Virus record (IMG/VR): IMGVR_UViG_3300050821_005889
Strand: one strand, 5' to 3'
Length of the DNA: 64,000 nt
Origin: a virus
This document shows positions 1 through 64,000 of this stretch, one piece after another (within the stretch, counting starts at the first letter, position 1; each line of letters opens with the position of its first letter). Both the position numbers and the translations under genes were made by a program. The notes under the pieces were generated by a model. The model did not search any database. It saw only the letters and a list, made by a program, of their open reading frames with translations, and had not been told where the DNA came from.

Positions 1-823
1 TTTCATAAACCCCGTCAGGGTTCACATACACTACACTGTGCCACGGGCTGCGTGTGGCCTTTGGACTACGTATCAATTGGAAGGAATATTTTTTCCCGTT
101 ATTAATACTGTTGTGCATAGATAGCCTTACGCTATCCTTAAACTCATGGGCTATAAGGGCAGAGTATGCTTCATTGCGTAACATCATTTCACGGGTCAGC
201 AACTTTGCCGCCTTGTGTAATTGGTTACGGGATGGAAATTCTTTGACCGCCAGCTCTTCTTCCATGAATATAGACATTCCCCTGTACAGGTAATTAACGT
301 CCGGCTCCATCAGGATGCGGCGCTCTAACTCTACAGGTGTGATGCCGAATTGCTCCACTACCTTAGCCCTCATGTTGGCAAGGTGTCCTTGTCCTCCGTA
401 GAAGTCTCTAAGGTCATACCAGCGAATAGGGGCTACTTTGGCAAGGTCTATTGACCTCTGCTCATAGTCTTCTACTGTGGTGTCTGATATGCCCAGCAGG
501 TCTGAGAATATAAAGCCATCACTTACGATGGAGATATTCACGCCCGGAGGGTATATCTTTTTGATTGCATCGTTGAACTGCCCGAAGTTTTTCAGTGACA
601 GCTCTTCGCCCAGGTCAGGCAGTGTTCCTATTACCTTGTTCCTGGTATTAGCCGATTTCATCGGGTATCCCAGCATGACAAACGGAATAGGTTCCCCTGT
701 TGTGACCTTTGAGTTTATCTTGTCGGCAAGTACCTGCTTGCCTACGGTCTCAAATTGGTCAATGGGCGTGGGTGGCATCCTAAAGTCCCGGAACGCCTCC
801 ACAATTGATTCTGTTGTGTTCAT
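1..823 (-). CDS. Isonitrile (isocyanide) synthase family protein, PvcA/IsnA/DIT1-like; C-terminal end runs off the window
   Basis: Own translation from ATG at 823-821: MNTTESIVEAFRDF...GEPIPFVMLGYPMKSANTRNKVIGTLPDLGEE...IYPPGVNISIVSDGFIFSDLLGISDTTVEDYEQ...VRLSMHNS...RSPWH. These blocks match the conserved cores I recall for the DIT1_PvcA family (xFPxKSxNxxKVLGxxPDxxE; YPPGAxIxIxSDGxVFxDL; RLSIH; TPWH). Absent from the ORF track because it has no stop inside the window. Confidence 0.7.
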   Translation of the reverse strand, partial: MNTTESIVEAFRDFRMPPTPIDQFETVGKQVLADKINSKVTTGEPIPFVMLGYPMKSANTRNKVIGTLPDLGEELSLKNFGQFNDAIKKIYPPGVNISIVSDGFIFSDLLGISDTTVEDYEQRSIDLAKVAPIRWYDLRDFYGGQGHLANMRAKVVEQFGITPVELERRILMEPDVNYLYRGMSIFMEEELAVKEFPSRNQLHKAAKLLTREMMLRNEAYSALIAHEFKDSVRLSMHNSINNGKKYSFQLIRSPKATRSPWHSVVYVNPDGVYE

Positions 824-851
824 TTAGTATTACAGTTTAGTTAGTAGTTTT

Positions 852-1799
852 TTATTCAGGTAAAATTATCCTGTCCACCTTACGTTCTATGTTATGGAAC
901 TTAAGGAACGTGCGGGCAGCAGGCTCATTGAGTTTAAGCAGAACCAAAGGGTCTTTGCGGTACTCCGGGTCAAGCAGTAGCTGGTTGGTTCCGGCAGGGA
1001 TTGTTATGGTCTGAGGGCGCAATCCGTGTGGCTTGGTGACAGGTTCCCCTTCAATGATAATGTAGTGCATGCCCAGTTCGGGTACGTTATTGCTTTTAAC
1101 CAGAACCACATCTCCTATCTGCAACCGCGCGGCATGTTCTTCACTGATTCGCACCACATCTTTTTTAGTCAATCGCACCTTGTCATCAAACAATTCAAGA
1201 TTAAAAGGAGAGCTCATTAGCTTTGCCGTATCCACATCAGATACAAAGTGCAGTGTGGTACTTGGCAGCAGCGTGACAGCAGAATGTATTAACATCTTGC
1301 CGTCTGCGGGAGTGTGATAAAAGTTAGTATAGACTCCTTCTGTGACAATATCCGTCCTTACATACCTTACGGTATTTTTGAAAGGGTCAGTGCGGTGAAA
1401 TACGCTGGAAAGAATCTTTCCTGAAATGAGCGCTTCCAACTGATAGGCTTCATCATGGGCATGTATCTGTGATACCAGTCCAGATTTCCACCGTACCATT
1501 GTGTAACGGGCACTCGTCATGTCATCAATGGCCAGCGTGGTACGGTCTAAATTGAACTTCATGTCATCAGACGCCTTCGCCCAATTTTGTTTCTTTAAGG
1601 TCTGCGCCAGTTCGCTGAACATATCAAGGGTTACCGCTCTTTTTCGTTGGGCGTCCTGTCCATCTATTACAGGGGTTTCATTCAGGTAATGTTCATATCC
1701 TGGTCTGTACAGTTTTAGCTGTGCCTCATTGCCCGGAACGCCAGCCGCTATTGTGAGGAGCGGGTTAGTGCTGGCGTGATAATATTTTGTTTCATCCAT
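852..1799 (-). CDS. Hypothetical 315-aa protein; possible double-stranded beta-helix (cupin / Fe-2OG-oxygenase-like) metalloprotein
   Basis: ORF track. Lies 28 nt upstream of the isonitrile synthase gene on the same strand. Contains G-x5-H113-A-H115-D-E...H172, loosely like cupin motif 1 or an HxD/E...H facial triad. The function is inference only. Confidence 0.6.
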   Translation of the reverse strand: MDETKYYHASTNPLLTIAAGVPGNEAQLKLYRPGYEHYLNETPVIDGQDAQRKRAVTLDMFSELAQTLKKQNWAKASDDMKFNLDRTTLAIDDMTSARYTMVRWKSGLVSQIHAHDEAYQLEALISGKILSSVFHRTDPFKNTVRYVRTDIVTEGVYTNFYHTPADGKMLIHSAVTLLPSTTLHFVSDVDTAKLMSSPFNLELFDDKVRLTKKDVVRISEEHAARLQIGDVVLVKSNNVPELGMHYIIIEGEPVTKPHGLRPQTITIPAGTNQLLLDPEYRKDPLVLLKLNEPAARTFLKFHNIERKVDRIILPE

Positions 1800-1803
1800 A
1801 GTA

Positions 1804-1914
1804 GTTATTTATGTTTTGTCTTGCGTTTGAGTTCCCTTTTGTTTTTCACCATGCCTACAAATACCAAGATTACCAGTGAAACCGGTGTGGCAAGGGCAAC
1901 AAAAATGTTCTCCA
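1804..1914 (-). CDS. 36-aa single-TM micro-protein (MENIFVALATPVSLVILVFVGMVKNKRELKRKTKHK)
   Basis: Own translation. Hydrophobic core followed by a basic tail. Fills the gap between two genes. Confidence 0.4.
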
Positions 1915-1922
1915 TAATTATT

Positions 1923-2204
1923 TTATTTTAATTGGTCTTCCAAATCAGCCCGTACATCATATACCAGCACATTCAGCTTGCGCTGAAATTCATGCGTGGT
2001 CTTAGATACGGGTTTGTCGTACATCAGTTCATAAATGAACTTGCCAGCTACAAAAGAGGCGTGCAGGGTGCCTATATGTTTTTGGTGGGCATCCGATACA
2101 GAGTAAACACCCTCTTTAGTAGAGAGGTTAATAGTCAGGTTCTCAAAGTGGAACCCGTCAGTAGTTGTTCCCAGAACGGGAACCTTGTCGGTCAGTAATT
2201 CCAT
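1923..2204 (-). CDS. Hypothetical protein (93 aa)
   Basis: ORF track. Member of the tightly packed leftward array. AAACTACT-ATG leader. Confidence 0.6.
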   Translation of the reverse strand: MELLTDKVPVLGTTTDGFHFENLTINLSTKEGVYSVSDAHQKHIGTLHASFVAGKFIYELMYDKPVSKTTHEFQRKLNVLVYDVRADLEDQLK

Positions 2205-2232
2205 AGTAGTTTGTGTTTTAAATTGTTAGTGA

Positions 2233-2601
2233 TTAGTTGTCTCTTTCAGGATTGCTGCTATTAAGCAGGTTTATCAGAATTTCAAACGGGTCTGTGTGTT
2301 TGGCTGCAATGTTGTGATTGGTTCTTGTTAATACCTGCTCCACTACCCATCCTGCATAAAATGCCTGTTGCGGAGTCATTTTATCAAGCCTTTTAACGGC
2401 TCTGGTGTAAACTTCTTTACGGTTCCCAACTACACCGTCCTTGTACACCGTAGCCGTATCCTCGGAGTCGTCCTCTATGGCTTTTGTTATTTTGTTAGCC
2501 TGCTTCTCGGTGATGCCGATAATAGGAATCACGCTGACTTTGGCTTCCCTGTCCTGCTTGGTAAAATCCTCGCTGGAGTGCTTGTCTTTTTTGTTTGTCA
2601 T
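2233..2601 (-). CDS. Hypothetical protein (122 aa)
   Basis: ORF track, leftward array. GTTTAGTTA box lies 10 nt 5' of the start (read on the plus strand). Confidence 0.6.
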   Translation of the reverse strand: MTNKKDKHSSEDFTKQDREAKVSVIPIIGITEKQANKITKAIEDDSEDTATVYKDGVVGNRKEVYTRAVKRLDKMTPQQAFYAGWVVEQVLTRTNHNIAAKHTDPFEILINLLNSSNPERDN

Positions 2602-2636
2602 TTGAATTTATGTTTAGTTAAATTAAATACCTACGA

Positions 2637-2903
2637 TTAAATGCCTGCTATGTAAACATCCCCGTCCCATGAAATATTCCATCCTTTGTTCCACCACCAT
2701 TTCGTTATGACATAACTACCATTATAAATAAACCAGAGCCTTGTCTCTTCGTGCATTCGGACGCCCTTGATATGGGTCTTATTTTGTTTGATTGCATCAA
2801 GTATAAGCGCCTCAACTCTTGCTATCTCATCTGGATAAGAATTAATGACGGCCTTCTTTACAACTTTAGCAGCCTCGTCTGCGGTTATGAATTTTTCTTT
2901 CAT
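2637..2903 (-). CDS. Hypothetical protein (88 aa), Trp-rich C-terminus
   Basis: ORF track, leftward array. Confidence 0.55.
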   Translation of the reverse strand: MKEKFITADEAAKVVKKAVINSYPDEIARVEALILDAIKQNKTHIKGVRMHEETRLWFIYNGSYVITKWWWNKGWNISWDGDVYIAGI

Positions 2904-2916
2904 GGCATTGTATGTT

Positions 2917-3282
2917 TTATCTTACTTCAATTATTACCTTCTTTGGCATCACATAAAAGTTCTGGTAGTCCTTTTTGTATTCCTCTTCCTGGTCGGCAAG
3001 GAAGACCTGTAGTGCATCATAGATGCGGTCAGATGTGGTATAATCATCCTTCCATACATGGGTGATTTCAAACTTATCGGTAAGGAACTCTGCAAGCCGG
3101 TAAAGGGCTACAGTGCCACCCTCTTCATATTCAGTGTACCCCATGTGGCTACCTGTGATAGCGCCACCCATAAGGTACAGGGTAACTTCATAGTGTACCT
3201 CCTGCCAGCTTGTGAACCCGTTAGGGAAGAATTTGCGGTCAGCCTTAGCTACGCTCTTGATGTAATGTCTGCGGGTGTCCAT
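2917..3282 (-). CDS. Hypothetical protein (121 aa)
   Basis: ORF track, leftward array. Confidence 0.6.
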   Translation of the reverse strand: MDTRRHYIKSVAKADRKFFPNGFTSWQEVHYEVTLYLMGGAITGSHMGYTEYEEGGTVALYRLAEFLTDKFEITHVWKDDYTTSDRIYDALQVFLADQEEEYKKDYQNFYVMPKKVIIEVR

Positions 3283-3286
3283 AGGT

Positions 3287-3592
3287 TTATTTTCTTTTAA
3301 AGAACATTCCTGTAGTTTGAAGTATATTTCTTAATGTCTCGGCAGTATTTTTATTATTGCAGTCTGCAATACATACAAGCCCTTGTCCGGGAATATGGGC
3401 AAATACACTATAAAAAGTAGCCTGCTTTTCTTCTACCTGTTCCTCCCATCTCATAACACCTCCATTTTTACCTTTTATACTTACAGGCTTTCTTAAAACG
3501 TCCATAGGGAAAACTATAAAATCTTCCAGCTTAACACCATGCGGAATCTCTTCGGGATGGAATGTTATCTTGGAATCAAATTTCTTTTTCAT
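3287..3592 (-). CDS. Hypothetical protein (101 aa)
   Basis: ORF track. 4-nt gap to the downstream gene. Confidence 0.6.
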   Translation of the reverse strand: MKKKFDSKITFHPEEIPHGVKLEDFIVFPMDVLRKPVSIKGKNGGVMRWEEQVEEKQATFYSVFAHIPGQGLVCIADCNNKNTAETLRNILQTTGMFFKRK

Positions 3593-3605
3593 ATTTAAAA
3601 TGGTT

Positions 3606-3815
3606 TTATGAATTTATAGGCGAAACTGTTACCCTTACAAAAACCTCATAGGATATATTTTGCTCCCCCTCAGTAATTATACTTTTATCTAATCCTATTC
3701 CAATAAGGTCATTGGTTAGTTGTTCTTTTGACGCCTTGCCAATTAGTTCTTTTTGATAAGGGGACAGTTCATAAAAAATGTCACTGCCGTCTAATTTATA
3801 TTCAAGTGTGAACAT
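3606..3815 (-). CDS. Hypothetical protein (69 aa)
   Basis: ORF track, leftward array. Confidence 0.5.
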   Translation of the reverse strand: MFTLEYKLDGSDIFYELSPYQKELIGKASKEQLTNDLIGIGLDKSIITEGEQNISYEVFVRVTVSPINS

Positions 3816-3828
3816 GGTATTATATTAT

Positions 3829-4008
3829 TTAAAGTAAATCATAAATGTCGCTGGGAGGTACAGAGAGCAGGTCTCCTATACGCTCTGCGGCAGCTCCCGG
3901 CTCTACCTCATGGTAGTCCAGCAGTTGATAGATGGTCTCCCGGTCTTGGGGTGACAGTGGGGCTATAGTTTCTGCTATAGCCTTTACTATCTGGTCGTTT
4001 GGTTTCAT
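3829..4008 (-). CDS. Hypothetical 59-aa protein (MKPNDQIVKAIAETIAPLSPQDRETIYQLLDYHEV...)
   Basis: Own translation; below the ORF-track length cutoff. Fills an otherwise empty 260-nt gap. Confidence 0.45.
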   Translation of the reverse strand: MKPNDQIVKAIAETIAPLSPQDRETIYQLLDYHEVEPGAAAERIGDLLSVPPSDIYDLL

Positions 4009-4078
4009 CTCTTTGGTCTTTTGCGTCTTAGTAACCGTAGTATAAATATTACCACGGCGACAATCAGTATTATAGGCA

Positions 4079-4360
4079 TTATTCTTCTTCCAAAAATCGT
4101 ATCAGGTCTCTCTTGGTTTTAAACAGGTCGGTAACACTACCTATTTCATAGGTCACAGGGTCAATTGGATTAGCTGCCCATTGCAGCACTTTGGGTCTGT
4201 CAAACATATCAGAGAACCCGTAAGTGGAACGGATGAGGTAAGGCTTGCCTTTGATGTCCTGCACCTCATAGCTTTCGTCCTGAGAGAATATTTGGTTGCC
4301 CACAGAGAACCATTTTTTATTATTGGACTTGACTTCGGACAGTGTGAGTAGTGTTATCAT
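4079..4360 (-). CDS. Hypothetical protein (93 aa)
   Basis: ORF track. ATGA-type 4-nt overlap with the upstream gene. Confidence 0.6.
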   Translation of the reverse strand: MITLLTLSEVKSNNKKWFSVGNQIFSQDESYEVQDIKGKPYLIRSTYGFSDMFDRPKVLQWAANPIDPVTYEIGSVTDLFKTKRDLIRFLEEE

Positions 4361-4677
4361 ATCTTATGTTTAAGTTTTATGACACGGATGATAGTATCGT
4401 CGTAGTTGTGCCTTCTGGCTATAATCTTATCTTTATCAAAGTGAATTAGAGTATATCCTTTGTGACGGTATATACCACCGTCCATTTCAATTAAATCTAC
4501 TCTTTCAGAAACGTTAGTAAGGTCAAATTCCTCCTTTGCAGCTCTGGCTAATGGACAATCTTTCCAATCTCCGAAATCGGCATCCTTAAAATGCTTCGCC
4601 CTTACAATGAGAGGCAACGCCCCGATGCTCCATGCCTGCATCCATGTGATGCGCAGGAGCCATAAAAAGTTTCTCAT
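4357..4677 (-). CDS. Small-protein family A, copy 1 (VRAKHF...CPLARA...IIRVIKL)
   Basis: ORF track. Shares an ordered motif set with 4674..5009 and 9024..9278. Confidence 0.65.
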   Translation of the reverse strand: MRNFLWLLRITWMQAWSIGALPLIVRAKHFKDADFGDWKDCPLARAAKEEFDLTNVSERVDLIEMDGGIYRHKGYTLIHFDKDKIIARRHNYDDTIIRVIKLKHKI

Positions 4678-5009
4678 ACCTTAGTTAATTTAATGGTTCG
4701 TATAATATTATCTCCGTAACTAAGCTCGTCTGCGGTAACAGAATCCATTTTAAACAAATGGCTACTATAGTCAGGATGTTTATATGTTACATATAGTCCT
4801 TTGTGATAATCTACCACCATTTCTGTGGTGCTCTCATATACAAGAGTGCCAAAAAATTCTCTTCCTGCTCTTGCTAACGGGCAGTCCGTTGTAGAGCTAA
4901 ATCTTGCCTCCTGAAAATGCCTTGCCCTCACAATAAGGGTAACTTCCGGTAAGGTACGTTTGCCGGTTCCGTTGAACCAGTTCCGTATGGAATCAAATAA
5001 TTTATTCAT
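4674..5009 (-). CDS. Small-protein family A, copy 2 (VRARHF...CPLARA...IIRTIKL)
   Basis: ORF track. Tandem to copy 1 with a 4-nt overlap. Confidence 0.65.
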   Translation of the reverse strand: MNKLFDSIRNWFNGTGKRTLPEVTLIVRARHFQEARFSSTTDCPLARAGREFFGTLVYESTTEMVVDYHKGLYVTYKHPDYSSHLFKMDSVTADELSYGDNIIRTIKLTKV

Positions 5010-5037
5010 AGTTATTAATTTGGTTTTATGCTGTAGT

Positions 5038-5373
5038 TTATGCCGTCAGCAACATAGGGAACAGGCTGGCGGCTATGATGTCGCTTTCTTTATCCACCGC
5101 TTCCTTAAGGGCTTCTATTGACCTTATTTCAAACAGGCGTTTGAGCAATTCTACACCCCTTTCATCCTCCTGCATATATTTTATATACGCTGCGGTGGCC
5201 TTGTCTTCGTCAAGGCTCTCTCTATCCAGCCCCATATCATTCCATTTGTCTGAGACCTTAGCGGATACCTCTGCATTAATGAGGTCTGCGAGTAGTATTA
5301 CAGCAGGAGGTAATCCAGAAAGTTTCTGCATTCTTATAGCGTCTCTGCGCTGTCTTTCCAAATCGTCTTTCAT
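5038..5373 (-). CDS. Hypothetical protein (111 aa); paralog of 5461..5793
   Basis: ORF track. Shared block DE-x-KATAAYIKYMQEDERGVELLKRLFEI versus DDEVADKVNTAFHDYMVDGDRGIKMLHEIIDA. Confidence 0.6.
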   Translation of the reverse strand: MKDDLERQRRDAIRMQKLSGLPPAVILLADLINAEVSAKVSDKWNDMGLDRESLDEDKATAAYIKYMQEDERGVELLKRLFEIRSIEALKEAVDKESDIIAASLFPMLLTA

Positions 5374-5460
5374 AACTGTTTAGTTAGTTTACACGCCCCG
5401 TGTATCCATTCGGCAGCGTGTGCTCACTATCTTGTTCCGGCTTGCAACGGAGTAAACAGT
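5374..5460 (-). repeat. Two-hairpin intergenic element, copy A
   Basis: Contains GTTTAGTTAGTTT, then stem ACACGC(5391-5396)/GCGTGT(5416-5421), then GTGTGCTCACTAT, then stem TCCG(5436-5439)/CGGA(5448-5451) with an 8-nt loop. Same block order as 8152-8231. Confidence 0.55.
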
Positions 5461-5793
5461 TTAGGCAGCTACTTTAGCAACCATGTAGTCCACAATGGTT
5501 TTCACTTCCTTGTCCAATACAACCTGGTGGTCTTGTGCGTCAATGATTTCATGAAGCATCTTGATGCCACGGTCTCCGTCAACCATGTAGTCATGGAAAG
5601 CGGTGTTCACTTTGTCGGCAACTTCATCATCATCGGTGTTAACCCCTTTGGCCTTTAAGGCAGAAGTAACAGCAGGTGCGGCAGATGCCATAAGTACCTG
5701 TTGTGTCATACCCATCATTACGTCAGTAAGTGGATTGCTCTGGTTGTCGCCAGTGGTAGTATCAGTACCAGTGGTGTTCTTTTTTGTTCTCAT
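5461..5793 (-). CDS. Hypothetical protein (110 aa); paralog of 5038..5373
   Basis: ORF track; see 5038..5373. Confidence 0.6.
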   Translation of the reverse strand: MRTKKNTTGTDTTTGDNQSNPLTDVMMGMTQQVLMASAAPAVTSALKAKGVNTDDDEVADKVNTAFHDYMVDGDRGIKMLHEIIDAQDHQVVLDKEVKTIVDYMVAKVAA

Positions 5794-5903
5794 TTTTGTA
5801 AAATTTAATTAGTGATAAAAAAATATGGTTCGTGTTCCTCCTGTTTTGACACGCGGCACCATAAGCACACAGGCAATCTGCGTCCTTTAAAACAACAATA
5901 TCA

Positions 5904-6155
5904 TTAGACGTCGTACCTGAACAAATCGCCTATCGTCCGTATAAATGGAGCCACACCAAAGGCGTGTAAGGTATTGGATGCAATATGAGCGCCGGGGGTG
6001 TTCCAGTAGAACTCCACCGCCATCCCTGCTGCAATAAATATCATCCCTATAGACAGATGTCTCATGCGACAATGTATCTGTCGTACTTTGTCTTTAGGCT
6101 GCCCTCTTACGTCAGCCCTGTGCCTGTTTGGCGGTTTGCTCTTGCGTCTCATCAT
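5904..6155 (-). CDS. Hypothetical membrane protein (83 aa)
   Basis: ORF track. Basic N-terminus followed by a hydrophobic stretch IGMIFIAAGMAVEFYW. Preferred over the overlapping 5887..6072 frame. ATTTAGTTAGT box lies 5' of the start. Confidence 0.45.
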   Translation of the reverse strand: MMRRKSKPPNRHRADVRGQPKDKVRQIHCRMRHLSIGMIFIAAGMAVEFYWNTPGAHIASNTLHAFGVAPFIRTIGDLFRYDV

Positions 6156-6181
6156 TTTAGATTTAGTTAGTGTATCACCAT

Positions 6182-6352
6182 TTATTTAAGGTGTTTCTTT
6201 ATAGTTGCTTCAATGCGTTTGGCGGCAAGGAACTTTGCCTGCTTGTCCAGTTTGCCAATGCTGGAAAGGGTTAGTTCCATTGACGTCAGCGTCCATTTAA
6301 GCTGCGCGTTAAGGTCAGAGACTTTAAGGGAATTGATTAAATCGGTGTGCAT
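6182..6352 (-). CDS. Hypothetical 56-aa protein (MHTDLINSLKVSDLNAQLKW...)
   Basis: Own translation; below the ORF-track cutoff. Fills a gap in the array. Confidence 0.4.
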   Translation of the reverse strand: MHTDLINSLKVSDLNAQLKWTLTSMELTLSSIGKLDKQAKFLAAKRIEATIKKHLK

Positions 6353-6358
6353 GGTATA

Positions 6359-6568
6359 TTAAATATTAGTTTGCTCGTCTAAATATTCCCCATATTCAAT
6401 AGGGAAATAAATCTGAATATCCTTCAATATTAAAGCATCATTGGATTGTGGCAGAATAATAGTATGTCTCAGCCACACTTTAATCTCAGCACTTTCCTGC
6501 TCGGTGCAATCTATGTCTCTTTTCTTTCGTTCTATTATTGCAATAAGCTCTTCGTCGTTAGATTCCAT
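6359..6568 (-). CDS. Hypothetical protein (69 aa from MESNDEEL)
   Basis: ORF track frame. I prefer the internal ATG at 6568 because it is preceded by ACTACTAAACTAAAT and by the stop of an upstream micro-ORF. Confidence 0.5.
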   Translation of the reverse strand: MESNDEELIAIIERKKRDIDCTEQESAEIKVWLRHTIILPQSNDALILKDIQIYFPIEYGEYLDEQTNI

Positions 6569-6578
6569 ATAATTTAGT

Positions 6579-6680
6579 TTAGTAGTACCACCAGTAAGGG
6601 AATTGTTTGATGTCATCCCACAACCACATCCATGTCAGTACGGAAAGGGTTATCAGGATGACGATTGCGAGGGTGAACAT
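6579..6680 (-). CDS. 33-aa single-TM micro-protein (MFTLAIVILITLSVLTWMWLWDD...)
   Basis: Own translation. Tight packing. Confidence 0.4.
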   Translation of the reverse strand: MFTLAIVILITLSVLTWMWLWDDIKQFPYWWYY

Positions 6681-6683
6681 AAT

Positions 6684-6782
6684 TTATATTCCTTTAGTAA
6701 GTCCTCCGTGTTTGAAGAACCTGCGGATGAATTTTTTAATGCGCTCCTTGCGTCTTTTCTTGCGGCTGTATAAGGGTTTCAT
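6684..6782 (-). CDS. 32-aa highly basic micro-protein (MKPLYSRKKRRKERIKKFIRRFFKHGG...)
   Basis: Own translation. Starts 1 nt after the upstream stop. Confidence 0.35.
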   Translation of the reverse strand: MKPLYSRKKRRKERIKKFIRRFFKHGGLTKGI

Positions 6783-6783
6783 A

Positions 6784-7119
6784 TTATGATTTTAATGACC
6801 TTTGGAATGCTTTGTCGTCACACAGTTCGGCAGCAAGGCACAGGATAGTGGAGCGGAGTTTGTACCCTTCGGCGTTCTTGTCTGCCCAGAAGCCACCGGG
6901 CATATAATCTGGCTTTGATATATTTAATTCAGGAAGATTTTTTGCGTTTATGGGTTCTGAGATAGCTGAGTGATATAACCTTTTTCCTATGGCTGCACAC
7001 ATTCCTATTTCGTGGTCGTATAAATCAATATTATTAAGCTCCTCCGTCTTTTCAATCTCTTCCACCAAAGAGAGATACAATTTTTTACGTTGACGCGGTG
7101 TTTTAATTTTTTGTAACAT
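6784..7119 (-). CDS. Hypothetical protein (111 aa from MLQKIKTPRQ)
   Basis: ORF track frame. Start moved to the ATG at 7119 so that it does not overlap 7131..7550. Confidence 0.55.
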   Translation of the reverse strand: MLQKIKTPRQRKKLYLSLVEEIEKTEELNNIDLYDHEIGMCAAIGKRLYHSAISEPINAKNLPELNISKPDYMPGGFWADKNAEGYKLRSTILCLAAELCDDKAFQRSLKS

Positions 7120-7130
7120 AGATTTATGAT

Positions 7131-7550
7131 TTAGTATGCCTTGTCTATTCCGGCATCCCTTGCCCTTTGGGTTGCAAGTGCATCCCAATTGGTTTCACCT
7201 TCGTTATCTGTAGTTTCATTAAGCCCTTGCTCATTCTCTGCTTCGAGGTAGGCGCGTTTGCAGGCATCCTGTAGTTCATTAAGCAGGTCTGCTTTGCGTC
7301 CTGTGACCTTATCAGAGAAGCCGGAGACGTTCAATGCACCTCTTATTCCACCTCCCAGATAGTTGACGTATGCGCCAAAATGATGGGGTAAATAGTTGGG
7401 GTCGACGTCAAAGGCAGTAGCCACATCGGAGCCGTTAAAGCCCAATGTGCCACCCCTGTATCCTATGTCGTAGGACAAAGCGCCTATCTCCAATGCCTCA
7501 AGGTCTGCAATAGATTGCACCTTGCGCAATTGTTTGATGTTATATTTCAT
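7131..7550 (-). CDS. Hypothetical protein (139 aa)
   Basis: ORF track, leftward array. Confidence 0.6.
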   Translation of the reverse strand: MKYNIKQLRKVQSIADLEALEIGALSYDIGYRGGTLGFNGSDVATAFDVDPNYLPHHFGAYVNYLGGGIRGALNVSGFSDKVTGRKADLLNELQDACKRAYLEAENEQGLNETTDNEGETNWDALATQRARDAGIDKAY

Positions 7551-7552
7551 AG

Positions 7553-7769
7553 TTAGTCCCTGTTAATTACTTTGATAGTATAACCGTATTTTGCGAAAAG
7601 GTCGGTAAGGAGTTCTATCTTTTTGTCGATGGTAGTGTTTTCGTCATCCAAGGCCACCAAAGCCCCAGCCGTTGTTACTGTTATAGGGTTCTGTTTTGGT
7701 TGCTTTTTTAACAGCAAGATTACGTACCTCCTTGAGTTCCTCAGAGGGAGGTGTCCAGTGCATACTCAT
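7553..7769 (-). pseudogene. Small gene with an apparent frame break near 7645-7655
   Basis: Own translation. MSMHWTPPSEELKEVRNLAVKKATKTEPYNSNNGWGFGGLG stops at 7644. A protein-like continuation DENTTIDKKIELLTDLFAKYGYTIKVINRD runs in the +1 frame and stops 2 nt before the next gene. Confidence 0.3.
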
Positions 7770-7908
7770 GATTTCTCCTTTTTGTCTTTTAGGCAATATT
7801 TGCAATATCCGCCTACATCTCCTTTATGACCTTTTCAAAAAGGGCACCCGTTATTCTTTTATGGATAACAGGTGCCTCGAATAGTGTAGCCTGCATAGGT
7901 CTTAAGGA

Positions 7909-8151
7909 TTACAAGCTCCTGGCATAAGATAGTGCCTGTGAATAGGTAGCGTCTGCAACCTGTTTAACAGGTGCACTGAAAGGAACCACCGGAACGTGTT
8001 TTGCTTTTTTAGCCCTCTTGCATTTGGGCTTTGACTCCGGTATGTCATAGGGCATAAAGCAGGTTTTGTCTTTTACGTAGGGTTTGGGTTTCCTATCGTA
8101 CTTCTCGTTGAACGCGGGAGCGCGCAGTTCATTTTCAGTTAAGTTTCTCAT
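7909..8151 (-). CDS. Hypothetical basic protein (80 aa)
   Basis: ORF track. ACTAACTAAAC box lies 10 nt 5' of the start. Confidence 0.55.
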   Translation of the reverse strand: MRNLTENELRAPAFNEKYDRKPKPYVKDKTCFMPYDIPESKPKCKRAKKAKHVPVVPFSAPVKQVADATYSQALSYARSL

Positions 8152-8231
8152 TGTGTTAACAGTTTAGTTAGTTTGCAGCCTTTCGGCTGTGTTCACTATT
8201 ATCATTGCGGACTTACAACCGCTAACTGTTT
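8152..8231 (-). repeat. Two-hairpin intergenic element, copy B
   Basis: Contains GTTTAGTTAGTTT, then stem GCAGCC(8175-8180)/GGCTGT(8185-8190) whose loop reads GAAA on the transcribed strand, then GTGTTCACTAT, then stem GCGG(8207-8210)/CCGC(8219-8222) with an 8-nt loop. Confidence 0.55.
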
Positions 8232-8543
8232 TTATAGTAGTTCTTTAGGTATATCCGGCGTTCTTTTATATTCCCACCATTTACTTCCATCATATTCACC
8301 CCTTTCAAGCCACGTACCATCCTTTAACCATACATAGCCAAAAAGCTCCTGCCCTCCATATCCGTTATCGTATTCAAAATCAAGCTGTTTAAAGAAGTTC
8401 ACCTCCTGTTTTTTGGTATGTTTTACAGGGAGTATAACTGTTGCGTGTTGGCTTACGTCCCATTCCTTTCCATGATTAATGCTGGCGCATTTAACAGGTG
8501 CCTTATTTTTGAGGATGTCCTGTAATTCATTTTTTGCGTTCAT
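8232..8543 (-). CDS. Hypothetical protein (103 aa)
   Basis: ORF track. AAACTACT-ATG leader. Confidence 0.6.
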   Translation of the reverse strand: MNAKNELQDILKNKAPVKCASINHGKEWDVSQHATVILPVKHTKKQEVNFFKQLDFEYDNGYGGQELFGYVWLKDGTWLERGEYDGSKWWEYKRTPDIPKELL

Positions 8544-8549
8544 AGTAGT

Positions 8550-8645
8550 TTATTTACCTCCTTTAATCTTTGCCCACCTTGTAATAATGAGGAACATTGC
8601 AGGGAGGCAGGCAAGGATTGTAATGCCTTGTTCTACGTGGTTCAT
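8550..8645 (-). CDS. 31-aa single-TM micro-protein (MNHVEQGITILACLPAMFLIITRWAKIKGGK)
   Basis: Own translation. 4-nt overlap with the upstream stop. Confidence 0.35.
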   Translation of the reverse strand: MNHVEQGITILACLPAMFLIITRWAKIKGGK

Positions 8646-8824
8646 ATTTTTGTTATTTCGGTGACAGGTACGTGTTCTCTATTGCCATTTTCAAACTTAA
8701 TCTCATACCAATCGAGTTCGTTTGGGTCGTTGGTTTCCTTTCCTAACATAATGGTAATAGTTGCAGGCATACCCCACACAGTTACCTTTTCGCTAATATT
8801 ATAATCTATGTTTAACGGGTTCAT
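8642..8824 (-). CDS. Hypothetical protein (60 aa)
   Basis: ORF track. 4-nt overlaps on both sides. Confidence 0.5.
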   Translation of the reverse strand: MNPLNIDYNISEKVTVWGMPATITIMLGKETNDPNELDWYEIKFENGNREHVPVTEITKI

Positions 8825-9024
8825 ATACCCATGAATTTAGCGCCTTGCCTGCTCATTTGCTTTGCCTCTCCAATGGTTTGCTTTGTTAAAGCCCTCCATG
8901 AATGAGGTTGCAGGGGTAGTATTGTGTACATAGCGTACATTTTGGCCTGTTGATTGATACCACGTCTTGTGATAGCCCTTAATGTCATAAGGGTGCGACA
9001 GGTAATAAAGAATTGTGTTTCCAT
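8821..9024 (-). CDS. Hypothetical protein (67 aa)
   Basis: ORF track. Overlapping start and stop codons. Confidence 0.5.
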   Translation of the reverse strand: METQFFITCRTLMTLRAITRRGINQQAKMYAMYTILPLQPHSWRALTKQTIGEAKQMSRQGAKFMGI

Positions 9025-9278
9025 TAGGTTAGTTTTAGTGTTCTTATGACTTTATTGGAGTAGTGCAGTTTTTTGGCTTTTGCTTTATCTTTGTTAAATA
9101 CATCATTATCGTATCTCATGTTAAGACTATGATATACGTCTGCTATTCGTACAATATCAACCCCCGCTCTTGTGTACTTGCCTGTTAGTTCTCTTGCCGC
9201 TTTGTCAATTGCGCACCCATGTTCGGGGTCATAAAAGTCTGTACCTTTAAAATGCTTTGCTTTCAGTTGTAGTTTCAT
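9024..9278 (-). CDS. Small-protein family A, copy 3 (KAKHF...CAIDKAA...VIRTLKL)
   Basis: ORF track. Same motif order as 4357..4677 and 4674..5009. Confidence 0.6.
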   Translation of the reverse strand: MKLQLKAKHFKGTDFYDPEHGCAIDKAARELTGKYTRAGVDIVRIADVYHSLNMRYDNDVFNKDKAKAKKLHYSNKVIRTLKLT

Positions 9279-9283
9279 AACAC

Positions 9284-9454
9284 TTACGGTTTTAGATGTT
9301 GTACGTATGAAGCGAGGGAATAGGTTGCCGGTGTAAGCCCGTACACGTTTATACGCTCCTTAATCATAGGTGTATGCACCTTTACAGGCTGCATTGACTT
9401 AATAGTCTTAAGGGCACTGATACGTGCCTTTTTGCGTGCTTTGCTTGTTCGCAT
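9284..9454 (-). CDS. Hypothetical 56-aa basic protein (MRTSKARKKARISALKTIKSM...)
   Basis: Own translation; below the ORF-track cutoff. Confidence 0.4.
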   Translation of the reverse strand: MRTSKARKKARISALKTIKSMQPVKVHTPMIKERINVYGLTPATYSLASYVQHLKP

Positions 9455-9459
9455 AGGTA

Positions 9460-9801
9460 TTAGTTTATGTAATTAGATTTATTGAGTTTAGGTAATAGTC
9501 CAACGGGATAAGAATCAAAGGATTGCAAGGCACCTGCGAGGGAATTAAGCCCTTTGGATATGCGCATAGCATAGCGCTCCAAATGGAACACACCTTTACT
9601 ATCTTGCCACAGTACCCATTTGCCCGAACGTCCGTTATTGACGCGGGTATGAGTAGTCACACGGGCAACGTTAGCCCTCTTTGATTTAGGTATATTTCGG
9701 TATATACCTACATTGTGTTGAATGTCCATAAATGTAAAAATTAGCATAACAGGCGCGGTTTGACCGTAGTTACTATATGCTTCTATGCCGAATCTTATCA
9801 C
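9460..9801 (-). CDS. Hypothetical protein (113 aa); first gene of the leftward block
   Basis: ORF track. GTG start, so the start position is uncertain. Confidence 0.5.
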   Translation of the reverse strand: MIRFGIEAYSNYGQTAPVMLIFTFMDIQHNVGIYRNIPKSKRANVARVTTHTRVNNGRSGKWVLWQDSKGVFHLERYAMRISKGLNSLAGALQSFDSYPVGLLPKLNKSNYIN

Positions 9802-10423
9802 GGGAGTATCTTGACAATTAACTAAGAATAGTTAACCATGTATAGAAGGTATTTAACAGCCTGTTACGTCTGACTTTATTTATTCCGTTACGGGTGGAAG
9901 GTGAATATATCGACCTTTTAACCTACCTTTGGTTATTGCGCGTTCGGTGGAATCGGACTTGCTTATCCCCTACATTGTGGAACTTAGTTCCTTGCGGCCT
10001 TTTTGCTCTTTATCCTATATACAAGGTATATAGACTTATTACAGTAACGGGAAACGTCCGAAACGAGGCACCCGCTTTGAAACCGTATATTTAGTAGTTA
10101 AGAAAAGGATAGGTACATTTGTAAGCTATTTAACCGCCCTCTTAATGTCCGTTATCATAGTCGAACGATGCAAACATAGTATAGGGAGGTGTACAAAAAG
10201 TAGTACAATAAGTTAGAATGATATATTTAATCGACTAACGGAATAATATAATCGACGAACGTATATATAAATCAGTTAAGCCATATAAGGCACAAAACAC
10301 AAAACAGATCAAAAATGAGGTTTCCGGTATATTAGACAAGGTGTATAGAAGAATGGAATAGCATTAACCATGCCAAACATATTAAAACTTATGCGTCCTA
10401 TATACAGTACAGTGTGTGAATAA

Positions 10424-10891
10424 GTTACCTACCTAATGGCAGGCAGGTACCTATATATTAGTACTCACTTATAATCCCAATACACACAAAGGACTACCCA
10501 TTTTCTACGTCCAAAGGACTACCCCGAAAGCGCTACCATGTGCCACAACAAACCAGCTACCTACAAAAGGGTAACCACAAAGTTACTCATGTATGACAAA
10601 GTGGCAGGATGTAGGAAGGAAAGGAAGGGTAACCTTTTCCCCCTATGTTCCACGTGAAACAGGTTACCTAATTCCTTGTAACCCAATGAGTTACCCAATT
10701 ATAGGTAGTGTTTCACACGTGGTTACCAATGACCTGTTAGACATTTATGACTACCCATAAATAGGTAGGACATGACATAATGTCAGGTAGCCGAAAAGGA
10801 GTAGCCATGACATGGTAGGGCACACAAAAAAAAGAAGTACCCCGAAAGGACTACCCCCACAGGAACCACTTTACCCCTCCCCCCGGTAGCC
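10424..10891. repeat. Array of about 24 short TACC/GGTA-core boxes in both orientations
   Basis: GGACTACCC at 10491, 10516 and 10848 (GACTACCC also at 10749). GGGTAACC at 10569 and 10627. GGTTACC at 10662 and 10721. GGTACC at 10446. ATAGGTAG at 10701 and 10761. CCGAAA(A)G linkers occur 3 times. Confidence 0.7.
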
Positions 10892-11324
10892 GGGGTGGGA
10901 TATAGGAGTATCGGACTCCCGGACAGGGACATGAGCCTTACTCCCTCATAGCCTCCCACCCATTCATGCACCTTCCTTATCCTTCCTTGAGGGTCACAAG
11001 CCTTTTCATTGACGCAGGGCTGTCATAACCTTTCCATATCCCGGCACACCTACGGTAAAGGACACCTTACCCCCTGCAGGGGTACCTGGGGGTCACACAA
11101 GGACGTATAGGGGTCATGGGTATTGAGATGGACAGAAGCAAATCACCTGTGCCCAGGTCGTCTGTAAGGGGACGTAGGAGGGGAATAGAAAAGGATATTG
11201 TCTCTATTATTGTAGCTAAGAGACGAAACCTCATAAAGTATTGATTATCAGTATAGGTCAGTTCAATCGAACTTGATTTTTGTTCAATAGTTCTGAACAA
11301 GTTTGATGTTAGTAACTATTTTAA

Positions 11325-11332
11325 TAGTTTTG
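11325..11332 (+). promoter_or_regulatory. Bacteroidota-type -7 box TAGTTTTG
   Basis: Matches TAnnTTTG. Lies 20 nt upstream of the ATG at 11353. Flanked by three GTTCAAT repeats (11259-11346). Confidence 0.4.
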
Positions 11333-11352
11333 GTATAGTTCAATAATATTGT

Positions 11353-11949
11353 ATGATGATTAGTAATAAATACAGCACAAAGCCGGTATATGTGAATAAT
11401 CCATTTTCTAAGGAAGCAGTTAGTTCTTTTAAATCGGACTGGATAGATTACAGGGAGAAAGGAGTAAGGATGATAGTAGAGGAGACCGGAGAGGTTATGG
11501 ACTTTAAAAAGCCGGAAAGCAGCGTCCAGGTCTTTGAGGATACAGCAAGGTTTGTTAAGTTCTATGCAGGCTTCGGGGAGCAGTTCCGTAAACTAAAAGA
11601 AAGCGGTCAGAGCATCTTCTGGTTTATATTTCTTAAACGCCTTAAGCGCAACAGGGACTTTGTGTATATAGACATGGCTGAATGCGTAGCGTACTGCGGA
11701 TGGAAAAGCAAGACCGGGTTCTACACCGGGCTGTGTGACCTCATTGAACATGATTTCATTGCTAAAAAAGCGCAGGAGGAAAACTGTTTCTTTATTAATA
11801 TCACCCTGTTCTTCAATGGTAGCCGCAAACACTTACAGGTGTTCAGGGATTGGGTAACAGCAGAGAAAGCTAAGGTTCCGCCGGAAGTAAATAAATTACA
11901 AGATAAAAATACAGGTGGGCAATTGGAATCAGAGAAGGGGGGTGAGTGA
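11353..11949 (+). CDS. Putative winged-helix DNA-binding protein (candidate origin/iteron binder); paralog of 15501..15830
   Basis: ORF track. C-terminal block DFVYIDMAECVAYCGWKSKTGFYTGLCDLIEHDFIAKK...CFFINITLFFNG aligns with DYVELKAPKVMKSTGIKSNETYYRSLKTLMERGYIARS...TYFINLNKMFI. Adjacent to the box array. Confidence 0.6.
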   Translation: MMISNKYSTKPVYVNNPFSKEAVSSFKSDWIDYREKGVRMIVEETGEVMDFKKPESSVQVFEDTARFVKFYAGFGEQFRKLKESGQSIFWFIFLKRLKRNRDFVYIDMAECVAYCGWKSKTGFYTGLCDLIEHDFIAKKAQEENCFFINITLFFNGSRKHLQVFRDWVTAEKAKVPPEVNKLQDKNTGGQLESEKGGE

Positions 11950-12214
11950 CCAGTGCGCATCACTTGCAAGGGGGCTTACCACAGAACAAACCCTGGACTG
12001 TCGTCAGGACAGGAACTGGGAACAGTTTGATAAGCTGTCCATTGAAAATAAACTTTATGCCTGCCGCCGGGAAATGGAGTTTTACCTTGAGCATGGATAT
12101 TCTATTTATAAAAAATCATAATTAGTAAACATGATTAAAATTAGTACAGAAATATTTGTTTATTTCAAATAAAGGAAGTAATGTTGCACAACTAACTAAA
12201 CTAAAAAAACGAAA

Positions 12215-12550
12215 ATGGAAGACTGGAATCCCGGAGACACGGCTATCTGTATTGACAATAGCCCAGTAAATGGTGCTGATGGAAACCCATTGCGAAAAGG
12301 GTCTGAGTATATGATACAGGCTATTACAAAGTGCAAATGCGGTGGTACCTTTTTTAACGTAGGAATCTCTTCATCGTCATTTTTTACAAAAACAGGAACA
12401 ACCTTTACCTGTTGCGGGGAAGAAACATCGGATGGCATCTGGTGGTTTGCTGCCAGGCGCTTTACCAAAAAGAAGACTCTACAGGCCACAGAGTTCAAAG
12501 AGGTATCCTACTCTAAAGTAATTGAAACCGAAAAACAAACAGCTAATTAA
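12215..12550 (+). CDS. Cys-rich small protein, tandem paralog 1
   Basis: ORF track. Pattern W-x-xGD...C...Y-I-xAI-xC-xCG...CC...W...RF-xK is shared with 12552..12845. ACTAACTAAAC box at 12191. Confidence 0.6.
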   Translation: MEDWNPGDTAICIDNSPVNGADGNPLRKGSEYMIQAITKCKCGGTFFNVGISSSSFFTKTGTTFTCCGEETSDGIWWFAARRFTKKKTLQATEFKEVSYSKVIETEKQTAN

Positions 12551-12551
12551 T

Positions 12552-12845
12552 ATGGAACAAAATCATAAAGACTGGAAGGTAGGCGACCTGGTTCTTTGTA
12601 TGAATGACTCTTCATTAAACAAAGACCCATCACTACCCTTCTATGGAGTGGAATGCAAGGCAGGATTGATTTATAAAATAAAAGCAATAAGCTATTGCCC
12701 CGGCTGCGGTAATATGAATATAGATATTGGTGCCAGAAATGGTAATGGTATATACGAGACGCATTGCTGCGTCTGTGATGAAAGAACAATTAGCAAGGTG
12801 GGATGGTGTAAAGCGGAGAGATTTTTTAAACTAACTATAAACTAA
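12552..12845 (+). CDS. Cys-rich small protein, tandem paralog 2
   Basis: ORF track frame. ATG at 12552 chosen (MEQNHKDWKVGD), 1 nt after the upstream stop. Confidence 0.6.
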   Translation: MEQNHKDWKVGDLVLCMNDSSLNKDPSLPFYGVECKAGLIYKIKAISYCPGCGNMNIDIGARNGNGIYETHCCVCDERTISKVGWCKAERFFKLTIN

Positions 12846-12849
12846 AAAC

Positions 12850-13008
12850 ATGAACTACAAGAACGTAAGAACATCAGAGGTCATAGGGGTCTCTGATTAC
12901 AATAAACTCTCCACTACCCAGCGCTACCTGTGGCTGGCAACCAAAGACGCGGTGACACATTACCTGGACTTTAATAAGACCGGAGGGTATGTGGCAAAGC
13001 TGATGTAA
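12850..13008 (+). CDS. Hypothetical 52-aa protein (MNYKNVRTSEVIGVSDYNKL...)
   Basis: Own translation; below the ORF-track cutoff. Confidence 0.4.
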   Translation: MNYKNVRTSEVIGVSDYNKLSTTQRYLWLATKDAVTHYLDFNKTGGYVAKLM

Positions 13009-13160
13009 TTTCATGGATAACTGCGAAAATTCAGAACGCCTGGATTCTGTACAGACAACCTATTTTTACAGGTGGGCAGGAAGCCTTATAGACAGAGAAA
13101 TAAAGGCCATACCGGCAGAAAAAAATATATCACAAATACGAATCATTACCAAAGATAAAG

Positions 13161-13454
13161 ATGAAACCAAAGGATAGATGGGACAACCCGGCATTCCCGG
13201 TTGACTTCGCACCGCAGACCACACAGGAAATAGAGAGCTATGCTCAGGACTGTGGTCTTACCAAGAGGGAATATTTCTATGCCAAGACCTTACAAGGGTT
13301 ACTGGCAGATGGTATATATACAAACCCGGCTCTGCAAGAACAGGTAAGAGGACATGGATTTGACCCGGATAAGGATGGGGTCATGGACTCATTGGTTGCT
13401 ATTACAGTGAGTGTAGTGGCAGAAGCAGTATTAAAAGAACTTGAAAAAAGATAA
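13161..13454 (+). CDS. Hypothetical protein (97 aa)
   Basis: ORF track. Confidence 0.55.
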   Translation: MKPKDRWDNPAFPVDFAPQTTQEIESYAQDCGLTKREYFYAKTLQGLLADGIYTNPALQEQVRGHGFDPDKDGVMDSLVAITVSVVAEAVLKELEKR

Positions 13455-13461
13455 AAATAAT

Positions 13462-14343
13462 ATGGGACTTATAAGAGGACACATAAAATCAAGGGGTATA
13501 GAATATGGTATGGCGCATATTGTTTTTGAACCCAGCCCGGATGGACTTTTCGTTAAGGATGAGAGCACTAATTTTATCTCACCATTCATAGAATCAAAAA
13601 AGCCGGACTGCGATAAGTGGCAGAAAGACTTTGAGATACTTAAGTGTAAGAGAGAATGCTATAATTACGCACATATAGGTATACATGATTATAATGAAGT
13701 CTGTTTAGCTCCACCGCAATGTGACATCTGGTCAGTACGCAGGCTAAAGGATAATACGGTATGGACTGTAGGAGACCGGGACAGGCGTTATGGAAAAATA
13801 TCCGGCTTCAATCGGATATGTAATGAAAAAGAAAATTTTGGCGTTCCTTATATCATGGCTCTGTTCGGAGAGCGAACAAAGGTTAACCTGTCCTGCCTGG
13901 AGGTGCCGGAAAAGGTAAAACCTAATAATTGCGTATGCTATGATGAGTACGGAAACCCTTTATATAAAGGAGAAAAAGTATATTGGGTAGACTATCCTGA
14001 AAATTTATTATATAATCTTCCTGCTGAATCCGGCGAATGCTATGCAGAGGATGTGGCAAAATCATTTGAGCTGAACAGACATTATTTTAAATATAAATCC
14101 AATATGGGTACGTGGATAAGTAGTAGGATAAATGAGTTTGGGGAACAGCTTAATAAGTCAGTATGTAAAATAATGACGGTTACATTAAAACATTCATGCT
14201 TTAACGGAACTGGGTATCAGACAACCATGAGTGATATTCCTATTTGCTGGCGTGACAGGGTGAACAAAATGATTGGAGAATCTTACAATGATATGATAAA
14301 TAAACTTAACCTTAACGACATAGAAAAAATAGAAATAAAATGA
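13462..14343 (+). CDS. Hypothetical protein (293 aa from MGLIRGH)
   Basis: ORF track frame. First ATG after the upstream stop is preferred over the TTG at 13441. Confidence 0.6.
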   Translation: MGLIRGHIKSRGIEYGMAHIVFEPSPDGLFVKDESTNFISPFIESKKPDCDKWQKDFEILKCKRECYNYAHIGIHDYNEVCLAPPQCDIWSVRRLKDNTVWTVGDRDRRYGKISGFNRICNEKENFGVPYIMALFGERTKVNLSCLEVPEKVKPNNCVCYDEYGNPLYKGEKVYWVDYPENLLYNLPAESGECYAEDVAKSFELNRHYFKYKSNMGTWISSRINEFGEQLNKSVCKIMTVTLKHSCFNGTGYQTTMSDIPICWRDRVNKMIGESYNDMINKLNLNDIEKIEIK

Positions 14344-14621
14344 GCGAACAAACACATACAAGACCCGACATCATAGCAGAAACAACCTATGAGTCACTAA
14401 CAATAATAAAAGACGCCCTCTTTCGCAAACTCAATCAAAAAGGAAATCACGCCTTCGTTTCCACACATGAAATACTTGGAGTGGTGACAGAGGAGTATCA
14501 TGAGGTCATAGATGCAGTGAAGTATAATAATAAAGATAAGGTGCGCAAGGAGCTTATAGACCTGGCAGTGGCCTGTGTACATGGAATATCTTCGATTGAT
14601 AATGGTAAAATAGATTGGTAG
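14340..14621 (+). CDS. MazG-like nucleotide pyrophosphohydrolase (small all-alpha NTP-PPase type)
   Basis: ORF track. Contains HEILGVVTEEYHEVIDAV...RKELIDLAVACV, which resembles the EExxE...ExxD acidic helix pair of phage MazG-like proteins. Confidence 0.45.
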   Translation: MSEQTHTRPDIIAETTYESLTIIKDALFRKLNQKGNHAFVSTHEILGVVTEEYHEVIDAVKYNNKDKVRKELIDLAVACVHGISSIDNGKIDW

Positions 14622-14665
14622 CAACAAATCATAGTAATTTTTTAAATCGCCTTGAAGAACTTGCC

Positions 14666-14893
14666 ATGTCAAAAGACAATTTAAGAAAGCCTCCTAAACT
14701 TGAGAGCAACGAACCACCACCTTCACCATCTAATCCTAAAAACAATACAGCAATGAACAAACACATCAAAGGCATGACAGCGCCGGGACAATCGTTCAAC
14801 ACCCTATCAAGCGGAGCCAGCTTCACAAAGTCCAATAAAGGCAAAAGGAGCAAGCGCCGGGCACAGAAAAAGTCACGTAAGAAAAACAGGTAA
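14666..14893 (+). CDS. Hypothetical protein with a highly basic C-terminus (KGKRSKRRAQKKSRKKNR)
   Basis: ORF track frame. ATG at 14666 preferred over the TTG at 14615. Confidence 0.45.
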   Translation: MSKDNLRKPPKLESNEPPPSPSNPKNNTAMNKHIKGMTAPGQSFNTLSSGASFTKSNKGKRSKRRAQKKSRKKNR

Positions 14894-14895
14894 TC

Positions 14896-15504
14896 ATGAA
14901 AGCACTAAGACGAAAAGACAATAAAGAATGGGTTGTTTTTAGTGACGCCGGATTCTTTGTATCTAAGTATCCAGATTCGCTTGCGGACGAAGCTACTATG
15001 GAAGGCATTAAAGAATACATAGAAGTATTAGGAGAGCCACTTAGCCAGGAGCTTATTGAATCTCTTGAGCAATACGAAATAGTGGATGTGGAGTTTTGGG
15101 TGCCTGCGGATAACCCGGTACCGGATAGTATTGAAGGAGACATACGAAGCAATCAGGATGAACTACTATTTAAGGGTTACACAAAAATGCCTGTGTATGA
15201 CAAGAAAGCAGATGATGAAAAATCAATGCTTGACATATTGTTGAAGTGGCTTGCGGATGCCAGTGCTTTTGGTTTTGGAAAAGTTCTTATATCGTTTGAC
15301 TCAAAGGATAAGGCTGAAAAATTCAGAACTACACTTAAACAGGAGTTCAAACCTATACGAACACACAAAACTAAAGGTGACGATGTTATGGTTCATGGAC
15401 TTGATAGCCTTTGGTTTGGTAGAGTTGTATTATATTATCCTAATGACAGCGAATGTGACGACCAGATTATTGAAGGAGACATACGAAACGAAATACATCT
15501 ATGA
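14896..15504 (+). CDS. Hypothetical protein (202 aa) with duplicated IEGDIR motif
   Basis: ORF track. A 20-nt exact direct repeat sits at 15129-15148 and 15468-15487, in the same frame. Confidence 0.6.
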   Translation: MKALRRKDNKEWVVFSDAGFFVSKYPDSLADEATMEGIKEYIEVLGEPLSQELIESLEQYEIVDVEFWVPADNPVPDSIEGDIRSNQDELLFKGYTKMPVYDKKADDEKSMLDILLKWLADASAFGFGKVLISFDSKDKAEKFRTTLKQEFKPIRTHKTKGDDVMVHGLDSLWFGRVVLYYPNDSECDDQIIEGDIRNEIHL

Positions 15505-15830
15505 CCATCGGCGACAGTCCATTTAATTATTCTAAATCGCCATCACAGGCCGCAGCATTGCCTAACTCACGCAAGTTGGAAGACCTGTTTTTCAAAGGCT
15601 ACTTCACTATGAAGCCATCCGCCAAAGATGTCCTGATGTATATTGTTGGGGTATTACCTGCTGGTAAGGACTATGTAGAACTCAAGGCTCCAAAGGTCAT
15701 GAAGTCCACCGGCATCAAATCCAATGAGACCTATTACCGCAGCCTTAAGACCCTCATGGAAAGGGGGTATATTGCCAGGTCGCTAAAGCAGGGGACTTAC
15801 TTCATTAACCTCAATAAAATGTTTATATGA
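15501..15830 (+). CDS. Putative winged-helix DNA-binding protein; paralog of the 11353..11949 C-terminal domain
   Basis: ORF track; see 11353..11949. Confidence 0.6.
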   Translation: MTIGDSPFNYSKSPSQAAALPNSRKLEDLFFKGYFTMKPSAKDVLMYIVGVLPAGKDYVELKAPKVMKSTGIKSNETYYRSLKTLMERGYIARSLKQGTYFINLNKMFI

Positions 15831-15994
15831 TAGCTGTTATTTTGTCTGTAGTCAGCTTAGTACTAAGTGTGTATAGTCTTTTATCGGCATTAAAAAATAA
15901 AAACAAATGATGGGCTGGCATAATTTTATTACAATCGTTGTAATGATAATTTTATTGTCCCTGTTCCTGGGAGCATACCTTAATAAAAAAGACG

Positions 15995-16660
15995 ATGATG
16001 AACAAGATAACCCTTAACGACAAAGTGTTTATAGAGATTCCTATAGCGTTGTGTACTAATGAACAACTTGATTTCAATGAAGGATTTCATCCTGTAACAG
16101 TAGTTGAAAATAATCGCAAGACCTTTCACTGGGCAAGATATAATGGTGCTAACTGGCATTCAGATACCACCGGGGCGCATGTTATACCTATTTGTATATA
16201 TATACCCGAAGACATGGTTCCAATAGAGCTTAAGGAAGAGCCGTCACAGCAGGAAATAGAATCCGGTCTTATGTTTGGAATTATTCAACCTGTACCTATC
16301 CGGCTTAAGGCGTATGATAAGAAGAATAAAATTATATCCCAGGTGCTGTGTGTGAACTGGGAAGATAAATTTATGACAGTGCGAAGCGGGGCGAGGGGAG
16401 CTATATTGAGGCCGCTCCACGAAATGCACATCTTAAGGATGAGTGAGTTTTTTGATTGCAATGATACAGAGTGTAAAGAGCTTGATGTGGTAGAGGTGCC
16501 GGAGCCACGGCATCTTACACGGATTATAACTTATCATAAGACCGGGGAATGGAGGCTTGCCGATAAGCGTGGCAGGAGCCAGCGTATATTTCAGAAAGAT
16601 TGGAAAGGACTTAAAATAATAGGGCACTATCTCATTAACAAGGAGGAACTAAAAGATTAA
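15995..16660 (+). CDS. Hypothetical protein (221 aa)
   Basis: ORF track. Confidence 0.6.
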   Translation: MMNKITLNDKVFIEIPIALCTNEQLDFNEGFHPVTVVENNRKTFHWARYNGANWHSDTTGAHVIPICIYIPEDMVPIELKEEPSQQEIESGLMFGIIQPVPIRLKAYDKKNKIISQVLCVNWEDKFMTVRSGARGAILRPLHEMHILRMSEFFDCNDTECKELDVVEVPEPRHLTRIITYHKTGEWRLADKRGRSQRIFQKDWKGLKIIGHYLINKEELKD

Positions 16661-16941
16661 TGGGAACGCTGCAAGAATCTATTTTTATGCAACACAGGAT
16701 GACCATTATGCTTATGGATAAAGATGACCAGCCATCTGACGTGATACAGATAATGATTTTCACTGTACCTAATGCCTGTGTTGCAGACCTGGCGGATGGA
16801 TATGGATTATGGAATACCGATACTAATAAGGTGTTGTTGCTGGAAGAAAGATATATAGAGTTCCTGTCATGCAGGACACAAAAACAACAGGGAGAATTTT
16901 TTGCCAGGCTCACTAAGACATCCAGCAGGCTACTCGGTTAA
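16660..16941 (+). CDS. Hypothetical protein (93 aa)
   Basis: ORF track. Start overlaps the upstream stop. Confidence 0.5.
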   Translation: MGTLQESIFMQHRMTIMLMDKDDQPSDVIQIMIFTVPNACVADLADGYGLWNTDTNKVLLLEERYIEFLSCRTQKQQGEFFARLTKTSSRLLG

Positions 16942-16967
16942 AAGATATTAACATTTTATATGTTTAC

Positions 16968-17007
16968 ATGACACTTTGTCAGTATGACATTTTGTCTGCT
17001 AAATTTG
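16968..17007 (+). promoter_or_regulatory. Candidate late promoter: TTTG (16975-16978), 21 nt, TAAATTTG (17000-17007), with a direct repeat ATGACAYTTTGTC
   Basis: Fits the Bacteroidota -33 TTTG / -7 TAnnTTTG arrangement. A 13-nt repeat sits at 16968-16980 and 16984-16996. Lies upstream of the scaffold-capsid operon. Confidence 0.5.
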
Positions 17008-17032
17008 GGGTAACCAAAAATAGCTACACAAA

Positions 17033-18286
17033 ATGCCTGAAAATCAAACAGCGCCTGCGCAAGACCAGACCTCGGTAATACCACCGGAGCTGCTTAGCGT
17101 ATTATCTCTCGCAGAAGCCAATGGCGGAGATGCCCTGGCAGACGCAATGAAAATCCTGGAACGCAATGACATTAAAATCGTAGGAGCGGACAACAAAGGA
17201 ATTTATGACGACAGGAATACCCCAGGCCAACAGGCTCCTGTACAGCAGAATGCACCGGCACCTGCCCAGGCTCCTAATCCAGCCCCCGCTCCGGCAAAAC
17301 AGAACACAGACCCAAACAACATACTCAATGATTTTATAGAGCCCAATGCGGCTCCGGCAAATAGTATCGTAGCCAACTCCATCGAAGACATCACAAAAAT
17401 CCTTAAGGATAAGTACAATATCCAGGATATACCCACATTCCTTGAGTCGGCTGACAAGTGGCGTTCAAAAGCCACCCAGTCCGAACAGGAGATACAAAGA
17501 CTCCAGAACTTTAAAGGAGCATGGGACAACCTTCCCCCTGACTTACAGGACGTAATGGTTGCCTATTATGAGAACCGGGACTATACAGAAATATTAAACA
17601 GTCCCAAATTCATCAATCTTAATAAGCCTTTTGAACAGCAGGATATAGCTAAGGTAGTTCGCTATCTTAATCCTGACATCAACCTTAGCAATAAGGATGC
17701 AGATGATTATGTTGACTTGGGAGACATCAAAGACCCCAGCGTAAAGGCTTTAATCAATACAGCAAAGACTCAATACGCCCGTGAACAGGCTTCTTATAAA
17801 GCCAACCTGACCTCGCAAAAAACTGCACAGCAAGAAGACCAACGCAAGTTCGTTTCCTCTGTCGATGCGTCGTTGCAAAAGTTGACTACAACTCTTCCTA
17901 CCACAGCCGCAGAGCGCGTCAAAGACGTTGCCGGTGTGCTTAAGAGCGGAGATATAGAAGGCTCTTTGTTCTACCAGGGTGATTTATTGAGAGAGGATGC
18001 TGCCGAGCGCGCCTACTATGCCCTTCATGGTAAAGCACTTATTGCTGCTGCAAAAGAAAAAATTGCAGAGCTCAATAAGACCATTGAGACCACGGTAAGT
18101 GGCGGTAGCGGTGACCAGCCTCGCCAGTTCAAGAGAGGGTCTAATGGTCAGGCTCCAAAACCACGGGAAGTGGAACATGCAGAGGAGTTCGCAAACGCGG
18201 TATCAAAGAGAGGGTCTGTTTACGACCCTGACCCGCAGAAAGATGAGAACGCCCGTAAAAATGCACGTCCTGCCTGGGTCAGTTAA
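17033..18286 (+). CDS. Putative scaffolding protein
   Basis: ORF track. Pro/Ala/Gln-rich low-complexity N-terminus, helical charged body. Immediately precedes the putative major capsid gene. Confidence 0.5.
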   Translation: MPENQTAPAQDQTSVIPPELLSVLSLAEANGGDALADAMKILERNDIKIVGADNKGIYDDRNTPGQQAPVQQNAPAPAQAPNPAPAPAKQNTDPNNILNDFIEPNAAPANSIVANSIEDITKILKDKYNIQDIPTFLESADKWRSKATQSEQEIQRLQNFKGAWDNLPPDLQDVMVAYYENRDYTEILNSPKFINLNKPFEQQDIAKVVRYLNPDINLSNKDADDYVDLGDIKDPSVKALINTAKTQYAREQASYKANLTSQKTAQQEDQRKFVSSVDASLQKLTTTLPTTAAERVKDVAGVLKSGDIEGSLFYQGDLLREDAAERAYYALHGKALIAAAKEKIAELNKTIETTVSGGSGDQPRQFKRGSNGQAPKPREVEHAEEFANAVSKRGSVYDPDPQKDENARKNARPAWVS

Positions 18287-18312
18287 TTTTTAACCCCTAA
18301 AGAAAACAACAA

Positions 18313-19569
18313 ATGCAACTTTTCACGTTTCCCTCACCTTCATTCAACAACGCAGAGTTGAATGCGCCGGGCTCCAATTATGCCCAGCAATACGGTAAGG
18401 ATACGACCAAGCTCATAATGGAAATCATACGCAAGACCATCTTCGATGCCGTTCCTGCTGATTACTATGACCTGGCAATCCTTAATATGCAAAATGCGAA
18501 ATTTGTCTCTGGTGACGAGCATATATACTTTGAAAAAAGTATCCAGCGCCAGGGTATCCTTACCACTGTCCTTTCAGGTAATATTGCTGCCGGTAGCGTA
18601 CAGATCATCCCCATCACTAATATTGATGATGCTGGCGTAGACTACATTGTGCAGAATACAACCACGCAGGTAAGGGGTACTATCACCTCCGTGAATACAA
18701 CCCTGGGCACCATGACCGTTCAGGCTTATTCAGGGCAGACCTTGCCACAGCTTAATTCCGGGTCTCAGTACACCTACATCCTGTCTACCTCTGTAGATGG
18801 TGACGGAACAAGCAACATCACCCAGTCTCAGCGTTTGGACAACCTGATTGAACGTTATAATTATGTTCAGCAGTTTGCAAGGCGTACAGACTATGGTCGT
18901 ATGGAAAAGTTCAAGTATGACAAAATCGGCACTACCGATTACGTTACCGAAAACAAGAAAGAGCTTATCAACCAGTATCGTATGGACTTGTCCAACGCTA
19001 TGTGGAACGGTGAGCGCGGTGAGGTAACATTGTCAAACGGGACAAAGGTTAAAACAATGGGCGGCCACTATCCAACCATGTTGGCAGCAGGCTCTGTTCA
19101 GATTTCAACCACCATTTCCAACCTGCCGGATGCAGTGATGCAGGCTCACTACCTTTCCCGTTACGGGACAGGAAACTACGTGCGTATGTTATATGCCGTA
19201 CCTGAAATGATTCACAACATTGCTGTTGCCCTCAAACAACCTTTGATTCGCTGGCAGCCAAAGAATGATACTGCTGCTGATTTAGGGCTGGAGTATATGA
19301 GCTTTGGTGATGGCAAACTGGTGTTTGTTCCAATGCAACGCTGGGAACAGAAGTCTAATTGCTTCTCTGCCGATTGGGAAAAGAGGATAATCCTTTTAGA
19401 CCAGCAGAACATCATACCTGTTCTGGCATGGGGCGAACGTACCGGGTACATTGGAGACCGTTCCCAGAATCCATATACTTTCAATAACTACTCAACTGAG
19501 TACATTGAAGGAACTATGAGCGTGGAGCACAACAATCCACTTGCCGGTGCAATCATCGACGTAATGTAA
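18313..19569 (+). CDS. Putative major capsid protein
   Basis: ORF track. 418 aa, follows the scaffold-like gene and is followed by a strong hairpin. Call is based on position and size only. Confidence 0.55.
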   Translation: MQLFTFPSPSFNNAELNAPGSNYAQQYGKDTTKLIMEIIRKTIFDAVPADYYDLAILNMQNAKFVSGDEHIYFEKSIQRQGILTTVLSGNIAAGSVQIIPITNIDDAGVDYIVQNTTTQVRGTITSVNTTLGTMTVQAYSGQTLPQLNSGSQYTYILSTSVDGDGTSNITQSQRLDNLIERYNYVQQFARRTDYGRMEKFKYDKIGTTDYVTENKKELINQYRMDLSNAMWNGERGEVTLSNGTKVKTMGGHYPTMLAAGSVQISTTISNLPDAVMQAHYLSRYGTGNYVRMLYAVPEMIHNIAVALKQPLIRWQPKNDTAADLGLEYMSFGDGKLVFVPMQRWEQKSNCFSADWEKRIILLDQQNIIPVLAWGERTGYIGDRSQNPYTFNNYSTEYIEGTMSVEHNNPLAGAIIDVM

Positions 19570-19589
19570 CTGTTTGTTTAGGTTTAAGT

Positions 19590-19622
19590 AACAGGGTGGG
19601 TTCCGTTCCATCCCATCCTGTT
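19590..19622 (+). terminator. 11-bp hairpin after the capsid gene (no clear U-tract)
   Basis: AACAGGGTGGG (19590-19600) pairs with CCCATCCTGTT (19612-19622) with one G-U pair. Confidence 0.45.
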
Positions 19623-19634
19623 ACCCACACCTTT

Positions 19635-19904
19635 ATGATTTCACAACCAATCAATATGGCAAGCAAAGAAGGAATCTGTAACGTCTGTATAGACAAAGCG
19701 GACAATGGCGTAACCCTATGCTGGGAAGTAAGGACTAAAAGACCTTCCGGCGGTAAGGGGACTTACGACACAATGGACATGAATTACGAATACAAGAAAG
19801 AGGTATATACTAAAAATGATATACCTAAAGCTCTTGAGCGTATTGAAGACCTCATTGAAGAAATGACAGGGGTAGAAAAAGCAGAAACAGAAGAAGAATA
19901 TTAA
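19635..19904 (+). CDS. Hypothetical protein (89 aa from MISQPIN)
   Basis: ORF track frame. ATG at 19635 chosen because the upstream GTG start lies inside the hairpin. Confidence 0.5.
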   Translation: MISQPINMASKEGICNVCIDKADNGVTLCWEVRTKRPSGGKGTYDTMDMNYEYKKEVYTKNDIPKALERIEDLIEEMTGVEKAETEEEY

Positions 19905-19919
19905 AACCAAAACCAATTT

Positions 19920-20162
19920 ATGATACCATCAATAGGAAGAATCGTAATTTACAAACCTCGCGAAAAAGAACTCATCAAACTTGGCGGCAACCATGAAAAC
20001 GGGACAACCGAATGCCCTGCCATTATAGTTAATGTTTGGGGGGATACAGAGGATTCCTGTGCCAATCTTAAAGTGATAGGCGATTCGGATAGAAACATCT
20101 GGGTTACTTCTGCCTCGCAAGGTGAAGCGGAAGGCGAGTGGCATGAACCAACAAAAAAATAA
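19920..20162 (+). CDS. Hypothetical protein (80 aa)
   Basis: ORF track. AAACCAAAACCAAT leader shared with the next gene. Confidence 0.55.
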   Translation: MIPSIGRIVIYKPREKELIKLGGNHENGTTECPAIIVNVWGDTEDSCANLKVIGDSDRNIWVTSASQGEAEGEWHEPTKK

Positions 20163-20174
20163 AAACCAAAACCA

Positions 20175-20990
20175 ATGAAACTTTACGATAAAGACGACAT
20201 CTTTGGTGGCGCAGAAGAAGCTCCAAGAGACCCACAGAAACAACCACAGAGACCGGGAGCGCCTGTAGAACAGGAAAAGCCAGCGTCCCCGGTAAAACAT
20301 CTGACCCAGAAAGAGGGAACTAACATCACCGATATTAAAGGTGTATTGGAAGCCCTTCGCGGCAACCCGGAACTGTTAGCTCAGTTCAAGACCCTTATGG
20401 GCACCGGCGTCATTCCTTCCAATAATGATAACTATAATGACATTGACCTGGAAGACACGTTGGATGTCCCGGTTACTTTCTTTACCTATTGTATAGCTTA
20501 TGTCACCCTGGATGATAAACGCTTTGGCAGGGAAGTAAAAAACCCGGCAGGGCGCAGGATAAACTTCAAGCATGTGCAGACCCTGCGTATTGCAGGTGGT
20601 CGCCCACGGGATGATAAGTGGATTCAGATTTCCACTTATACCACCTGGAGCAAGAAGGAAGCTATGTGGCTCGAAAGACATTCCAAGTTCAATGTGAAGT
20701 TCCACAAGACTGTACAAAAGGAACATGCCGAAAACACAGAGCTTATGCTTGCACAGATGGAAGCCAGCTCTTACGTATCGGCGCTTGGTCAACATGAACT
20801 CCTTGCTGACTATAAAAACAATATCAACCCGGTACCTAACACAGACTTTGATTTTATGAAGAGCAAGGTATATGAATGGCATGTGAACCGCATCCTGGAG
20901 ATACACAAGAGAACACGCCAGGCTGTAGTACAGCAAACATTCAATACACTGGAGTCGCTCAACCCGGCAGGAAGCCCACAGCGCAAATAG
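20175..20990 (+). CDS. Hypothetical structural-module protein (271 aa)
   Basis: ORF track. Located in the head module. Confidence 0.6.
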   Translation: MKLYDKDDIFGGAEEAPRDPQKQPQRPGAPVEQEKPASPVKHLTQKEGTNITDIKGVLEALRGNPELLAQFKTLMGTGVIPSNNDNYNDIDLEDTLDVPVTFFTYCIAYVTLDDKRFGREVKNPAGRRINFKHVQTLRIAGGRPRDDKWIQISTYTTWSKKEAMWLERHSKFNVKFHKTVQKEHAENTELMLAQMEASSYVSALGQHELLADYKNNINPVPNTDFDFMKSKVYEWHVNRILEIHKRTRQAVVQQTFNTLESLNPAGSPQRK

Positions 20991-21048
20991 GCCGTGACTG
21001 TTTAGAAACAGTTTGATATAATCAGTTTATTAAATACTGTAGCTGCAA

Positions 21049-21056
21049 TAACTTTG
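21049..21056 (+). promoter_or_regulatory. -7 box TAACTTTG, 4 nt before the ATG
   Basis: Matches TAnnTTTG. ATG at 21061. Confidence 0.45.
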
Positions 21057-21060
21057 CTTC

Positions 21061-21807
21061 ATGCCAATAGTTTGTCAGGATATAGTGAATCAGGTAGCTG
21101 CGGAGTTAGGGGCAGAAGGCAATGATTATTATTTGTGGACGAGGGATTACATGCCTGCCATAAAACTTGCTATCAAGGACATGGTGAAGGCTATCCGTGA
21201 CAAGCTGGGCAGCAATTCCTTCACAGAGCAGGCGGCGCAGGAACTTAAGCAGAACATTATCTATCAGACCAATGCCTTTAGCCGGTTCAGGATTACGGAT
21301 GACATATTTTCATTGGTTGCCGTCATACCAGAGCCTACTATGTCTCCATCTAATCCATCTATCACATCTGGCACTACTTCACAATCATTCAAGCGTACCG
21401 ATGTGGCTTTCCTGGGGTCAACCCATACCGCTACACGCCAGACAGATAATGAGTTCTATCTTGGTCAGGGCAATCCTTTCCAGGACGGATTTGCACTGGA
21501 ACCGGAAAGAAATATAAGGACATACTCTTATATTCTGTATGGTGATTCTACAGCAGGAAGCTATGCAGCAGGAGGAAGCGAAATAGGATTGAGTCCGGCT
21601 GTCAATGTTGGGTTTGTGGCTATATCCCAGCTCATCAATCCTACAGAGCCGGTAAATATTACGGACTCCATTCAGTTCCCAATGAACCTGAAAAGTATTA
21701 TAGTGTTATTTACCAAACATCACATAACTTTTAAACCCTTAGATTCCAGTCAAATCAATTTAACTACAATGGATGAAATCACGCAAGCATTAAAAGCCTT
21801 TGAATAA
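21061..21807 (+). CDS. Hypothetical structural-module protein (248 aa)
   Basis: ORF track. Confidence 0.6.
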   Translation: MPIVCQDIVNQVAAELGAEGNDYYLWTRDYMPAIKLAIKDMVKAIRDKLGSNSFTEQAAQELKQNIIYQTNAFSRFRITDDIFSLVAVIPEPTMSPSNPSITSGTTSQSFKRTDVAFLGSTHTATRQTDNEFYLGQGNPFQDGFALEPERNIRTYSYILYGDSTAGSYAAGGSEIGLSPAVNVGFVAISQLINPTEPVNITDSIQFPMNLKSIIVLFTKHHITFKPLDSSQINLTTMDEITQALKAFE

Positions 21808-22442
21808 TGAAAAGAATAGAAATGATAGGACAAGTTTTTGAAATGCTAACGGTTATGGAATACGCTGGCAGCAAAAAGACAAGTACGTATTACTTATGCC
21901 AATGCTCTTGCGGCAACAAAATAACAACAACTCGAAGATGGCTGATAAATGGTAGAGCTAAAAGCTGTGGGTGTAGTAAAAATAACTTTATATCCCGCTC
22001 AAATACAAGGCACGGAGAATCGCAACCAGGAAAAAAGACAGTTGAGTACATGACATGGAATGGAATAAAAAATAGATGCTATAACGAAAAAGACCATAAT
22101 TATGACAAGTATGGGGGTCGTGGAATATCGGTATGCAGCAGATGGATTGAGAGTTATGATAATTTTTTATCCGATATGGGGAGACGTCCTCCTGGTAAAT
22201 ATTCATTAGATAGAATAGATAATAATAAAGGATACTCTCCAGATAACTGTAGGTGGGCTACAAATAAAGAACAGTCAAGAAATACAAGGACAAATAGAAT
22301 CATTGAATTTAAGGGTCAAGAAATGACCTTAACAGAATGGTCTGAAACATTAGGATTGAAAGTATTCACGTTAGCCATGAAATTAAAAAGTAAAACAATT
22401 CCAGAGATAATTAAAATTCAATCGCTCTGTAGAGCAGTCTAA
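21807..22442 (+). CDS. HNH-type homing endonuclease
   Basis: ORF track. Contains CQCSCGN...CGC, then YGGRGISVCSRW, then LDRIDNNKGYSPDNCRWATNKEQSRNTR, the classic phage HNH block. Start and stop each overlap the flanking structural genes by one nucleotide (TAATGA junctions at 21805-21810 and 22440-22445). Confidence 0.7.
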   Translation: MKRIEMIGQVFEMLTVMEYAGSKKTSTYYLCQCSCGNKITTTRRWLINGRAKSCGCSKNNFISRSNTRHGESQPGKKTVEYMTWNGIKNRCYNEKDHNYDKYGGRGISVCSRWIESYDNFLSDMGRRPPGKYSLDRIDNNKGYSPDNCRWATNKEQSRNTRTNRIIEFKGQEMTLTEWSETLGLKVFTLAMKLKSKTIPEIIKIQSLCRAV

Positions 22443-23167
22443 TGAAAAGAGTTTCTTACAGATATTTAGCTTTTAGCTCTTTGGCTGCACTCAAGAAAGT
22501 GTTTGCCGATAGCGACATTAAGTTGCTCGACATTTTATTCTGGGTCAAGATGGCCGTCAACTCCGTTGTTGCCAAGACCCTTACCGGCAAGCCTCCTACC
22601 GGCTCCTATCTTGCCACCTTTACTAATGTTCCTGTTATCTATAATAATAAAGACAATGGCAGCCTGTTGTTCCGAAAAAAATACCTGTCCCTCCCGGCAA
22701 ACATATTTGACCTGCCACTGGACAATGCTATAGACTGGATGAACTTCCGTAATCCTTCCTTCATTCCTAATTGCGGGTGTAAAGAACATTTTACTTTTCA
22801 GCGCTCCACACTGGTTCAGATAAAGCTCATGTATGATACCGCTTTTGAAAAACCGGGCATAGAAGATAATTTCTATTTCGTAAGGGTCAACGACCTGTTA
22901 TATTTATTTGGAATAGAAGACGTGCAGGTCAAGGCGGTAGATATGGCAATAAGAACCTCAGTTAGTCCGTACATCAGCTCGATGACGCTGGACGATGAAG
23001 TAATGCTTAATGACGAACAGGTTCTGGATGTCATCAGCAAAGTAGTCAGTATAGGGCGTTATGTCATGATGGTTCCAAAAGAAAGAGTGGAAGACGGAAC
23101 GGATACTACAGCTACGCCTCCAGGAAGGGTTATACAGCCGGAACAAACTGCCGGTATTGGACAATAA
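22442..23167 (+). CDS. Hypothetical structural-module protein (241 aa)
   Basis: ORF track. Confidence 0.6.
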   Translation: MKRVSYRYLAFSSLAALKKVFADSDIKLLDILFWVKMAVNSVVAKTLTGKPPTGSYLATFTNVPVIYNNKDNGSLLFRKKYLSLPANIFDLPLDNAIDWMNFRNPSFIPNCGCKEHFTFQRSTLVQIKLMYDTAFEKPGIEDNFYFVRVNDLLYLFGIEDVQVKAVDMAIRTSVSPYISSMTLDDEVMLNDEQVLDVISKVVSIGRYVMMVPKERVEDGTDTTATPPGRVIQPEQTAGIGQ

Positions 23168-23209
23168 AAGTAGTTAATAAAATTACTGTGAATAGATTGG
23201 CAGTCTGGA

Positions 23210-23217
23210 TAACTTTG
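23210..23217 (+). promoter_or_regulatory. -7 box TAACTTTG, 5 nt before the ATG
   Basis: Matches TAnnTTTG. ATG at 23223. Confidence 0.45.
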
Positions 23218-23222
23218 TCGTT

Positions 23223-24008
23223 ATGATTACAGTCAACGATTTTATTCCACTTGGGCAAATGCTGCGTGACGTAAGCACCCGCACTGGTGACCCTGAATAT
23301 AAGAGCGGTCTTACCCGTGGATGGTACATCCAGGTGATAAGGGACGCCCTGGATTCGTTGGCTTTCTCAGGTTATCCGCAAAGGGTCACACTTGATTTTG
23401 ATTTTCCTAAAGTAAGTTTCAGGATGGATTGGCCTAAAGGTGTATTTAACATACAGGAAGTATATGGTATCAACGGAGATGATTGCAGTGTTACCAATGC
23501 ACAAAATATATATTGGAAAAGAGAGTTCAACCCTTTACCATACGGTAAAGGATATACAGCAGCGAGACAGGAATCAGGTAGCGCCAATGATGCCGCCAGC
23601 GATATAGTGAACACAGACCCTTTTAATGGAAAATTCTTTTCGTTCCTGGCAATGGAAGGAGAGACGCTCTATTATTTTAATGTACAGAATGGGGTATTGT
23701 TTTTTTCCAATACCTGTAGCACATTTGATAAAATACGTATAGTGTGTTCCGGTACCTACGGCGACATAGATAACCTCCCTTGCGTTCCAAGACCATTAAA
23801 GAAATTTGTGATGGATTATGGTCGTCATGAGTTTTATATAGCTAAAGCAAATGAATCTCCCGGTTTATTAAAGATGGCAGAAAAGGCATATCAGGATATG
23901 TATGACGTAAAAGTAGGAAGCTGGTGGCAGGCAATGAAATTTATGAAGTCTGTGGATAAGAAAAAGAATGAAGACCTGGATGAATATAACAGAAGGGGGA
24001 ACTGGTAA
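23223..24008 (+). CDS. Hypothetical structural-module protein (261 aa)
   Basis: ORF track. Confidence 0.6.
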   Translation: MITVNDFIPLGQMLRDVSTRTGDPEYKSGLTRGWYIQVIRDALDSLAFSGYPQRVTLDFDFPKVSFRMDWPKGVFNIQEVYGINGDDCSVTNAQNIYWKREFNPLPYGKGYTAARQESGSANDAASDIVNTDPFNGKFFSFLAMEGETLYYFNVQNGVLFFSNTCSTFDKIRIVCSGTYGDIDNLPCVPRPLKKFVMDYGRHEFYIAKANESPGLLKMAEKAYQDMYDVKVGSWWQAMKFMKSVDKKKNEDLDEYNRRGNW

Positions 24009-27000
24009 ATGAAACCTGTAAAATTTTCAGAAGAAGTCTGCGTATTCAGCAATGGTATAGGCTATACGGTTGATGCTGAGTACCTGGGTCTAATTACAGG
24101 TAAACGTTACTATGACGCACTCAACATCCGTCTTCGGCAAAAGTCCGGTGTCAACTCAGGTGTCCCGGTTGCCATCAACGGAGAGCAGCTTAAGTATCCA
24201 TTGATTGTTCCTTATCACCTGGGGGGTGGGGGCTTTACCAGCGAGTGTATTGCCAACGCCTTCCTTCCCGCTCAACTATCCTATAAGTGTATCCTTGCCA
24301 CAATGGTACAAGGACACCTGTTTGAGATATGGGCAGATAAGGACAGAATCCTTCCTACATTTTTCAGGGCGGACGGTCATGTTGTTGCCGGTGGAAATGG
24401 GAATCACACTATACCATTCTCTGTTGATTATCCTATACAATATTCTACAAACAATACACCTCTTGGCGGAGAAATTTTTCTTACCGATAACCATGTGGTT
24501 CCGCAGATATATGTAATAAGCGACATGCTTATCAATTCTGGTATTGACCTTGCCTCCGGCATTCGCACAGGGGCATGTACTGATAAATACTTTGCATCTT
24601 ACAACTACACAGATTATTCTATCAATACTGCCACACAGGCAGACCATCCTGTTTTTATAGAACTTGCAACTGCACAACCGGCAGGAAGTATTATACTTGG
24701 AACCAGTGGGCTGTTCCCCGGAACCTATCAGTATTCTATTCAATACGTGGACTCACAAGGCAATACTACAGACTGGAGTGAACCTACACCAAATATCCCG
24801 GTAATAGCTAATATAGATTCAGCAAACAGTAATACTTTTCCTTATTTACAGATGGTTGGAGCAGCGCCACAGCCGCTTGCCACAGAAGGTATAGGAATTG
24901 GTATTCATATCCGTTTCAGGGTCACAAACATTAATAACTACAGCAGCATGAATATAAGACGGGTTGCTTATAATTCAGGTTCGCCTATAGGAACACAAGG
25001 CACAGAGACTATTGTTTATCAATTTAATATTACGGCAGGCCAAATAGGCATTGTAGATATATTTGATTTTGGGGCTACAGGAACATCACTTACCGTAAGC
25101 GCACAAAGAACAACGCAGGCGGTAATAGAGACAGCTAAAGGAATCCGGTACTATGACCGCACTCTTTATCTTGCTAATATTAATTATGCTTCCAGGGATG
25201 TAAGTGGTGTGACGTTTTTAACGTCCCCTGACACGGCATGGCCTGTGATGAAAAATATCGGAACCATTGGACATCACGACCCGTACAATTCTGTTTATTA
25301 TAAACACTTCATGAACCGGGAGCGTTATGGTTTTGGAGTAAAGTATATAGATGGATTTAATACCCAATCTTTTGTAGGAGCTTTTCCGGGCGCTGGCAAC
25401 CCAACCAATTACGGAGGAGCGTTTAATAATTATATGATGCCCAACCGCAGGGATACAGCTACTTCTATAAACAACTATAGCCAGGATGGGACTACAGTAA
25501 CAGTAACAGCATCCGATGTAACCAATACGCCCAATCCTACATTTGAAATATTTGACATGAGTAATGCGGCATCAAAGAATGATACCATTACCTATAAAAA
25601 TATATTTGCCACCGCATCTTCTTTTAATGTTAAGCCCACGAGCCAGATTACTATGTATAATGCCAATATAGGTGCCGGGGCTGTAAGCGGAAGTAATGTT
25701 GTTGCTCCGTATTATCCATTCACCCCCAAGAATGAGAACGACCCTGATGTATCGGGGCATAACTTTGTGGTTAACACTGCGGTTTATACCGGCATAGATA
25801 GTTTTGGGAACCCATTATCAAAAATATCACTACTCAGCACCCCGGCTTATCAACCGAAAGGGTTTGCACAACAGTATCTTACAATGGGAATGTCTATGGC
25901 TGGACTTGCTAATATTCCATCATGGGTTTCTGCATTCTCTATACAGGTAACCCCTCCCGCCGGAAGAGTGGTAACACAGGGGATAGCATTCTATTCCCTT
26001 AATGAAAATCCAACAACCCCAGGAGCAAGCGGAGCTACCAAAGACACCGATAAGATAGTATTCTACTCTCCTGATGCCGAGACAGGACTTACGCTCATGC
26101 AGGATATTATAGACAATCCAAGTATATACAGCGTGGAGTTTATTTGCCCTCTTGGTTCATTCAGTGAAGTATATAGTTTTCGTATAGCGCAGGATGGAAT
26201 TAATTTCAGTGTACCTACATCTTACGCCGGGTACAATGTTGACATGGTTAATTATGCCAGGGTTTATTACGATAATTCTTTAATCAATACGGACGGGTTG
26301 ACCCAAATTGGCAACGGTGACGGGTATGTTAATTTTGGCAGGTTTAGAAACGTTGCCTCTGCTGGCGGGTCTGTAGCAAACATTTTTAATAACTCCAATC
26401 CTGGCAATGCACAGGTAGGGGTAACAGGAGCTACTGCTGTAACTACTAAATCAGGCAGGCAAACATTCTATAAGATTCAATTAGATGCACCTCTATACAG
26501 TACCGGCTCTCCCGGAAGTAATATAGACGCTGCTTATGGAACAACTAATCTAAAGAGGTTCACAGAGCCTTTTTATATTGTTAACATAGTTCGCAAGGAT
26601 GCTGTTGTTGACACTTCTGTTAACCAGACACAATATGTTTCAACAGGGCACTATCAGAAAATATCATCTATCATAGGTCAATCAAACGGTGCCGCAAAGC
26701 AATCATTTTTGCTGGTAGACGAAAATCCAGGAGACTGCATTGTAAAAAACGGGACGGATATAAAATACATCTGGATAGAAGACATTAACGGGAACCAGTT
26801 GCCGTGGGTAAATATTTCTATGGCAGGAACGGGGTCTTTTACACTGGCTAATATATTTGGAGATATAGCTAATGGTACCAATAACTCAGGAGCTAACCCA
26901 ACCAATATATTAGCAGGAGTTTATTCCCAATCCATTACGCAGGTGAATGGCCTGGATAGATTTTATACTATAATATTTGAATCCATACCGGGACAGAACC

Positions 27001-29117
27001 AGGCTTATTGTATTCCAACCGGAGGGTACAACATACTTGTTAATTATGATAACAGATTCCCGGTAACCTGTTTTGGCGATAATATAAATGGGGACGCCGT
27101 TTGGGCTCCTATAGATGGAAGTGTTGGTAACGGCGGAGATGCAGAACAGCTATCTCCTGTAGCCTCTGACCATCCGGGAAACTTTAACCTGGACATAGGA
27201 TTCCCTTACTTTCATTATGAATGTAACCCCAGGCTGTATATACCTAATTACCTGGGGGGAGGGTCTATTCCTTCCGGCGCTCCGTGGATACAACAGCTAA
27301 ACTCAACGGCACTTCACCTCATCAGGCAAATGCTTAATGTATTTACCTGTTCTTCCAAGACACATGTACCATATTGTTTTAACGAGTTACAGGTGACTGC
27401 CAATTACGGGAACCAATACTTTCCTCTTATGAATTATGTAATGAGGTCAAGCAACTGGGACGCCTCTGTGACAGATGTGTCTACCACACAACTTGCAGGC
27501 GGATATTATTCTACCGATTACCTTGATGAGTTCTCTGCCGGAACTTCACCTCATTTTAAAATACAGAACTGGATTTATGGTGGCTTCCGTTTCAAACAGT
27601 CTACTCTCAATTGGAATATAGATTACTCAGAAGGAGAAGTAAATTTTCCTTCCTTCGGTCGTCCGGTAGTAGGATATAATCCACAAACATTTTTCCCAAC
27701 CAGGAGTGTTTGGTCTGTTCAAAGACAGATTAATGACATTAACGACCCTTCGCTTCGCACTTTCCCTGCATTAAACTACAGGGACATTGATGATAACACC
27801 GGGGAAATAAAACTATTATACTCCGCCCAGAGTGCAGGCCGTGGCGATAACCTGTATGCCTTTACAGAGCATGGCATTTGTTTACTGATGACTGACAAGT
27901 ATGTGGTGAGGCAGGGGGCAGGAACTGATTGGACGGTAGTGCAGGGGAGTGGGGATGAGGCGGTAATGCTGGAAGAGTGGCTGCACCGCGATATTGGATT
28001 AGGTGATGAGATGTGGCGCAGTTTTGCAGAACATGATAATGTTGCCTGGTTTGCCAACAAGCAAAGTATTTATAAATTTGAAAATGAAAAGGCGCATGAT
28101 ATTGCAATGCCCTATTTTCACTGGAGGTACCAGCAGGACATACTGGATAATATGCGCCCTGGTTTTCTGTCAGACCTCACAGGGTTCTACGACATCTATC
28201 ATGGAGAATATTGGCTATCCTATAAGGACAGAACTTTTACCTGTTACGGAACAGGAACGTATGAAATACAATCCCCGGTAAACTACAATGGGCTGTATTA
28301 TCAAATAGATGGAGAGTTAGGTGCTGTATTATTGCCCACTCCCCAATATGCAATAGAACAATTGTTTATTTACAATAATACAAACTCTCCTGTTCAGGTG
28401 CAGTTTTTCAGTGGAACAATATATCCTACTTTATGTTTTATAGCGCCCCAGATGTACCGCTCCTTTAATATATACGGGTATGGCAGTAATCTTACAAATC
28501 CTTTCTTGTGGGAGTGTTCGCCGGATGATATTGCATGGAGCGACTCACTTCTCAATCCGATTGTCCTTGTATGGCAGGACGAACCGGATACCGAAGAGCG
28601 TGGCAAATGGGTGAGCCGGTTTACTTATGAATTTGACAAGTTCGCTTCCGATAATAATAATTCGTATGGGTTCAGAAATGTTATATCGGGACAGGGTGGA
28701 GCATGGCAGCTTGACCGTGGTAACCAGATAAACGGAGCGAATGTGGCGGCAGAGATTACCGGGTTTTGTACAGGAGATAATCATATCCGCATTCAATACG
28801 GAGCCGAAGCAGAGCAGCCTTATTCTAAGGAGTTTCATAAATTGAGAATCAATGGTAATGTCAAACCTACGCGCATTGAGTTCTTCCAACATTCAGACCA
28901 GGTAGATAATGATGCCCCTGTTTGTTTCCTGGATATTTCTACAGATTCCCTGTACCTGAAAGACTACTACGGATTTGAGGCTCTTATACCACGCAAGAGT
29001 GCAAGCCCAAATGACAGGCTACAAGGAAGGATGCTTTATTACAAAATAAAATACAATGGAGGAAGTCCACTTTTCCGTGTGACAGACTCAGTTGTCTCAT
29101 TCCATAAGATTAAATAA
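24009..29117 (+). CDS. Very large virion structural protein (1702 aa), function unknown (tail/adsorption apparatus candidate)
   Basis: ORF track. Uninterrupted 5.1 kb frame. Gly/Asn/Thr/Tyr-rich beta-type composition. No catalytic motif recognised. Confidence 0.75.
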   Translation: MKPVKFSEEVCVFSNGIGYTVDAEYLGLITGKRYYDALNIRLRQKSGVNSGVPVAINGEQLKYPLIVPYHLGGGGFTSECIANAFLPAQLSYKCILATMVQGHLFEIWADKDRILPTFFRADGHVVAGGNGNHTIPFSVDYPIQYSTNNTPLGGEIFLTDNHVVPQIYVISDMLINSGIDLASGIRTGACTDKYFASYNYTDYSINTATQADHPVFIELATAQPAGSIILGTSGLFPGTYQYSIQYVDSQGNTTDWSEPTPNIPVIANIDSANSNTFPYLQMVGAAPQPLATEGIGIGIHIRFRVTNINNYSSMNIRRVAYNSGSPIGTQGTETIVYQFNITAGQIGIVDIFDFGATGTSLTVSAQRTTQAVIETAKGIRYYDRTLYLANINYASRDVSGVTFLTSPDTAWPVMKNIGTIGHHDPYNSVYYKHFMNRERYGFGVKYIDGFNTQSFVGAFPGAGNPTNYGGAFNNYMMPNRRDTATSINNYSQDGTTVTVTASDVTNTPNPTFEIFDMSNAASKNDTITYKNIFATASSFNVKPTSQITMYNANIGAGAVSGSNVVAPYYPFTPKNENDPDVSGHNFVVNTAVYTGIDSFGNPLSKISLLSTPAYQPKGFAQQYLTMGMSMAGLANIPSWVSAFSIQVTPPAGRVVTQGIAFYSLNENPTTPGASGATKDTDKIVFYSPDAETGLTLMQDIIDNPSIYSVEFICPLGSFSEVYSFRIAQDGINFSVPTSYAGYNVDMVNYARVYYDNSLINTDGLTQIGNGDGYVNFGRFRNVASAGGSVANIFNNSNPGNAQVGVTGATAVTTKSGRQTFYKIQLDAPLYSTGSPGSNIDAAYGTTNLKRFTEPFYIVNIVRKDAVVDTSVNQTQYVSTGHYQKISSIIGQSNGAAKQSFLLVDENPGDCIVKNGTDIKYIWIEDINGNQLPWVNISMAGTGSFTLANIFGDIANGTNNSGANPTNILAGVYSQSITQVNGLDRFYTIIFESIPGQNQAYCIPTGGYNILVNYDNRFPVTCFGDNINGDAVWAPIDGSVGNGGDAEQLSPVASDHPGNFNLDIGFPYFHYECNPRLYIPNYLGGGSIPSGAPWIQQLNSTALHLIRQMLNVFTCSSKTHVPYCFNELQVTANYGNQYFPLMNYVMRSSNWDASVTDVSTTQLAGGYYSTDYLDEFSAGTSPHFKIQNWIYGGFRFKQSTLNWNIDYSEGEVNFPSFGRPVVGYNPQTFFPTRSVWSVQRQINDINDPSLRTFPALNYRDIDDNTGEIKLLYSAQSAGRGDNLYAFTEHGICLLMTDKYVVRQGAGTDWTVVQGSGDEAVMLEEWLHRDIGLGDEMWRSFAEHDNVAWFANKQSIYKFENEKAHDIAMPYFHWRYQQDILDNMRPGFLSDLTGFYDIYHGEYWLSYKDRTFTCYGTGTYEIQSPVNYNGLYYQIDGELGAVLLPTPQYAIEQLFIYNNTNSPVQVQFFSGTIYPTLCFIAPQMYRSFNIYGYGSNLTNPFLWECSPDDIAWSDSLLNPIVLVWQDEPDTEERGKWVSRFTYEFDKFASDNNNSYGFRNVISGQGGAWQLDRGNQINGANVAAEITGFCTGDNHIRIQYGAEAEQPYSKEFHKLRINGNVKPTRIEFFQHSDQVDNDAPVCFLDISTDSLYLKDYYGFEALIPRKSASPNDRLQGRMLYYKIKYNGGSPLFRVTDSVVSFHKIK

Positions 29118-29138
29118 CTTTACCAAAATTCACTCACT

Positions 29139-29888
29139 ATGCCAGCAGCAGATTTAGGAACAACCCTTAGTACACTTGATGCCTTTGCCCCACTTGCCGG
29201 TAACATGATTGATACCGGGTTACAGGCAGGGCTTGGCGCTTACCAGTTACTATATGCCAATAAATTAAAACGGCAGGCAAATGCACTTTTCCCTACTTCT
29301 GTAGACCCGCAGGAACAGCAATACAACCAGGAATTAAATTCTATACGCAAGGGTAGTTATAGCGGTGCTTCTTATGCCAACGCCATACGGAGCCTGCGTA
29401 CACAGCAGATGAACTCAGGGCGTGATATAGTGGCCAAAGCTGGCGGGTATGGTGGTGGCGCTATTGCAGGGCTTGCCTTAAATGCGGGAGAGGCAGATGA
29501 TGCCTATGGCAAGATAGCCTCAACGTTAAGCCATGACCTGATGGGATACCAACAGATGTATGGAGCCAGTACAAATAGTATGGTTAAACGCAGGGCTGAC
29601 CTGGACATGATGAAATATGGACAGGCAGAAGCAGATTATCGCGAAGATAAAGCAGCCGGATATTCCAATTTCTTTGGAGCCACGGCAGGCAAGGGAATAC
29701 AAGATGTGAATTTTAAGAATATAGCCACTGCGTTAACAGCAAACAAAAGACCTCCGGTTCAAGGCGAGGACTACGGAATAGCAGATGATGGTACCCAGCC
29801 TCCTGTTATGAACGCTCCTATGCAGTCTTACGGGACAGAAGCGGATAACATGCAATCTCCTTACGCGGCATACAATCCCTATCACTAA
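29139..29888 (+). CDS. Putative internal virion protein (249 aa, Gly/Ala/Gln-rich)
   Basis: ORF track. First of three consecutive genes of increasing size, an arrangement like podovirus core/ejection proteins. Analogy only. Confidence 0.55.
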   Translation: MPAADLGTTLSTLDAFAPLAGNMIDTGLQAGLGAYQLLYANKLKRQANALFPTSVDPQEQQYNQELNSIRKGSYSGASYANAIRSLRTQQMNSGRDIVAKAGGYGGGAIAGLALNAGEADDAYGKIASTLSHDLMGYQQMYGASTNSMVKRRADLDMMKYGQAEADYREDKAAGYSNFFGATAGKGIQDVNFKNIATALTANKRPPVQGEDYGIADDGTQPPVMNAPMQSYGTEADNMQSPYAAYNPYH

Positions 29889-31684
29889 TGGCTGACGATT
29901 TAAAATATAATGACATAGGGGAAGACCAGGTAGAAGACTCTAATGACTCAGAGGTAATTACCGGGCAGGACACCCCTGCGGAAGCATACGGTGCCGGTGT
30001 CGCCGCTTACCAGCAGGCTGCAAGAAAAAATAAAGACAACGGCTCAACTCCGTATAGCCCCATAGCCGCAGCCCTTTCCAGAACACGCAACAGTGCGCAA
30101 CAGATTCCGGGAGTCCCCGGAAGTATTTCTACAGACCCTGGTACACCAGGGATAACAAGAGACCAGGCATATCCTTCCGCTCCTGTAAGGATGCAGGATT
30201 TGCCGGGAAGGTATTTTGGTGCCACTCCTATATTTCTTGGTGGCCAGCCACTGTATCCTGTATCATTGGAAGAAGCCCGTAGGCGTTCCAATAATGATTA
30301 CATGGCGTCACAGGAACAGGCAAGGCAACAGAATGAAAACACGCTGTTCACAAATCTTACAAGGCAAAAGGTAGCCCCTGCATACCAGGAAAAGGCGGAT
30401 AAGATGCTGGATGACCTTTATGATGATTACTCAAAAACATTTGCGCAGAAAGGAAGATATGGTGCAGTAGCCGCTTATAACGACCCTAATAGCCCTGAGT
30501 TCAAAGAGTTTACACAGAAGTACCATAACTACCTGCAATCTACAGAGGCCATCAATCACATGGACACTCTTTTGTCGCAGGCGCAACAACGTCCACCCGA
30601 TGAATTATCCCCCGCTACCAAAGCCCAAATTATAAAATTCCAGACCGGAGGGTTTATGAACCCGGACGGCACTGTTGATACACAGACCCTACAAAAGTCT
30701 TATGTTGACCTGGCTAAATATATGGGCTATGATGGTATTATAAAAAGCATTGCACCCTATATAGCAAAGGATAGTGAATCATTTTTCCAGCAAGGAGCCA
30801 AAGATGCAAACGGGAAAGAAATATCTCCTCTTGATAATGACCACCAGTTTATAACAGAGGTTAAGAAAAATCCAAATTGGGACAAGCTCATTGATAGTAA
30901 GTATGTTCCTATGCTGCTTAGTCATGCCGGATTAAACCCTGCTCTCAATGACCCTAAAGCAGCGCACGATTATCTTAAGCAGATACTTCCTGAGTTCGTA
31001 GAAAAGCATTTCTATGATGTGCAAAGGTCTTCTGCAAGTGCCGGAGAAAATAAGGTGGCCAATGAAGGTAATTGGGTAGTTGATTTTGCCAACCAGGTAA
31101 GAGGCAGTAATGTAGATGGAGCCGTTCACACCGGCGGAGAAAATGATAACAACCCTCGCGGTGTGATGATGCAGGCTCCGGGAGACATGTCTACCAATAT
31201 CACTAATCCTAATTTCTTAAAATATATTGTAACAGGACAGGATGCCAACGGCAACGCTATTACAGCCCAGGACACCCGCAAAACAATAGTTAATCCTATA
31301 TCCGGTTTATGGAAGGACAATTCCACCGGAGATATATATAAAGTTCCTGCTGCTGCCAAAAATCCAACTACAGGAGATATTGATTGGGGGCAGGTACGCA
31401 CTCCGGCTAATAAAGTAACTAATATGTGGACGGATGTAATAGTTCCGTATTACAGAAGTGTAGGAGGGACTGGGGCAGAAACTAAATTGACCCAGATTCA
31501 AAAGAAAATGTGGACACAGCAACCGCAGGAAGCACAGGCTCTTGGTATTCCTCCACTCCCTAAAGGTGGAAATGCAGCCCCGGCAGCATCTGCCCCGGCT
31601 AAAACTATAGTAAGAACAGGAGTTGACAAGACAGGGAAAAAAGTAGTTCAATATTCAGACGGTACTGTAGGATATGCCCAATAA
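29888..31684 (+). CDS. Putative internal virion protein (598 aa)
   Basis: ORF track. Overlapping start and stop with its neighbours. Confidence 0.6.
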   Translation: MADDLKYNDIGEDQVEDSNDSEVITGQDTPAEAYGAGVAAYQQAARKNKDNGSTPYSPIAAALSRTRNSAQQIPGVPGSISTDPGTPGITRDQAYPSAPVRMQDLPGRYFGATPIFLGGQPLYPVSLEEARRRSNNDYMASQEQARQQNENTLFTNLTRQKVAPAYQEKADKMLDDLYDDYSKTFAQKGRYGAVAAYNDPNSPEFKEFTQKYHNYLQSTEAINHMDTLLSQAQQRPPDELSPATKAQIIKFQTGGFMNPDGTVDTQTLQKSYVDLAKYMGYDGIIKSIAPYIAKDSESFFQQGAKDANGKEISPLDNDHQFITEVKKNPNWDKLIDSKYVPMLLSHAGLNPALNDPKAAHDYLKQILPEFVEKHFYDVQRSSASAGENKVANEGNWVVDFANQVRGSNVDGAVHTGGENDNNPRGVMMQAPGDMSTNITNPNFLKYIVTGQDANGNAITAQDTRKTIVNPISGLWKDNSTGDIYKVPAAAKNPTTGDIDWGQVRTPANKVTNMWTDVIVPYYRSVGGTGAETKLTQIQKKMWTQQPQEAQALGIPPLPKGGNAAPAASAPAKTIVRTGVDKTGKKVVQYSDGTVGYAQ

Positions 31685-34600
31685 TAAAAAACCAGACCCG
31701 CAGGATATACAGTGGGACGCTCCGCATCCAAGTGATGTAACCTGGGATACACCCGCCACACCCCAGCCAGCTCCTGCCATGCCTGCACCTGCCCAGCAGG
31801 GAGGCAACATTGTACCTATGTGGTCTCATCAACAGGAGCCTGCACCTAATGCGCCGCTTGCATCTACTAACTATGGCGTGTCAGAAACAAATCAAAATGC
31901 ACCTGCGCAGCCCCCTTTAGAGTCTTCGGTTCCCGGTCAGCCAGATGCAACAGACAAGGCTCTTAAAAGGGCTAACGATTTTATAGACCAGGCGTCTGAG
32001 TTTTTACCGGAAGGAAATGTAAAGGATGTATCAACGCTGGCAGCAAAAGGTGCATTAGGAGCTGTCCAACAATTTAAGCAAGGTTCAGAACAGGTAGCAC
32101 AGGCCGGAGGTGTTCAGCAGGGAGCACAAGCTATTCCCACTTCGCAGAATGCACAGGTAGAACAGGATGCCTCAAAAGAAAATGTCGCATATAGTGGCGT
32201 AGCCACAATCGTAGGTCTTGGCAAAATGCTTATGGGCGTAGGGGCTCTTACTGTACCTGAAATTAATGCCTGGAACTATGGGTCTGCGGCATTGGCACAG
32301 TCCTCTCCGGGCGTAGCCACTCAGGTTAATAACTTCTTTTCTTCTAAAGCAGAAGATGACCCAAATTCTCCCAACTTCGGTAAGGTGATTATTCCTACAG
32401 GGGCGGCTCCTATAATCCTTGACTCTAATAAGCCGGGACAAAAAGCTGTCCTGGAGTTCCTTGATTTCCTTCCGCAGTTAGTACTTGGTGGTATGATTGC
32501 CGAAGGCGTTTCGGTAGACCAGGCAAACGAAATAGCATCCAAGATTAAAAAAGGAGAGGTGCTCACCCCGCAGGAAGATGCCATTGCCGCAAAAGGAACA
32601 CAAACATATCTGTCAGACCCTAAGAATATTATCACCAATGAGACCCTGGGCAAAATAAAGCCCGACCTGTCAGATGGTAAGAAGGTAGCCGTGGCTCCTC
32701 TTATTGAACAAAAGCAGGCACTGGAACAACGTAATGTAGGGCTACTTGAGTCTAAGGGCAAACTGGATTCTTCTTTTCATGATGACGTGGATAAAGAAGT
32801 TGCCGATAACGAGAAACAAATAGCTACCTTAACCCAACAAATAAAAACTAAGGCAAATGAAAAAGAAACTACGCCAGGCACTGCGCAAGGTGCCAATACC
32901 CAAGCCGACAACAGACCCGGCGAGAGCCAAGAGGGAGAAGGAGTGGGACAGCAGCAATTACAGGGAGGAGTACAAGGACAACAGCCTGGAGCAGATACAG
33001 GCACCCAACCTGATACCCAAGAAACTGTTGCGTCGAATGAAAAACCAGGGATAATCAATGCCCCTACAAAGCAAACGTCAGATGCGCTGGATGTTCAAGA
33101 ACCATCCGCAGATGGCAAAGGAATGGGCGTCGGAGACACCCAACCTCAAGGAACTACCGGAAAAGAAGAAGGTAGCGGAAACGCTAAAGGCGCACCGAAA
33201 GAAGAAATAAAACTGGAGTCACATCCTGGTTTTGAAGCCCCTGACCTCAAGGACTATGAAGGGAAAGATTCAGACCTGTTCCCGGAAAGGGAATGGGCTA
33301 ACAATCCTGACCGCGTTACCATGCGTGATGGCAATGAAGTAGGAACAACTTTCCGACAACTGGCCAAGCAGACCCAGGATGGAATGAAAGATGTTAAGGA
33401 CAATGCGCCTGATAACACTCTTATCACCACTCATTCCAAGAATGGCAGGATGATTAATGCCTTAAGAAAAGTGGGTGATGATATAGACCTGGATAGTGAT
33501 GAAGGAATAAAAAAAGTAGCTAAGGCATATCTTGCAGAACCCGATATAGAAAAGGGGGAGCCCCAAACCACAAAACTTGATAATGGAAAAACAGTGCATG
33601 TCGCTATGCACGGAACTACCGAGGACGACCTGAAAGATTTTAATTCCGGGCAGAGTCCAGTTAATCTTTCTAAGGAAGGCATCAAGGACAGCAAGGATAC
33701 AGCACAGGCAGTTGAAGATAAAAACATAAGCCATATTATCAGCTCTCCTACAGAGAGGGCAATGAAGACGTCTAAGATTATCCAGGAGCATCTTAATAAA
33801 CAGATAGCTGAACAGAAATCCAAAGAGCCTGTCATGTCCGCAGAGGACTTTGATAAACAAGGGCTCAACTACGGCCTACAGGAAGATGGTACACGTATGG
33901 AACCTGAGTTAAACATCAAGTTCAAAAAACCTATTACCAACAACCAGATGCGCCGCATCAACGAGGTGATGGATTTACCTAAAGGCGCATTATCCGAAGA
34001 TGGTAAGGAGCTTACTATAACCAACGATTCTAAAACAAAGACCCATGACCAATTCATTGCCGACGTCGCAGTCCTCAAAAACAAACTCAATGAGTTCAAG
34101 CGAGTTCCAACAGAAATTAACCAACGTGTTAGGAGACTGGCTTCCGAAGTTGAAGGGGGCACCGAAGCTGCTACACAGCCAGAAACCGGCAACAAGCCAG
34201 CCGAAACTGAACCAGCAAACACCAACACAGTCAATACCGGCAGTGAAGGCGGACAACCTGAACCAGTCCCCGGCGAACCCACTGGGACAACTGACGCCGC
34301 CAGACCAAACCAAGAATCAGAACCTGTAACACAGGCTGCTGGCTTTGCCGGTGGCGCAGAGCCTCCACAACCACCAGATGTGACAAGAGAGGGAGTATAT
34401 GACGATACGCCTGACTATAATAAATCTTCTTCACCTGTACAGGATTTCCTTAATGATACAAGAAGCGCCCCTAAGTTTGAACGAGATATAGCACAGAATG
34501 TAAAACAGCTCAACGGTATCAATAAGGCCAATACGCTCCGCGCTGTGAAGCTCATGGAAATGCTGCCGGATAAATTTAAAGACCCGGTACTCCAGGAGAA

Positions 34601-36950
34601 TGTATATCACCACATGGAAGACCCAACACTGACACTTACCGCAGACGAGATGGAGTTCAGGGATAAATATGTGGTTCCGGTGCTTAATGAGATTCAAGGG
34701 CTGTATCGTAAACTGGAAAAAATAGACCCTGAATCTGCGGCGGCGGCAATGAAAGATGCTGTTAATTATTTCCCGCGTCTGGCTAAAGACAAGCAGGGAA
34801 TCATTGACCGTATAATAAATGGAACTAAATACATAACCGGCGGCGGCTTATTAGGTAAAACAGCATCTTCTCTTAAAAGCCGTATTTATAAAGCCCTTAC
34901 AGATAATAATGGCAACAGGACGCTTGTAACTATGAAGGATGGAAGGGTTACGGCTTTGCATGGATTTGACGAAGATGGCAATTCTGTAACACAAGACCTG
35001 GGTGGATTTAAAAGAAGTGATAAAGGTCTTAGTACAAAAGAACTGAGAGATAAACAACTTAATGATGACCTGGGCTATGATAAAAAGATGGGCAAATTAC
35101 AGGCGGAGAAGAAAAATATCCAACGCTTCGCTGATGACCCTAAAGGACAAAGAAGGCTTGATTACATTGAGAAGAAAATTAATGACCTCAATGCAGCGAA
35201 AGACAAGATAAATGAACATTATGACGGTGTGCAAAAAGTAGATGACCTTAATGCAGAACGCACAGACCTTCGCAATTCATTAATTACTATAAAGGATAAA
35301 GAGCAAAGACAACAAGTGCAGGCTCGTATTGCAGACCTTCGGAAACAATCAGAAGACCTGGAAAACCAGATGCCTAAATACTGGGTAGACAAAAACGGTA
35401 AGTTTTATTCTATAGGTGAAGCTACAACCAAAGAGATTGAAGAAAAGTCCCCTACTCAATATTATCATACCCCATTTGCAAACGTGATGTCATCCTATCT
35501 TGACTTACAGAGGGCTGACACAGCAAATACATTTATTGACCACTTTAAAGAATCTCCAGAATTTAGTAAGATAGGCGTTCCTAAAGGCGACAAAACGGTT
35601 CCGGGAGATTGGCGCGAGGTATTACCTATACAATTTAAAGGATATGTTTTCGACCCTAAAACGGCGGCTAACTTAGATTTACTTTATCGCAATGGTAAAG
35701 CCGACCCACTTCAATCCCTTACTAATATAAATACATTCTTTCGGGATACTATAGTGCTTGGGCCGGGCGTAAAGCACTGGTATAATATTGCTGACCAATG
35801 GATAAAACAGGGAGGTTTAGTTACAAGGTTAACTAACCCGGTACGCACCACTAAGGCCATGATGAAAGCGTTCCATGATGTATCTACGCAGAGCCCGGAT
35901 TATTTTAAAGCCCTTGAGAATGGAGCAGGGTTAATGTACCGGGAAACGCAGGACGCTTCTAACCTGCTGCTTAAAGTAGCGCTGGAGCAAAAGAATCAGA
36001 CATGGTTCCAGAAGCTATCTGACAAGATGGGGTATGCTAATCCAGAAACATTATTTGAAGCACTTCGCAGCACTTCTCATAAATCTGCATTTTACGTAAA
36101 TGATATGTTGGTTATGCAGGCTATAAACGAAGAGGTTGCAAAAGGTAAGCCGTGGAGCGAAGCTGTAAAGGAGGTTCATAAATATCTGCCGGATTACCAG
36201 ATACCGGCTCAGGTGCTTGGCAGCGAGAACCTTGCAAAAGTCCTTCGCAACCCCAACCTGTTAACATTCGGCTCTTACCATTATAACATCATGGACTCAT
36301 ACGCTAATATGGCAAACGACCTGGGCAGGGCAATGAGTAATTCAGGTATGAGTGCTGCAGATAGGGGGCTTGCTGTCGACCGGGTGGCCACTGCTGCATT
36401 TATGCACTTTGCTTTCTATGCAGGACTTACGGCTCTGTATCATGCTGTTGGGGGAGATAAGGATAAAAAGATAGGGTCTTCCGGTGGCACTAAGTTCATG
36501 GATGATGCTATAGATTTCATTAAAGGGAATAAGAATTTAAGACAGTTTGTTCAGGGGTATTTCATGCCAGCCGTAGGAACACAGGCTGCCGCAGAGCTGA
36601 TAACCAATACCAAATTATCTCCTTACGAATCCGGTAATATATATACCCCCACCGATGTAAACAACCATCCCGGCGAAGCGCTTAAAGATATAGGCAAATA
36701 CCTTGAAACTAAAGTAGCACCACAGACATCACAGCTACAAAGCGGCAAACAGACCGCCGGTGATTTTATACAAGACCAATTACTCAATACAAAAATTGAC
36801 CGTACCGACCAGGAGCAGAAGTTTATGCAGCTCCTTCATGAAAGAGACCAGATAAACCAGAAGGTACATGACCTTAAGAAAAAGGGGAAGTATTCGGAGG
36901 CCACACAACTTCAACAACAGTATAACCAGGACTTGAATAATGCCAGGTAA
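31674..36950 (+). CDS. Giant putative internal/ejection protein (1758 aa) carrying a histidine-phosphatase-like module
   Basis: ORF track. Low-complexity Pro/Gln N-terminus, hydrophobic segments, coiled-coil region. At aa 641-700: VHVAMHGTTEDD...LSKEG...ISHIISSPTERAMKTSKII, which resembles the RHGxT...SSPxxRAxxT core. Confidence 0.75.
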   Translation: MPNNKKPDPQDIQWDAPHPSDVTWDTPATPQPAPAMPAPAQQGGNIVPMWSHQQEPAPNAPLASTNYGVSETNQNAPAQPPLESSVPGQPDATDKALKRANDFIDQASEFLPEGNVKDVSTLAAKGALGAVQQFKQGSEQVAQAGGVQQGAQAIPTSQNAQVEQDASKENVAYSGVATIVGLGKMLMGVGALTVPEINAWNYGSAALAQSSPGVATQVNNFFSSKAEDDPNSPNFGKVIIPTGAAPIILDSNKPGQKAVLEFLDFLPQLVLGGMIAEGVSVDQANEIASKIKKGEVLTPQEDAIAAKGTQTYLSDPKNIITNETLGKIKPDLSDGKKVAVAPLIEQKQALEQRNVGLLESKGKLDSSFHDDVDKEVADNEKQIATLTQQIKTKANEKETTPGTAQGANTQADNRPGESQEGEGVGQQQLQGGVQGQQPGADTGTQPDTQETVASNEKPGIINAPTKQTSDALDVQEPSADGKGMGVGDTQPQGTTGKEEGSGNAKGAPKEEIKLESHPGFEAPDLKDYEGKDSDLFPEREWANNPDRVTMRDGNEVGTTFRQLAKQTQDGMKDVKDNAPDNTLITTHSKNGRMINALRKVGDDIDLDSDEGIKKVAKAYLAEPDIEKGEPQTTKLDNGKTVHVAMHGTTEDDLKDFNSGQSPVNLSKEGIKDSKDTAQAVEDKNISHIISSPTERAMKTSKIIQEHLNKQIAEQKSKEPVMSAEDFDKQGLNYGLQEDGTRMEPELNIKFKKPITNNQMRRINEVMDLPKGALSEDGKELTITNDSKTKTHDQFIADVAVLKNKLNEFKRVPTEINQRVRRLASEVEGGTEAATQPETGNKPAETEPANTNTVNTGSEGGQPEPVPGEPTGTTDAARPNQESEPVTQAAGFAGGAEPPQPPDVTREGVYDDTPDYNKSSSPVQDFLNDTRSAPKFERDIAQNVKQLNGINKANTLRAVKLMEMLPDKFKDPVLQENVYHHMEDPTLTLTADEMEFRDKYVVPVLNEIQGLYRKLEKIDPESAAAAMKDAVNYFPRLAKDKQGIIDRIINGTKYITGGGLLGKTASSLKSRIYKALTDNNGNRTLVTMKDGRVTALHGFDEDGNSVTQDLGGFKRSDKGLSTKELRDKQLNDDLGYDKKMGKLQAEKKNIQRFADDPKGQRRLDYIEKKINDLNAAKDKINEHYDGVQKVDDLNAERTDLRNSLITIKDKEQRQQVQARIADLRKQSEDLENQMPKYWVDKNGKFYSIGEATTKEIEEKSPTQYYHTPFANVMSSYLDLQRADTANTFIDHFKESPEFSKIGVPKGDKTVPGDWREVLPIQFKGYVFDPKTAANLDLLYRNGKADPLQSLTNINTFFRDTIVLGPGVKHWYNIADQWIKQGGLVTRLTNPVRTTKAMMKAFHDVSTQSPDYFKALENGAGLMYRETQDASNLLLKVALEQKNQTWFQKLSDKMGYANPETLFEALRSTSHKSAFYVNDMLVMQAINEEVAKGKPWSEAVKEVHKYLPDYQIPAQVLGSENLAKVLRNPNLLTFGSYHYNIMDSYANMANDLGRAMSNSGMSAADRGLAVDRVATAAFMHFAFYAGLTALYHAVGGDKDKKIGSSGGTKFMDDAIDFIKGNKNLRQFVQGYFMPAVGTQAAAELITNTKLSPYESGNIYTPTDVNNHPGEALKDIGKYLETKVAPQTSQLQSGKQTAGDFIQDQLLNTKIDRTDQEQKFMQLLHERDQINQKVHDLKKKGKYSEATQLQQQYNQDLNNAR

Positions 36951-36956
36951 TCATAC

Positions 36957-36964
36957 TATATTTG
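36957..36964 (+). promoter_or_regulatory. -7 box TATATTTG, 4 nt before the ATG
   Basis: Matches TAnnTTTG. ATG at 36969. Confidence 0.4.
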
Positions 36965-36968
36965 TAGT

Positions 36969-37196
36969 ATGTATCAAATGCTACTAACACTACTTGCTGA
37001 ACTGGGCGCACGTCAGCATAAATTGATTGTTACATTCGGGAAGACCCTCACAGAAGAGGATTTAATTTCTATGGAGCTCACTATATTTTCCAAAAATGTA
37101 CATAAGTTTACTTCTGTTAAATTCAACAAGGATAAAGATGCAGCGCTGGATGCAGCATCAAAAGAAGTACTTGTCAAGATTCTTAAAGATTTCTAA
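36969..37196 (+). CDS. Hypothetical protein (75 aa)
   Basis: ORF track. Last rightward gene; converges on 37193..37636. Confidence 0.5.
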   Translation: MYQMLLTLLAELGARQHKLIVTFGKTLTEEDLISMELTIFSKNVHKFTSVKFNKDKDAALDAASKEVLVKILKDF

Positions 37197-37636
37197 ACCG
37201 TCTCCCCTACAGCATGCACCGTAAGCATGAATGGTTCTCCGCCAAACAAATCATGTATAGCATCGAAGGCGACAGTACTGCTGAGTATATCGGGCTCTGT
37301 GTCACCGGGCAGTTCTCCATAAGACAATCCGGGAGCAACACAGCCCTCAAGCTGAGATACCTTATTGGCCGGGTGAATCCTGATACCGGAACGGTTAGGA
37401 ACATTCTGTAACTCATACGTGAATACATTATGCCCTGCCAGGATAGTAAGGTGCGGACTAAGATTCCATATACACTGGTAAACTCCTGGTGGAATACAAC
37501 TGACATCCGGGTCGTTATTTAACCACGGGCGCTCCAGGGTAAGGCATTTATATTGCCCTGTCTGGCTATTCCCTGTAAATGAACCACGGGTTTCTGTACC
37601 ATTATCCGTGTTGCGGTATAGGTCTGCTGTATTCAT
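37193..37636 (-). CDS. DUF5675-family protein (L,D-transpeptidase-like H...GC signature); candidate cell-wall-acting lysis protein
   Basis: ORF track. Contains CLTLERPW...CIPPGVY...LQNVPNRSGIRIHPAN...LEGCVAPG, which matches the pattern I recall for DUF5675 (C-TLE, IP-G-Y, VP-F-GI-IH-GN, GCI). Confidence 0.6.
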   Translation of the reverse strand: MNTADLYRNTDNGTETRGSFTGNSQTGQYKCLTLERPWLNNDPDVSCIPPGVYQCIWNLSPHLTILAGHNVFTYELQNVPNRSGIRIHPANKVSQLEGCVAPGLSYGELPGDTEPDILSSTVAFDAIHDLFGGEPFMLTVHAVGETV

Positions 37637-37833
37637 GATTTTTTATTTTCAAGTGCGGCTAAACGTTTTGTTATTTCGTCCCTGACAAACCGTTCCATTT
37701 CATCTTTGCAATCATTAAGCTCCTGCTGTAAGGCAGACCTGTCAGCCTTAGCTGCCTTCTTGCTTTGATTGTACTGGTTCATAATAAGAGTTATCACACT
37801 TATTATTATTGCTATGAGCGCTCCTTTATCCAT
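37633..37833 (-). CDS. Single-TM protein with a C-terminal coiled coil (holin/spanin-like candidate)
   Basis: ORF track frame. Start moved to MDKGALIAIIISVITLIM, giving an 8-nt overlap with the upstream stop. Confidence 0.5.
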   Translation of the reverse strand: MDKGALIAIIISVITLIMNQYNQSKKAAKADRSALQQELNDCKDEMERFVRDEITKRLAALENKKS

Positions 37834-38242
37834 CGTCCCTGTGATAAATATAAATAGCCCAACCATGAAAAAAGGCAAAGCCAACCTTGAATAAATAATC
37901 AATCCCCTGTGCCATCTGGCCGTGAGATACAGCAACAAATGAATTTACCATTACCCACACGGCAACCTGTGTAAGTATTAATTGCTGAGGGAACAATAAC
38001 AGCACGCCAAGTAATGAATGTTTAATATTCATGGCTATAAACGGAAGGAAAGAAGATGTAAAAAGAACCGTACACATAATAGTATATCCCGGTATGATTT
38101 CATGTATAGCCCTTATGCTAAGTGTGTCTTTAGAAGCCGGGTCTACAAGCAATGCTACAGCCCACCATATATGAACCAGTGACGAATAGTATATTATCGC
38201 CTTTTTGTATATGCTAAATGTGAGCATTAGTATCTGTGCCAA
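37826..38242 (-). CDS. Multi-pass membrane protein (138 aa)
   Basis: ORF track. About 4 hydrophobic segments. Confidence 0.55.
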   Translation of the reverse strand: MAQILMLTFSIYKKAIIYYSSLVHIWWAVALLVDPASKDTLSIRAIHEIIPGYTIMCTVLFTSSFLPFIAMNIKHSLLGVLLLFPQQLILTQVAVWVMVNSFVAVSHGQMAQGIDYLFKVGFAFFHGWAIYIYHRDDG

Positions 38243-38415
38243 TGTCCAAGTCCGTCAAATACCCCGAAGTATTGCAATACAATTAGAAGCAGTATTAAAA
38301 GGAGTATTACTATTACCCAATTTTTTCTTGGTTGAGCTATAGGCAGGTAATTTATTATAGCTCCGGCTATAACAATTACAATGGCTAACAATATTAAAAA
38401 TTCAATTATTCCCAT
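38227..38415 (-). CDS. Two-TM small membrane protein (holin-like candidate)
   Basis: ORF track. MGIIEFLILLAIVIVIAGAIINYL...VIVILLLILLLIVLQYF. Confidence 0.5.
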   Translation of the reverse strand: MGIIEFLILLAIVIVIAGAIINYLPIAQPRKNWVIVILLLILLLIVLQYFGVFDGLGHWHRY

Positions 38416-38425
38416 GTGAATTATT

Positions 38426-38737
38426 TTAAGGCGTTACAGTTGTGGTTGCGGGTGGGGCAGTAGCTGCGGCATCAGCATTAGATTGCATTTTTTCCCAATC
38501 CACAGAAAGCATAGAAAGAATAGACCCTATTCCACCTATAGCCACTCCATGAGTTGCCAGGGTATAAACGAAGTGTGGGAGCCCGGTCATGACCAGGACG
38601 CTGCCACTTGCTCCGCCAATTGTTAAAAGGATGGCCAGCATCTTCTTCCAGAATACAGGCATTGGCGCTTTAATTCGTTGCCACAGGGAGCGAATTGTTA
38701 TCTTGTCCCTGTTGGCCAGCAGACTTAGGTTGTTCAT
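38426..38737 (-). CDS. Membrane protein (103 aa)
   Basis: ORF track. Two hydrophobic segments. Confidence 0.55.
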   Translation of the reverse strand: MNNLSLLANRDKITIRSLWQRIKAPMPVFWKKMLAILLTIGGASGSVLVMTGLPHFVYTLATHGVAIGGIGSILSMLSVDWEKMQSNADAAATAPPATTTVTP

Positions 38738-38818
38738 GTCGGATTGGTTTTTTTCTTCTGAATGCGTGAATTAGAAACAAAAGTATTAATACGTCGAAAA
38801 TTAAGAAAACTATTTCTT

Positions 38819-39118
38819 TCATAGAAATTGAGATTTGAACAGTGAATTGTCATCATCTGCACGTATAAATTTATCGCGCTCCATAGCCTCTTTTATCTTT
38901 TCCCGGTAGGCTGACTTATATTCTTCCCCTATACTGCTTTCGCTAAGAACCTCATGTATGGTCATTACAGTAAGGCGTAACAACTTATTCTCCCTCTGCC
39001 TCCTGTTTGCCTTAAGGTTAAGGGTTCTTAATGCCCAGGCACAGGTACCCATAAATATAGTTATAACCAGGTCTTTAACCAGGGCTACATTATCATCAGA
39101 GAGTATGTCAAGCAGCAT
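38819..39118 (-). CDS. N-terminally anchored small protein (99 aa)
   Basis: ORF track. Confidence 0.5.
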   Translation of the reverse strand: MLLDILSDDNVALVKDLVITIFMGTCAWALRTLNLKANRRQRENKLLRLTVMTIHEVLSESSIGEEYKSAYREKIKEAMERDKFIRADDDNSLFKSQFL

Positions 39119-39126
39119 GGCGATAT

Positions 39127-39531
39127 TTATGTTACAGTTAAATTAAGGGTCATATCGTTATTAAGTCCTCCAAGCTCATATACACACCACATGAGTATAT
39201 CTTTTAATTGTGTGTTTGTGTAAGTGGTAGTAAGGACATTAGTTCCATTTAAAGCTACCAGCGCAGCAATGACATCGTTTCGTTTTGTTATAATTGCCGT
39301 CATAGCAGCCGTAGGAGTAAGGTCTGATACGCTGAATGTTTTGCTTGCCAGGTTAGAGGCGGAGGGTGACCAGGTATAGGTATCAGCCTTATTTACACTA
39401 CCAATACTAAACCCATAAGGCAACGTAGAATCCTGCACCGTAATTATTACAGAATTGGAATCCGTAAATACTACGTTTCCAGTTCCTGTTATAACAGGCG
39501 GATTTGTGTTCCAGTTTATTGCTATCTGCAT
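39127..39531 (-). CDS. Hypothetical protein downstream of the tail fibre (134 aa)
   Basis: ORF track. 1-nt gap to the fibre gene. Confidence 0.6.
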   Translation of the reverse strand: MQIAINWNTNPPVITGTGNVVFTDSNSVIITVQDSTLPYGFSIGSVNKADTYTWSPSASNLASKTFSVSDLTPTAAMTAIITKRNDVIAALVALNGTNVLTTTYTNTQLKDILMWCVYELGGLNNDMTLNLTVT

Positions 39532-39532
39532 A

Positions 39533-41404
39533 TTATGATGTCCTCCAAAGTGAAATTAAATTGAATGTAAAGGCATAATTGCTACTGCTTGAATTTTTAC
39601 CTGTTACTTTAATGGATAAGGTATGTTTCCCTGCCGTTACTACCTGTCCTGTGATAGTAAGATAATAGGCTCCTGTTGGGGCGGAAGACAAATATCCATC
39701 TGCTGTTCCTATACTCGTTCCGTCTAATAAAAAGGCTATCTGTCCCCTGTTGGTTCCTTTGAAATATTGAATATTGAAAGTGTAGGTTCCCGCACTGGTT
39801 CCTACAATAAAATTTATCTGGTCATTAATCGTTACCGAGCTATTATAAAAATCTCCGTTAAGTAATTCGTTTACCACCTCGCTTACCCATGTACCCTGTG
39901 TTGTAGATGATGCGTTAGCGGGATATAATGTAAGATGAGCGTCGTGATAACTTATATTATCAACATAGGCATCTGTGGCCACTTTAGTATCATTACTGCC
40001 CACTGATTGAGTGGTAGCTATAGTTCCGTTAACAAGAGCTGTACTTATACTCCATACACCGGCAGCTACCTGTGCAATACCGGTAGATGCAGATGTATTT
40101 ATTCCTGTTCCTCCGTATGTTGATGATATTGCTGTCCCGTTCCACGTCCCGGAAGTTATCGTTCCCACAGTGGCTATATCTGTACCTACTAATTTAGAGG
40201 CGGCTATAGAACCGGCAAGCATGGCATTTGTTACAACTCCGGCTCCTATAGTAGTGGCAATAGAGGTGGTTCCTGAACCAGTAACATTTCCAGATAATGT
40301 TATTGATTGGTTCGCTGTAAGGTATCCGCTATCATTAGTCCACTGCGATATATTTCCGGTCTTATTACTTAATGCCTGGCTGCCTGTAAGGGTTACCACA
40401 CTGGAGCCTATATCAAAAACATTAGAAGAACTTATAGTGATATGGTTTGCCGTACCGGTAAGAGGAACCGCCCCGGTGAGCAAATTAACAGAGCTCACCC
40501 CTGTAGTTAGGGCTCCTATATTCCCATTAAGTTTCTCAATCGCCGACAGGACAGAATCGGTAGCTGAAATTGTTCCGGCTCCAGAAACATAACCTGTTAT
40601 AGCCTGTCCTGTGACTGAGGTATTGGTTAGTGAAACAGTAATAGACGTTGTTCCGGTTCCTGTAGCTCCACCAGATAACGTTATTGATTGATTGGCTGTG
40701 AGGTAACCTGCGTCATTAGTAAACGAAGAAACGTTTGTTGGAAAGGTTGCAAGGCTTAAGTCGCCCCTGAAATACTGGGCAGTAGTTCCTGTGGTGATAG
40801 CTGCCTGCTTTCCATTAAATGTATTCCAGTCCGTATGACTCAGGTACCCATCTGTTGTAGTATTGGCTTTTGTGATTGATAACGTCAGGTCAGCAGACAG
40901 GTTCCCGCCACCGGATAGCGGCGCTGTGGTTCCTATGTTCCTTGAGGTGGGAACATACCCGGTAACAGAGGTAAGATACCCCACATCGTTTGTCCATTGG
41001 GAAATAAGGCCGCTCTTATTGGTGAGGGTGTCAGAAGAGGATGCTGTTATATAGCCTGGGTCGTTTGTAAAGGAAGATAGGCTGGTAGGGAAGGTGGCCA
41101 GCGATAGGTCACCACGGAAATACTGTGCCGTAGTACCAAGTGTTATAAGCGCCTGTTTAGCATTGAGGGCATCCTGTAAATCTGTTTGATTGGACAGTGT
41201 TCCGGTTATGTTACCCCAGGTTGCAGAAGTGGAAGAGGAGGATGTTTTCTGGTATGGAACCAGTGTTCCAAGTTTAGTTCCTATATAAATTATTCCATCT
41301 GTACCAAAATATATAAAGTCCTCAATGATGAGCTGTTTATTCTGCTTCGTTTGCCTTAGCAGTGGAGGCGACTGTAAATATAATTGGGCATTGATGGTTT
41401 GCAT
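39533..41404 (-). CDS. Tail fibre protein with internal repeats
   Basis: ORF track. TTAQYFRGDLSLATFPT-x-SSFTND-x-GY occurs twice. SQWTND-x-GYLT occurs twice. YLTANQSITLSG occurs twice. Ser/Thr/Gly-rich. Confidence 0.75.
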   Translation of the reverse strand: MQTINAQLYLQSPPLLRQTKQNKQLIIEDFIYFGTDGIIYIGTKLGTLVPYQKTSSSSTSATWGNITGTLSNQTDLQDALNAKQALITLGTTAQYFRGDLSLATFPTSLSSFTNDPGYITASSSDTLTNKSGLISQWTNDVGYLTSVTGYVPTSRNIGTTAPLSGGGNLSADLTLSITKANTTTDGYLSHTDWNTFNGKQAAITTGTTAQYFRGDLSLATFPTNVSSFTNDAGYLTANQSITLSGGATGTGTTSITVSLTNTSVTGQAITGYVSGAGTISATDSVLSAIEKLNGNIGALTTGVSSVNLLTGAVPLTGTANHITISSSNVFDIGSSVVTLTGSQALSNKTGNISQWTNDSGYLTANQSITLSGNVTGSGTTSIATTIGAGVVTNAMLAGSIAASKLVGTDIATVGTITSGTWNGTAISSTYGGTGINTSASTGIAQVAAGVWSISTALVNGTIATTQSVGSNDTKVATDAYVDNISYHDAHLTLYPANASSTTQGTWVSEVVNELLNGDFYNSSVTINDQINFIVGTSAGTYTFNIQYFKGTNRGQIAFLLDGTSIGTADGYLSSAPTGAYYLTITGQVVTAGKHTLSIKVTGKNSSSSNYAFTFNLISLWRTS

Positions 41405-41422
41405 TTGATACCATAAATTAAC

Positions 41423-41962
41423 TTACATTAACCTTCTCCATTTAATTGAATTTGCATCCCATGCCCACATAACTACAAGACCGGCAGTTGCGGATGTTAA
41501 TGGGCTTTCTATTGTACCTGCACCAGATGACATTGTTAGTAATGTTACTGCCGGGACAAAACGTATCATAACAATTCCCTGCAAACTGGAATCTACTGTG
41601 CCAAAACTAATAGAACCGCTTGTAATAGTTCCGGTTCCATCCAGTATCATAATTACATCATATCCATTATTAGGGAAATTAATACCAACAGAAAAACTAT
41701 TTGTAATAGTGGTGCCAACGATATATCTCGAAGATATTGTTGGTTTATTTTTAATATAATCAACAGCCGCAGAATTACTCTCATTCCAATCTGACTGCAC
41801 TTGTACTAATCCGGCACTATCGTCTATTTTATTATAAGTAGAATCAATTATATTTTGAAGAGTAATCCTACCTACATCACCAGACAGTGAATTGCGACGA
41901 CTATTATTAAATGTATTATTATTTACTATAGAAGTCAGTTCGGCTCTTGAAAATTGTGGCAT
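41423..41962 (-). CDS. Hypothetical fibre-module protein (179 aa)
   Basis: ORF track. Adjacent to the fibre gene. Confidence 0.55.
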   Translation of the reverse strand: MPQFSRAELTSIVNNNTFNNSRRNSLSGDVGRITLQNIIDSTYNKIDDSAGLVQVQSDWNESNSAAVDYIKNKPTISSRYIVGTTITNSFSVGINFPNNGYDVIMILDGTGTITSGSISFGTVDSSLQGIVMIRFVPAVTLLTMSSGAGTIESPLTSATAGLVVMWAWDANSIKWRRLM

Positions 41963-41988
41963 GTCTTATGTTTTTTAATGTTGGTATT

Positions 41989-42414
41989 CTAAAGCCATGA
42001 AGTTGTTGCACTGTCATAAACCAGTTTCACATAACCATCCTTAGCAATGGTAGTAGGGGCAGAAACAACCGTCCCGCCGGTAAATGTAACAGCCGTCAAT
42101 ACCTGGGTAGATTTAATTTCTATGGTATCATTGTTTTTTGGAGATGCAGGAAGGGCAAAAGTTAATGCCGCAAGTGTCCCTGCCGGGTTAATCAGGTTGT
42201 AGTTATTGACTTGAAGGGTTACCGTTCCGGTTGTAACGGGTATAAATATTACGTGAGGTAGTTGCCCGTTATCATCTACAATGTTTTCCATAGAAGCTAT
42301 ACATATTTCCATGAAGGCTCCTATGTCACTGGTGTCAGAACCTCTCTGGGAGGCTATGTATTTTATGTTATAAAGGGCTGTTAGTAACCCTGTTCTGCCC
42401 GTTGGATTTGCCAT
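41989..42414 (-). CDS. Hypothetical fibre-module protein (141 aa)
   Basis: ORF track. Confidence 0.55.
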   Translation of the reverse strand: MANPTGRTGLLTALYNIKYIASQRGSDTSDIGAFMEICIASMENIVDDNGQLPHVIFIPVTTGTVTLQVNNYNLINPAGTLAALTFALPASPKNNDTIEIKSTQVLTAVTFTGGTVVSAPTTIAKDGYVKLVYDSATTSWL

Positions 42415-42469
42415 TGTCTGTATTTTTTGTAAAAGTCATCAGAAAATACAGCATATAGAAACGCTTTTA

Positions 42470-42796
42470 TTAATCAATATTCAAATCATCGGGCTTGTTA
42501 AGAGACGCCTCTCTTTTGATTTTAACTTTATTCTCCACTTCGTTTCTTACCACCCCGTTTATATAGTCATGATACTTCTGCATCTCGGTACGCAGTTTAA
42601 GGTACCTGCGCCGGAACTCCATAACCTCTTCGTTAATATTTTTAACTTCCAGGTTGGCAAGTGGGATAGCAAGCTCCATCATCATTGCGCATAACTCCTT
42701 ATAAGTAAGAAGGTTCTGTGGAAATGTACTATCCCGGTCAAGCAAGCTCCTTATTTTTAACGTAGCCTTGCTGTGCCGAACCTTTTTGACGCCCAT
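42470..42796 (-). CDS. Hypothetical coiled-coil protein; start uncertain
   Basis: ORF track frame 42470..42880. An internal ATG is chosen to reduce the overlap with 42757..43119. Confidence 0.4.
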   Translation of the reverse strand: MGVKKVRHSKATLKIRSLLDRDSTFPQNLLTYKELCAMMMELAIPLANLEVKNINEEVMEFRRRYLKLRTEMQKYHDYINGVVRNEVENKVKIKREASLNKPDDLNID

Positions 42797-43119
42797 TTCT
42801 TGTACGCCTTCTTCGTTTTGAGCTTCTGCTCCTTGCTCCCGAAGTTCCATTCCTTGTGTGCCAGGTATTTCTTCGCCCATAATTTTCTATCTGTTTTTAC
42901 TTGTTGCGGAATTTCATTTTTTATAAATACTACCTTTGAGTCCGGCTCCGGCGTGACCATTAATTCGACACCAAGATAAGCAAGCATTTTCACTATTTCA
43001 TCAATGGTCAAATTGAGTTTTCTTTCATTACGCAATTTAAAATTACAGGTTCCGTAGTTGTACCATATAAACCACTTGGTCATATCATCATCTGGTACGC
43101 CCATCATTCCAAGCAGCAT
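42757..43119 (-). CDS. Hypothetical protein, possible HTH (LTIDEIVKMLAYLGVELMV); start uncertain
   Basis: ORF track frame 42757..43305. Start moved to M63 (43119), just after the upstream stop at 43133. Confidence 0.45.
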   Translation of the reverse strand: MLLGMMGVPDDDMTKWFIWYNYGTCNFKLRNERKLNLTIDEIVKMLAYLGVELMVTPEPDSKVVFIKNEIPQQVKTDRKLWAKKYLAHKEWNFGSKEQKLKTKKAYKKWASKRFGTARLR

Positions 43120-43132
43120 AGGATAGACAATC

Positions 43133-43591
43133 TTAGCTTCTTTTAACCTTTGCTGCACCAACATCCTCAACCCCTTGCTTTGAATCAGGATTGTCTTTAA
43201 AAGATTCAAATGGTGCAAAGATTGTTTCTTCATGACATCTTGAAATGACCTGTAAATATAGGGAAGTAAACATAGAATCGTTATAAGACATTTTATCCCT
43301 GGCATAATTGGAGTAATAAACTACCATAGTACTCTTTTTGCACTTAAGCTCGTCCCTTATGATATTGAGGGACAGGCTGGGATAAAGAAGGACACGCATT
43401 ATGTGGCAGTAAATAGCCCTGGCAATGGTCAGATGAGCACTTCCCCGGACGTTACTGCCATCCAGCTCAATGCTGGCTCCGTCTGTGACCACTTCCTCAC
43501 ACAGTTGTCGCAGGCAACTCTTTACTTTGTTGATGTATTGCAGGGAGTAGATGTTCTCCTGCACTTTCAGTTTGGCTGGCATGATAGCCAA
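43133..43591 (-). CDS. DnaA C-terminal-domain-like HTH protein
   Basis: ORF track. LTIARAIYCHIMRVLLYPSLSLNIIRDELKCKKSTMVVYYSNYARD resembles the DnaA domain IV pattern (ARQIAMYL...SL..IG...HSTV). Confidence 0.5.
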   Translation of the reverse strand: MAIMPAKLKVQENIYSLQYINKVKSCLRQLCEEVVTDGASIELDGSNVRGSAHLTIARAIYCHIMRVLLYPSLSLNIIRDELKCKKSTMVVYYSNYARDKMSYNDSMFTSLYLQVISRCHEETIFAPFESFKDNPDSKQGVEDVGAAKVKRS

Positions 43592-43597
43592 ATATAC

Positions 43598-43936
43598 CTA
43601 TTTCTTTATCCTCCAGGTATGGTTTGGTTTGGTAAATGCTCCTTTGCGCATTGTGGACATCTTTTCCAGGAATGGCTCCTTACAGTTAGTAAGGCTGTGC
43701 ATTGCCCGGCGTATATCTGTAAGCAGGAATTTATAGCCGCTTTCGTTCAGTATCTTAAACACGTCAGCCGGGGTAAATCCGTTACGGGGGTCAAACTTAG
43801 TAAAGATGAGCCTGACGGCCTCTTCCTGCTTTAAGTTCTGAGTAAAGGCTATTTCCAATTGTTCCCCCTTGAGGTGGATGGTGTTATAGAATTGTCCTTT
43901 AGGAATATCTGTTTGATTTTGTATTTTAGGCATCAT
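43598..43936 (-). CDS. Hypothetical protein (112 aa), wHTH-like
   Basis: ORF track frame. Start at MMPKIQ. Confidence 0.45.
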   Translation of the reverse strand: MMPKIQNQTDIPKGQFYNTIHLKGEQLEIAFTQNLKQEEAVRLIFTKFDPRNGFTPADVFKILNESGYKFLLTDIRRAMHSLTNCKEPFLEKMSTMRKGAFTKPNHTWRIKK

Positions 43937-44117
43937 TTTTATTTTCAGTAGGTGAACCAAGCAATGCAACTTCTTCAAGGTCAAACTTAAAATTCCATTT
44001 ACTTTGTGTGATAAGATATTCCGCTTTATTCTTCGGTCTTAATAACTTATATATATCTCCAACAAGTACCTTATTTCTGTCTTTAAGTTTCTGATATGAT
44101 GATTTACTATTAGGCAT
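43926..44117 (-). CDS. Hypothetical protein (63 aa from MPNSKSSYQ)
   Basis: ORF track frame. Start moved to give an 8-nt overlap. Confidence 0.45.
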   Translation of the reverse strand: MPNSKSSYQKLKDRNKVLVGDIYKLLRPKNKAEYLITQSKWNFKFDLEEVALLGSPTENKNDA

Positions 44118-44598
44118 ATTGTAGCTCCAGTTCCGGGTGGTGTTTAAATGCGTCCTTGTAGGATGGGTCATTAATACCATCCAGTTCCATGAGAACATCC
44201 ATGACAGCCATCAACCCGTTATATTGGTCGGCTATGATTTCGGATTCAGAATAATTTTTATAAGAGATACTTCTTTCTATTTTAGTGGCAGATTCAAATG
44301 CGTACTCTATTTTAGCTATATCAGATGGATTATACCCGGTTAGCGCCTCAACCTTTTCACCAATACCCTTCTCATAAAATACACTACTACCGTTCACTAT
44401 AAACAAAATTATTCCGTACCAGTAAATTCCCCTATCGACCACTTTATCACATCCATCTTCATGTATAATTACAGGTAATCCTTCTGCATGTCGAACAATA
44501 TTTCCAACTGCACAAGCGCTACAACTCCCCTTCTCTAATGTCCCATTATAAAACCCTTTAACCAGGGCGTCATAAGCATTCTGAAATCTTTTTGTCAT
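44110..44598 (-). CDS. Hypothetical protein (162 aa)
   Basis: ORF track. Confidence 0.6.
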   Translation of the reverse strand: MTKRFQNAYDALVKGFYNGTLEKGSCSACAVGNIVRHAEGLPVIIHEDGCDKVVDRGIYWYGIILFIVNGSSVFYEKGIGEKVEALTGYNPSDIAKIEYAFESATKIERSISYKNYSESEIIADQYNGLMAVMDVLMELDGINDPSYKDAFKHHPELELQYA

Positions 44599-44602
44599 CG
44601 TT

Positions 44603-45040
44603 TTAGTTTTTAGTTTGTTTATTAATTAGTTTAAATTGAAAGCATAACATAGCACTATCCCTGGCATGTTCATTTGTTTTGCCGGTATAGCCTGTGACCT
44701 TACTGAAATAGTCAGCCTTCATCTTGGTTCTATTATTCTTAGGGGCTACCATTTCATGAGGAATCTTAAGGTCTGTAAGGAAGTCTTCCCATATTTTAGA
44801 ATCCCGTTTCACTGACCCAGCCCCTTGCAGCACCTCCCGTCCCCGGTCTTTGGGAATCCACTTGCGTTTACGGGCATCTTCTACCCGGACATATAAGTCA
44901 CTATCTTTTCTGAACATAAACTCCACCAAACTCAAAGCCTGGTGTACCATACCAGATTCACACATAGTCAACCGCTTCTGTTCTGTGTCCCAAATGGAAA
45001 TACCTGTGTTTACACCTACATCTATACCTATCACCTTCAT
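44603..45040 (-). CDS. RuvC-like Holliday junction resolvase (RNase H fold)
   Basis: ORF track. N-terminal MKVIGIDVGVNTGISIW followed by VRVEDARK acidic residues, typical of phage RuvC-type resolvases. Confidence 0.6.
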   Translation of the reverse strand: MKVIGIDVGVNTGISIWDTEQKRLTMCESGMVHQALSLVEFMFRKDSDLYVRVEDARKRKWIPKDRGREVLQGAGSVKRDSKIWEDFLTDLKIPHEMVAPKNNRTKMKADYFSKVTGYTGKTNEHARDSAMLCFQFKLINKQTKN

Positions 45041-45204
45041 TTTCCCTTAGCCTGTTTATGTAATATCATAGTGAACATCAAGTCACCGGCTATTGAACTG
45101 CATGACCTGCGGGTCTTTTTGTGTTCCTTCTCAATATAAGATACCACATCGGCATCTATTGTCCAGCAGACCGCTACTTTATTCTTTCGTTTTATTGTTG
45201 GCAT
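45037..45204 (-). CDS. Hypothetical 55-aa protein (MPTIKRKNKVAVCWTIDADVVSYIEKEHKK...), possible ribbon-helix-helix
   Basis: Own translation. ATGA overlap with the resolvase start. Confidence 0.4.
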   Translation of the reverse strand: MPTIKRKNKVAVCWTIDADVVSYIEKEHKKTRRSCSSIAGDLMFTMILHKQAKGK

Positions 45205-45243
45205 TGTTTGCAAATGTAGTATATTATATTCATAGTATGAAAA

Positions 45244-45723
45244 CTATTTTCTACCATGCTCCTTTCTATGACAATCTATACAGAGTATAAGTAAATCGCC
45301 TGGCTCCTCTTTAAAAATTCTATCGTACGTTAAATGATGTATATGTAAATACCTTCTATCGCAAGATTTGCCGCAGCGCTGACAAACTTCACCCCTTTCA
45401 GCTAATAGCCTTAGCCTTATATTTCGCCATTCTTTACTCTTAAGGTAATCGTGATATTCTTTCTTATATGCCGCTATTTCCTTTTTAGTCCTTCCCTTGA
45501 AGCCCCTTACTGAATCAGGGTTAATATTTTTCTCGTTTCTATAAAAATCAATAAACCACCGCTTAGGACTTCCGTGAATCTGATACCCGTACATTTCTGC
45601 AAAGGCTATTATCAAAACATTCTGTTTCGACATTGGATATACTACATAGCCACCCTTGCGTAAATGACTAATAAGATACCTTCTCGCCTCGTTTAAAAAC
45701 CGTAAATTAGCTCTTTTTCCCAT
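45244..45723 (-). CDS. HNH endonuclease
   Basis: ORF track. CQRCG...LHIHHLTY...LLILCIDCHRKEH, a CxxC...HH...CxxCH HNH core. Confidence 0.7.
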   Translation of the reverse strand: MGKRANLRFLNEARRYLISHLRKGGYVVYPMSKQNVLIIAFAEMYGYQIHGSPKRWFIDFYRNEKNINPDSVRGFKGRTKKEIAAYKKEYHDYLKSKEWRNIRLRLLAERGEVCQRCGKSCDRRYLHIHHLTYDRIFKEEPGDLLILCIDCHRKEHGRK

Positions 45724-45738
45724 GCCTTATTTTTGAAT

Positions 45739-46557
45739 CTATATTAAGCCGGTAATGTGGTCTGGCCTTGCCTGCCATATACATCCCTCTCTAAAATATT
45801 CGTAAGACCTGTGTATATACCAGGATAGCCTTTCCAGGTACACCTTATAAGAAACTCCTGCGAGAATCAGTTCCGGCTTAGATTTTTTAAACCTGATGAC
45901 CTTCTTTTTATGAAGTTCCTTTTTAAGTCTACGTCCTGTTGATTTACTTCGCCCACAAAGGATTCCTGATAATTTATCTGATATAAAAACAATGGGTTTA
46001 TGTCCATATTTATTTTTACCTTTTACCGGCATTGACTGTTGACATCTTTTCCTATTGTAATTAGATTTGATAAGCAATCCTCTTATGTGTACTACTACGT
46101 CATGTTTGGAGCCATTTTTAAATGAAATTATTTTGTATGTGTGGGTGTATCCTGTCAGTTCTTTAGTGGCTCTGTTGATAGATACTAAATGCCATCCATG
46201 CTTATTTTTCCAGGCAAGTCCAAGCTCCCTTAAGGCTTTAAGCCAGTTTGCAAGTGTGTTACGGTTAATGCCCTGATGTGTTAAGTTATGGATGTGTCCT
46301 GATTTCCATTTTCGTTTGAGCTTAAGCCAGATGGCAAGCATTGGGATATGGTTATTATCTGCCGCCCATTTAACTAAAGGGAATGAGACCTTTATAGTGT
46401 CTCGGTTGAAATGCGAAAGCCCCCTGGGTTGAACAGGAGGCTTTGCAGTATGCTTAGGCGTGCGGGTGCTTAGTCCGCTTATTACCGTTGGAGAATCTTT
46501 CGATTCAAACGCCTTTAGCGGGTCTTCAACTGTACAAATATAGGCACTATTATTCAA
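45739..46557 (-). CDS. Hypothetical protein (272 aa), possible DNA-binding; TTG start, so the start is uncertain
   Basis: ORF track. Contains NTLANWLKALRELGLAWKNKHGWHLVSI. Confidence 0.55.
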   Translation of the reverse strand: MNNSAYICTVEDPLKAFESKDSPTVISGLSTRTPKHTAKPPVQPRGLSHFNRDTIKVSFPLVKWAADNNHIPMLAIWLKLKRKWKSGHIHNLTHQGINRNTLANWLKALRELGLAWKNKHGWHLVSINRATKELTGYTHTYKIISFKNGSKHDVVVHIRGLLIKSNYNRKRCQQSMPVKGKNKYGHKPIVFISDKLSGILCGRSKSTGRRLKKELHKKKVIRFKKSKPELILAGVSYKVYLERLSWYIHRSYEYFREGCIWQARPDHITGLI

Positions 46558-46558
46558 C

Positions 46559-46604
46559 GGTAATAAAATTTAAGCATCACAAATATGTTAATAATTTTAT
46601 TACC
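46559..46604. repeat. Perfect 12-bp inverted repeat GGTAATAAAATT / AATTTTATTACC with a 22-nt spacer
   Basis: Arms at 46559-46570 and 46593-46604. Lies between the start of 45739..46557 and the RNA genes. Confidence 0.6.
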
Positions 46605-46648
46605 TGCCAACTTTGTTTATCCCCACAACAAATGTTAATATTGCAGGC

Positions 46649-46732
46649 AGGAAGGAGGCTGGCAGGAGTTCAAATCTCTCTTGGTGCCGCAAGGCGCTAT
46701 AGTTTAATTGGCGGAGAACACCTTCCTTACAT
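46649..46732 (+). ncRNA. Circularly permuted tRNA-like element (order: 3' half, GCAA tetraloop, 5' half)
   Basis: Hand-folded. GAAGG 46651-55 pairs with CCTTC 46721-25. T-arm is GGAG 46665-68 / CTCT 46676-79 with loop TTCAAAT. A 7-bp acceptor-like helix TGGTGCC 46682-88 / GGCGCTA 46693-99 is capped by GCAA. TA follows at 46700-01. D-arm is GTTT 46702-05 / GAAC 46716-19 with loop AATTGGCGGA. It ends in CTTACAT (46726-32). Confidence 0.5.
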
Positions 46733-46805
46733 TGCGGTGTAGAGCAGTTGGTAGCTCGTCAGGCTCATAACTTGAAGGCCGGTGGTTCGAGTCCACTCAC
46801 CGCTA
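46733..46805 (+). tRNA. tRNA with CAU anticodon (Met or lysidine-modified Ile2); no encoded CCA
   Basis: Hand-folded cloverleaf. Acceptor 46733-39 / 46798-804 has a U1-U72 mismatch plus 6 Watson-Crick pairs. D-arm is GAGC/GCTC with loop AGTTGGTA. Anticodon arm is TCAGG-CTCATAA-CTTGA. T-arm is GGTGG-TTCGAGT-CCACT. Confidence 0.85.
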
Positions 46806-46916
46806 CAACTAAACTAAAAACGAATGTGGGAACGATTCAGACACAGGTGGTTCAGACGACATCACCATCACAAACATCACTTAGTATTCAAATTAATTCA
46901 CAAACATAATAATCAC

Positions 46917-47282
46917 ATGGCCAACTACATCACAACCCTGGAACTTCCAGATTCAACCCCGGCTCCCATTACAGTACAACTGGTGGGACTGGCGGCAGAC
47001 GGCGTTACCGTACTGCCAATTACCAACATTGCCTTTGCTTCTACAAGCACAGCCGTATTCACTATTGCCCAGGAAACAGCTAATCCTGCCAATGTAGACA
47101 TTACCATTGTAGCTGCCGGAACAGGCACTATTAATGGGACTGCTACATTCTCAGATGGCTCTACCGGGTCAGCAGTACTTACTGTAATCTTCGATGCTAT
47201 TGCTAAAACAGCTTCACTGGTATGGTCTTTAGTTAGCCCTGCACCAGCAGCTCCAGCAGCAGCACCTGTAGTTACAGCGTAA
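46917..47282 (+). CDS. Bacterial Ig-like (Big_2-type) domain protein (121 aa from MANYITT)
   Basis: ORF track frame 46824..47282. The His/Arg-rich first 31 codons are rejected. PITVQLVGLAADG...ASTSTAVFTIAQ...VDITIVAAGTGTINGTATFSDGS...AVLTV looks like Big_2. Confidence 0.55.
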   Translation: MANYITTLELPDSTPAPITVQLVGLAADGVTVLPITNIAFASTSTAVFTIAQETANPANVDITIVAAGTGTINGTATFSDGSTGSAVLTVIFDAIAKTASLVWSLVSPAPAAPAAAPVVTA

Positions 47283-47368
47283 AAAATGGCGGGGACATCT
47301 ATGGCGGGGCTATAGATTCATAAGGGTACCCTGATAATGCAAGAGAGCAATCTCTTTTTTGGAAGAAG

Positions 47369-47413
47369 GCCGAAAGGTGGTTCCGTCAGACGTACCATTC
47401 TTTCGGCTTTTTT
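47369..47413 (+). terminator. Intrinsic terminator
   Basis: GCCGAAAG (47369-76) pairs with CTTTCGGC (47400-07), followed by TTTTTT. An inner TGGT/ACCA pairing is present. Confidence 0.65.
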
Positions 47414-47416
47414 GTG

Positions 47417-47424
47417 TATATTTG
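47417..47424 (+). promoter_or_regulatory. -7 box TATATTTG, 5 nt before the ATG
   Basis: Matches TAnnTTTG. ATG at 47430. Confidence 0.45.
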
Positions 47425-47429
47425 TAGAC

Positions 47430-47687
47430 ATGATAGTCAGAAAAGAGAAGGATTTGGCAGATATAATAAAAGCTGCCATGAAGGCCAGCAAGCATAATAA
47501 ACTCAGTTTATCTTCTGCATCCGGCGTACAGCGCTCAGGTATCTATGGGTACCTGTCCGGTAAAAAATCTATTACCATGAGGACGTTTGTAAAGCTGATG
47601 GCTGCTATGAATTACGAGGTGGATATGAAGTTGATTCTTCTGCCGCCTGTTGTTAAGCAGGCAGAACCAGAACAACAAAAAGTTTAA
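47430..47687 (+). CDS. XRE/Cro-type helix-turn-helix regulator (85 aa)
   Basis: ORF track frame 47337..47687. Start moved past the terminator. LSLSSASGVQRSGIYGYLSGKKSITMRTFVKLMAAMN is a typical HTH_3 pattern. Confidence 0.65.
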   Translation: MIVRKEKDLADIIKAAMKASKHNKLSLSSASGVQRSGIYGYLSGKKSITMRTFVKLMAAMNYEVDMKLILLPPVVKQAEPEQQKV

Positions 47688-47741
47688 TACCTTTGCTCCC
47701 TCCAGGGGTGTCATACCCTCCAGTTTAGTTAGTGTTTAGAG

Positions 47742-47776
47742 GCCGGAAGTTTCTCATCGTTCTTCCGGCTTTTTTT
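47742..47776 (+). terminator. Intrinsic terminator
   Basis: GCCGGAAG (47742-49) pairs with CTTCCGGC (47762-69), followed by TTTTTTT. Confidence 0.7.
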
Positions 47777-47836
47777 ATGCCTGTTAATTTCTTATTTTAA
47801 TAACTATCTGTAAATAATCTATATTTATCGGCTATA

Positions 47837-48451
47837 ATGAACGTTGTAGACGACCAGCAAGATAGTACCGGGATAAAGGTGAGGTTATTCATGCCTCCCA
47901 AAAAGCCCAAGACCATGAAGGAAGCCTATCCCGAATTGGCAGCCGTACCGGAATTTGAAGAGCTGGACGACAATGAACTTCGTTATGTATATTATTTTGC
48001 CTGTAAGGATTCCCCTTTCTATAATGATTTCCCTATACGGGTAAAAGAGTCTAAATGTTTTGATACAGCCTTTGGTAAACACAGGGAAGTGGAAGGAAGG
48101 AAAGCGGCTTTTATAGGCGACATGAAGGATGAGCACATCGTTAAGGCTATCATAGCCATGAAGATGTATTCTCCTACTATTCGCCAGCGCGCCCAGAAGA
48201 TGACCAATATGATGCTGGATGAATATGAGAATATGATTCTTGCATTCAAGAACAGGATATGGCTATCACCCGATGATGCAAAACCTTATGTGGAACTGAC
48301 TGTGAAGATAACCTCTGCATTGCCGGAACTTGTTAAACAGGCAGAGCATGGGTATGGTATAACAGAAAGAGCAAAAGGGAACAATGCTTCGGAAGAACGT
48401 GAGGAAGATGGAATTTTTGAAAACGCAATGAACACAATAGACCCAACTTAA
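47837..48451 (+). CDS. Hypothetical protein immediately upstream of the portal gene (204 aa)
   Basis: ORF track. No motif recognised. A small-terminase role is not supportable from sequence alone. Confidence 0.55.
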   Translation: MNVVDDQQDSTGIKVRLFMPPKKPKTMKEAYPELAAVPEFEELDDNELRYVYYFACKDSPFYNDFPIRVKESKCFDTAFGKHREVEGRKAAFIGDMKDEHIVKAIIAMKMYSPTIRQRAQKMTNMMLDEYENMILAFKNRIWLSPDDAKPYVELTVKITSALPELVKQAEHGYGITERAKGNNASEEREEDGIFENAMNTIDPT

Positions 48452-48454
48452 AAC

Positions 48455-50686
48455 ATGATATTCCCAACAGTCTCCCAAACCATGCACCCTTCCAGAACCT
48501 TACCGGAATCCGAGAAAGGGGAAGAGTATCACGTACAGTGGGGTAGGTACATACTATCACAAACCAATAACCCCATGTCGTTGTATAATATATACAAGTA
48601 TATTATCAACTGGAATTTCTATAAAGGCAATCAATGGATAATGAATGAAGACCTTGAGCCGTTCCTTAAGGACGATAGCGGGGATGTGCGCAACCGTATT
48701 CGTTGGTGTTACAATATTATACGTCCTTTTGTGCGTTCCCTTACCGGCAATTCCATTCTTAATTCCTATACAGTACGAGCTTATAACACTTCTGCTTATG
48801 TTGTTAAGCAGCGAGAAGAAGAGAAGGCCAAGCGGCTCCAGGCACATAAAATGATGGAGGGCATGCCTGCTTTAAAAAAATCATGGAGCAGCAAGATGAA
48901 CCTGGGAAAGACTCCGCAGGAATCGCTGGATAATTTCAGTAATGATAATATTGACATAGGAGAAATGCAGATGAACGCCCTTTTCCGCAGGGTGGAACGT
49001 ATGTCAAACTTCACCATGATGGACGAAGAGATAGTAAAGAACCTGGCGCTGGGCGGAATAGCCACTGTAAAAGAAGAGGTGATAAACGGAGAGTGGTGCG
49101 AACGCGTGATAGACCCTACTTATACTGTTATAGATACTTCTGCAACCTTGCCCGACCTGTCAGATGCTTCCTTTGGAGGAGACCTTGACCTGGATGATGT
49201 GACCCAGACCTTTGAGAAGTGGCCGGGACTCACAGATAGCGAAAGAGAAAAAATAGAACACTATGCAATGGCTGCCCAATGGCTCCAGAGCAGGTTTGAT
49301 TTCTGGACAAGGTTATTTGGTTCTATGTATGGAAGGGTGCCTATGTATAACTTATACTGGCACGACACAGAACCGCTTAAGTATGGATATATTAAAGATG
49401 AGAACGGTCTTACCATGTCTATCATCGACCATCCCAACAGCAAGTACACACAGAAGGATATAGTTCGTAAATCAAAACTACCTGCGGAGAAGAGAATAAA
49501 AGAAATGCAGGAGAGCGGGGTTCACATTAAGCATAAAGATATTATACGCTATATCTCTTTCATACCGGCAGAACTGGTTGGAGAAAATATAGTGGGCGAA
49601 TATGGTGTGTATCCTTATGATGAGGTGTATGATGAAGCCCCATTTGTAAATAAGCTACCTTATAAATATGCTACATACGATTACCGTTACGGAGAACTAC
49701 TTACTCCTACCGATACAATAGTTGACCCGCAACGTATGATGAACAGGTATCTTTCTATGATGGAGGGAGCCCTTAATAGTATGCGTGGTGCCAGTTATAT
49801 TTACGATAAGGGTATTATGGCGGACGAGGATGATGGGGAGTCGGAGATGAAGCGCAAGATGAATAAATCAGAGCCTATCGGGGTAGACGCTTCGCGTTAC
49901 GGAGGCAATGTGCAGAATGCTATTGTGCCTTATAGTAATACCGATATGCTTAACGCCGCCACCGGGTACACTACCATCCTCAATAATATAAAACTGATGA
50001 CCGAAAATACTACCGGGGTCAACCAGTATATGCAGGGGTTGGGAGCCGGTAAGAAATTAGCCGTGGGAGTACAGCAAAGCTCCATCGAACAGGGCACCCT
50101 AATGCAGCAGTCCTTCTATGCCCGTGTAGCTAATTTGTACCTGGACATCTATAAGAACATAGCTAACAGGGGACGTAAGTTCTACGCAAAAGATTCAAAG
50201 ATTATCTATGAGATGCTTCACGGTTCTTTGCAGGAGTTTAAATTTTTAAAGGATAACAGGTACCAGAATTTCCATGTAGAGCTTCGCAGGGTACCGGATT
50301 CCTTTACGGACATCGACCAGGTGAACCAGATGTTGTTCCAGTTAAAGCAACTTGACCTTATAGGAGATGAACAATTTGCTACCCTGTTTAGTCGCGCAGA
50401 ACTTGACCAGGTTTCTTCTGCTATATTGGAATATACGCGTAGTAAACAGAGGTTATCAGACCACATGCAGCAGGAGCAGCAACAGCAAAAACAGGAAGCG
50501 CAGGGTCAGCAACAGCAGGAGCGCCAGGATACATTTAACATGGCCAACAGCGATAAGCAGTTTAAGCTCATGGAGGAACATCTTAAGGGAGCCAATAAAA
50601 TTGATGCCATAAAAGCTAAGGGAGATACCGACCTGGCATACCAGATGCTGATTGCAAAAAGTAAAGAAAATCAAAACCAGGAATAA
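48455..50686 (+). CDS. Putative portal protein
   Basis: ORF track. 743 aa with a Gln-rich acidic/basic C-terminal tail (QQEQQQQKQEAQGQQQQERQ). Size and position are typical of portals. No search was run. Confidence 0.55.
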   Translation: MIFPTVSQTMHPSRTLPESEKGEEYHVQWGRYILSQTNNPMSLYNIYKYIINWNFYKGNQWIMNEDLEPFLKDDSGDVRNRIRWCYNIIRPFVRSLTGNSILNSYTVRAYNTSAYVVKQREEEKAKRLQAHKMMEGMPALKKSWSSKMNLGKTPQESLDNFSNDNIDIGEMQMNALFRRVERMSNFTMMDEEIVKNLALGGIATVKEEVINGEWCERVIDPTYTVIDTSATLPDLSDASFGGDLDLDDVTQTFEKWPGLTDSEREKIEHYAMAAQWLQSRFDFWTRLFGSMYGRVPMYNLYWHDTEPLKYGYIKDENGLTMSIIDHPNSKYTQKDIVRKSKLPAEKRIKEMQESGVHIKHKDIIRYISFIPAELVGENIVGEYGVYPYDEVYDEAPFVNKLPYKYATYDYRYGELLTPTDTIVDPQRMMNRYLSMMEGALNSMRGASYIYDKGIMADEDDGESEMKRKMNKSEPIGVDASRYGGNVQNAIVPYSNTDMLNAATGYTTILNNIKLMTENTTGVNQYMQGLGAGKKLAVGVQQSSIEQGTLMQQSFYARVANLYLDIYKNIANRGRKFYAKDSKIIYEMLHGSLQEFKFLKDNRYQNFHVELRRVPDSFTDIDQVNQMLFQLKQLDLIGDEQFATLFSRAELDQVSSAILEYTRSKQRLSDHMQQEQQQQKQEAQGQQQQERQDTFNMANSDKQFKLMEEHLKGANKIDAIKAKGDTDLAYQMLIAKSKENQNQE

Positions 50687-50687
50687 G

Positions 50688-52766
50688 ATGAAGAAGACAG
50701 TAGGATTAGTACTTGCGATAATATTAGCCTTGATGTTTGTGCTCAGTGCCGGGGCGCAAACAAAACCAATTTCATTTCATTATCATGAACGCCGCGTAAC
50801 AGTAAGGCACAAAGGAATAGAATCATTTACACATCCATCGTATCCCGGATATAGGTTTGTGGTGGATTCGGATAGGGTTTATAAAGGTATAGCTATTGAT
50901 AAATTTCACCACAGGGCTATGCGTATGATATATTTATCAAAAGGGAAGGATTCAATTGCATGGCTCCCTATTGATATTCAAAAGGTTCTATGTGATAAAA
51001 TGGCTACACCCCCAATGCCAATGCAGTCACCACCTGTTACCATACCGGGTATTGTTCCTTCATTGCAATCCTTGCCGGGATGTCCTTATGTTCTTTATAT
51101 GAATTTCAGTGGCGGCAGAATTTATAATATAAATTGGTGCGACACTGCCTTTACTTGTGCTGCTGCACAATTGACAACAGCTCAGATTATAGAAACATGG
51201 GCTCGCGTAGCAGAGAAATACAGGTTGTTCAATGTAAATATAACAACGGATTCAAATGTTTATAATGCTGCGAAGTATAAAGGGTATTGTATGATAACCC
51301 CTACATGGCAATGGTATGGGGAGCTACCTGGTGGAGTTTCTTTTGTAGGTGCAGGATGGAATCTTATTGCATACAACCCATGTTTCAGTTTTACTACAGG
51401 GCTTGCTAATACACCTCAGTATATAGCAGAGGCTACCGCGCATGAGTTTGGACATTTGATACCTGGGTTTATTCATCACGGACAATTTAATTCGTCCTGT
51501 GTTAATATTAATCAATACAATCAAGGCCACGGCTCAGGCATAAATGGCTGGGCTCCTATTATGGGTAGCGGGTATGGCTTCCAATGGGATTTGTGGGCGG
51601 ATTCTGCCACTACAGCAGCTACCTGTTATTTACAGCCACAACATGATTACAAACAGGCAAATAGCAATGGGCTTACTTATAGGGTAGACGACATAGGCAA
51701 TAATATAAATACAGCAAGGGCTGAAACGATAATCAATAATTCCTTTTCTGATAGTGGTGTAATTACTCCGGGGGATACCGATGTACTTAAGATTAGCACA
51801 ACAGGAGGGTCATTAACAGTAAATGTTAATCCGTGGTCATGGAATGGCTCCGGCACATGCCTGCTCCCAAAGATGGTTATAAAGAACAGTGCAGGACAAA
51901 TTATTAGTATTGATACACCTAATACCATTGGTATAACACGGACTATTACCGGCTTGCCATCCGGGTCTTATTATGTTTTTATTACCGGCAGGTATCTTAT
52001 ATCATGGCTTGATTACGGGTATAAATTAATTCCGACAGCAGGACAATTTTACATTACCGGAACCATTACACAAACAGCGCAACCTCCAGTAATCCAGGTA
52101 AACAATTCATCTATATGCAAAGGACAGACAACAACACTGATAGTGAGCGGAGGCTCCAGCTATTCGTGGACGCCGGGGACAGGGTTGTCCGCGACCAGTG
52201 GGGCAACCATATTAGCGTCACCTACTGTCACTACTACCTATACTATCGTTGGGACGGGGTCGAATGGGTTGAGCGGCTCAACCACCTCCATAGTTACAAT
52301 CAATCCCCCACCGACCATAACGACATCTCCATCCTCACAAACAATTAGTGCAGGTAAGACTGCGCAGATAGTTGCTTCGGGTGCAAGCGTTTATTCCTGG
52401 AGCCCAACAGGGCTCACGGGGTCAGACGTAACAGTTTCTCCTGCGATAAGTACAACTTATACAGTTACAGGAACCAGTAGTACCGGGTGTACTTCTACCT
52501 CTACTGCGATAGTAGATGTGACTACAACAAGCTGTGCTACCCCTGTAACAACATTAAAGTTTAATACAGCAAACAGAACAAGCGCCCTGCTTCAATTCCC
52601 TGACAATGGAGCGTGTAGTTACACCGGAACAATCACTCCTGCCGGTGGAATTGTAACAATTCAAAAGAGCAGTCCTAACCAGGTGCATGTGACAGGATTA
52701 AAGACCCAGACTTTATACACCCTGACTATCAATGGCGGGGTGCCGGTTCAATTTAAAACGCAGTAA
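50688..52766 (+). CDS. Secreted zinc metalloprotease (metzincin-like HEFGH) with C-terminal Ig-like/SprB-type repeats
   Basis: ORF track frame. ATG at 50688 gives the signal peptide MKKTVGLVLAIILALMFVLSAGA-QT. HEFGHLIPGFIHH sits at 51441-51479. The C-terminus has repeated CKGQTTTLIVSGGSSYSWTPG / ISAGKTAQIVASGASVYSWSP modules. Confidence 0.7.
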   Translation: MKKTVGLVLAIILALMFVLSAGAQTKPISFHYHERRVTVRHKGIESFTHPSYPGYRFVVDSDRVYKGIAIDKFHHRAMRMIYLSKGKDSIAWLPIDIQKVLCDKMATPPMPMQSPPVTIPGIVPSLQSLPGCPYVLYMNFSGGRIYNINWCDTAFTCAAAQLTTAQIIETWARVAEKYRLFNVNITTDSNVYNAAKYKGYCMITPTWQWYGELPGGVSFVGAGWNLIAYNPCFSFTTGLANTPQYIAEATAHEFGHLIPGFIHHGQFNSSCVNINQYNQGHGSGINGWAPIMGSGYGFQWDLWADSATTAATCYLQPQHDYKQANSNGLTYRVDDIGNNINTARAETIINNSFSDSGVITPGDTDVLKISTTGGSLTVNVNPWSWNGSGTCLLPKMVIKNSAGQIISIDTPNTIGITRTITGLPSGSYYVFITGRYLISWLDYGYKLIPTAGQFYITGTITQTAQPPVIQVNNSSICKGQTTTLIVSGGSSYSWTPGTGLSATSGATILASPTVTTTYTIVGTGSNGLSGSTTSIVTINPPPTITTSPSSQTISAGKTAQIVASGASVYSWSPTGLTGSDVTVSPAISTTYTVTGTSSTGCTSTSTAIVDVTTTSCATPVTTLKFNTANRTSALLQFPDNGACSYTGTITPAGGIVTIQKSSPNQVHVTGLKTQTLYTLTINGGVPVQFKTQ

Positions 52767-52816
52767 TATTTTAAAGGTGATTAACAAAACAATTATCTGG
52801 GCATAATCAACAAACC

Positions 52817-52824
52817 TAATTTTG
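52817..52824 (+). promoter_or_regulatory. -7 box TAATTTTG, 4 nt before the ATG
   Basis: Matches TAnnTTTG. ATG at 52829. Confidence 0.45.
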
Positions 52825-52828
52825 TCAC

Positions 52829-53557
52829 ATGGCACATTTCCAGGCAAGCCTTACTGAAAATAATATCCCGGCAATAAGCCTTGACGCAACGACCGGGATT
52901 ATAACTTTTGTGGACTCCTCAAACTACGGAGCTAACACAGACCCTGGGCATACCCTTTCTAACTTTTCGGTTTACAGGCGTTTTGTGGTACTTGATTTTA
53001 ATAATGTTGCCACAGTATATGATGCAGAAGGAAATGGAGGGGTTACAATTCAGCCTCCATCTACAGCTCCCGATAGCGGTAATGACCCACAGACCTATCA
53101 GACTGATGGGGATGGAGTTTATACTGTAACATTATATACTGTTCCGGTTTATAATTCCGGTGTATCCTATAGCCTGGGAGACCAGGTTTGGTACGCTGGA
53201 AGTTTTTACAACAGTCTTCAAAATTCAAATAGTGCCAATACTCCGGGCTCTGCCCCTTCATGGTGGTCTTTGCTTGGTGCTGATGCTTCTGCTACCAATC
53301 CAGACTTCCTGTCTTCCAAGTACCGGGTGTGGATTAATTTTTCTATTACTACAGCTCTTATCAATTGCTGGATGAATGCAGTGGTTAGTGCAGCTAATGT
53401 ACAATACAGTTCTCTCAATCCATGCAAGAACGAGGATATGATGAGGGCAAACCAGATGGACATGATACTGACTGCCATTAACATCAATGCCACTAATGGG
53501 AAATGGGATGAAGTGACGGCTCTTATTACACAAGCTCAATCAATTTGTAACTGCTAA
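52829..53557 (+). CDS. Fibre-module protein with a CBM5/12-like carbohydrate-binding motif
   Basis: ORF track. YSLGDQVWYAGSFYNSLQNSNSANTPGSAPSWWSLL resembles Y-x-GD-V-Y-G-x-Y...N-x-x-P...W. Confidence 0.5.
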   Translation: MAHFQASLTENNIPAISLDATTGIITFVDSSNYGANTDPGHTLSNFSVYRRFVVLDFNNVATVYDAEGNGGVTIQPPSTAPDSGNDPQTYQTDGDGVYTVTLYTVPVYNSGVSYSLGDQVWYAGSFYNSLQNSNSANTPGSAPSWWSLLGADASATNPDFLSSKYRVWINFSITTALINCWMNAVVSAANVQYSSLNPCKNEDMMRANQMDMILTAININATNGKWDEVTALITQAQSICNC

Positions 53558-53838
53558 TGCCAACCCAGGTACAATATAGCGGACTCACCTTTGCACAACA
53601 GGTATCTATTGTGGATGGCTGTTATGCAGACAGGTTCTCACAATATATATGCGACCCATGCAGGGCTATCAAGTGCTGCAGTGATGAATGCTTTTGGGAA
53701 CTAAGATGGTTGCAGATGGTAGTGAAGGTTCTCAGTCAGGGGACAGTTCAGAATACACTTACTGAACAACAGCTCCAGGCCATGATAGCCGATACAGAGT
53801 GTTTAAATTTTATTCCAGCTTCATTAAATGGCTCTTAG
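53557..53838 (+). CDS. Hypothetical Cys-rich protein (93 aa)
   Basis: ORF track. Overlapping start and stop. Confidence 0.5.
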   Translation: MPTQVQYSGLTFAQQVSIVDGCYADRFSQYICDPCRAIKCCSDECFWELRWLQMVVKVLSQGTVQNTLTEQQLQAMIADTECLNFIPASLNGS

Positions 53839-55359
53839 ATGAATCAATGTTTTAATCCTTTACAGTTTCAGAGTGGCAGTCCACTACCCCCGGTTACAAC
53901 CAGCGAGGTGACATGGAATGGCGGAGCCCTGAACTTTTTGGGATTCAACGACGGAGCTAATTATAACAATATAGGACTTGCTATAGATGCGGCTCTTCAA
54001 ACTTTAACTACAGCCCTCTCAGGTTCTACATGGAACTATACGCAGATAACCAGCAATGCCGCTATTACTAATGGGGGTCTTACTATTAATTCAGGTACCC
54101 GGCTTGATAATGCTTTCTCGCAGGTGCTTGGATATATAGGTACAATTAATACTACTATATCAGGCTTAGGGCTTACTTCTATAGCCGGTGGGACATTTGC
54201 CAATATCACAGGTAGCCCTTTTGCAACTCTTAATGCGATTATTACAGGGCTTAATACGGATATAGGGACATTAAAGACAGCAGTGGCTCCTATAGGTACC
54301 TTTGAAACTACAGCCGATGTAATATCAAGGGAGTCAGACCATTTTGTAAACTTTATAGTAGCTTCCGGGTTGGGGCAATCTTCTACCGGGTTGAGTTATA
54401 CTATAGCTGCCGGTACCGGATACGTAGGAGGGGTAAGGTTAACTATAACTTCTGCAACAGGAGCGCTTACAGCCACTTCTGACAACTATCTTTATTTGCA
54501 AAACAATAGCGGGACAGGAACTATTATTCCGGTAGCCGTTCCTATTAGCGGGTCTCCAACACCGCCTTCCAATTCTATTGTTCTTTGGAAGCTGACCACT
54601 AATGGTTCTGCGGTAACAGCCGTTGCAGACCTGCGTAATTTCAGGTACCTGGCAGCAGGTCAGTTTAATCCAAGCGATATAGGCTCAGGCGACATAACTT
54701 CTGCTATGCTTGCTAACACAGCAGTTACAGCAGGCTCTTATGTAGCAGCAAACATTACTGTCAATGCACAGGGGCAAATAACAGCCGCCTCCAGTATCTT
54801 CAATATCACATCAGTAACTAACGGGCAATTATTACAATATAACTCTACAGCAACCGCCTGGGAGAATGTCAATCTTATTGGCTCCGGCGGTTTATTCCCA
54901 ACAGGAACTAACGGCCAGTTCCCGGTATATAATGGCTCCGGCGGATTTACAGCTACCACTATAACTTCATCCAACCTGTCAGACTTCAACCTTACATCAC
55001 CTGCTAATTTTGCAAGGTTGACTTATGATACCGCTACCAGTAAGATTATATTCCGCAATGAGTTCAACAGGGTTACCCTAACAGGAACCGCTACACTTAC
55101 TATAGAACAGACCCTGGCAGCAGTTAATACAACGAGTGCCGCCTTTACATTAACACTTCCCGCCGCCAGTACTTTCCCGGTAGGGGTAATGTATATCATT
55201 AAAGATGAGGGTTATGATTGCGCTACCCACAACCTGACCATAGCTATACAGTCCGGTGATAAGTGGAATAATGGCAGCGTTGGCGTGGGTACGACCATGA
55301 GTTCTAACGGACAGGTTATAAAATTCTACAGCGACGGCTCTGCATTTCATTTGGTGTAA
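53839..55359 (+). CDS. Tail-fibre / receptor-binding-like protein (506 aa)
   Basis: ORF track. Thr/Ser/Gly/Asn/Ala-rich beta composition similar to 39533..41404. Confidence 0.6.
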   Translation: MNQCFNPLQFQSGSPLPPVTTSEVTWNGGALNFLGFNDGANYNNIGLAIDAALQTLTTALSGSTWNYTQITSNAAITNGGLTINSGTRLDNAFSQVLGYIGTINTTISGLGLTSIAGGTFANITGSPFATLNAIITGLNTDIGTLKTAVAPIGTFETTADVISRESDHFVNFIVASGLGQSSTGLSYTIAAGTGYVGGVRLTITSATGALTATSDNYLYLQNNSGTGTIIPVAVPISGSPTPPSNSIVLWKLTTNGSAVTAVADLRNFRYLAAGQFNPSDIGSGDITSAMLANTAVTAGSYVAANITVNAQGQITAASSIFNITSVTNGQLLQYNSTATAWENVNLIGSGGLFPTGTNGQFPVYNGSGGFTATTITSSNLSDFNLTSPANFARLTYDTATSKIIFRNEFNRVTLTGTATLTIEQTLAAVNTTSAAFTLTLPAASTFPVGVMYIIKDEGYDCATHNLTIAIQSGDKWNNGSVGVGTTMSSNGQVIKFYSDGSAFHLV

Positions 55360-55413
55360 AACTTTATTTGTTTAATTGTTGGCGGTGTGTATTTTTACCA
55401 CTAAACAACACTC

Positions 55414-55818
55414 ATGCAATTAACATACGACGACATTGGAGTAACAGGAAATATCCTTGACGCACTTGGTTCTGTTCCATCAGAGATAGCCGGTGATGTC
55501 ATTCTCTGTAAGATGGATATAATAGACCATTACAATAAGTATAAGGAGTTCAAGAAAGAAATTGTTTCCAAGTATGCCATCAGGGATGAGAAAGGGATTT
55601 ATAAAATGAAACACAATGATGGTACCGGTCAGGACGAGATTGACTTCGGGGAAAATAAAAAAGATGTAGACGATGTTTGGGAGAAGTTCTTAAAAAAGAA
55701 AGTGGATGTAAAGATAACCTCTTCTATACCCACATCAAAGCTGGCGGCAGGGTTAGCCAAAATAGGAGTACCTCCTAACCAGCTTGAACCATTGTTCGGA
55801 ATATTTATAAATAAATAA
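55414..55818 (+). CDS. Hypothetical protein (134 aa)
   Basis: ORF track. Confidence 0.55.
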   Translation: MQLTYDDIGVTGNILDALGSVPSEIAGDVILCKMDIIDHYNKYKEFKKEIVSKYAIRDEKGIYKMKHNDGTGQDEIDFGENKKDVDDVWEKFLKKKVDVKITSSIPTSKLAAGLAKIGVPPNQLEPLFGIFINK

Positions 55819-55819
55819 A

Positions 55820-56461
55820 ATGAGCACCAAGTATGTACTATTGATTACCGGAATCCTGTTCTTCGTGTGTATCCTTTTATTATCTAAGGATTGCAGTGAT
55901 AACAGGAGTGGTGCAGGCGACAGTGCAAAGCCGGTTAGCAGTACCACCACGGTAACAAAAAAGTACGACTCCATAATTTACAAGCCAGCTCCTATAATCA
56001 ATATAGACTCTATTATAAAACAGGCAATAAAGAATCATCTTCCTGCACCAAAGAAGGATACAATTTATTATCCGCAGGTGGTATTGCAGCATGTGGATAC
56101 TGCCGCTATCCTTCGTGATTATTATGCCATACATACCCGCACAAGGGAATGGAGGGATACTAATATATTCGCTTCGCTTACTGATACTATCAGTCAAAAT
56201 AAGATAATAGGTTCAAGCGGGTTGTTCACTAAGCTACTGCGTCCCACAACCATAAATACCACTATGGATAAATTTGTGACCTATAATCATTCCCTGTACA
56301 TTGGAGCGGGAGCTACTGCCGGGTATGAACCATTTGCCGTACAGGATGTCAGTGCATCATTATTATACACAGATGCAAAAGGAAGGGCTTATGGTATAGA
56401 TAAGAGTATATTCGGCAATAGAATACAGGTACATATCTATGCTAAATTATTCAGTCATTAG
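55820..56461 (+). CDS. N-terminally membrane-anchored protein (213 aa)
   Basis: ORF track. MSTKYVLLITGILFFVCILLL. Confidence 0.55.
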   Translation: MSTKYVLLITGILFFVCILLLSKDCSDNRSGAGDSAKPVSSTTTVTKKYDSIIYKPAPIINIDSIIKQAIKNHLPAPKKDTIYYPQVVLQHVDTAAILRDYYAIHTRTREWRDTNIFASLTDTISQNKIIGSSGLFTKLLRPTTINTTMDKFVTYNHSLYIGAGATAGYEPFAVQDVSASLLYTDAKGRAYGIDKSIFGNRIQVHIYAKLFSH

Positions 56462-56512
56462 AATGTTTAAAAATAAATTAACAATTAGTGTTAAAAGGTG
56501 TAATATTGCGTC

Positions 56513-56680
56513 ATGGGACAAAGGATAAAGATAGACAAGGAATCAGATGTGGATGTCTCCGGGTACACAAAGAAGCTGGATGAGCTGCGCGCCCAGTTCG
56601 GCAATTGCAGCCGCCCCGCAATGGTGAGATGGTTAATAGATTTCGGATATAAAAAACTTAAACTAAACAAAAAGAAGTAA
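56513..56680 (+). CDS. Hypothetical 55-aa protein (MGQRIKIDKESDVDVSGYTKKLDELRAQFGN...), possible ribbon-helix-helix
   Basis: Own translation. Its stop lies 1 nt before the next start. Confidence 0.4.
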   Translation: MGQRIKIDKESDVDVSGYTKKLDELRAQFGNCSRPAMVRWLIDFGYKKLKLNKKK

Positions 56681-56681
56681 C

Positions 56682-57383
56682 ATGGAACAATTTCATTTGA
56701 ATGTGGCCTCCGAGAATGGAGAGCTTGTAGTAAGAACGGGAAGCGCACTTCCGCTTAAAGAGCCTGAGCGAGTAATATTAAGCGGTATCTTAAATACCCC
56801 GGCAGAATATATTAAAAAGAGGGTAGATTCTATTTCTGTCATTAAGACAAATGTAGTATTTGATTATACTGCCAGAACCATTACACTTACGGTTGATGAT
56901 TGTTCTTTTTATAAAGACATCATTACCGGCAAGCTGGAAATAAATAAAGACCTGGCTTCGTTGGGTATCAATAATGATACACTGTACAACGAGAAGGAGT
57001 TATCCCGTAAGCTCACTTTCTTTGGCAGGTTCTTTGAAAGTAAGGCGGCGTACAATGACCTTATCAAGAAGCTCAATGACTTTAGTGCTAAGGTGAAGCA
57101 GGAGTTTACCAATGCCACCGATTACCGTGGTTCCGAAGCCCTGGAAAAGATTACAAAAATTGAACATGACATCCCCCTGTTTTTCGTACTTAAGATGCCT
57201 ATATTCAACGGAGGGGACAAGCGGGAGTTCAAAGTGAATATCTATGTAGCTGCCAGGGATGGCGGGATTGAATTATGGCTGGAGTCTGTAGAGCTACATG
57301 AGCTCCTTGAGAAAGAGACAGAGAGCCTGTTCAATGCCCAGCTAAAGAATTTTGAAGATTATGTAATAGTTAAAAAGTACTAA
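56682..57383 (+). CDS. Hypothetical protein (233 aa)
   Basis: ORF track. Confidence 0.6.
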   Translation: MEQFHLNVASENGELVVRTGSALPLKEPERVILSGILNTPAEYIKKRVDSISVIKTNVVFDYTARTITLTVDDCSFYKDIITGKLEINKDLASLGINNDTLYNEKELSRKLTFFGRFFESKAAYNDLIKKLNDFSAKVKQEFTNATDYRGSEALEKITKIEHDIPLFFVLKMPIFNGGDKREFKVNIYVAARDGGIELWLESVELHELLEKETESLFNAQLKNFEDYVIVKKY

Positions 57384-57384
57384 G

Positions 57385-57807
57385 ATGGAAACAGCAACAT
57401 TGAATGTAAATGCCGTATCGGCCAATGCCCAGATGAAAGTTCTTAATGAGAATGCCTACGAGCGCGATACCGTAAATTACAAGCGCTACTTTACCTTAGA
57501 GGAAGTTAAGCAAAGGGAGAAGGAGTATGCGGAGTTTAATATAGAGCTACAGGAACATGAGGATGAAATCAAAAGGCTCAAAGACCTTAAGGCTCCTGTT
57601 ATCAAAGACCTTAAGGCAAACGCCAAATCAATCCTTAAGGAGATAAAAGATAAGTTTGTCAAGGAGGATGTGCAATGTTTCCTGGTGCCGGACTACGAAA
57701 AGAACATCATGCAGTACATTGCTGTGGAAACCGGGGCGCTTATCATGGAGCGTAAATTACAGCCGGGAGAAAGGCAGATTAATGTATTTGATTCAAGTCA
57801 GAAGTAA
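57385..57807 (+). CDS. Hypothetical coiled-coil protein (140 aa)
   Basis: ORF track. Confidence 0.55.
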   Translation: METATLNVNAVSANAQMKVLNENAYERDTVNYKRYFTLEEVKQREKEYAEFNIELQEHEDEIKRLKDLKAPVIKDLKANAKSILKEIKDKFVKEDVQCFLVPDYEKNIMQYIAVETGALIMERKLQPGERQINVFDSSQK

Positions 57808-57849
57808 GACACTAATTCGAGGCAACTCAGATGCTTCAAATGTTGAACG

Positions 57850-57883
57850 GGAAGGGGAGTGAATAACTCTCCTTCCTTTTTTT
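57850..57883 (+). terminator. Intrinsic terminator
   Basis: GGAAGGGGAG (57850-59) pairs with CTCTCCTTCC (57867-76) with one G-U pair, followed by TTTTTTT. Confidence 0.7.
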
Positions 57884-57895
57884 ATGTCCTTATGG

Positions 57896-57903
57896 TATAT
57901 TTG
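57896..57903 (+). promoter_or_regulatory. -7 box TATATTTG, 4 nt before the ATG
   Basis: Matches TAnnTTTG. ATG at 57908. Confidence 0.45.
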
Positions 57904-57907
57904 ACCT

Positions 57908-60361
57908 ATGCCAAAAGCAATCACCGGGGACAGGTCTACCGGAAAAGTAAATATATTCAAGAAGGGAGCCAGCCCTATTTATTTTGACTTTGTATATGAG
58001 ATGTATGCAAGGGGGATGTTTGTAGGAGATGAGAATATAAAGCAGCTTAAGTCTCTTAAGTACCTGACTGCCGACTTCCGTAAGTTCACTAAGAAGCAGG
58101 AGACAGATTATAAAAAGAAAACATTTCGCCGCAAGGAAGCTAACGGCGGCTATACCGTTATCCGCCCGGTCATCGGTTTTAAAACCCCGGAGCAGCAGGA
58201 GCTGGATAAAAATATTATCATCATTGATAATACGCGCAATCATGACATCAGCGAGACTCAGCTAAGGGATGCTATCATAGCAAACGAGAATGAACACATA
58301 GGCATAAAGAACGAGCAGAAGAGTTTGGTATATGCTATGGAGATAGCCAAAGAGGTAGTAGAGGAATATAAACAATCCGGCAACATTATATTTGACGGAG
58401 GGGAGATAGATTTTAAATGGCGGCCAACCGAACAGGAGCTTGATATTCCCTCCAGGGAATTTTGGGAATGGATTAATTCTATCAACTCAGGATTCCAGAA
58501 CAGGATAGGATACTCCAAGTATAACATTTACCGGCAGCAGTACCAGCAGTGGATGGAGGAGAAGGATGACATCACCGGGTATTCTACCATTGAAGGCAAG
58601 AAGGCTTATGCCAAGAAGCTCATAGGGCGGTTCAGAAATAACTCCCTTTATTATCTTGACAAGATACACGCCTACCGTAAAAAGGGAACCACTACCGGCT
58701 TTAGCCGTTATATCAGTCTTGATGCCCAGAAGATATTTGCTTTCCTCATAGACTCTGAATACAACCTGGAGATAGGCAAGGCAAGGCAGATATGGTTCAC
58801 CACAACCGCTTTCGGTATAGCTCTATGTAAAACATTATACAACAAATCCTTCCAGGCAATCCTTGTGACCTCCGATGGAAGCAAGGCAGAGAAAACTTTT
58901 AATGAAAAATGCAAGGAGCCTTATTATAATATTCCTTATTACCTTAAGCCAAAGAAGCTGGCAGAGGACACTAAGACCACCATAGGGTTCCATAAGAAAA
59001 GACATGAGCAGGAGGGTGGCGGTTCTCTTATTGCAATCCTACCTCCTTCTGATACGGTGTTCAATGCCTATTCCCCCAACCTGGCATTCGTGGATGAGCA
59101 GGGTCTTATAGATTGCATTGATGGGATGATAGGTAATTGGGAACCTACCATGAAACAGTATAGTCATGAGTTAAACAAAAGGGTACGTGCAGGCCAAATT
59201 TGCCTATGGGGAACCTCCGATGTAAAAAACAATCCCGCATTTCAGCATGTGTTCATGAACTATTATAATCGCTGGATGGAAATGGACTTCTCCGGCAGGA
59301 TGGTTCCTTTGTTCCTTAATGTATTTGCCAGGGCAGGTATGACCGAGAAGGAATACCAGGAAGAATACGATAAGGCATACAGGACGCAGGGCGTAAAGAG
59401 GGATGATGCGATACGTATGTTTCATCAGTCTTATCCTAAAGTGATTGAGGATATGTGGATGAACACGGCAGACACCATCATTCCGCTAACTGAAATCAAC
59501 AGGCATATAGAGCGTTGTAATATGGTCAAGGCAGACAATATGTGCAAGTATGGTTACATGACCCCTATATTAGATAGCGCCCAGAAGCGTACTGATGACG
59601 TAGGGTATAAGATAGTAGGAGCCAACTTCGTGCAGACTAATGACGCAGCAGACCCGCGTAACACCGTATTTATTTACAGAGACCCGGAGAAGTTCTGGAA
59701 GCACAGGTACTACAAGGGCACTGACCCTATTGCCGGTATGCAGGGAACCTCAGACTTTGCTACCGCAATATGGGACGAAGAGCTACATACAGTCTGTGCA
59801 GGTATGGCATGGCGCAGCACCAATCACAAATATGTATTCCTTCAATCGTTGCTTCTTGGATTATGGTATGACCCAATGATACCTGAGCTGGTGGAAATAA
59901 ATGTTGGGCAGAACTATTTTGACTACTGTGATGACAAGGGATTTGGAAGGTTGTTCATTCCAAACACCGCACTTCACCCGGAGTTCCAGTCAGACGTAAC
60001 AATTGGCATACGAAAAAGCAGGGGCAATATCCCTCAGCACCTGGCAAGCAATCTATTCCTGATGCTTGACCAGTATGCCGGTAATATATGGACGCCAAAG
60101 TTATTTACACAACTAAGGACGTATGTGAAGAAGGAAGTTAAGAATCCTTCATCGGGTTCAATAGATATTTATAAGGTAGATGATGCAAGGTTTAATAAGG
60201 ATGACTTTATTGACGCCTGCAACTATGCGTTCCTGTGTGCTAATGGTACTTATATCTATAAGAAGCCTAAGTTTATACAGGCCACAGAGATGAAGAAGCG
60301 TAAGTTCAGGTATGAGTTTGATGAGAATTATAATATGGTTATGAATCCTTATTATAAGTAA
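57908..60361 (+). CDS. terL: Terminase large subunit with a long N-terminal extension
   Basis: ORF track. Walker-B-like NLAFVDEQG, coupling-motif-like LWGTS, then MFHQSYPKVIEDMW, which resembles the conserved xEYPxTxEEAF hinge. 817 aa, so about 250-300 aa precede the ATPase core. Confidence 0.65.
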   Translation: MPKAITGDRSTGKVNIFKKGASPIYFDFVYEMYARGMFVGDENIKQLKSLKYLTADFRKFTKKQETDYKKKTFRRKEANGGYTVIRPVIGFKTPEQQELDKNIIIIDNTRNHDISETQLRDAIIANENEHIGIKNEQKSLVYAMEIAKEVVEEYKQSGNIIFDGGEIDFKWRPTEQELDIPSREFWEWINSINSGFQNRIGYSKYNIYRQQYQQWMEEKDDITGYSTIEGKKAYAKKLIGRFRNNSLYYLDKIHAYRKKGTTTGFSRYISLDAQKIFAFLIDSEYNLEIGKARQIWFTTTAFGIALCKTLYNKSFQAILVTSDGSKAEKTFNEKCKEPYYNIPYYLKPKKLAEDTKTTIGFHKKRHEQEGGGSLIAILPPSDTVFNAYSPNLAFVDEQGLIDCIDGMIGNWEPTMKQYSHELNKRVRAGQICLWGTSDVKNNPAFQHVFMNYYNRWMEMDFSGRMVPLFLNVFARAGMTEKEYQEEYDKAYRTQGVKRDDAIRMFHQSYPKVIEDMWMNTADTIIPLTEINRHIERCNMVKADNMCKYGYMTPILDSAQKRTDDVGYKIVGANFVQTNDAADPRNTVFIYRDPEKFWKHRYYKGTDPIAGMQGTSDFATAIWDEELHTVCAGMAWRSTNHKYVFLQSLLLGLWYDPMIPELVEINVGQNYFDYCDDKGFGRLFIPNTALHPEFQSDVTIGIRKSRGNIPQHLASNLFLMLDQYAGNIWTPKLFTQLRTYVKKEVKNPSSGSIDIYKVDDARFNKDDFIDACNYAFLCANGTYIYKKPKFIQATEMKKRKFRYEFDENYNMVMNPYYK

Positions 60362-60591
60362 GGAGGTTCTGGTAATTCTCTCCAGAACTTAACAGTCGTA
60401 ACAGGAACCGGATTATGTCCTATCACATCATACCACTCCTTCTTAATTGCGTCGTACTCCATTGTGGTGACGGCTAATTTATCTTCACCATCTTCCAAGT
60501 CCCAGGCTACATTATATTCATCTCCGAGTTCGGGTGGTGTGTCAACGCTTATCCATCCATTAGTATAGGCTGGGGTATTTTTATTTTTCAT
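60352..60591 (-). CDS. DUF551-like protein
   Basis: ORF track. GWISVDTPPE...VKFWRELPEPP matches the W-I-S-V...HWMPLPEPP pattern of DUF551. Confidence 0.55.
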   Translation of the reverse strand: MKNKNTPAYTNGWISVDTPPELGDEYNVAWDLEDGEDKLAVTTMEYDAIKKEWYDVIGHNPVPVTTVKFWRELPEPPYL

Positions 60592-60797
60592 TCCTGATTC
60601 ATGTTTTCTTCGTAAATAAAATTAGTTCTGTTCGTTGCGTGTCCGTTAAGCTGGGCAATCAATGTAGACCTTTTCATTCCTATTGACTCTGCGGCATCCC
60701 GTACCCTGGGATACTTTTTTCCTGTGACAGTATCTACTACCCACTTCTGGTGGCAGTATGATTTCTGTACTTTGTATTTTCTTTTTTTGGGTGGCAT
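60588..60797 (-). CDS. Small NUMOD1-like HTH protein (69 aa from MPPKKRK)
   Basis: ORF track frame 60588..60938. Start moved so it does not overlap 60883..61671. Contains RVRDAAESIGMKRSTLIAQLNGHATNRTNFIY. Confidence 0.5.
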   Translation of the reverse strand: MPPKKRKYKVQKSYCHQKWVVDTVTGKKYPRVRDAAESIGMKRSTLIAQLNGHATNRTNFIYEENMNQE

Positions 60798-60882
60798 ATC
60801 ATTACTGTTTAAATTATGTTCAACAAAAGGACTTGCTGGGTAATGCCTGTGTATCCATCTTTGTGCTAACAAAAATAATAAT

Positions 60883-61671
60883 ATGTCAGTTTTAGGAGGA
60901 ACATACCCGGTACTTGATAGCGTAGTGCTCAATACCATTCAGGCGTCTCACGCAGACTTTGTTCTGTCAGAAGGGACTATAACCATCAATGGACTGGCTA
61001 CGCCAATCCCTATTAAAAATATAATCAAGGGAGGCTACCAGGAAATAGCCTACGCGGCAGGAACTCCAAAGGTTGTTACCCTGACGGTAACAGGAACTCC
61101 CGCAACTAATACCCTGTATAAGATACGCCTAAAGGCTTATTCGGCACAGGGCAACCAGTTATCCAGCGCACAACAGAAGTATGTATTGTCTAAGGATTAT
61201 GCGTACTACACAGGCGCTTCGGATACGGCAACAACTGTAGGTGCTGGCCTTGCAGCCCTTATCAGCAATGACCTTGAAGGCTTTGCTACAGCTACCAGTT
61301 CTTCCGGGGTAATGACCATCACGGCAGCAGATGCCACTGCAGACCTAATTGTAACTGTAGTTGACCCGTCTCAGGCATCTGTCCTGGTGGTTACTACTGG
61401 TACGGCTTACGTTGCACCGGCAGGGACTTTTGCGATTGTGAATGCAATTAACCCAACGGCGGTAAGTGGTAACACATACCAGACTTATGTGTTTATCCTC
61501 AAGGCTGAGATACCCGGTAAGGGACTTAACAGCCCAGGAAATGAATACATAGTAGGAGAGGTTATCCTGTTTGCCAATTCGGCAGATAGTAACTTCTCTG
61601 CACTGGATACCTACATTGGTACGGTGGTTGGCGGTACAGCAACCGCAGCCGGGTATCTGGGTATATCTTAA
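60883..61671 (+). CDS. Hypothetical structural-type protein (262 aa, Thr/Ala/Gly/Val-rich)
   Basis: ORF track. Followed by a terminator. Confidence 0.6.
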   Translation: MSVLGGTYPVLDSVVLNTIQASHADFVLSEGTITINGLATPIPIKNIIKGGYQEIAYAAGTPKVVTLTVTGTPATNTLYKIRLKAYSAQGNQLSSAQQKYVLSKDYAYYTGASDTATTVGAGLAALISNDLEGFATATSSSGVMTITAADATADLIVTVVDPSQASVLVVTTGTAYVAPAGTFAIVNAINPTAVSGNTYQTYVFILKAEIPGKGLNSPGNEYIVGEVILFANSADSNFSALDTYIGTVVGGTATAAGYLGIS

Positions 61672-61708
61672 TAGGCTGTTTTACTTCGTAAATAGTTTTG
61701 GTTTAGGA

Positions 61709-61731
61709 GAGGGGCGTTTAGCCCCTTTTTC
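61709..61731 (+). terminator. Intrinsic terminator
   Basis: (GA)GGGGC-GTTTA-GCCCC(TT)TTT. Confidence 0.6.
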
Positions 61732-61882
61732 TATTTACGCCGGTCAAGCCATTTCTTTGTATGGCTTATAATTACAGCTAATACAATCATTGCCGAAAAA
61801 ATAATAAGGCATGATAAGTCAGGGTGATTGTTTAGGAATTTATTTTCTGTAATCCAGGTCATGACTTAGCTTTTATTTGTTA

Positions 61883-62131
61883 TCAGCGACCCATCTTCAA
61901 CTTCTCCTGGAAGTCTGCAAATTCCTTCATGACCTCTTCGGAGCTCCTTTCTTTACCGTCCTTACCACGGAAGGCAGAGACCTTAGCGAATAAGCATACA
62001 GCAGCCGGGACTAAATCTTTAATGTTTTTTGATTCCCTGTATTTCTTTATGCTTTCTTCTACATGGTCTACTATCATATCTACTGGCATTGCGCCAATCA
62101 GATTAATTATTAGTGCATTTTCCATTCCCAT
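61883..62131 (-). CDS. Hypothetical protein (82 aa)
   Basis: ORF track. Confidence 0.55.
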   Translation of the reverse strand: MGMENALIINLIGAMPVDMIVDHVEESIKKYRESKNIKDLVPAAVCLFAKVSAFRGKDGKERSSEEVMKEFADFQEKLKMGR

Positions 62132-62139
62132 CGTTTTGT

Positions 62140-62880
62140 TTATTTAGCGTTATCAATTAATTGTTTTAAGTCAATATTATTTTTTATGCAGGTAAGGAAA
62201 TACTTCCTTAATGCCATCTCCCAGGCGCAAGACCAAACCTCAGAGCTGACAGATTCCGGCATCCCGCCGTCATCTAATGTCTTAGCGGCTCTGATGATGC
62301 TACGGGCACCTCCCTGTCCTGCAAAGAATCCTGCTCTCAGGCTATTGGCTACAAGGCTTTTAGCCCGTGGAAGATACTCCTGTTCTACTTTCTTGTCAAG
62401 TGTTTTTATGTCGGTGTTTATAATTCCCTTTCGTATCAGTAGCTCACAACGGAATCTTGGATACCTTATAGTATAGTTAGGGTCTTTCTTTAGTTTTTCA
62501 TATACAGCGCATATCGCATCGTATCCATCCTTATAGTCCTGGGCAATCTGTTCAGGTGTTCTTTCTTTAATTACGGTTTGCGGAGTAGGGGCATAAGGTA
62601 CATAAGTGGCTGGCTTGACAGCATCCGGGTTCTTAGCTTCATAAGCGCTGGAGTTAATAAGGTATCTCTCGTAAGCCGCAGCAAGCTGCCGTTTGGTCTT
62701 GGGGTATCCGTCATTGCCGGATTTAGATAACAGGTCAAGGTGAAACAGGTGTAGCTTAGACTTTGCGAACTCTGCGGTGACGTGTGCCCGGCTAAGGATA
62801 GGTTCAATGACCGGCCAGTTCTCAAGCGCATAGGCTTCAAAGTCAATGCACAGGTTGCTGTTAAATTCTTCCGAGCCCAT
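62140..62880 (-). CDS. Hypothetical protein (246 aa)
   Basis: ORF track. Confidence 0.6.
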   Translation of the reverse strand: MGSEEFNSNLCIDFEAYALENWPVIEPILSRAHVTAEFAKSKLHLFHLDLLSKSGNDGYPKTKRQLAAAYERYLINSSAYEAKNPDAVKPATYVPYAPTPQTVIKERTPEQIAQDYKDGYDAICAVYEKLKKDPNYTIRYPRFRCELLIRKGIINTDIKTLDKKVEQEYLPRAKSLVANSLRAGFFAGQGGARSIIRAAKTLDDGGMPESVSSEVWSCAWEMALRKYFLTCIKNNIDLKQLIDNAK

Positions 62881-63085
62881 CTGTTATAGGTCTGATTTTT
62901 TCTAATGCTTTCTGCGAGGCAAAAGCAACTCCTTTAAGATATGCCTGGGCTGCTATATTTTGAGCGCACCACCTTTGGTCTTTAGTCATGTTGTTCCATA
63001 GTTCTTGCACTCCCGGTGTATCTTTGACTACCAGTTCAGCCTGAGCCATAGCCTGTGTCATTAATTCTTCTTGCATGTCGCTCAT
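62861..63085 (-). CDS. Hypothetical protein (74 aa)
   Basis: ORF track. Confidence 0.55.
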   Translation of the reverse strand: MSDMQEELMTQAMAQAELVVKDTPGVQELWNNMTKDQRWCAQNIAAQAYLKGVAFASQKALEKIRPITDGLGRI

Positions 63086-63087
63086 GT

Positions 63088-63261
63088 TTATCCTTGTTGA
63101 AATCGTGATGAATGTCTTTCTTCTTTAAGGGCGCTGATTGCAGTTCTAATCATTTCGAGCTGATGACAAGCAGTTCTGGAGCAACGCTCCGCCAGCATAT
63201 AATTGTATTCCTGTTCCCGGCACTTACAGGCAATATAATCCTTAATGACAGAAGCTGGCAT
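63088..63261 (-). CDS. Hypothetical 57-aa Cys-containing protein (MPASVIKDYIACKCREQEYNYMLAERCSRTACHQ...)
   Basis: Own translation. Its stop lies 2 nt before the next start. Overlaps the improbable tail of 63150..63488. Confidence 0.4.
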   Translation of the reverse strand: MPASVIKDYIACKCREQEYNYMLAERCSRTACHQLEMIRTAISALKEERHSSRFQQG

Positions 63262-63488
63262 CCAGTCCAGCTCCTGTCATTAAGGTTGAAGACAAAGCTC
63301 TTATAAGCATCTTCCTTCGCTTTGCTCCAATAAACTTTCAGCTTGACCATCTGGGCATTACAGAATGCAATATGAACTGCATACCGGGAGCCCAGCTTGA
63401 TGAGGGTATCTATATCCACAGCTTGTTCCAGTGTGTCAGACAGCATCTCTGCCTCAATCATTTTGAGGTGGTCTATAATTGCTTTCAT
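63150..63488 (-). CDS. Hypothetical protein; the C-terminal third is doubtful (frame problem at the inverted repeat)
   Basis: ORF track. The first ~70 aa look protein-like. After the inverted repeat at 63241-63284 the sequence looks non-protein-like. Confidence 0.4.
   Translation of the reverse strand: MKAIIDHLKMIEAEMLSDTLEQAVDIDTLIKLGSRYAVHIAFCNAQMVKLKVYWSKAKEDAYKSFVFNLNDRSWTGCQLLSLRIILPVSAGNRNTIICWRSVAPELLVISSK
63241..63284. repeat. 18-bp inverted repeat (1 mismatch) with an 8-nt spacer inside coding sequence
   Basis: CTTAATGACAGAAGCTGG (63241-58) and CCAGCTCCTGTCATTAAG (63267-84). Confidence 0.6.
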
Positions 63489-63742
63489 TATTTCTGTAGG
63501 CGATTTAGGTATGATTTAAAGCTCCGCGCTTTAAACTTGCCCGTCTTCTGTGTATTGTCATTACCGTCATTCCAACATTGTTCTCCAAACGTAAGCAACA
63601 TCGTGACAATATCGTCTTCCAAATGAACCCTGGCTCCTTGCTTTCTTCCTTGAGGAGTGTGTATATCTGAATGATAATGAGGTAATTTGTTTAATAGGTC
63701 TCGCAGCACAAGTGGAAGACTATTGAATTTTTTATCTGTCAT
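63488..63742 (-). CDS. Hypothetical protein (84 aa)
   Basis: ORF track. Confidence 0.55.
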   Translation of the reverse strand: MTDKKFNSLPLVLRDLLNKLPHYHSDIHTPQGRKQGARVHLEDDIVTMLLTFGEQCWNDGNDNTQKTGKFKARSFKSYLNRLQK

Positions 63743-63752
63743 ATTTTATTTT

Positions 63753-64000
63753 TTAATAGCCGTCGCCGTAGCCGTTGCCGTCGCCGTTGCCGTCGCCGTA
63801 GCCGTAGCCGTAGCCGTAGCCGTTGCCGTAGCCGTTGCCGTTGCCGTAGCCGTTGCCGTTGCCGTCGCCGTTGCCGTCGCCGTTGCCGTAGCCGTCGCCG
63901 TAGCCGTCGCCGTTGCCGTCGCCGTAGCCGTTGCCGTTGCCGTAGCCGTCGCCGTAGCCGTTGCCGTTGCCGTCGCCGTAAGTATTTTGGCTATCCTCGA
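63753..64000 (-). CDS. Partial CDS (N-terminus outside the window) ending in a (Tyr/Asp/Asn-Gly)x37 dipeptide-repeat tail
   Basis: Own translation of the minus strand: ...EDSQNT-(YG/DG/NG)x37-Y-stop. Stop codon at 63753-63755, 10 nt before the next start. Not in the ORF track because no start lies in the window. Confidence 0.55.
   Translation of the reverse strand, partial: EDSQNTYGDGNGNGYGDGYGNGNGYGDGNGDGYGDGYGNGDGNGDGNGNGYGNGNGYGNGYGYGYGYGDGNGDGNGYGDGY
63759..63980. repeat. Perfect-phase hexanucleotide tandem array (GCCGTN)x37
   Basis: Counted by hand: 37 units, N = A 13 times, C 10 times, T 14 times, never G. No indels. Confidence 0.9.

Follow-up and report, generated by a model that had tools for sequence, protein, structure and literature searches.

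A conserved phage gene cassette combining an isonitrile-synthase family gene with a predicted thiol-dioxygenase-like cupin

The locus and the phage genome around it

The window analysed here, a 64,000-nucleotide stretch of viral DNA (IMG/VR record IMGVR_UViG_3300050821_005889), carries at its left end two minus-strand genes, A and B, of a conserved three-gene cassette. The third, gene C, encodes a ~110-aa protein and lies just past window position 1, next to gene B. The features within the window are as follows.

1..823, minus strand: gene B, isonitrile-synthase family (DIT1_PvcA / IsnA-PvcA; PF05141, E=1e-62)
824..851, minus strand: A/B spacer, 28 nt, A/T-rich, sequence AAAACTACTAACTAAACTGTAATACTAA
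852..1799, minus strand: gene A, 315 aa, two-domain partner (predicted cupin plus novel C-terminal domain)
855..1187, minus strand: novel synthase-associated domain of ~110 aa, protein A residues ~205-315
1230..1550, minus strand: predicted thiol-dioxygenase-like (CDO-type) 3-His cupin barrel, protein A residues ~84-190
1461-1463, 1455-1457, 1284-1286 and 1248-1250, minus strand: codons of the cupin histidines H113, H115, H172 and H184, respectively

The window holds codons 1-274 of the 300 codons of gene B, free of stops, and the final 26 codons and the stop lie past position 1. Sequence obtained beyond that point completes the gene (300 aa, L001:10977-11879) and reveals the conserved gene C, so that the truncation is due solely to the window edge. 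The A/B spacer has the 28 nt given for it in an earlier, sequence-only reading of this DNA and contains no Shine-Dalgarno-like motif; such motifs accompany four of 76 genes genome-wide. That reading also described the synthase gene as co-directional with small phage-type genes, with neither a tRNA nor an integrase marking a host boundary. The neighbours are indeed small minus-strand genes, part of a long leftward block in which the cassette lies. The window's only tRNA is at 46733-46806, and neither the ORFs put through a Pfam scan nor the precomputed Pfam hits for the flank include an integrase. To judge by the size and arrangement of its genes, the cassette region may be an early-gene array.

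Gene B touches the window edge, and isonitrile synthases are otherwise known from bacteria and fungi, as would be expected if assembly had produced a chimera or if a bacterial gene cluster bordered on a prophage. This explanation is effectively refuted by the flanking sequence, which beyond position 1 is not host DNA: a further 8.25 kb of small phage genes in the same orientation lead back to the opposite end of the window. Logan contig SRR7094548 (72,070 bp) extends through phage-like genes until it overlaps window positions 63854-64000, and ENA contig ERZ27253562 (72,060 bp), an independent assembly with a different permutation, bridges the same junction with the same gene order. Since both assemblies rejoin the window's other end, the genome is circular or circularly permuted, with a length of ~72.1 kb, and no host flank or host gene was found. 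The repetition of the cassette in ~20 other phage contigs likewise argues against an artefact.

This is the complete genome of a previously undescribed ~72.1-kb tailed phage (Caudoviricetes), which is probably virulent. Its portal gene matches P22_portal with 58.8 bits (cut-off 26.1) and phrog_156, the closest portal being that of a crAss-like phage at 24.6% identity. Pfam and PHROGs are silent for nearly all large ORFs, and no capsid or terminase was identified among the ORFs scanned against them, both having been missed because the genome is too divergent. Among 50,697 GenBank phages neither megablast with window positions 1-8000 nor tblastn with the synthase returned a match, which leaves no usable cultured relative.

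The synthase gene

The sequence-only reading placed gene B in the isonitrile-synthase family from four hallmark blocks in the minus-strand ORF ending at 823. All four are found on translation (FVMLGYPMKSANTRNKVIGTLPDLGEE at residue 48, YPPGVNISIVSDGFIFSDL at residue 91, RLSMHNS at 233 and SPWH at 259), and the fragment encoded by 1..823 matches Pfam PF05141 (DIT1_PvcA) with E=1e-62 and 212.6 bits (gathering score 26.4) over profile positions 1-255 of 273. The family placement is further supported by sequence searches of the PDB, which return PvcA (3e59, E=4.7e-28) and the IsnA-family entries 9dhm/9dh4 (also E~5e-28); the alignment of the 300-aa protein with 3e59 runs from one end to the other. 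Of 88 positions conserved in the phage synthase clade, 41 are identical in PvcA and 9dhm. The polar motif residues common to these two enzymes are retained: K56, S57, N59, K63, D70, E73, D102, Y120 and R152 are kept in the first half of the protein, and Y180, K207, R216, R233, S235, H237, K245, W261 and H262 in the second. On these sequence criteria, gene B codes for an intact enzyme of the IsnA/PvcA family.

The same criteria identify it as a member of the DIT1_PvcA family and not as a PvcA orthologue. Its score against the NCBIfam PvcA equivalog NF045653 (108.2 bits) is so far under the cut-off of 600 that tyrosine specificity is not to be assumed. The phage clade carries N217, E218, Y220 and S221 in place of S, W, W and G, and has thereby lost two tryptophans (218 and 220) that PvcA and 9dhm share. 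These clade-specific changes suggest a substrate other than the usual Tyr or Trp.

Membership in this family is compatible with more than one product. Yeast Dit1 belongs to this Pfam family and reportedly makes N-formyl-tyrosine, not an isonitrile; PvcA reportedly cannot replace it, and isonitriles readily hydrolyse to formamides (PMC7345447). The phage enzyme might likewise give an N-formyl amino acid as its stable product, either directly or through hydration of an isonitrile, with no isonitrile build-up. We hold this to be unlikely, given that no known protein is nearer in sequence to the phage clade than bacterial PvcA and 9dhm, with which it has motif residues in common, and that a Dit2-like P450 is not present.

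The cassette across phages and its other proteins

The cassette recurs in ~20 unrelated uncultured phages, and the gene order A-B-C is kept across many otherwise unrelated phage genomes. HMM mapping places B, C and the C-terminal domain of A side by side in 21 of 21 informative distinct loci, each retrieved through one gene only (B, or A or its C-terminal domain), and gene A homologues lie directly upstream of the synthase at every locus examined. Between phages the synthases share 52-61% identity, on contigs of 41-134 kb or more with 33-48% G+C. Elsewhere the cassette occurs near holin, RecT, DNA polymerase A and HNH genes, and also on IMG/VR viral contigs of 41-125 kb. A word-indexed homologue search was weak for protein A (2 matches), and an exhaustive search of 1.84 billion representative proteins was therefore used, which yields a gene A family of 201 clusters at 50% identity; the identical protein A sequence is present on four contigs of 50-200 kb.

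The cassette was not found in GenBank phages, PHROG families or the literature searched. Proteins A and B match no PHROG family, and literature searches gave nothing relevant on phage-encoded isonitrile synthases or on a link between CDO and isonitriles. When 185,579 species genomes were scanned with peptide patterns, that of the synthase clade gave no match and that of a narrower protein A alignment gave one phage-like MAG contig only; because such patterns are narrow (that of the synthase needs D where the window gene has N62, and so misses it), a description of the cassette as phage-exclusive, or as absent from cellular genomes, is provisional.

The constant companion of the synthase is the C-terminal domain of A, not the cupin. 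At least four loci (L005/6, L007, L010 and L014) have the synthase, this domain and protein C with no cupin within 4-8 kb. Loci without the cupin (L005, L007 and L010) still have the domain next to the synthase, and in two proteins (P0066 and P0228) it is fused to the synthase N-terminus. Its residues H245, K256 and R261 are conserved family-wide, G229 and H302 in full-length proteins, and H258 in the nearest relatives. Profile searches against PDB and Pfam returned no match for either this domain or protein C, and hhalign finds the two unrelated to each other. The word-indexed homologue search, which is insensitive for protein C, gave nine matches to it.

The small accessory gene setting, together with two of four cassette modules lacking a known fold, could point to a cassette that modifies a macromolecule, the target being, for example, an amino group of phage DNA with hypermodified bases, of a nucleotide signal or of a protein. 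Neighbours in other phages would fit such a role: NAMPT, a phosphoribosyltransferase with a LOG-like gene, and a ParB_N/GmrSD_N-like gene. We nevertheless regard it as very unlikely. At no locus does a hydroxymethylase, kinase, or glycosyl or aminoacyl transferase of the DNA-hypermodification type stand beside the cassette, and to our knowledge all characterised IsnA, PvcA and Dit1 family members act on free amino acids. Protein C was considered as the modified substrate and dropped, since it offers no conserved Lys or Cys as a modification site.

Protein A itself matches nothing in NCBIfam or Pfam; against Pfam CDO_I (PF05995) it shows no match at E<=1 and falls short of the gathering score. 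Of its 73 aligned relatives, 27 give weak CDO_I matches (best E=4.8e-5), and nine relatives match PCO_ADO (PF07847). The family profile is more telling: its top 20 matches in the PDB are all cysteine dioxygenase (CDO; best E=8e-6), with H113, H115, H172 and H184 of protein A aligned to CDO H86, H88, H140 and H155. Each of these four histidines is at least 90% conserved in the 73-member family alignment. The AF2 model built from that alignment has pLDDT 94.1 and pTM 0.90 (a two-sequence alignment gave pLDDT 31.5, which is of no use). In Foldseek searches of the PDB with this model nearly all top matches are thiol dioxygenases, the best being 4qm9 (E=2.7e-8, probability 1.00, TM(target) 0.64). 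The profile and fold matches together comprise cysteine, 3-mercaptopropionate and mercaptosuccinate dioxygenases, PCO and the cysteine-using SbzM; a structure search of BFVD returned generic cupins only.

In CDO the second sphere consists of the Ser153-His155-Tyr157 triad, and Arg60 serves the substrate carboxylate. The protein A family carries the motif F-x-R-T-I-L...W-G-x-G-x-S-x-x-H-x-H, which we take to parallel the CDO sequence, and in the profile alignment the S/T-L preceding H184 corresponds to CDO Ser153-Leu154. R86 is nearly invariant and lies 27 residues before the HxH, outside the HMM-aligned stretch; Arg60 of CDO is 26 residues before its own HxH, and R86 presumably occupies the expected Arg60 position. 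V or L stands in register with Tyr157, the family having Tyr or Phe one position earlier, and the cupin has no equivalent of Cys93. E122 and R145 are also nearly invariant. A loop motif, EHTRDGRDN, is found in about half of the family and is absent from the window's copy.

Taken together, alignment and model indicate that the N-terminal domain of protein A is a 3-His cupin of the cysteine/thiol-dioxygenase type with a predicted iron site. The sequence-only reading had pointed to H113-x-H115-D-E...H172 in this gene as compatible with a cupin or an Fe/2OG-type metal site. H113, H115, D116, E117 and H172 are at those positions, and the domain is predicted to be a double-stranded beta-helix with H113, H115 and H172 on the CDO iron ligands; the cupin part of the suggestion stands, with a predicted 3-His site, while the Fe/2OG part does not. 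Nor were TauD or 2OG-Fe(II) Pfam matches found near the synthase, either among six window proteins or in the precomputed hits for six loci.

Proposed product and comparison with known systems

Isonitriles, known from bacteria, fungi and sponges, are rare and very reactive groups of natural products that bind metals, inhibit enzymes and contribute to virulence. Phage-encoded small-molecule biosynthesis is generally uncommon, and phages are not known to produce isonitriles. The tight conservation of the cassette across diverse phages implies a selected function in infection, and its recurrence suggests that these phages produce their own reactive small molecule while infecting. The product is most likely an amino-acid-derived isonitrile (or formamide) that is then oxidatively tailored by the iron cupin.

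We consider it probable that the cassette as a whole is a phage-specific biosynthetic unit of this kind. Like its characterised relatives, the gene B enzyme would join the alpha-amino group of an amino acid and ribulose-5-phosphate to give an alpha-isocyano acid. The C-terminal domain of A would be an obligate accessory subunit of B, in a logic resembling that of MbtH-like NRPS partners. The cupin, held beside the synthase, would bind Fe(II) and use O2 to tailor the labile, carboxylate-bearing product, standing in for IsnB/PvcB; since several phages have no cupin, this step appears to be dispensable. Isonitriles bind metals strongly and are electrophile precursors; the one proposed here would be made in the infected cell and might there disable a host metalloenzyme or defence function, which is the weakest step of the explanation. 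A bolder reading is a phage-exclusive pathway of several components, namely the novel accessory domain, the divergent synthase and protein C, often with a tethered CDO-type cupin, whose non-canonical isonitrile poisons a metalloenzyme or immune function in infected, probably Bacteroidota, cells. This is a tentative proposal, and we lean against it. The roles given to the C-terminal domain of A and to protein C are conjectural because neither has recognisable fold relatives.

The nearest relatives of the cupin oxidise thiols, not isonitriles, and the cupin may precede the synthase. With the steps reversed, it would turn cysteine, or another thiol amino acid related to it, into the sulfinate, whose amine the synthase would then make into an isonitrile, giving a sulfur-containing isocyano acid. 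Every best sequence or fold match of the cupin is a thiol dioxygenase, PCO or SbzM, the spacing of R86 and the motif around it are CDO-like, and the loss of Trp 218/220 in the synthase clade fits a non-aromatic substrate. We still find the reversed order rather unlikely. The cupin-less phages keep the rest of the cassette, so that under this order their substrate supply must come from the host; in addition, the cupin lacks a Cys93 equivalent and a Tyr in register with Tyr157, and the window protein scores under the CDO_I gathering threshold.

If true, the tentative proposal of a phage-exclusive isonitrile pathway would describe the first virus-encoded isonitrile natural-product pathway and a new thiol-dioxygenase-like cupin reaction, in which O2 but no 2-oxoglutarate is used to tailor an isocyano acid. 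Confirmation of the function would mean that phages also take over their hosts with a chemical weapon or tool, link two new protein families to isonitrile synthesis, and show a thiol-dioxygenase-type cupin recruited to isonitrile chemistry. It would also provide divergent synthases, probably of new substrate specificity, for biocatalysis.

In canonical isn/pvc clusters the synthase is found beside a TauD-type Fe(II)/2-oxoglutarate oxygenase (IsnB/PvcB), and such pairs belong to the rhabduscin, paerucumarin and hapalindole pathways. The phage synthase resembles IsnA/PvcA in its PF05141 membership, its length of ~300 aa and its hallmark motifs and polar residues, and its gene likewise adjoins one for a predicted non-haem-iron, beta-barrel, oxygenase-like protein. 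The partner is predicted to be a CDO-type 3-His cupin, however, and not a TauD-type Fe/2OG enzyme; the cassette is carried by phages and not in cellular gene clusters; and it has two additional conserved parts, the C-terminal domain of A and protein C. The synthase is only ~30% identical to PvcA, far under the equivalog threshold, and the phage clade differs from PvcA and 9dhm in having its own residues at 217-221, 241, 249 and 277. Like MbtH-like NRPS proteins, the C-terminal domain of A is small, always beside its enzyme partner and sometimes fused to it; the two show no sequence or known structural kinship, and the analogy is one of genetic pattern only.

The yeast Dit1/Dit2 system for spore-wall N,N'-bisformyl-dityrosine also combines a DIT1_PvcA enzyme with an oxidative tailoring partner, as predicted here for the phage, but there the partner, Dit2, is a P450, a formamide is produced (PMC7345447) and the setting is eukaryotic development. 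With CDO, 3-mercaptopropionate and mercaptosuccinate dioxygenases, PCO/ADO and SbzM, the phage cupin shares a predicted fold and an H-x-H with a distal His, and with CDO in particular it shares W-G-x-G-x-S-x-x-H-x-H, an S/T-L-H matching Ser153-His155 and, to judge by its spacing, a conserved Arg that may correspond to Arg60. It departs from the thiol dioxygenases in scoring under the Pfam thresholds, in lacking a Cys93 equivalent and a Tyr in register with Tyr157 and in its near-invariant E122 and R145, and, unlike them, it is fused to a novel domain and genetically tied to an isonitrile synthase.

Isonitrile synthase family and its phage clade

Translation of window 1..823 (-) yields 274 stop-free codons containing all four isonitrile-synthase motif blocks that the sequence-only reading had claimed for this minus-strand ORF. 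The proposed DIT1_PvcA assignment holds against Pfam (E=1e-62; 212.6 bits against a gathering score of 26.4). The protein scores 108 bits against the NCBIfam PvcA equivalog model, which has a cut-off of 600, which makes it a clear DIT1_PvcA member without PvcA orthology. The window ends inside the ORF; the complete gene (300 aa) is found on a public contig encoding an identical protein A, the product of the adjacent gene.

Among 5.8 billion proteins searched, 296 are synthase homologues at E<=1e-10. The 120 best of these are 52-61% identical and all about 300 aa long, except two that are N-terminally extended, and many of them lie on contigs of 40-170 kb. Synthase contexts sampled by exact protein look-ups and from IMG/VR viral contigs of 33-125 kb are all arrays of small genes that lack annotation, interspersed with phage markers such as HNH, RecT, holin, DNA polymerase A and T4 Y07C. 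These homologues and contexts place the synthase in a large phage clade. The automatic JGI annotation of the gene reads "pyoverdine/dityrosine biosynthesis protein Dit1"; tblastn finds no GenBank phage match for it and no PHROG family contains it. Cassette scans of 185,579 species genomes with narrow patterns gave a single match, in a Neisseriaceae MAG bin, on a contig that is phage-like. A literature search of 8 million full texts outside subscription journals found none on isonitrile synthases encoded by phages or on pairing of cysteine dioxygenase (CDO) with isonitriles.

Within the phage clade, 88 positions are conserved at 90% or above. At 41 of these, PvcA (3e59) and the IsnA-family structure 9dhm both carry the same residue as the clade, and all polar residues in the hallmark motifs are among the 41. 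The clade also has invariant residues of its own, namely N217, E218, Y220 and S221, where PvcA and 9dhm carry S, W, W and G, and further N241, Q249 and H277. The retained polar residues together with these clade-own residues suggest that the enzyme is active and uses another amine as its substrate.

Closure and content of the phage genome

Four contigs of 50-200 kb encode the exact sequence of protein A. Past window position 1, a 72,070-bp Logan contig adds 8.25 kb of small co-directional genes before overlapping window 63854-64000 at its end. A second, independent contig from ENA (72,060 bp), permuted differently, runs unbroken from the synthase through the same 8.25 kb and on to window genes 62140-62880 and 57908-60361. 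The overlap and the contig across the junction indicate that the genome closes at about 72.1 kb. The earlier proposal of a phage setting with no host boundary is borne out, as public contigs run past position 1 through the rest of the synthase and gene C into phage-type genes and rejoin the window's far end. The two independent, differently permuted contigs that carry the gene through the 8.25-kb junction essentially refute its being host DNA or an artefact.

Landmarks of the phage genome (window coordinates)
24009-29117 (+), giant ORF of 1702 aa, no Pfam family
31674-36950 (+), giant ORF of 1758 aa, no Pfam family
45244-45723, HNH endonuclease gene, significant family match
46733-46806 (+), single tRNA-Met (CAT)
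48455-50686, P22-type portal gene in a plus-strand block, significant family match

Judged by its sequence, the genome is very divergent. Megablast finds no match among GenBank phages, and the portal's only GenBank-phage match is the crAss-like phage cr10_1 (24.6% identity). Nearly all large ORFs are without a Pfam or PHROG family; among about 30 ORFs of at least 150 aa, only the portal and HNH endonuclease have a significant family, and no capsid or terminase is recognised. The giant ORFs show one faint PHROG match only, of unknown function, and no integrase is present among the scanned ORFs. Shine-Dalgarno-like motifs precede 4 of the 76 window genes and number 0-3 per locus in other cassette-bearing phages (L002-L015). 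Their near-absence, with the crAss-like portal match, suggests a host with Bacteroidota-type translation initiation.

The tRNA-Met lies between a minus-strand block ending near 45.2 kb and the portal-containing block. Leftward small-gene and rightward large-gene blocks are separated by roughly 1.6 kb at window 9747-11353 with hardly any coding sequence, where a divergent promoter or an origin probably lies. The cassette lies in the leftward block, about 8 kb downstream. The same block holds a paralogous family of small genes (4357-4677, 4674-5009 and 9024-9278, all (-); about 85-111 aa, 27-39% identity), two of which form a tandem pair whose stop and start codons overlap.

Gene order and domain architecture of the cassette

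Genes of the cassette
Window 852..1799 (-), gene A, 315 aa, 28 nt upstream of the synthase
Window 1..823 (-), gene B, the synthase
L001:11892-12242 (public-contig locus of the window's phage), gene C, just beyond window position 1

BLAST and HMM mapping place the genes in the order A, B, C at every mapped locus, with A either full length or reduced to its C-terminal 110 aa or so, and C a protein of 103-120 aa. In the reverse test, which started from A or from its C-terminal domain only, the loci have B and C immediately downstream wherever the flank is long enough (L027 is too short to show them). All retrieval routes combined, the cassette is found in 21 distinct informative loci. The cupin half of A is missing from L005/6, L007, L010 and L014, where the C-terminal domain, B and C are kept; the constant core is therefore these three, and the cupin is frequent and optional. 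In two synthases (P0066 and P0228) the C-terminal domain of A is joined to the synthase N-terminus. Other variants include an extra stand-alone copy of this domain (L028:749-1120), a 251-aa ORF between B and C (L008:4894-5646), a truncated synthase joined directly to protein C in one ORF (L024:928-1644) and one without its N-terminal half (L012:3911-4519). Neither the C-terminal domain (residues ~205-315) nor protein C has a PDB or Pfam match, and the two are not related.

Near the cassette beyond position 1 lie a ParB_N/GmrSD_N-like gene and a DUF7873 gene (L001:14721-15467 and 15493-16302); in another phage, the corresponding position (L013:8431-9228) holds a 266-aa ORF that appears similar by eye to the DUF7873 protein. 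Accessory genes near the cassette in other phages encode NAMPT, or a phosphoribosyltransferase with a LOG-like gene (L002:10056-11471; L005:5165-6593). Such neighbours are reminiscent of anti-defence or nucleotide-salvage islands.

The cupin of protein A and the proposed chemistry

Exhaustive HMMER searching of 1.84 billion representative proteins places A in a family of 201 clusters, mostly of 300-340 aa, with stand-alone N-terminal and C-terminal halves also present. In a 73-sequence alignment G127 is invariant, and conservation is 90% or higher at R86, W104, H113, H115, E122, R145, H172, H184, H245 and H302. The 20 best PDB matches to the family profile are all CDO (best E=8e-6), with H113/H115 aligned to H86/H88, H172 to H140 and S/T-L-H184 to Ser153-Leu-His155. 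Weak Pfam matches to CDO_I occur in 27 of the 73 members and to PCO_ADO in 9. The AlphaFold2 model from this alignment (pLDDT 94.1, pTM 0.90) has B. subtilis CDO as its best Foldseek match (E=2.7e-8), followed by mercaptosuccinate and 3-mercaptopropionate dioxygenases, mammalian CDO, plant cysteine oxidases and SbzM, all spanning about 150 residues. About half of the family carries an EHTRDGRDN loop motif that is missing from the window's copy.

The profile and structure checks on 852..1799 thus return a cupin fold with thiol-dioxygenase relatives. H113, H115, D116, E117 and H172 lie where the sequence-only reading had put them, and its metal site stands insofar as a known iron site aligns with it, in a double-stranded beta-helix cupin; of the types considered, the Fe/2OG one gives way to a 3-His thiol-dioxygenase type. 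On the predicted structure, the N-terminal half of A is a cupin of this type with a putative iron site. The cupin might instead act first, as a thiol dioxygenase supplying a sulfinate amino acid, which we regard as unlikely.

IsnA and PvcA convert an amino acid and ribulose-5-phosphate into an alpha-isocyano acid. Alongside the observed family memberships, conserved gene order, domain fusions and optional cupin, the explanation we favour, with reasonable confidence, is a phage cassette making a cupin-tailored isonitrile (or formamide) that acts in the infected cell. B would carry out the IsnA/PvcA reaction with the C-terminal domain of A as an obligate accessory subunit, and C may be a further subunit or a protective binder. 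A Dit1-like formamide as the product (PMC7345447) seems quite improbable, and a macromolecular target in place of a free metabolite is very doubtful indeed. In the favoured isonitrile cassette, the tethered Fe(II) cupin would use O2 to tailor the labile product, taking the place of IsnB/PvcB. As a bona fide CDO, protein A was rejected: it misses the Pfam thresholds and, compared with CDO, its cupin has no residue in register with Tyr157 or Cys93. What is new here is that viruses carry a known enzyme family, together with a new partner set.

What the first reader, a model, noticed from the sequence alone, without database searches (positions are those of the whole stretch)
46649..46805. Circularly permuted tRNA-like element joined with zero spacer to a tRNA(CAU) gene
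All the parts of a tRNA lie directly 5' of a normal tRNA(CAU), but in permuted order.
- GAAGG (46651-55) pairs with CCTTC (46721-25). This is an anticodon-stem equivalent, extendable by two more pairs.
- An 8-nt variable region follows.
- The T-arm has a canonical GTTCAAATC loop context (46665-79).
- A 7-bp acceptor-like helix, TGGTGCC/GGCGCTA with 2 G-U pairs, is closed by a GNRA tetraloop GCAA (46689-92) instead of having free ends.
- U8-A9 (TA) follows.
- The D-arm is GTTT/GAAC with a GG-containing loop.
- A 7-nt CTTACAT has the canonical anticodon-loop form (C-U-UAC-A-U, i.e. a Val UAC anticodon).
- That 7-mer ends exactly where tRNA(CAU) position 1 begins, so RNase P cutting of the downstream tRNA would define its 3' end.

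Imperfections: the T stem has only 4 good pairs, and one unpaired nucleotide (46681) separates it from the acceptor helix.

As far as I recall, this connectivity (ends at the anticodon stem, closed acceptor) is what is described for YrlA-type bacterial/phage Y-RNA-like ncRNAs. Permuted tRNA genes proper are otherwise known only from a few algae and archaea. No Ro/Rsr (TROVE) ORF is visible in this window. This would be unusual for a Bacteroidota-type phage.
Basis: partly seen in the sequence, partly recalled or inferred. Interest (0 to 1): 0.85.

Follow-up and report, generated by a model that had tools for sequence, protein, structure and literature searches.

The report
Permuted tRNA-like RNA fused to tRNA
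Directly upstream of this phage's only normal tRNA lies a real 84-base RNA gene with all the parts of a tRNA in rearranged order and a sealed acceptor end; it most likely acts as a small tRNA mimic of the kind known from bacterial Y RNAs, but here without their Ro60 protein partner.

Summary
The un-permuted sequence is called tRNA-Val(UAC) by ARAGORN at default settings. Circularising every 70-121-nt segment of the window gives robust calls only at this locus. A covariance model built from unrelated permuted tRNA-like RNAs hits 46654-46725 at 40 bits (E 4e-9).

The connectivity is that of the YrlA tRNA-like module: closing helix, T arm, capped 7-bp acceptor, UA, D arm, closing helix. A pattern scan shows this design is common in phages and usually sits about 0.5 kb from a Ro60/TROVE gene on the same strand.

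This copy is not a YrlA:
- no TROVE gene in the whole ~72-kb genome;
- only a 7-bp closing helix;
- no Ro-binding stem.

It starts at a predicted Bacteroidota-type promoter start site and ends where RNase P would cut the adjoining tRNA(CAU).

The same phage lineage carries a second, strongly covarying permuted tRNA-like RNA next to a DUF7873 gene, so such modules are functional there.

Best reading (about 0.5): a compact, Ro60-independent tRNA mimic processed by tRNA enzymes. A working permuted or split tRNA-Val (about 0.1) and a tandem-tRNA relic (about 0.2) remain open. Novelty: new variant of a known kind.

The parts
46612..46643 (+). Predicted Bacteroidota-type promoter: -33 TTTG (46612-15), 20-nt spacer, -7 TAATATTG (46636-43). 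Predicted transcription start about 46648-46650.
   Evidence: The pattern TTTG-N19-21-TANNWTTG occurs 6 times in the window against 2.0 expected. Three of the 6 lie just upstream of gene or RNA starts (11302, 16975, 46612). The consensus is from my own knowledge (Bayley et al. 2000). The start site is inferred, not measured.
46649..46655 (+). 5' strand of the closing helix (AGGAAGG), at the position of the anticodon-stem 3' strand. Alternative register: GGAGG 46654-58.
   Evidence: Pairs with 46721-46727 over 7 bp. The alternative register was chosen by the covariance model.
46656..46663 (+). Variable region AGGCTGGC (8 nt; 5 nt, CTGGC, in the alternative register).
   Evidence: Sequence; ARAGORN cloverleaf.
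46664..46681 (+). T arm AGGAG-TTCAAAT-CTCTC plus one extra T (46681).
   Evidence: Canonical T-loop T54, T55, C56, A58 and the G53-C61 pair. There are 4 pairs plus an A.C mismatch.
46682..46699 (+). Closed acceptor hairpin TGGTGCC-GCAA-GGCGCTA (7 bp, 2 G.U pairs). GCAA can be read as N73-C-A-A; the same -CAA follows A73 of the neighbouring tRNA (46806-08).
   Evidence: RNase P cleavage 5' of G46693 is inferred by analogy with M. smegmatis YrlA (PMC4201824).
46700..46720 (+). U8-A9, then D arm GTTT-AATTGGCGGA-GAAC (A14, R15, G18, G19, A21 all present), then A26.
46721..46732 (+). 3' strand of the closing helix CCTTCCT (46721-27) plus a 5-nt tail TACAT. Alternatively CCTTC plus an anticodon-loop-like CTTACAT.
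46733..46805 (+). tRNA(CAU) with initiator-like features (U1xU72 mismatch, A11:U24, A73). Its RNase P site defines the 3' end of the element.
   Evidence: ARAGORN; Rfam tRNA 62.8 bits with non-canonical pair 1:72 flagged. The initiator rules are from my own knowledge.

Best explanation
Positions 46649-46732 are a genuine gene for a compact, circularly permuted tRNA-like RNA. Its order is: 7-bp closing helix, variable region, T arm, 7-bp acceptor capped by GCAA, U8-A9, D arm, closing helix.

Inferred production:
- Transcription starts at a Bacteroidota-type promoter whose predicted +1 is the first base of the closing helix.
- The RNA is co-transcribed with the abutting initiator-like tRNA(CAU) and probably with the downstream structural genes.
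- RNase P cutting at +1 of that tRNA releases an RNA of about 84 nt with a 5-nt 3' tail.

Inferred fold: all elbow nucleotides are present (U8, A14, G18G19, T54-Psi55-C56, A58), so it should adopt the tRNA L-shape.

Inferred function: a small tRNA mimic. This is the 'effector' tRNA-like module of YrlA Y RNAs without the Ro60-binding stem. It would be recognised by tRNA-handling proteins such as RNase P, the CCA-adding enzyme, TruB/Dus-type modifiers, or a host or phage tRNA-binding or tRNA-targeting factor that it titrates or recruits. It would not act as a decoder.

The acceptor is a full 7 bp stacked on a T arm. RNase P may therefore also cut between A46692 and G46693. Trimming and CCA addition would then give a two-piece, CCA-tailed tRNA-like RNA. 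This has been shown for M. smegmatis YrlA and is known for two-piece tmRNA.

Shown here: the anatomy, its statistical significance, the absence of Ro60, and the existence of functional permuted tRNA-like RNAs in the same phage lineage. Inferred: the transcript ends, the processing, and the partner and role.
For: - tRNA-likeness in permuted order: ARAGORN calls the un-permuted sequence a tRNA. It is unique in the window under a circularisation control. The independent covariance model R1 gives 40.1 bits, E 4e-9, equal to this phage's own DUF7873-linked RNA (39.9 bits).
- The same design is established as a tRNA mimic. For YrlA there is a crystal structure, TruB and DusA modification, and RNase P cleavage plus CCA addition when the acceptor is 7 bp (PMC4201824; bioRxiv 10.1101/312249).
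- The generic pattern (T-loop, N7-GNRA-N7, D-loop) found 121 matches in IMG/VR, 68 of them with 7/7 complementary acceptor strands. Of 92 unique closed-acceptor modules in the DNA fetched up to that point, 56 have a TROVE ORF in the locus. All 56 are on the same strand, at a median of 481 nt. So the design is a recurrent functional phage RNA module.
- Permuted tRNA-like RNAs are under selection in this lineage. L002 is a relative with 40% portal identity. L233 is the part of this phage outside the window. L002, L233 and 23 of the 24 IMG/VR DUF7873 loci (the 24th, L240, is cut 130 nt after the gene) carry such a module, 128-428 nt downstream of DUF7873 (mostly 130-176). In the 23 aligned cores (22 IMG/VR plus L002), 18 of 21 pairs show double-sided changes and 93.6% of cells are paired. 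The inner helix was not used for selection and all five of its pairs covary.
- The predicted promoter places +1 at the first base of the closing helix, and the 3' end coincides with the tRNA 5' end. There is no longer outer helix.
- Other phage closed-acceptor modules also sit a few nucleotides upstream of tRNAs.
Against: - No homologue of this particular locus was found, so there is no direct conservation or covariation for it. Searches: IMG/VR exact and degenerate patterns; metagenome contigs; GTDB genomes; INPHARED phages. The other fetched portal relatives show no such module in the about 20 kb held for each.
- The module is imperfect: a 4-bp T stem with an A.C mismatch, one extra U before the acceptor, an 8-nt variable region in the stable register, and a non-canonical 15:48 pair.
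- No partner protein is identified, and expression and ends are unmeasured.
- The 7-nt C-U-UAC-A-U ending exactly at the tRNA, together with GTA being the phage's most over-used Val codon, fits a decoding role better than a pure mimic.
Confidence: 0.5

Rival explanations
1. It is a working circularly permuted (or split) tRNA-Val(UAC) gene. RNase P and 3' trimming plus CCA addition open the GCAA-capped acceptor. The anticodon loop is completed by joining U38 (46732, the 3'-OH left by RNase P cutting of the tRNA(CAU)) to G39 (46651), or the RNA works as a nicked two-piece tRNA. It decodes GUA.
For: - ARAGORN calls the un-permuted sequence tRNA-Val(tac) at default thresholds, with a 7-nt loop C-U-UAC-A-U (U33 and A37 canonical).
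- The loop ends exactly at +1 of the next tRNA.
- GTA is 40% of Val codons. Its RSCU of 1.61 ranks 3rd of all codons and highest among A-ending codons.
- Opening of closed acceptor hairpins by RNase P followed by CCA addition has bacterial precedents (M. smegmatis YrlA; two-piece tmRNA, own knowledge).
- DUF7873-linked relatives have 17-203-nt intervening loops and a conserved T-C-N-A (TCCA in four) after the acceptor 3' strand. This looks like a processed 3' end.
Against: - No bacterial or phage pathway is known that joins a 3'-OH to a primary-transcript 5' end.
- No RtcB, RNA-ligase or other Pfam family was found in the 20 largest window ORFs (all ORFs of 300 aa or more), nor in the precomputed Pfam hits of the remaining 8 kb.
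- The predicted start at A46649 adds two bases that pair with C32 and U33.
- There is no helix-bulge-helix motif or flanking helix.
- The discriminator is G, not the A73 used by ValRS (own knowledge).
- An extra U lies between the T stem and the acceptor, the T stem has 4 bp, and the variable loop is 8 nt.
- The analogous modules in L002, L233 and IMG/VR continue into internal loops and outer helices, with no anticodon loop.
Confidence: 0.1
2. It is a non-functional evolutionary relic: the retained middle of two tandem, near-identical phage tRNA genes (3' half of copy 1, 3-nt trailer, 5' half of copy 2). The outer halves were lost to a promoter on the left and to fusion with tRNA(CAU) on the right.
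For: - The acceptor strands of tandem identical tRNAs are complementary by construction.
- The loop G-CAA equals a discriminator plus the same CAA trailer that follows the neighbouring tRNA (A-CAA, 46805-08).
- The imperfections (A.C mismatch, extra U, long variable region) look like early decay.
- No conservation data exist for this locus.
- Sim and Wolin's model derives YrlA itself from dimeric tRNA transcripts (cited).
Against: - Both breakpoints would have to fall exactly at the two sides of one anticodon stem, so that a 7-bp helix closes the module. They would also have to coincide with the predicted +1 and with the RNase P site.
- All four helices and all elbow nucleotides are intact.
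- No relative with intact tandem genes was found.
- No tRNA with this D-stem and anticodon arm exists in 185,579 species genomes, nor in phage records.
- The same topology is demonstrably selected elsewhere in this lineage.
Confidence: 0.2
3. It is a bona fide Y RNA (YrlA) that works with a Ro60 protein supplied by the host or encoded elsewhere.
For: It has the same module order as YrlA. 56 of 92 comparable phage modules are Ro60-linked.
Against: - No TROVE ORF was found even at E<=10 with a phage-TROVE HMM in the window plus L233, which together cover the whole 72-kb genome. Pfam found none either.
- The closing helix is only 7 bp with no extension, so there is no Ro-binding stem.
- The D and T stem sequences differ from the near-invariant YrlA ones.
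- Rfam gave no hit.
Confidence: 0.05
4. It is merely a structured 5' leader that tunes RNase P processing or stability of tRNA(CAU) and the downstream late mRNA, with its tRNA-likeness incidental to that role.
For: It sits between the predicted +1 and the tRNA. No terminator lies before the first structural ORF at 46917.
Against: A leader needs no T-loop and D-loop tertiary nucleotides and no 7-bp acceptor. L002's tRNA(CAU) has only a terminator hairpin upstream.
Confidence: 0.1

Closest known systems
YrlA-type bacterial and phage Y RNAs (Chen et al. 2014, PMC4201824; Wang et al. 2018, bioRxiv 10.1101/312249)
   Same: - The 5'-to-3' order is identical: stem at the anticodon-stem position, variable region, T arm, closed acceptor-like stem-loop, UA, D arm, stem.
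- The elbow nucleotides are conserved.
- The acceptor is 7 bp, as in M. smegmatis YrlA, which RNase P cleaves and which then receives CCA.
- YrlAs occur in phages, often among tRNA genes.
   Different: - No Ro60/TROVE gene anywhere in the genome.
- The closing helix is 7 bp instead of a long Ro-binding stem with a conserved 5' strand.
- No V hairpin.
- The D and T stem sequences are not the conserved YrlA ones.
- It is fused with zero spacer to a tRNA and starts at the predicted +1.
- Total length is about 84 nt, against about 110-150 nt.
DUF7873-associated permuted tRNA-like RNA
   Same: - A class-I-type permuted tRNA-like core with a 5-bp inner helix, T arm, 7-bp acceptor, UA and D arm.
- It scores 40.1 bits on the core model, the same as this phage's own copy (39.9 bits).
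- An N-C-N-A motif follows the acceptor 3' strand.
- It occurs in the same phage lineage.
   Different: - Not next to DUF7873. This genome's DUF7873-linked copy lies at L233 10929-11012.
- G73 instead of the invariant U73.
- A 4-nt loop instead of a 17-203-nt intervening loop.
- It lacks the 5' domain with hexamer repeats, the outer helix, the TAGCNTTAGCNTAA motif and the terminator hairpin with a CGAAGGATATTGA loop.
- There is no nucleotide similarity in the flanks.
Circularly permuted tRNA genes of Cyanidioschyzon merolae, other algae and some archaea (Soma et al. 2007; own knowledge)
   Same: The 3' half precedes the 5' half and is joined through the acceptor ends by a short intervening sequence. 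The un-permuted sequence is recognised as a tRNA.
   Different: Those genes rely on a helix-bulge-helix motif, the splicing endonuclease, a ligase and a circular intermediate. No such motif is present here, bacteria lack that endonuclease, and no mature contiguous tRNA has been shown.
Two-piece tmRNA from permuted ssrA genes (alpha-proteobacteria, cyanobacteria; own knowledge)
   Same: The gene order is T arm, acceptor 3' strand, intervening loop, acceptor 5' strand. It is a bacterial precedent for opening the closed acceptor by RNase P and 3' processing to give two base-paired pieces.
   Different: There is no tag reading frame, no pseudoknots and no G3.U70. A true D arm is present. ARAGORN finds no tmRNA.

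Membership tests
YrlA Y RNA | tRNA-like module in the order T arm, closed acceptor-like stem-loop, UA, D arm, closed by a stem at the anticodon-stem position | tested here: met
   the definition is from PMC4201824 and bioRxiv 10.1101/312249.
YrlA Y RNA | Nucleotides for the tRNA elbow and core tertiary contacts (U8/A14, G18G19 with Psi55C56, T54-A58, Levitt 15:48) | tested here: inconclusive
   All are present except the Levitt pair, which is A15 with C48 rather than G:C or A:U.
YrlA Y RNA | Long stem formed by the 5' and 3' ends that carries the Ro60-binding site | tested here: not met
   The closing helix is only 7 bp. The flanks form no significant further helix: duplex -19.4 kcal/mol against shuffled -15.5 +/- 3.3, with 67 of 500 shuffles as good. 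The upstream flank is the promoter and the downstream flank is a tRNA.
YrlA Y RNA | Encoded within about 4 kb of, and on the same strand as, a Ro60/TROVE gene | tested here: not met
   There is no TROVE hit in the window or in L233 (the rest of the genome) at E<=10 with a phage-TROVE HMM. Pfam found none. By contrast, 56 of 56 TROVE-linked modules are on the same strand at a median of 481 nt.
YrlA Y RNA | Near-invariant D-stem and T-stem sequences of the family | tested here: not met
   Phage YrlAs mostly have GCTC/GAGC D stems and G/C-rich T stems. Here they are GTTT/GAAC and GGAG/CTCT.
YrlA Y RNA | Binds Ro60 in vivo | not testable with these tools
   Needs immunoprecipitation.
Circularly permuted tRNA gene (C. 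merolae type) | 3' half upstream of the 5' half, joined via the acceptor ends; the un-permuted sequence is a recognisable tRNA | tested here: met
   ARAGORN calls tRNA-Val(tac) at default thresholds; controls.
Circularly permuted tRNA gene (C. merolae type) | Leader and trailer form a helix-bulge-helix motif for endonuclease cutting and ligation into a circular intermediate | tested here: not met
   There is no flanking complementarity. The 3' end abuts a tRNA and the 5' end abuts a promoter.
Circularly permuted tRNA gene (C. merolae type) | A contiguous, CCA-tailed, aminoacylated mature tRNA exists | not testable with these tools
   Needs RNA-seq or RT-PCR across the 38/39 junction and acid-gel northern blots.
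   40.1 bits, E 4e-9. Training members score 49-69 bits.
   The DUF7873 gene of this genome lies outside the window (L233 10001-10810) and has its own RNA-A. There is no flank similarity.
   Here the sequence is G-C-A-A, against T-C-N-A in 21 of the 23 aligned cores (T and C invariant; the other two read TCTT).
Two-piece (permuted) tmRNA | Tag reading frame, pseudoknots and a G3.U70 alanine identity pair | tested here: not met
   The ARAGORN tmRNA search is negative. The acceptor has C3-G70 and G4.U69. The element is only 84 nt.

The most novel reading that the evidence does not exclude
The element is a functional circularly permuted or split tRNA-Val(UAC) gene of a bacteriophage. RNase P (acting twice) and the CCA-adding enzyme convert the precursor into a two-piece tRNA, or a ligated one after end-joining. 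This tRNA reads GUA, the phage's most over-used valine codon. It would be the first permuted tRNA gene outside algae and archaea. It would also be processed without a splicing endonuclease.
Probability: 0.1. Interest if true: 0.95.

Novelty: new variant of a known kind. Interest (0 to 1): 0.62.

Why it matters
For YrlA Y RNAs, the partner and purpose of the tRNA-like 'effector' domain are still unknown (Wang et al. 2018).

This element is that domain stripped to its core. It has no Ro60 and no Ro-binding stem, and it is wired into tRNA processing by direct fusion to a tRNA. That suggests the permuted tRNA-like fold is a functional unit in its own right. It also offers a minimal 84-nt bait for finding whatever binds it.

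Together with the DUF7873-linked RNA found here, it indicates that Bacteroidota-type phages use several Ro60-independent families of permuted tRNA mimics.

If the minority reading is right (a working permuted or split tRNA-Val), it would overturn the view that permuted tRNA genes need the archaeal/eukaryotic splicing machinery.

Tried and rejected
- Rfam 15, at gathering thresholds and at E<=10 on 46350-46950: only the tRNA; no Y-RNA or other family on the element.
- MFE z-score: not significant.
- blastn of the locus and of the un-permuted sequence against 50,697 phage records: only the tRNA(CAU) matches; there is no related tRNA-Val.
- Exact 38-mer in IMG/VR: none.
- Portal-based search for relatives in IMG/VR: none. 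The protein database gave 12 distant relatives (31-46% identity). Their fetched stretches (L001-L009, L225-L227) contain no homologous locus. L002 has a permuted module elsewhere.
- The 121-aa ORF after the divergent junction in L004 is not homologous to the window's 121-aa ORF. The 272-aa upstream ORF is not the DUF7873 gene.
- Population variation: the only other contig fetched across the element locus is identical over 6,366 nt, so it gives no SNP information.
- Metagenome scan with a degenerate pattern: no copy of this element. It returned only other closed-acceptor modules.
- GTDB genomes: neither the permuted pattern nor the natural D-stem and anticodon arm was found. This gives no support for recent capture of a host tRNA-Val or for an attP-type origin.
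- Longer outer helix spanning the tRNA: not significant.
- Nucleotide homology of the flanks to the DUF7873-linked RNA: none.
- DUF7873 function: PHROGs gave nothing and the literature search gave nothing. AlphaFold model with pLDDT 82. The Foldseek PDB search gave no significant hit.
ARAGORN and a custom permuted covariance model were used instead.
Full report
**1. The observation**

- closing helix AGGAAGG (46649-55) with CCTTCCT (46721-27);
- variable region AGGCTGGC;
- T arm AGGAG-TTCAAAT-CTCTC (46664-80), with four good pairs and an A.C mismatch;
- one extra T (46681);
- a 7-bp acceptor helix TGGTGCC/GGCGCTA with two G.U pairs, capped by GCAA (46689-92);
- TA;
- D arm GTTT-AATTGGCGGA-GAAC;
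- A26;
- CTTACAT, ending at 46732.

The only conventional tRNA of the window, tRNA(CAU), starts at 46733 (ARAGORN; Rfam tRNA 62.8 bits).

*Is it more than chance?*
- The un-permuted sequence (46693-46732 + 46651-46688) is called tRNA-Val(tac) by ARAGORN at default thresholds.
- As a control I duplicated every segment of 70-121 nt of the window (seg+seg contains all circular permutations) and counted tRNA calls spanning the junction on both strands. This locus gave 93 calls. The rest of the 64 kb gave four isolated singletons.
- A covariance model built later from 23 permuted tRNA-like RNAs of other phages (R1, which excludes this element) hits 46654-46725 with 40.1 bits, E 4e-9. Junctions of ordinary neighbouring tRNAs score 17-24 bits.
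- Thermodynamic stability alone is not special (z = -0.89), and Rfam 15 has nothing for it even at E<=10.
- An independently assembled Logan contig is identical over 6.4 kb, so it is not an assembly artefact.

*Verdict:* confirmed.

**2. Context**

The window is most of a phage genome of about 72 kb, with a P22-type portal at 48455-50686 plus an HNH endonuclease and a resolvase. GC content is 42.7%.

The element lies in the divergent gap between leftward genes and the rightward module that includes the portal.

A Bacteroidota-type promoter sits just upstream: TTTG, 20 nt, TAATATTG (46612-43).
- The pattern occurs 6 times in the window against 2.0 expected.
- Three of the six matches lie just upstream of gene or RNA starts.
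- The consensus is from my own knowledge (Bayley et al. 2000).
- Its predicted +1, about A46649, is the first base of the closing helix.

No terminator separates the tRNA from the first ORF at 46917.

The inferred primary transcript is therefore: closing helix, module, tRNA(CAU), mRNA. RNase P cutting at 46732/46733 would release an RNA of about 84 nt with a 5-nt 3' tail.

The tRNA(CAU) has a U1xU72 mismatch (flagged) and A11:U24. By established identity rules (own knowledge), these are initiator-like features.

**3. What kind of thing is it?**

- Chen et al. 2014 (PMC4201824) describe YrlA as a Ro-binding stem, an optional V stem-loop, a T stem-loop, an acceptor-like stem-loop and a D stem-loop. 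YrlA is found near Ro60 in more than 250 bacteria and in 22 phages.
- Wang et al. 2018 (bioRxiv 10.1101/312249) solved the structure. [quoted passage not shown]
- M. smegmatis YrlA has a 7-bp acceptor stem. It is cut by RNase P in vitro and in vivo, and its 5' fragment receives CCA.

I tested how general the design is. The pattern GTTCRANTC-N4-5-N7-GNRA-N7-TRG-N3-ARYYGG was scanned against IMG/VR.
In 68 of them the two N7 blocks are 7/7 complementary, far above the chance rate.
- These elements have long closing helices and usually a V hairpin.
- Of 64 large neighbouring ORFs, 26 carry TROVE domains and 10 the Ro60 vWA domain.
- With a TROVE HMM built from them, 56 of 92 unique closed-acceptor modules in the fetched DNA have a TROVE ORF in the locus. 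All 56 are on the same strand, at a median distance of 481 nt.
- So the architecture is the phage YrlA architecture, and it is common.

**4. It is not a YrlA**

- The 20 largest ORFs of the window have no TROVE, RtcB or RNA-ligase domain.
- The about 8 kb of the genome missing from the window was recovered as L233.
- The TROVE HMM finds nothing in the window plus L233, even at E<=10.
- The closing helix is 7 bp. The flanks offer no significant further pairing.
- The D and T stem sequences differ from the near-invariant YrlA ones.

The defining Ro60-related features are therefore tested and not met, while the tRNA-like module itself is present.

**5. Relatives, and a second permuted tRNA-like RNA in the same lineage**

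*Search for the locus elsewhere.* The phage is isolated: the nearest portal is 46% identical. No copy of this particular locus was found anywhere.

*L002.* The circularisation test on relatives lit up one more place, L002 (portal 40% identical), with 930 calls. There a module follows a DUF7873 gene. Its parts, in order:
- inner helix CACAGG/CUUGUG;
- 5-nt variable loop;
- perfect T arm;
- acceptor CCCCGCC, a 20-nt loop, then GGCGGGG;
- UA;
- D arm;
- outer helix UAGGUAA/UUACCUA.

*This phage.* The window's own phage has the orthologous RNA downstream of its DUF7873 gene, outside the window. It lies at L233 10929-11012, with outer helix UAGGUGG/CCACCUA.

*IMG/VR.* DUF7873 is highly conserved, with 544 homologues; the 120 listed are 58-73% identical. 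Of the 24 IMG/VR loci that encode it, 23 carry the same module 128-428 nt after the stop codon (mostly 130-176); the 24th, L240, is cut 130 nt after the gene. The module has:
- an inner 5-bp helix;
- a 4-5-nt variable loop;
- a T arm;
- a 7-bp acceptor whose 3' strand is followed by T-C-N-A in 21 of the 23 aligned cores (T and C are invariant; TCCA in four);
- an intervening loop of 17-203 nt;
- the acceptor 5' strand, TA and a D arm.

*Covariation.* On the 23 aligned cores (22 IMG/VR plus L002), 18 of 21 pairs show double-sided changes and 93.6% of cells pair. Three helices were used for selection, so they are biased. The inner helix was not, and all five of its pairs covary. A subfamily with D loop AGTGATA has T loops TTTGAGT or TTTAAAT. 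This is consistent with a G19-C56 to A19-U56 tertiary swap.

*Status of this RNA.* It is not in Rfam and is not linked to Ro60. DUF7873 has no PHROG match, no literature and no significant structural match.

*Relation to the finding.* The window element scores the same on the core model (40.1 bits) as the phage's own DUF7873-linked copy (39.9 bits). It shares none of that RNA's flanking domains or sequence. It also has G instead of U at position 73. It is therefore a separate, more compact permuted tRNA-like gene, not a duplicate.

*Other compact copies.* L234, another DUF7873 phage, has a second compact module with a 4-nt ACAA cap and a 10-bp outer helix (40.8 bits). Several phage modules lie a few nucleotides upstream of tRNAs. 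The window's module is the closest of the 96 such modules that do not overlap an ARAGORN tRNA: 13 nt from the D-arm end, which means zero spacer after the tail.

**6. How it most likely works**

*Best-supported reading (confidence about 0.5).* It is a small tRNA mimic, equivalent to the YrlA effector module without the Ro tether.
- It is made as the 5' part of the tRNA(CAU) transcript and released by RNase P.
- It folds into the L-shape and is recognised by tRNA-handling proteins.
- Because the acceptor is 7 bp on a T arm, RNase P may also cut 5' of G46693. Trimming of GCAA and CCA addition would follow, giving a two-piece CCA-tailed molecule. Precedents are M. smegmatis YrlA and two-piece tmRNA (own knowledge).
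- The conserved T-C-N-A and the freely variable intervening loops of the DUF7873-linked family suggest such processing is part of how this class works (inference).

*Shown:* the anatomy, its significance, the absence of Ro60, and selection on the same topology in the lineage.
*Inferred:* the ends, the processing and the partner.

*Rival 1: a working permuted or split tRNA-Val (about 0.1).*
- For: the loop C-U-UAC-A-U is canonical and ends exactly at the tRNA. GTA is 40% of Val codons (RSCU 1.61, rank 3 of all codons).
- Against: there is no known joining pathway and no ligase gene. The predicted +1 adds two bases that pair with C32 and U33. The discriminator is G73. There is an extra U and a weak T stem. 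The related modules have no anticodon loop.

*Rival 2: a relic of tandem tRNA genes (about 0.2).*
- For: the G-CAA loop mirrors the A-CAA that follows the neighbouring tRNA. The module has imperfections.
- Against: the breakpoints are exact, and all helices and tertiary nucleotides are intact. No donor tRNA exists in 185,579 genomes. No relative has intact tandem genes.

*Rival 3: a canonical Y RNA using a host Ro60 (about 0.05).* It lacks the binding stem.

*Rival 4: a mere processing leader (about 0.1).* This does not explain the tRNA-specific loops.

**7. Novelty and verdict**

What is new:
- the module is stand-alone and Ro60-independent;
- it has a minimal closing helix;
- it is fused to a tRNA and starts at the predicted +1;
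- it occurs in a Bacteroidota-type phage that also carries a second, undescribed family of permuted tRNA-like RNA linked to DUF7873.

I classify it as a new variant of a known kind, with interest 0.62. The most novel reading not excluded is a functional permuted or split tRNA-Val. That has a probability of about 0.1 and would rate about 0.95 if true.

Noticed in passing
L233 10811-11200 (same phage, outside the window); L002 7366-6980 minus strand; L234-L257, about 2780-3300: An undescribed conserved RNA of about 300-350 nt lies directly downstream of DUF7873 genes. It has a covarying helix right after the stop codon enclosing tandem hexamer repeats (AGCYTT, 3-5 copies) and a TTAGTGTTG motif. 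Next come a permuted tRNA-like core with a 17-203-nt intervening loop and T-C-N-A after the acceptor in nearly all, a TAGCNTTAGCNTAA motif and an outer helix. It ends in a terminator-like hairpin with the conserved loop CGAAGGATATTGA. It is not in Rfam 15.
   Followed up: partly
L233 11085-11190; L002 7075-6983 minus strand; equivalent positions in L234-L257: After that RNA comes a tRNA-like gene with free acceptor ends and normal D and T arms, but with an anticodon arm expanded to about 26-150 nt. In some loci an ordinary tRNA takes its place, for example a tRNA with anticodon loop CTTATAC in L242. ARAGORN calls the L233 copy 'tRNA-???'.
   Followed up: no
DUF7873 protein: L233 10001-10810; P0014-P0133: This protein of about 265 aa is very strongly conserved: 544 homologues at E<=1e-5, and the 120 listed are 58-73% identical, across phages of 40-500 kb and a Cytophagaceae genome. 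The AlphaFold model has pLDDT 82. There is no significant PDB match, but most of the top weak Foldseek hits are Cas7-type CRISPR backbone subunits (E 0.009-0.1, TM about 0.1). Given the 6-nt repeats in the adjacent RNA this is a hint only.
   Followed up: partly
window 5376-5459 (-), 8159-8229 (-); L233 7631-7713 (+): Three type-P3 twister ribozyme matches above the Rfam gathering score lie in one phage genome, among small early genes: 47.6, 41.4 and 41.2 bits.
   Followed up: no
window, all ORFs: Codon usage is skewed to codons that would match the two RNA genes at this locus. ATA is 47% of Ile codons; it would be read by a lysidine-modified CAU tRNA if the tRNA(CAU) were Ile2. GTA is 40% of Val codons. 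The tRNA(CAU) nevertheless has initiator-like features (1:72 mismatch, A11:U24).
   Followed up: partly
L023, L038, L043, L047, L054, L076, L083, L099, L107, L116, L230 5560-5770 and others: A second scaffold class of closed-acceptor tRNA-like RNAs has the conserved flanks ...ACAGCAA... and ...CCUGUUA plus a 7-10-bp outer helix. It often lies inside tRNA arrays and a few nucleotides upstream of a tRNA. L230 5560-5625 has the same scaffold without the tRNA-like insert. Four neighbouring large ORFs are DUF2828/DUF7788 rather than classical TROVE.
   Followed up: partly
L234 4425-4550: A stand-alone compact permuted tRNA-like small RNA lies in a DUF7873 phage. It has a 10-bp outer helix AAGUCACUUA/UAAGUGACUU, an acceptor capped by ACAA and a U-tract at the end. 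It scores 40.8 bits on R1.
   Followed up: no
L004 923-997 (-); L234 3965-4039 (+): There are putative suppressor tRNAs in related or DUF7873 phages: anticodon TTA (reads UAA) in L004 and TCA (called tRNA-SeC) in L234.
   Followed up: no
window 46413-46443 (+): A G+C-rich hairpin AGCCCCCTG-GGTTGAA-CAGGAGGCT lies at or just upstream of the possible ATG start (46440) of the leftward 233/272-aa ORF. Its function is unknown.
   Followed up: no
window 31674-36950: A 1,758-aa ORF in the structural region carries a histidine-phosphatase (His_Phos_1) domain at residues 646-713.
   Followed up: no
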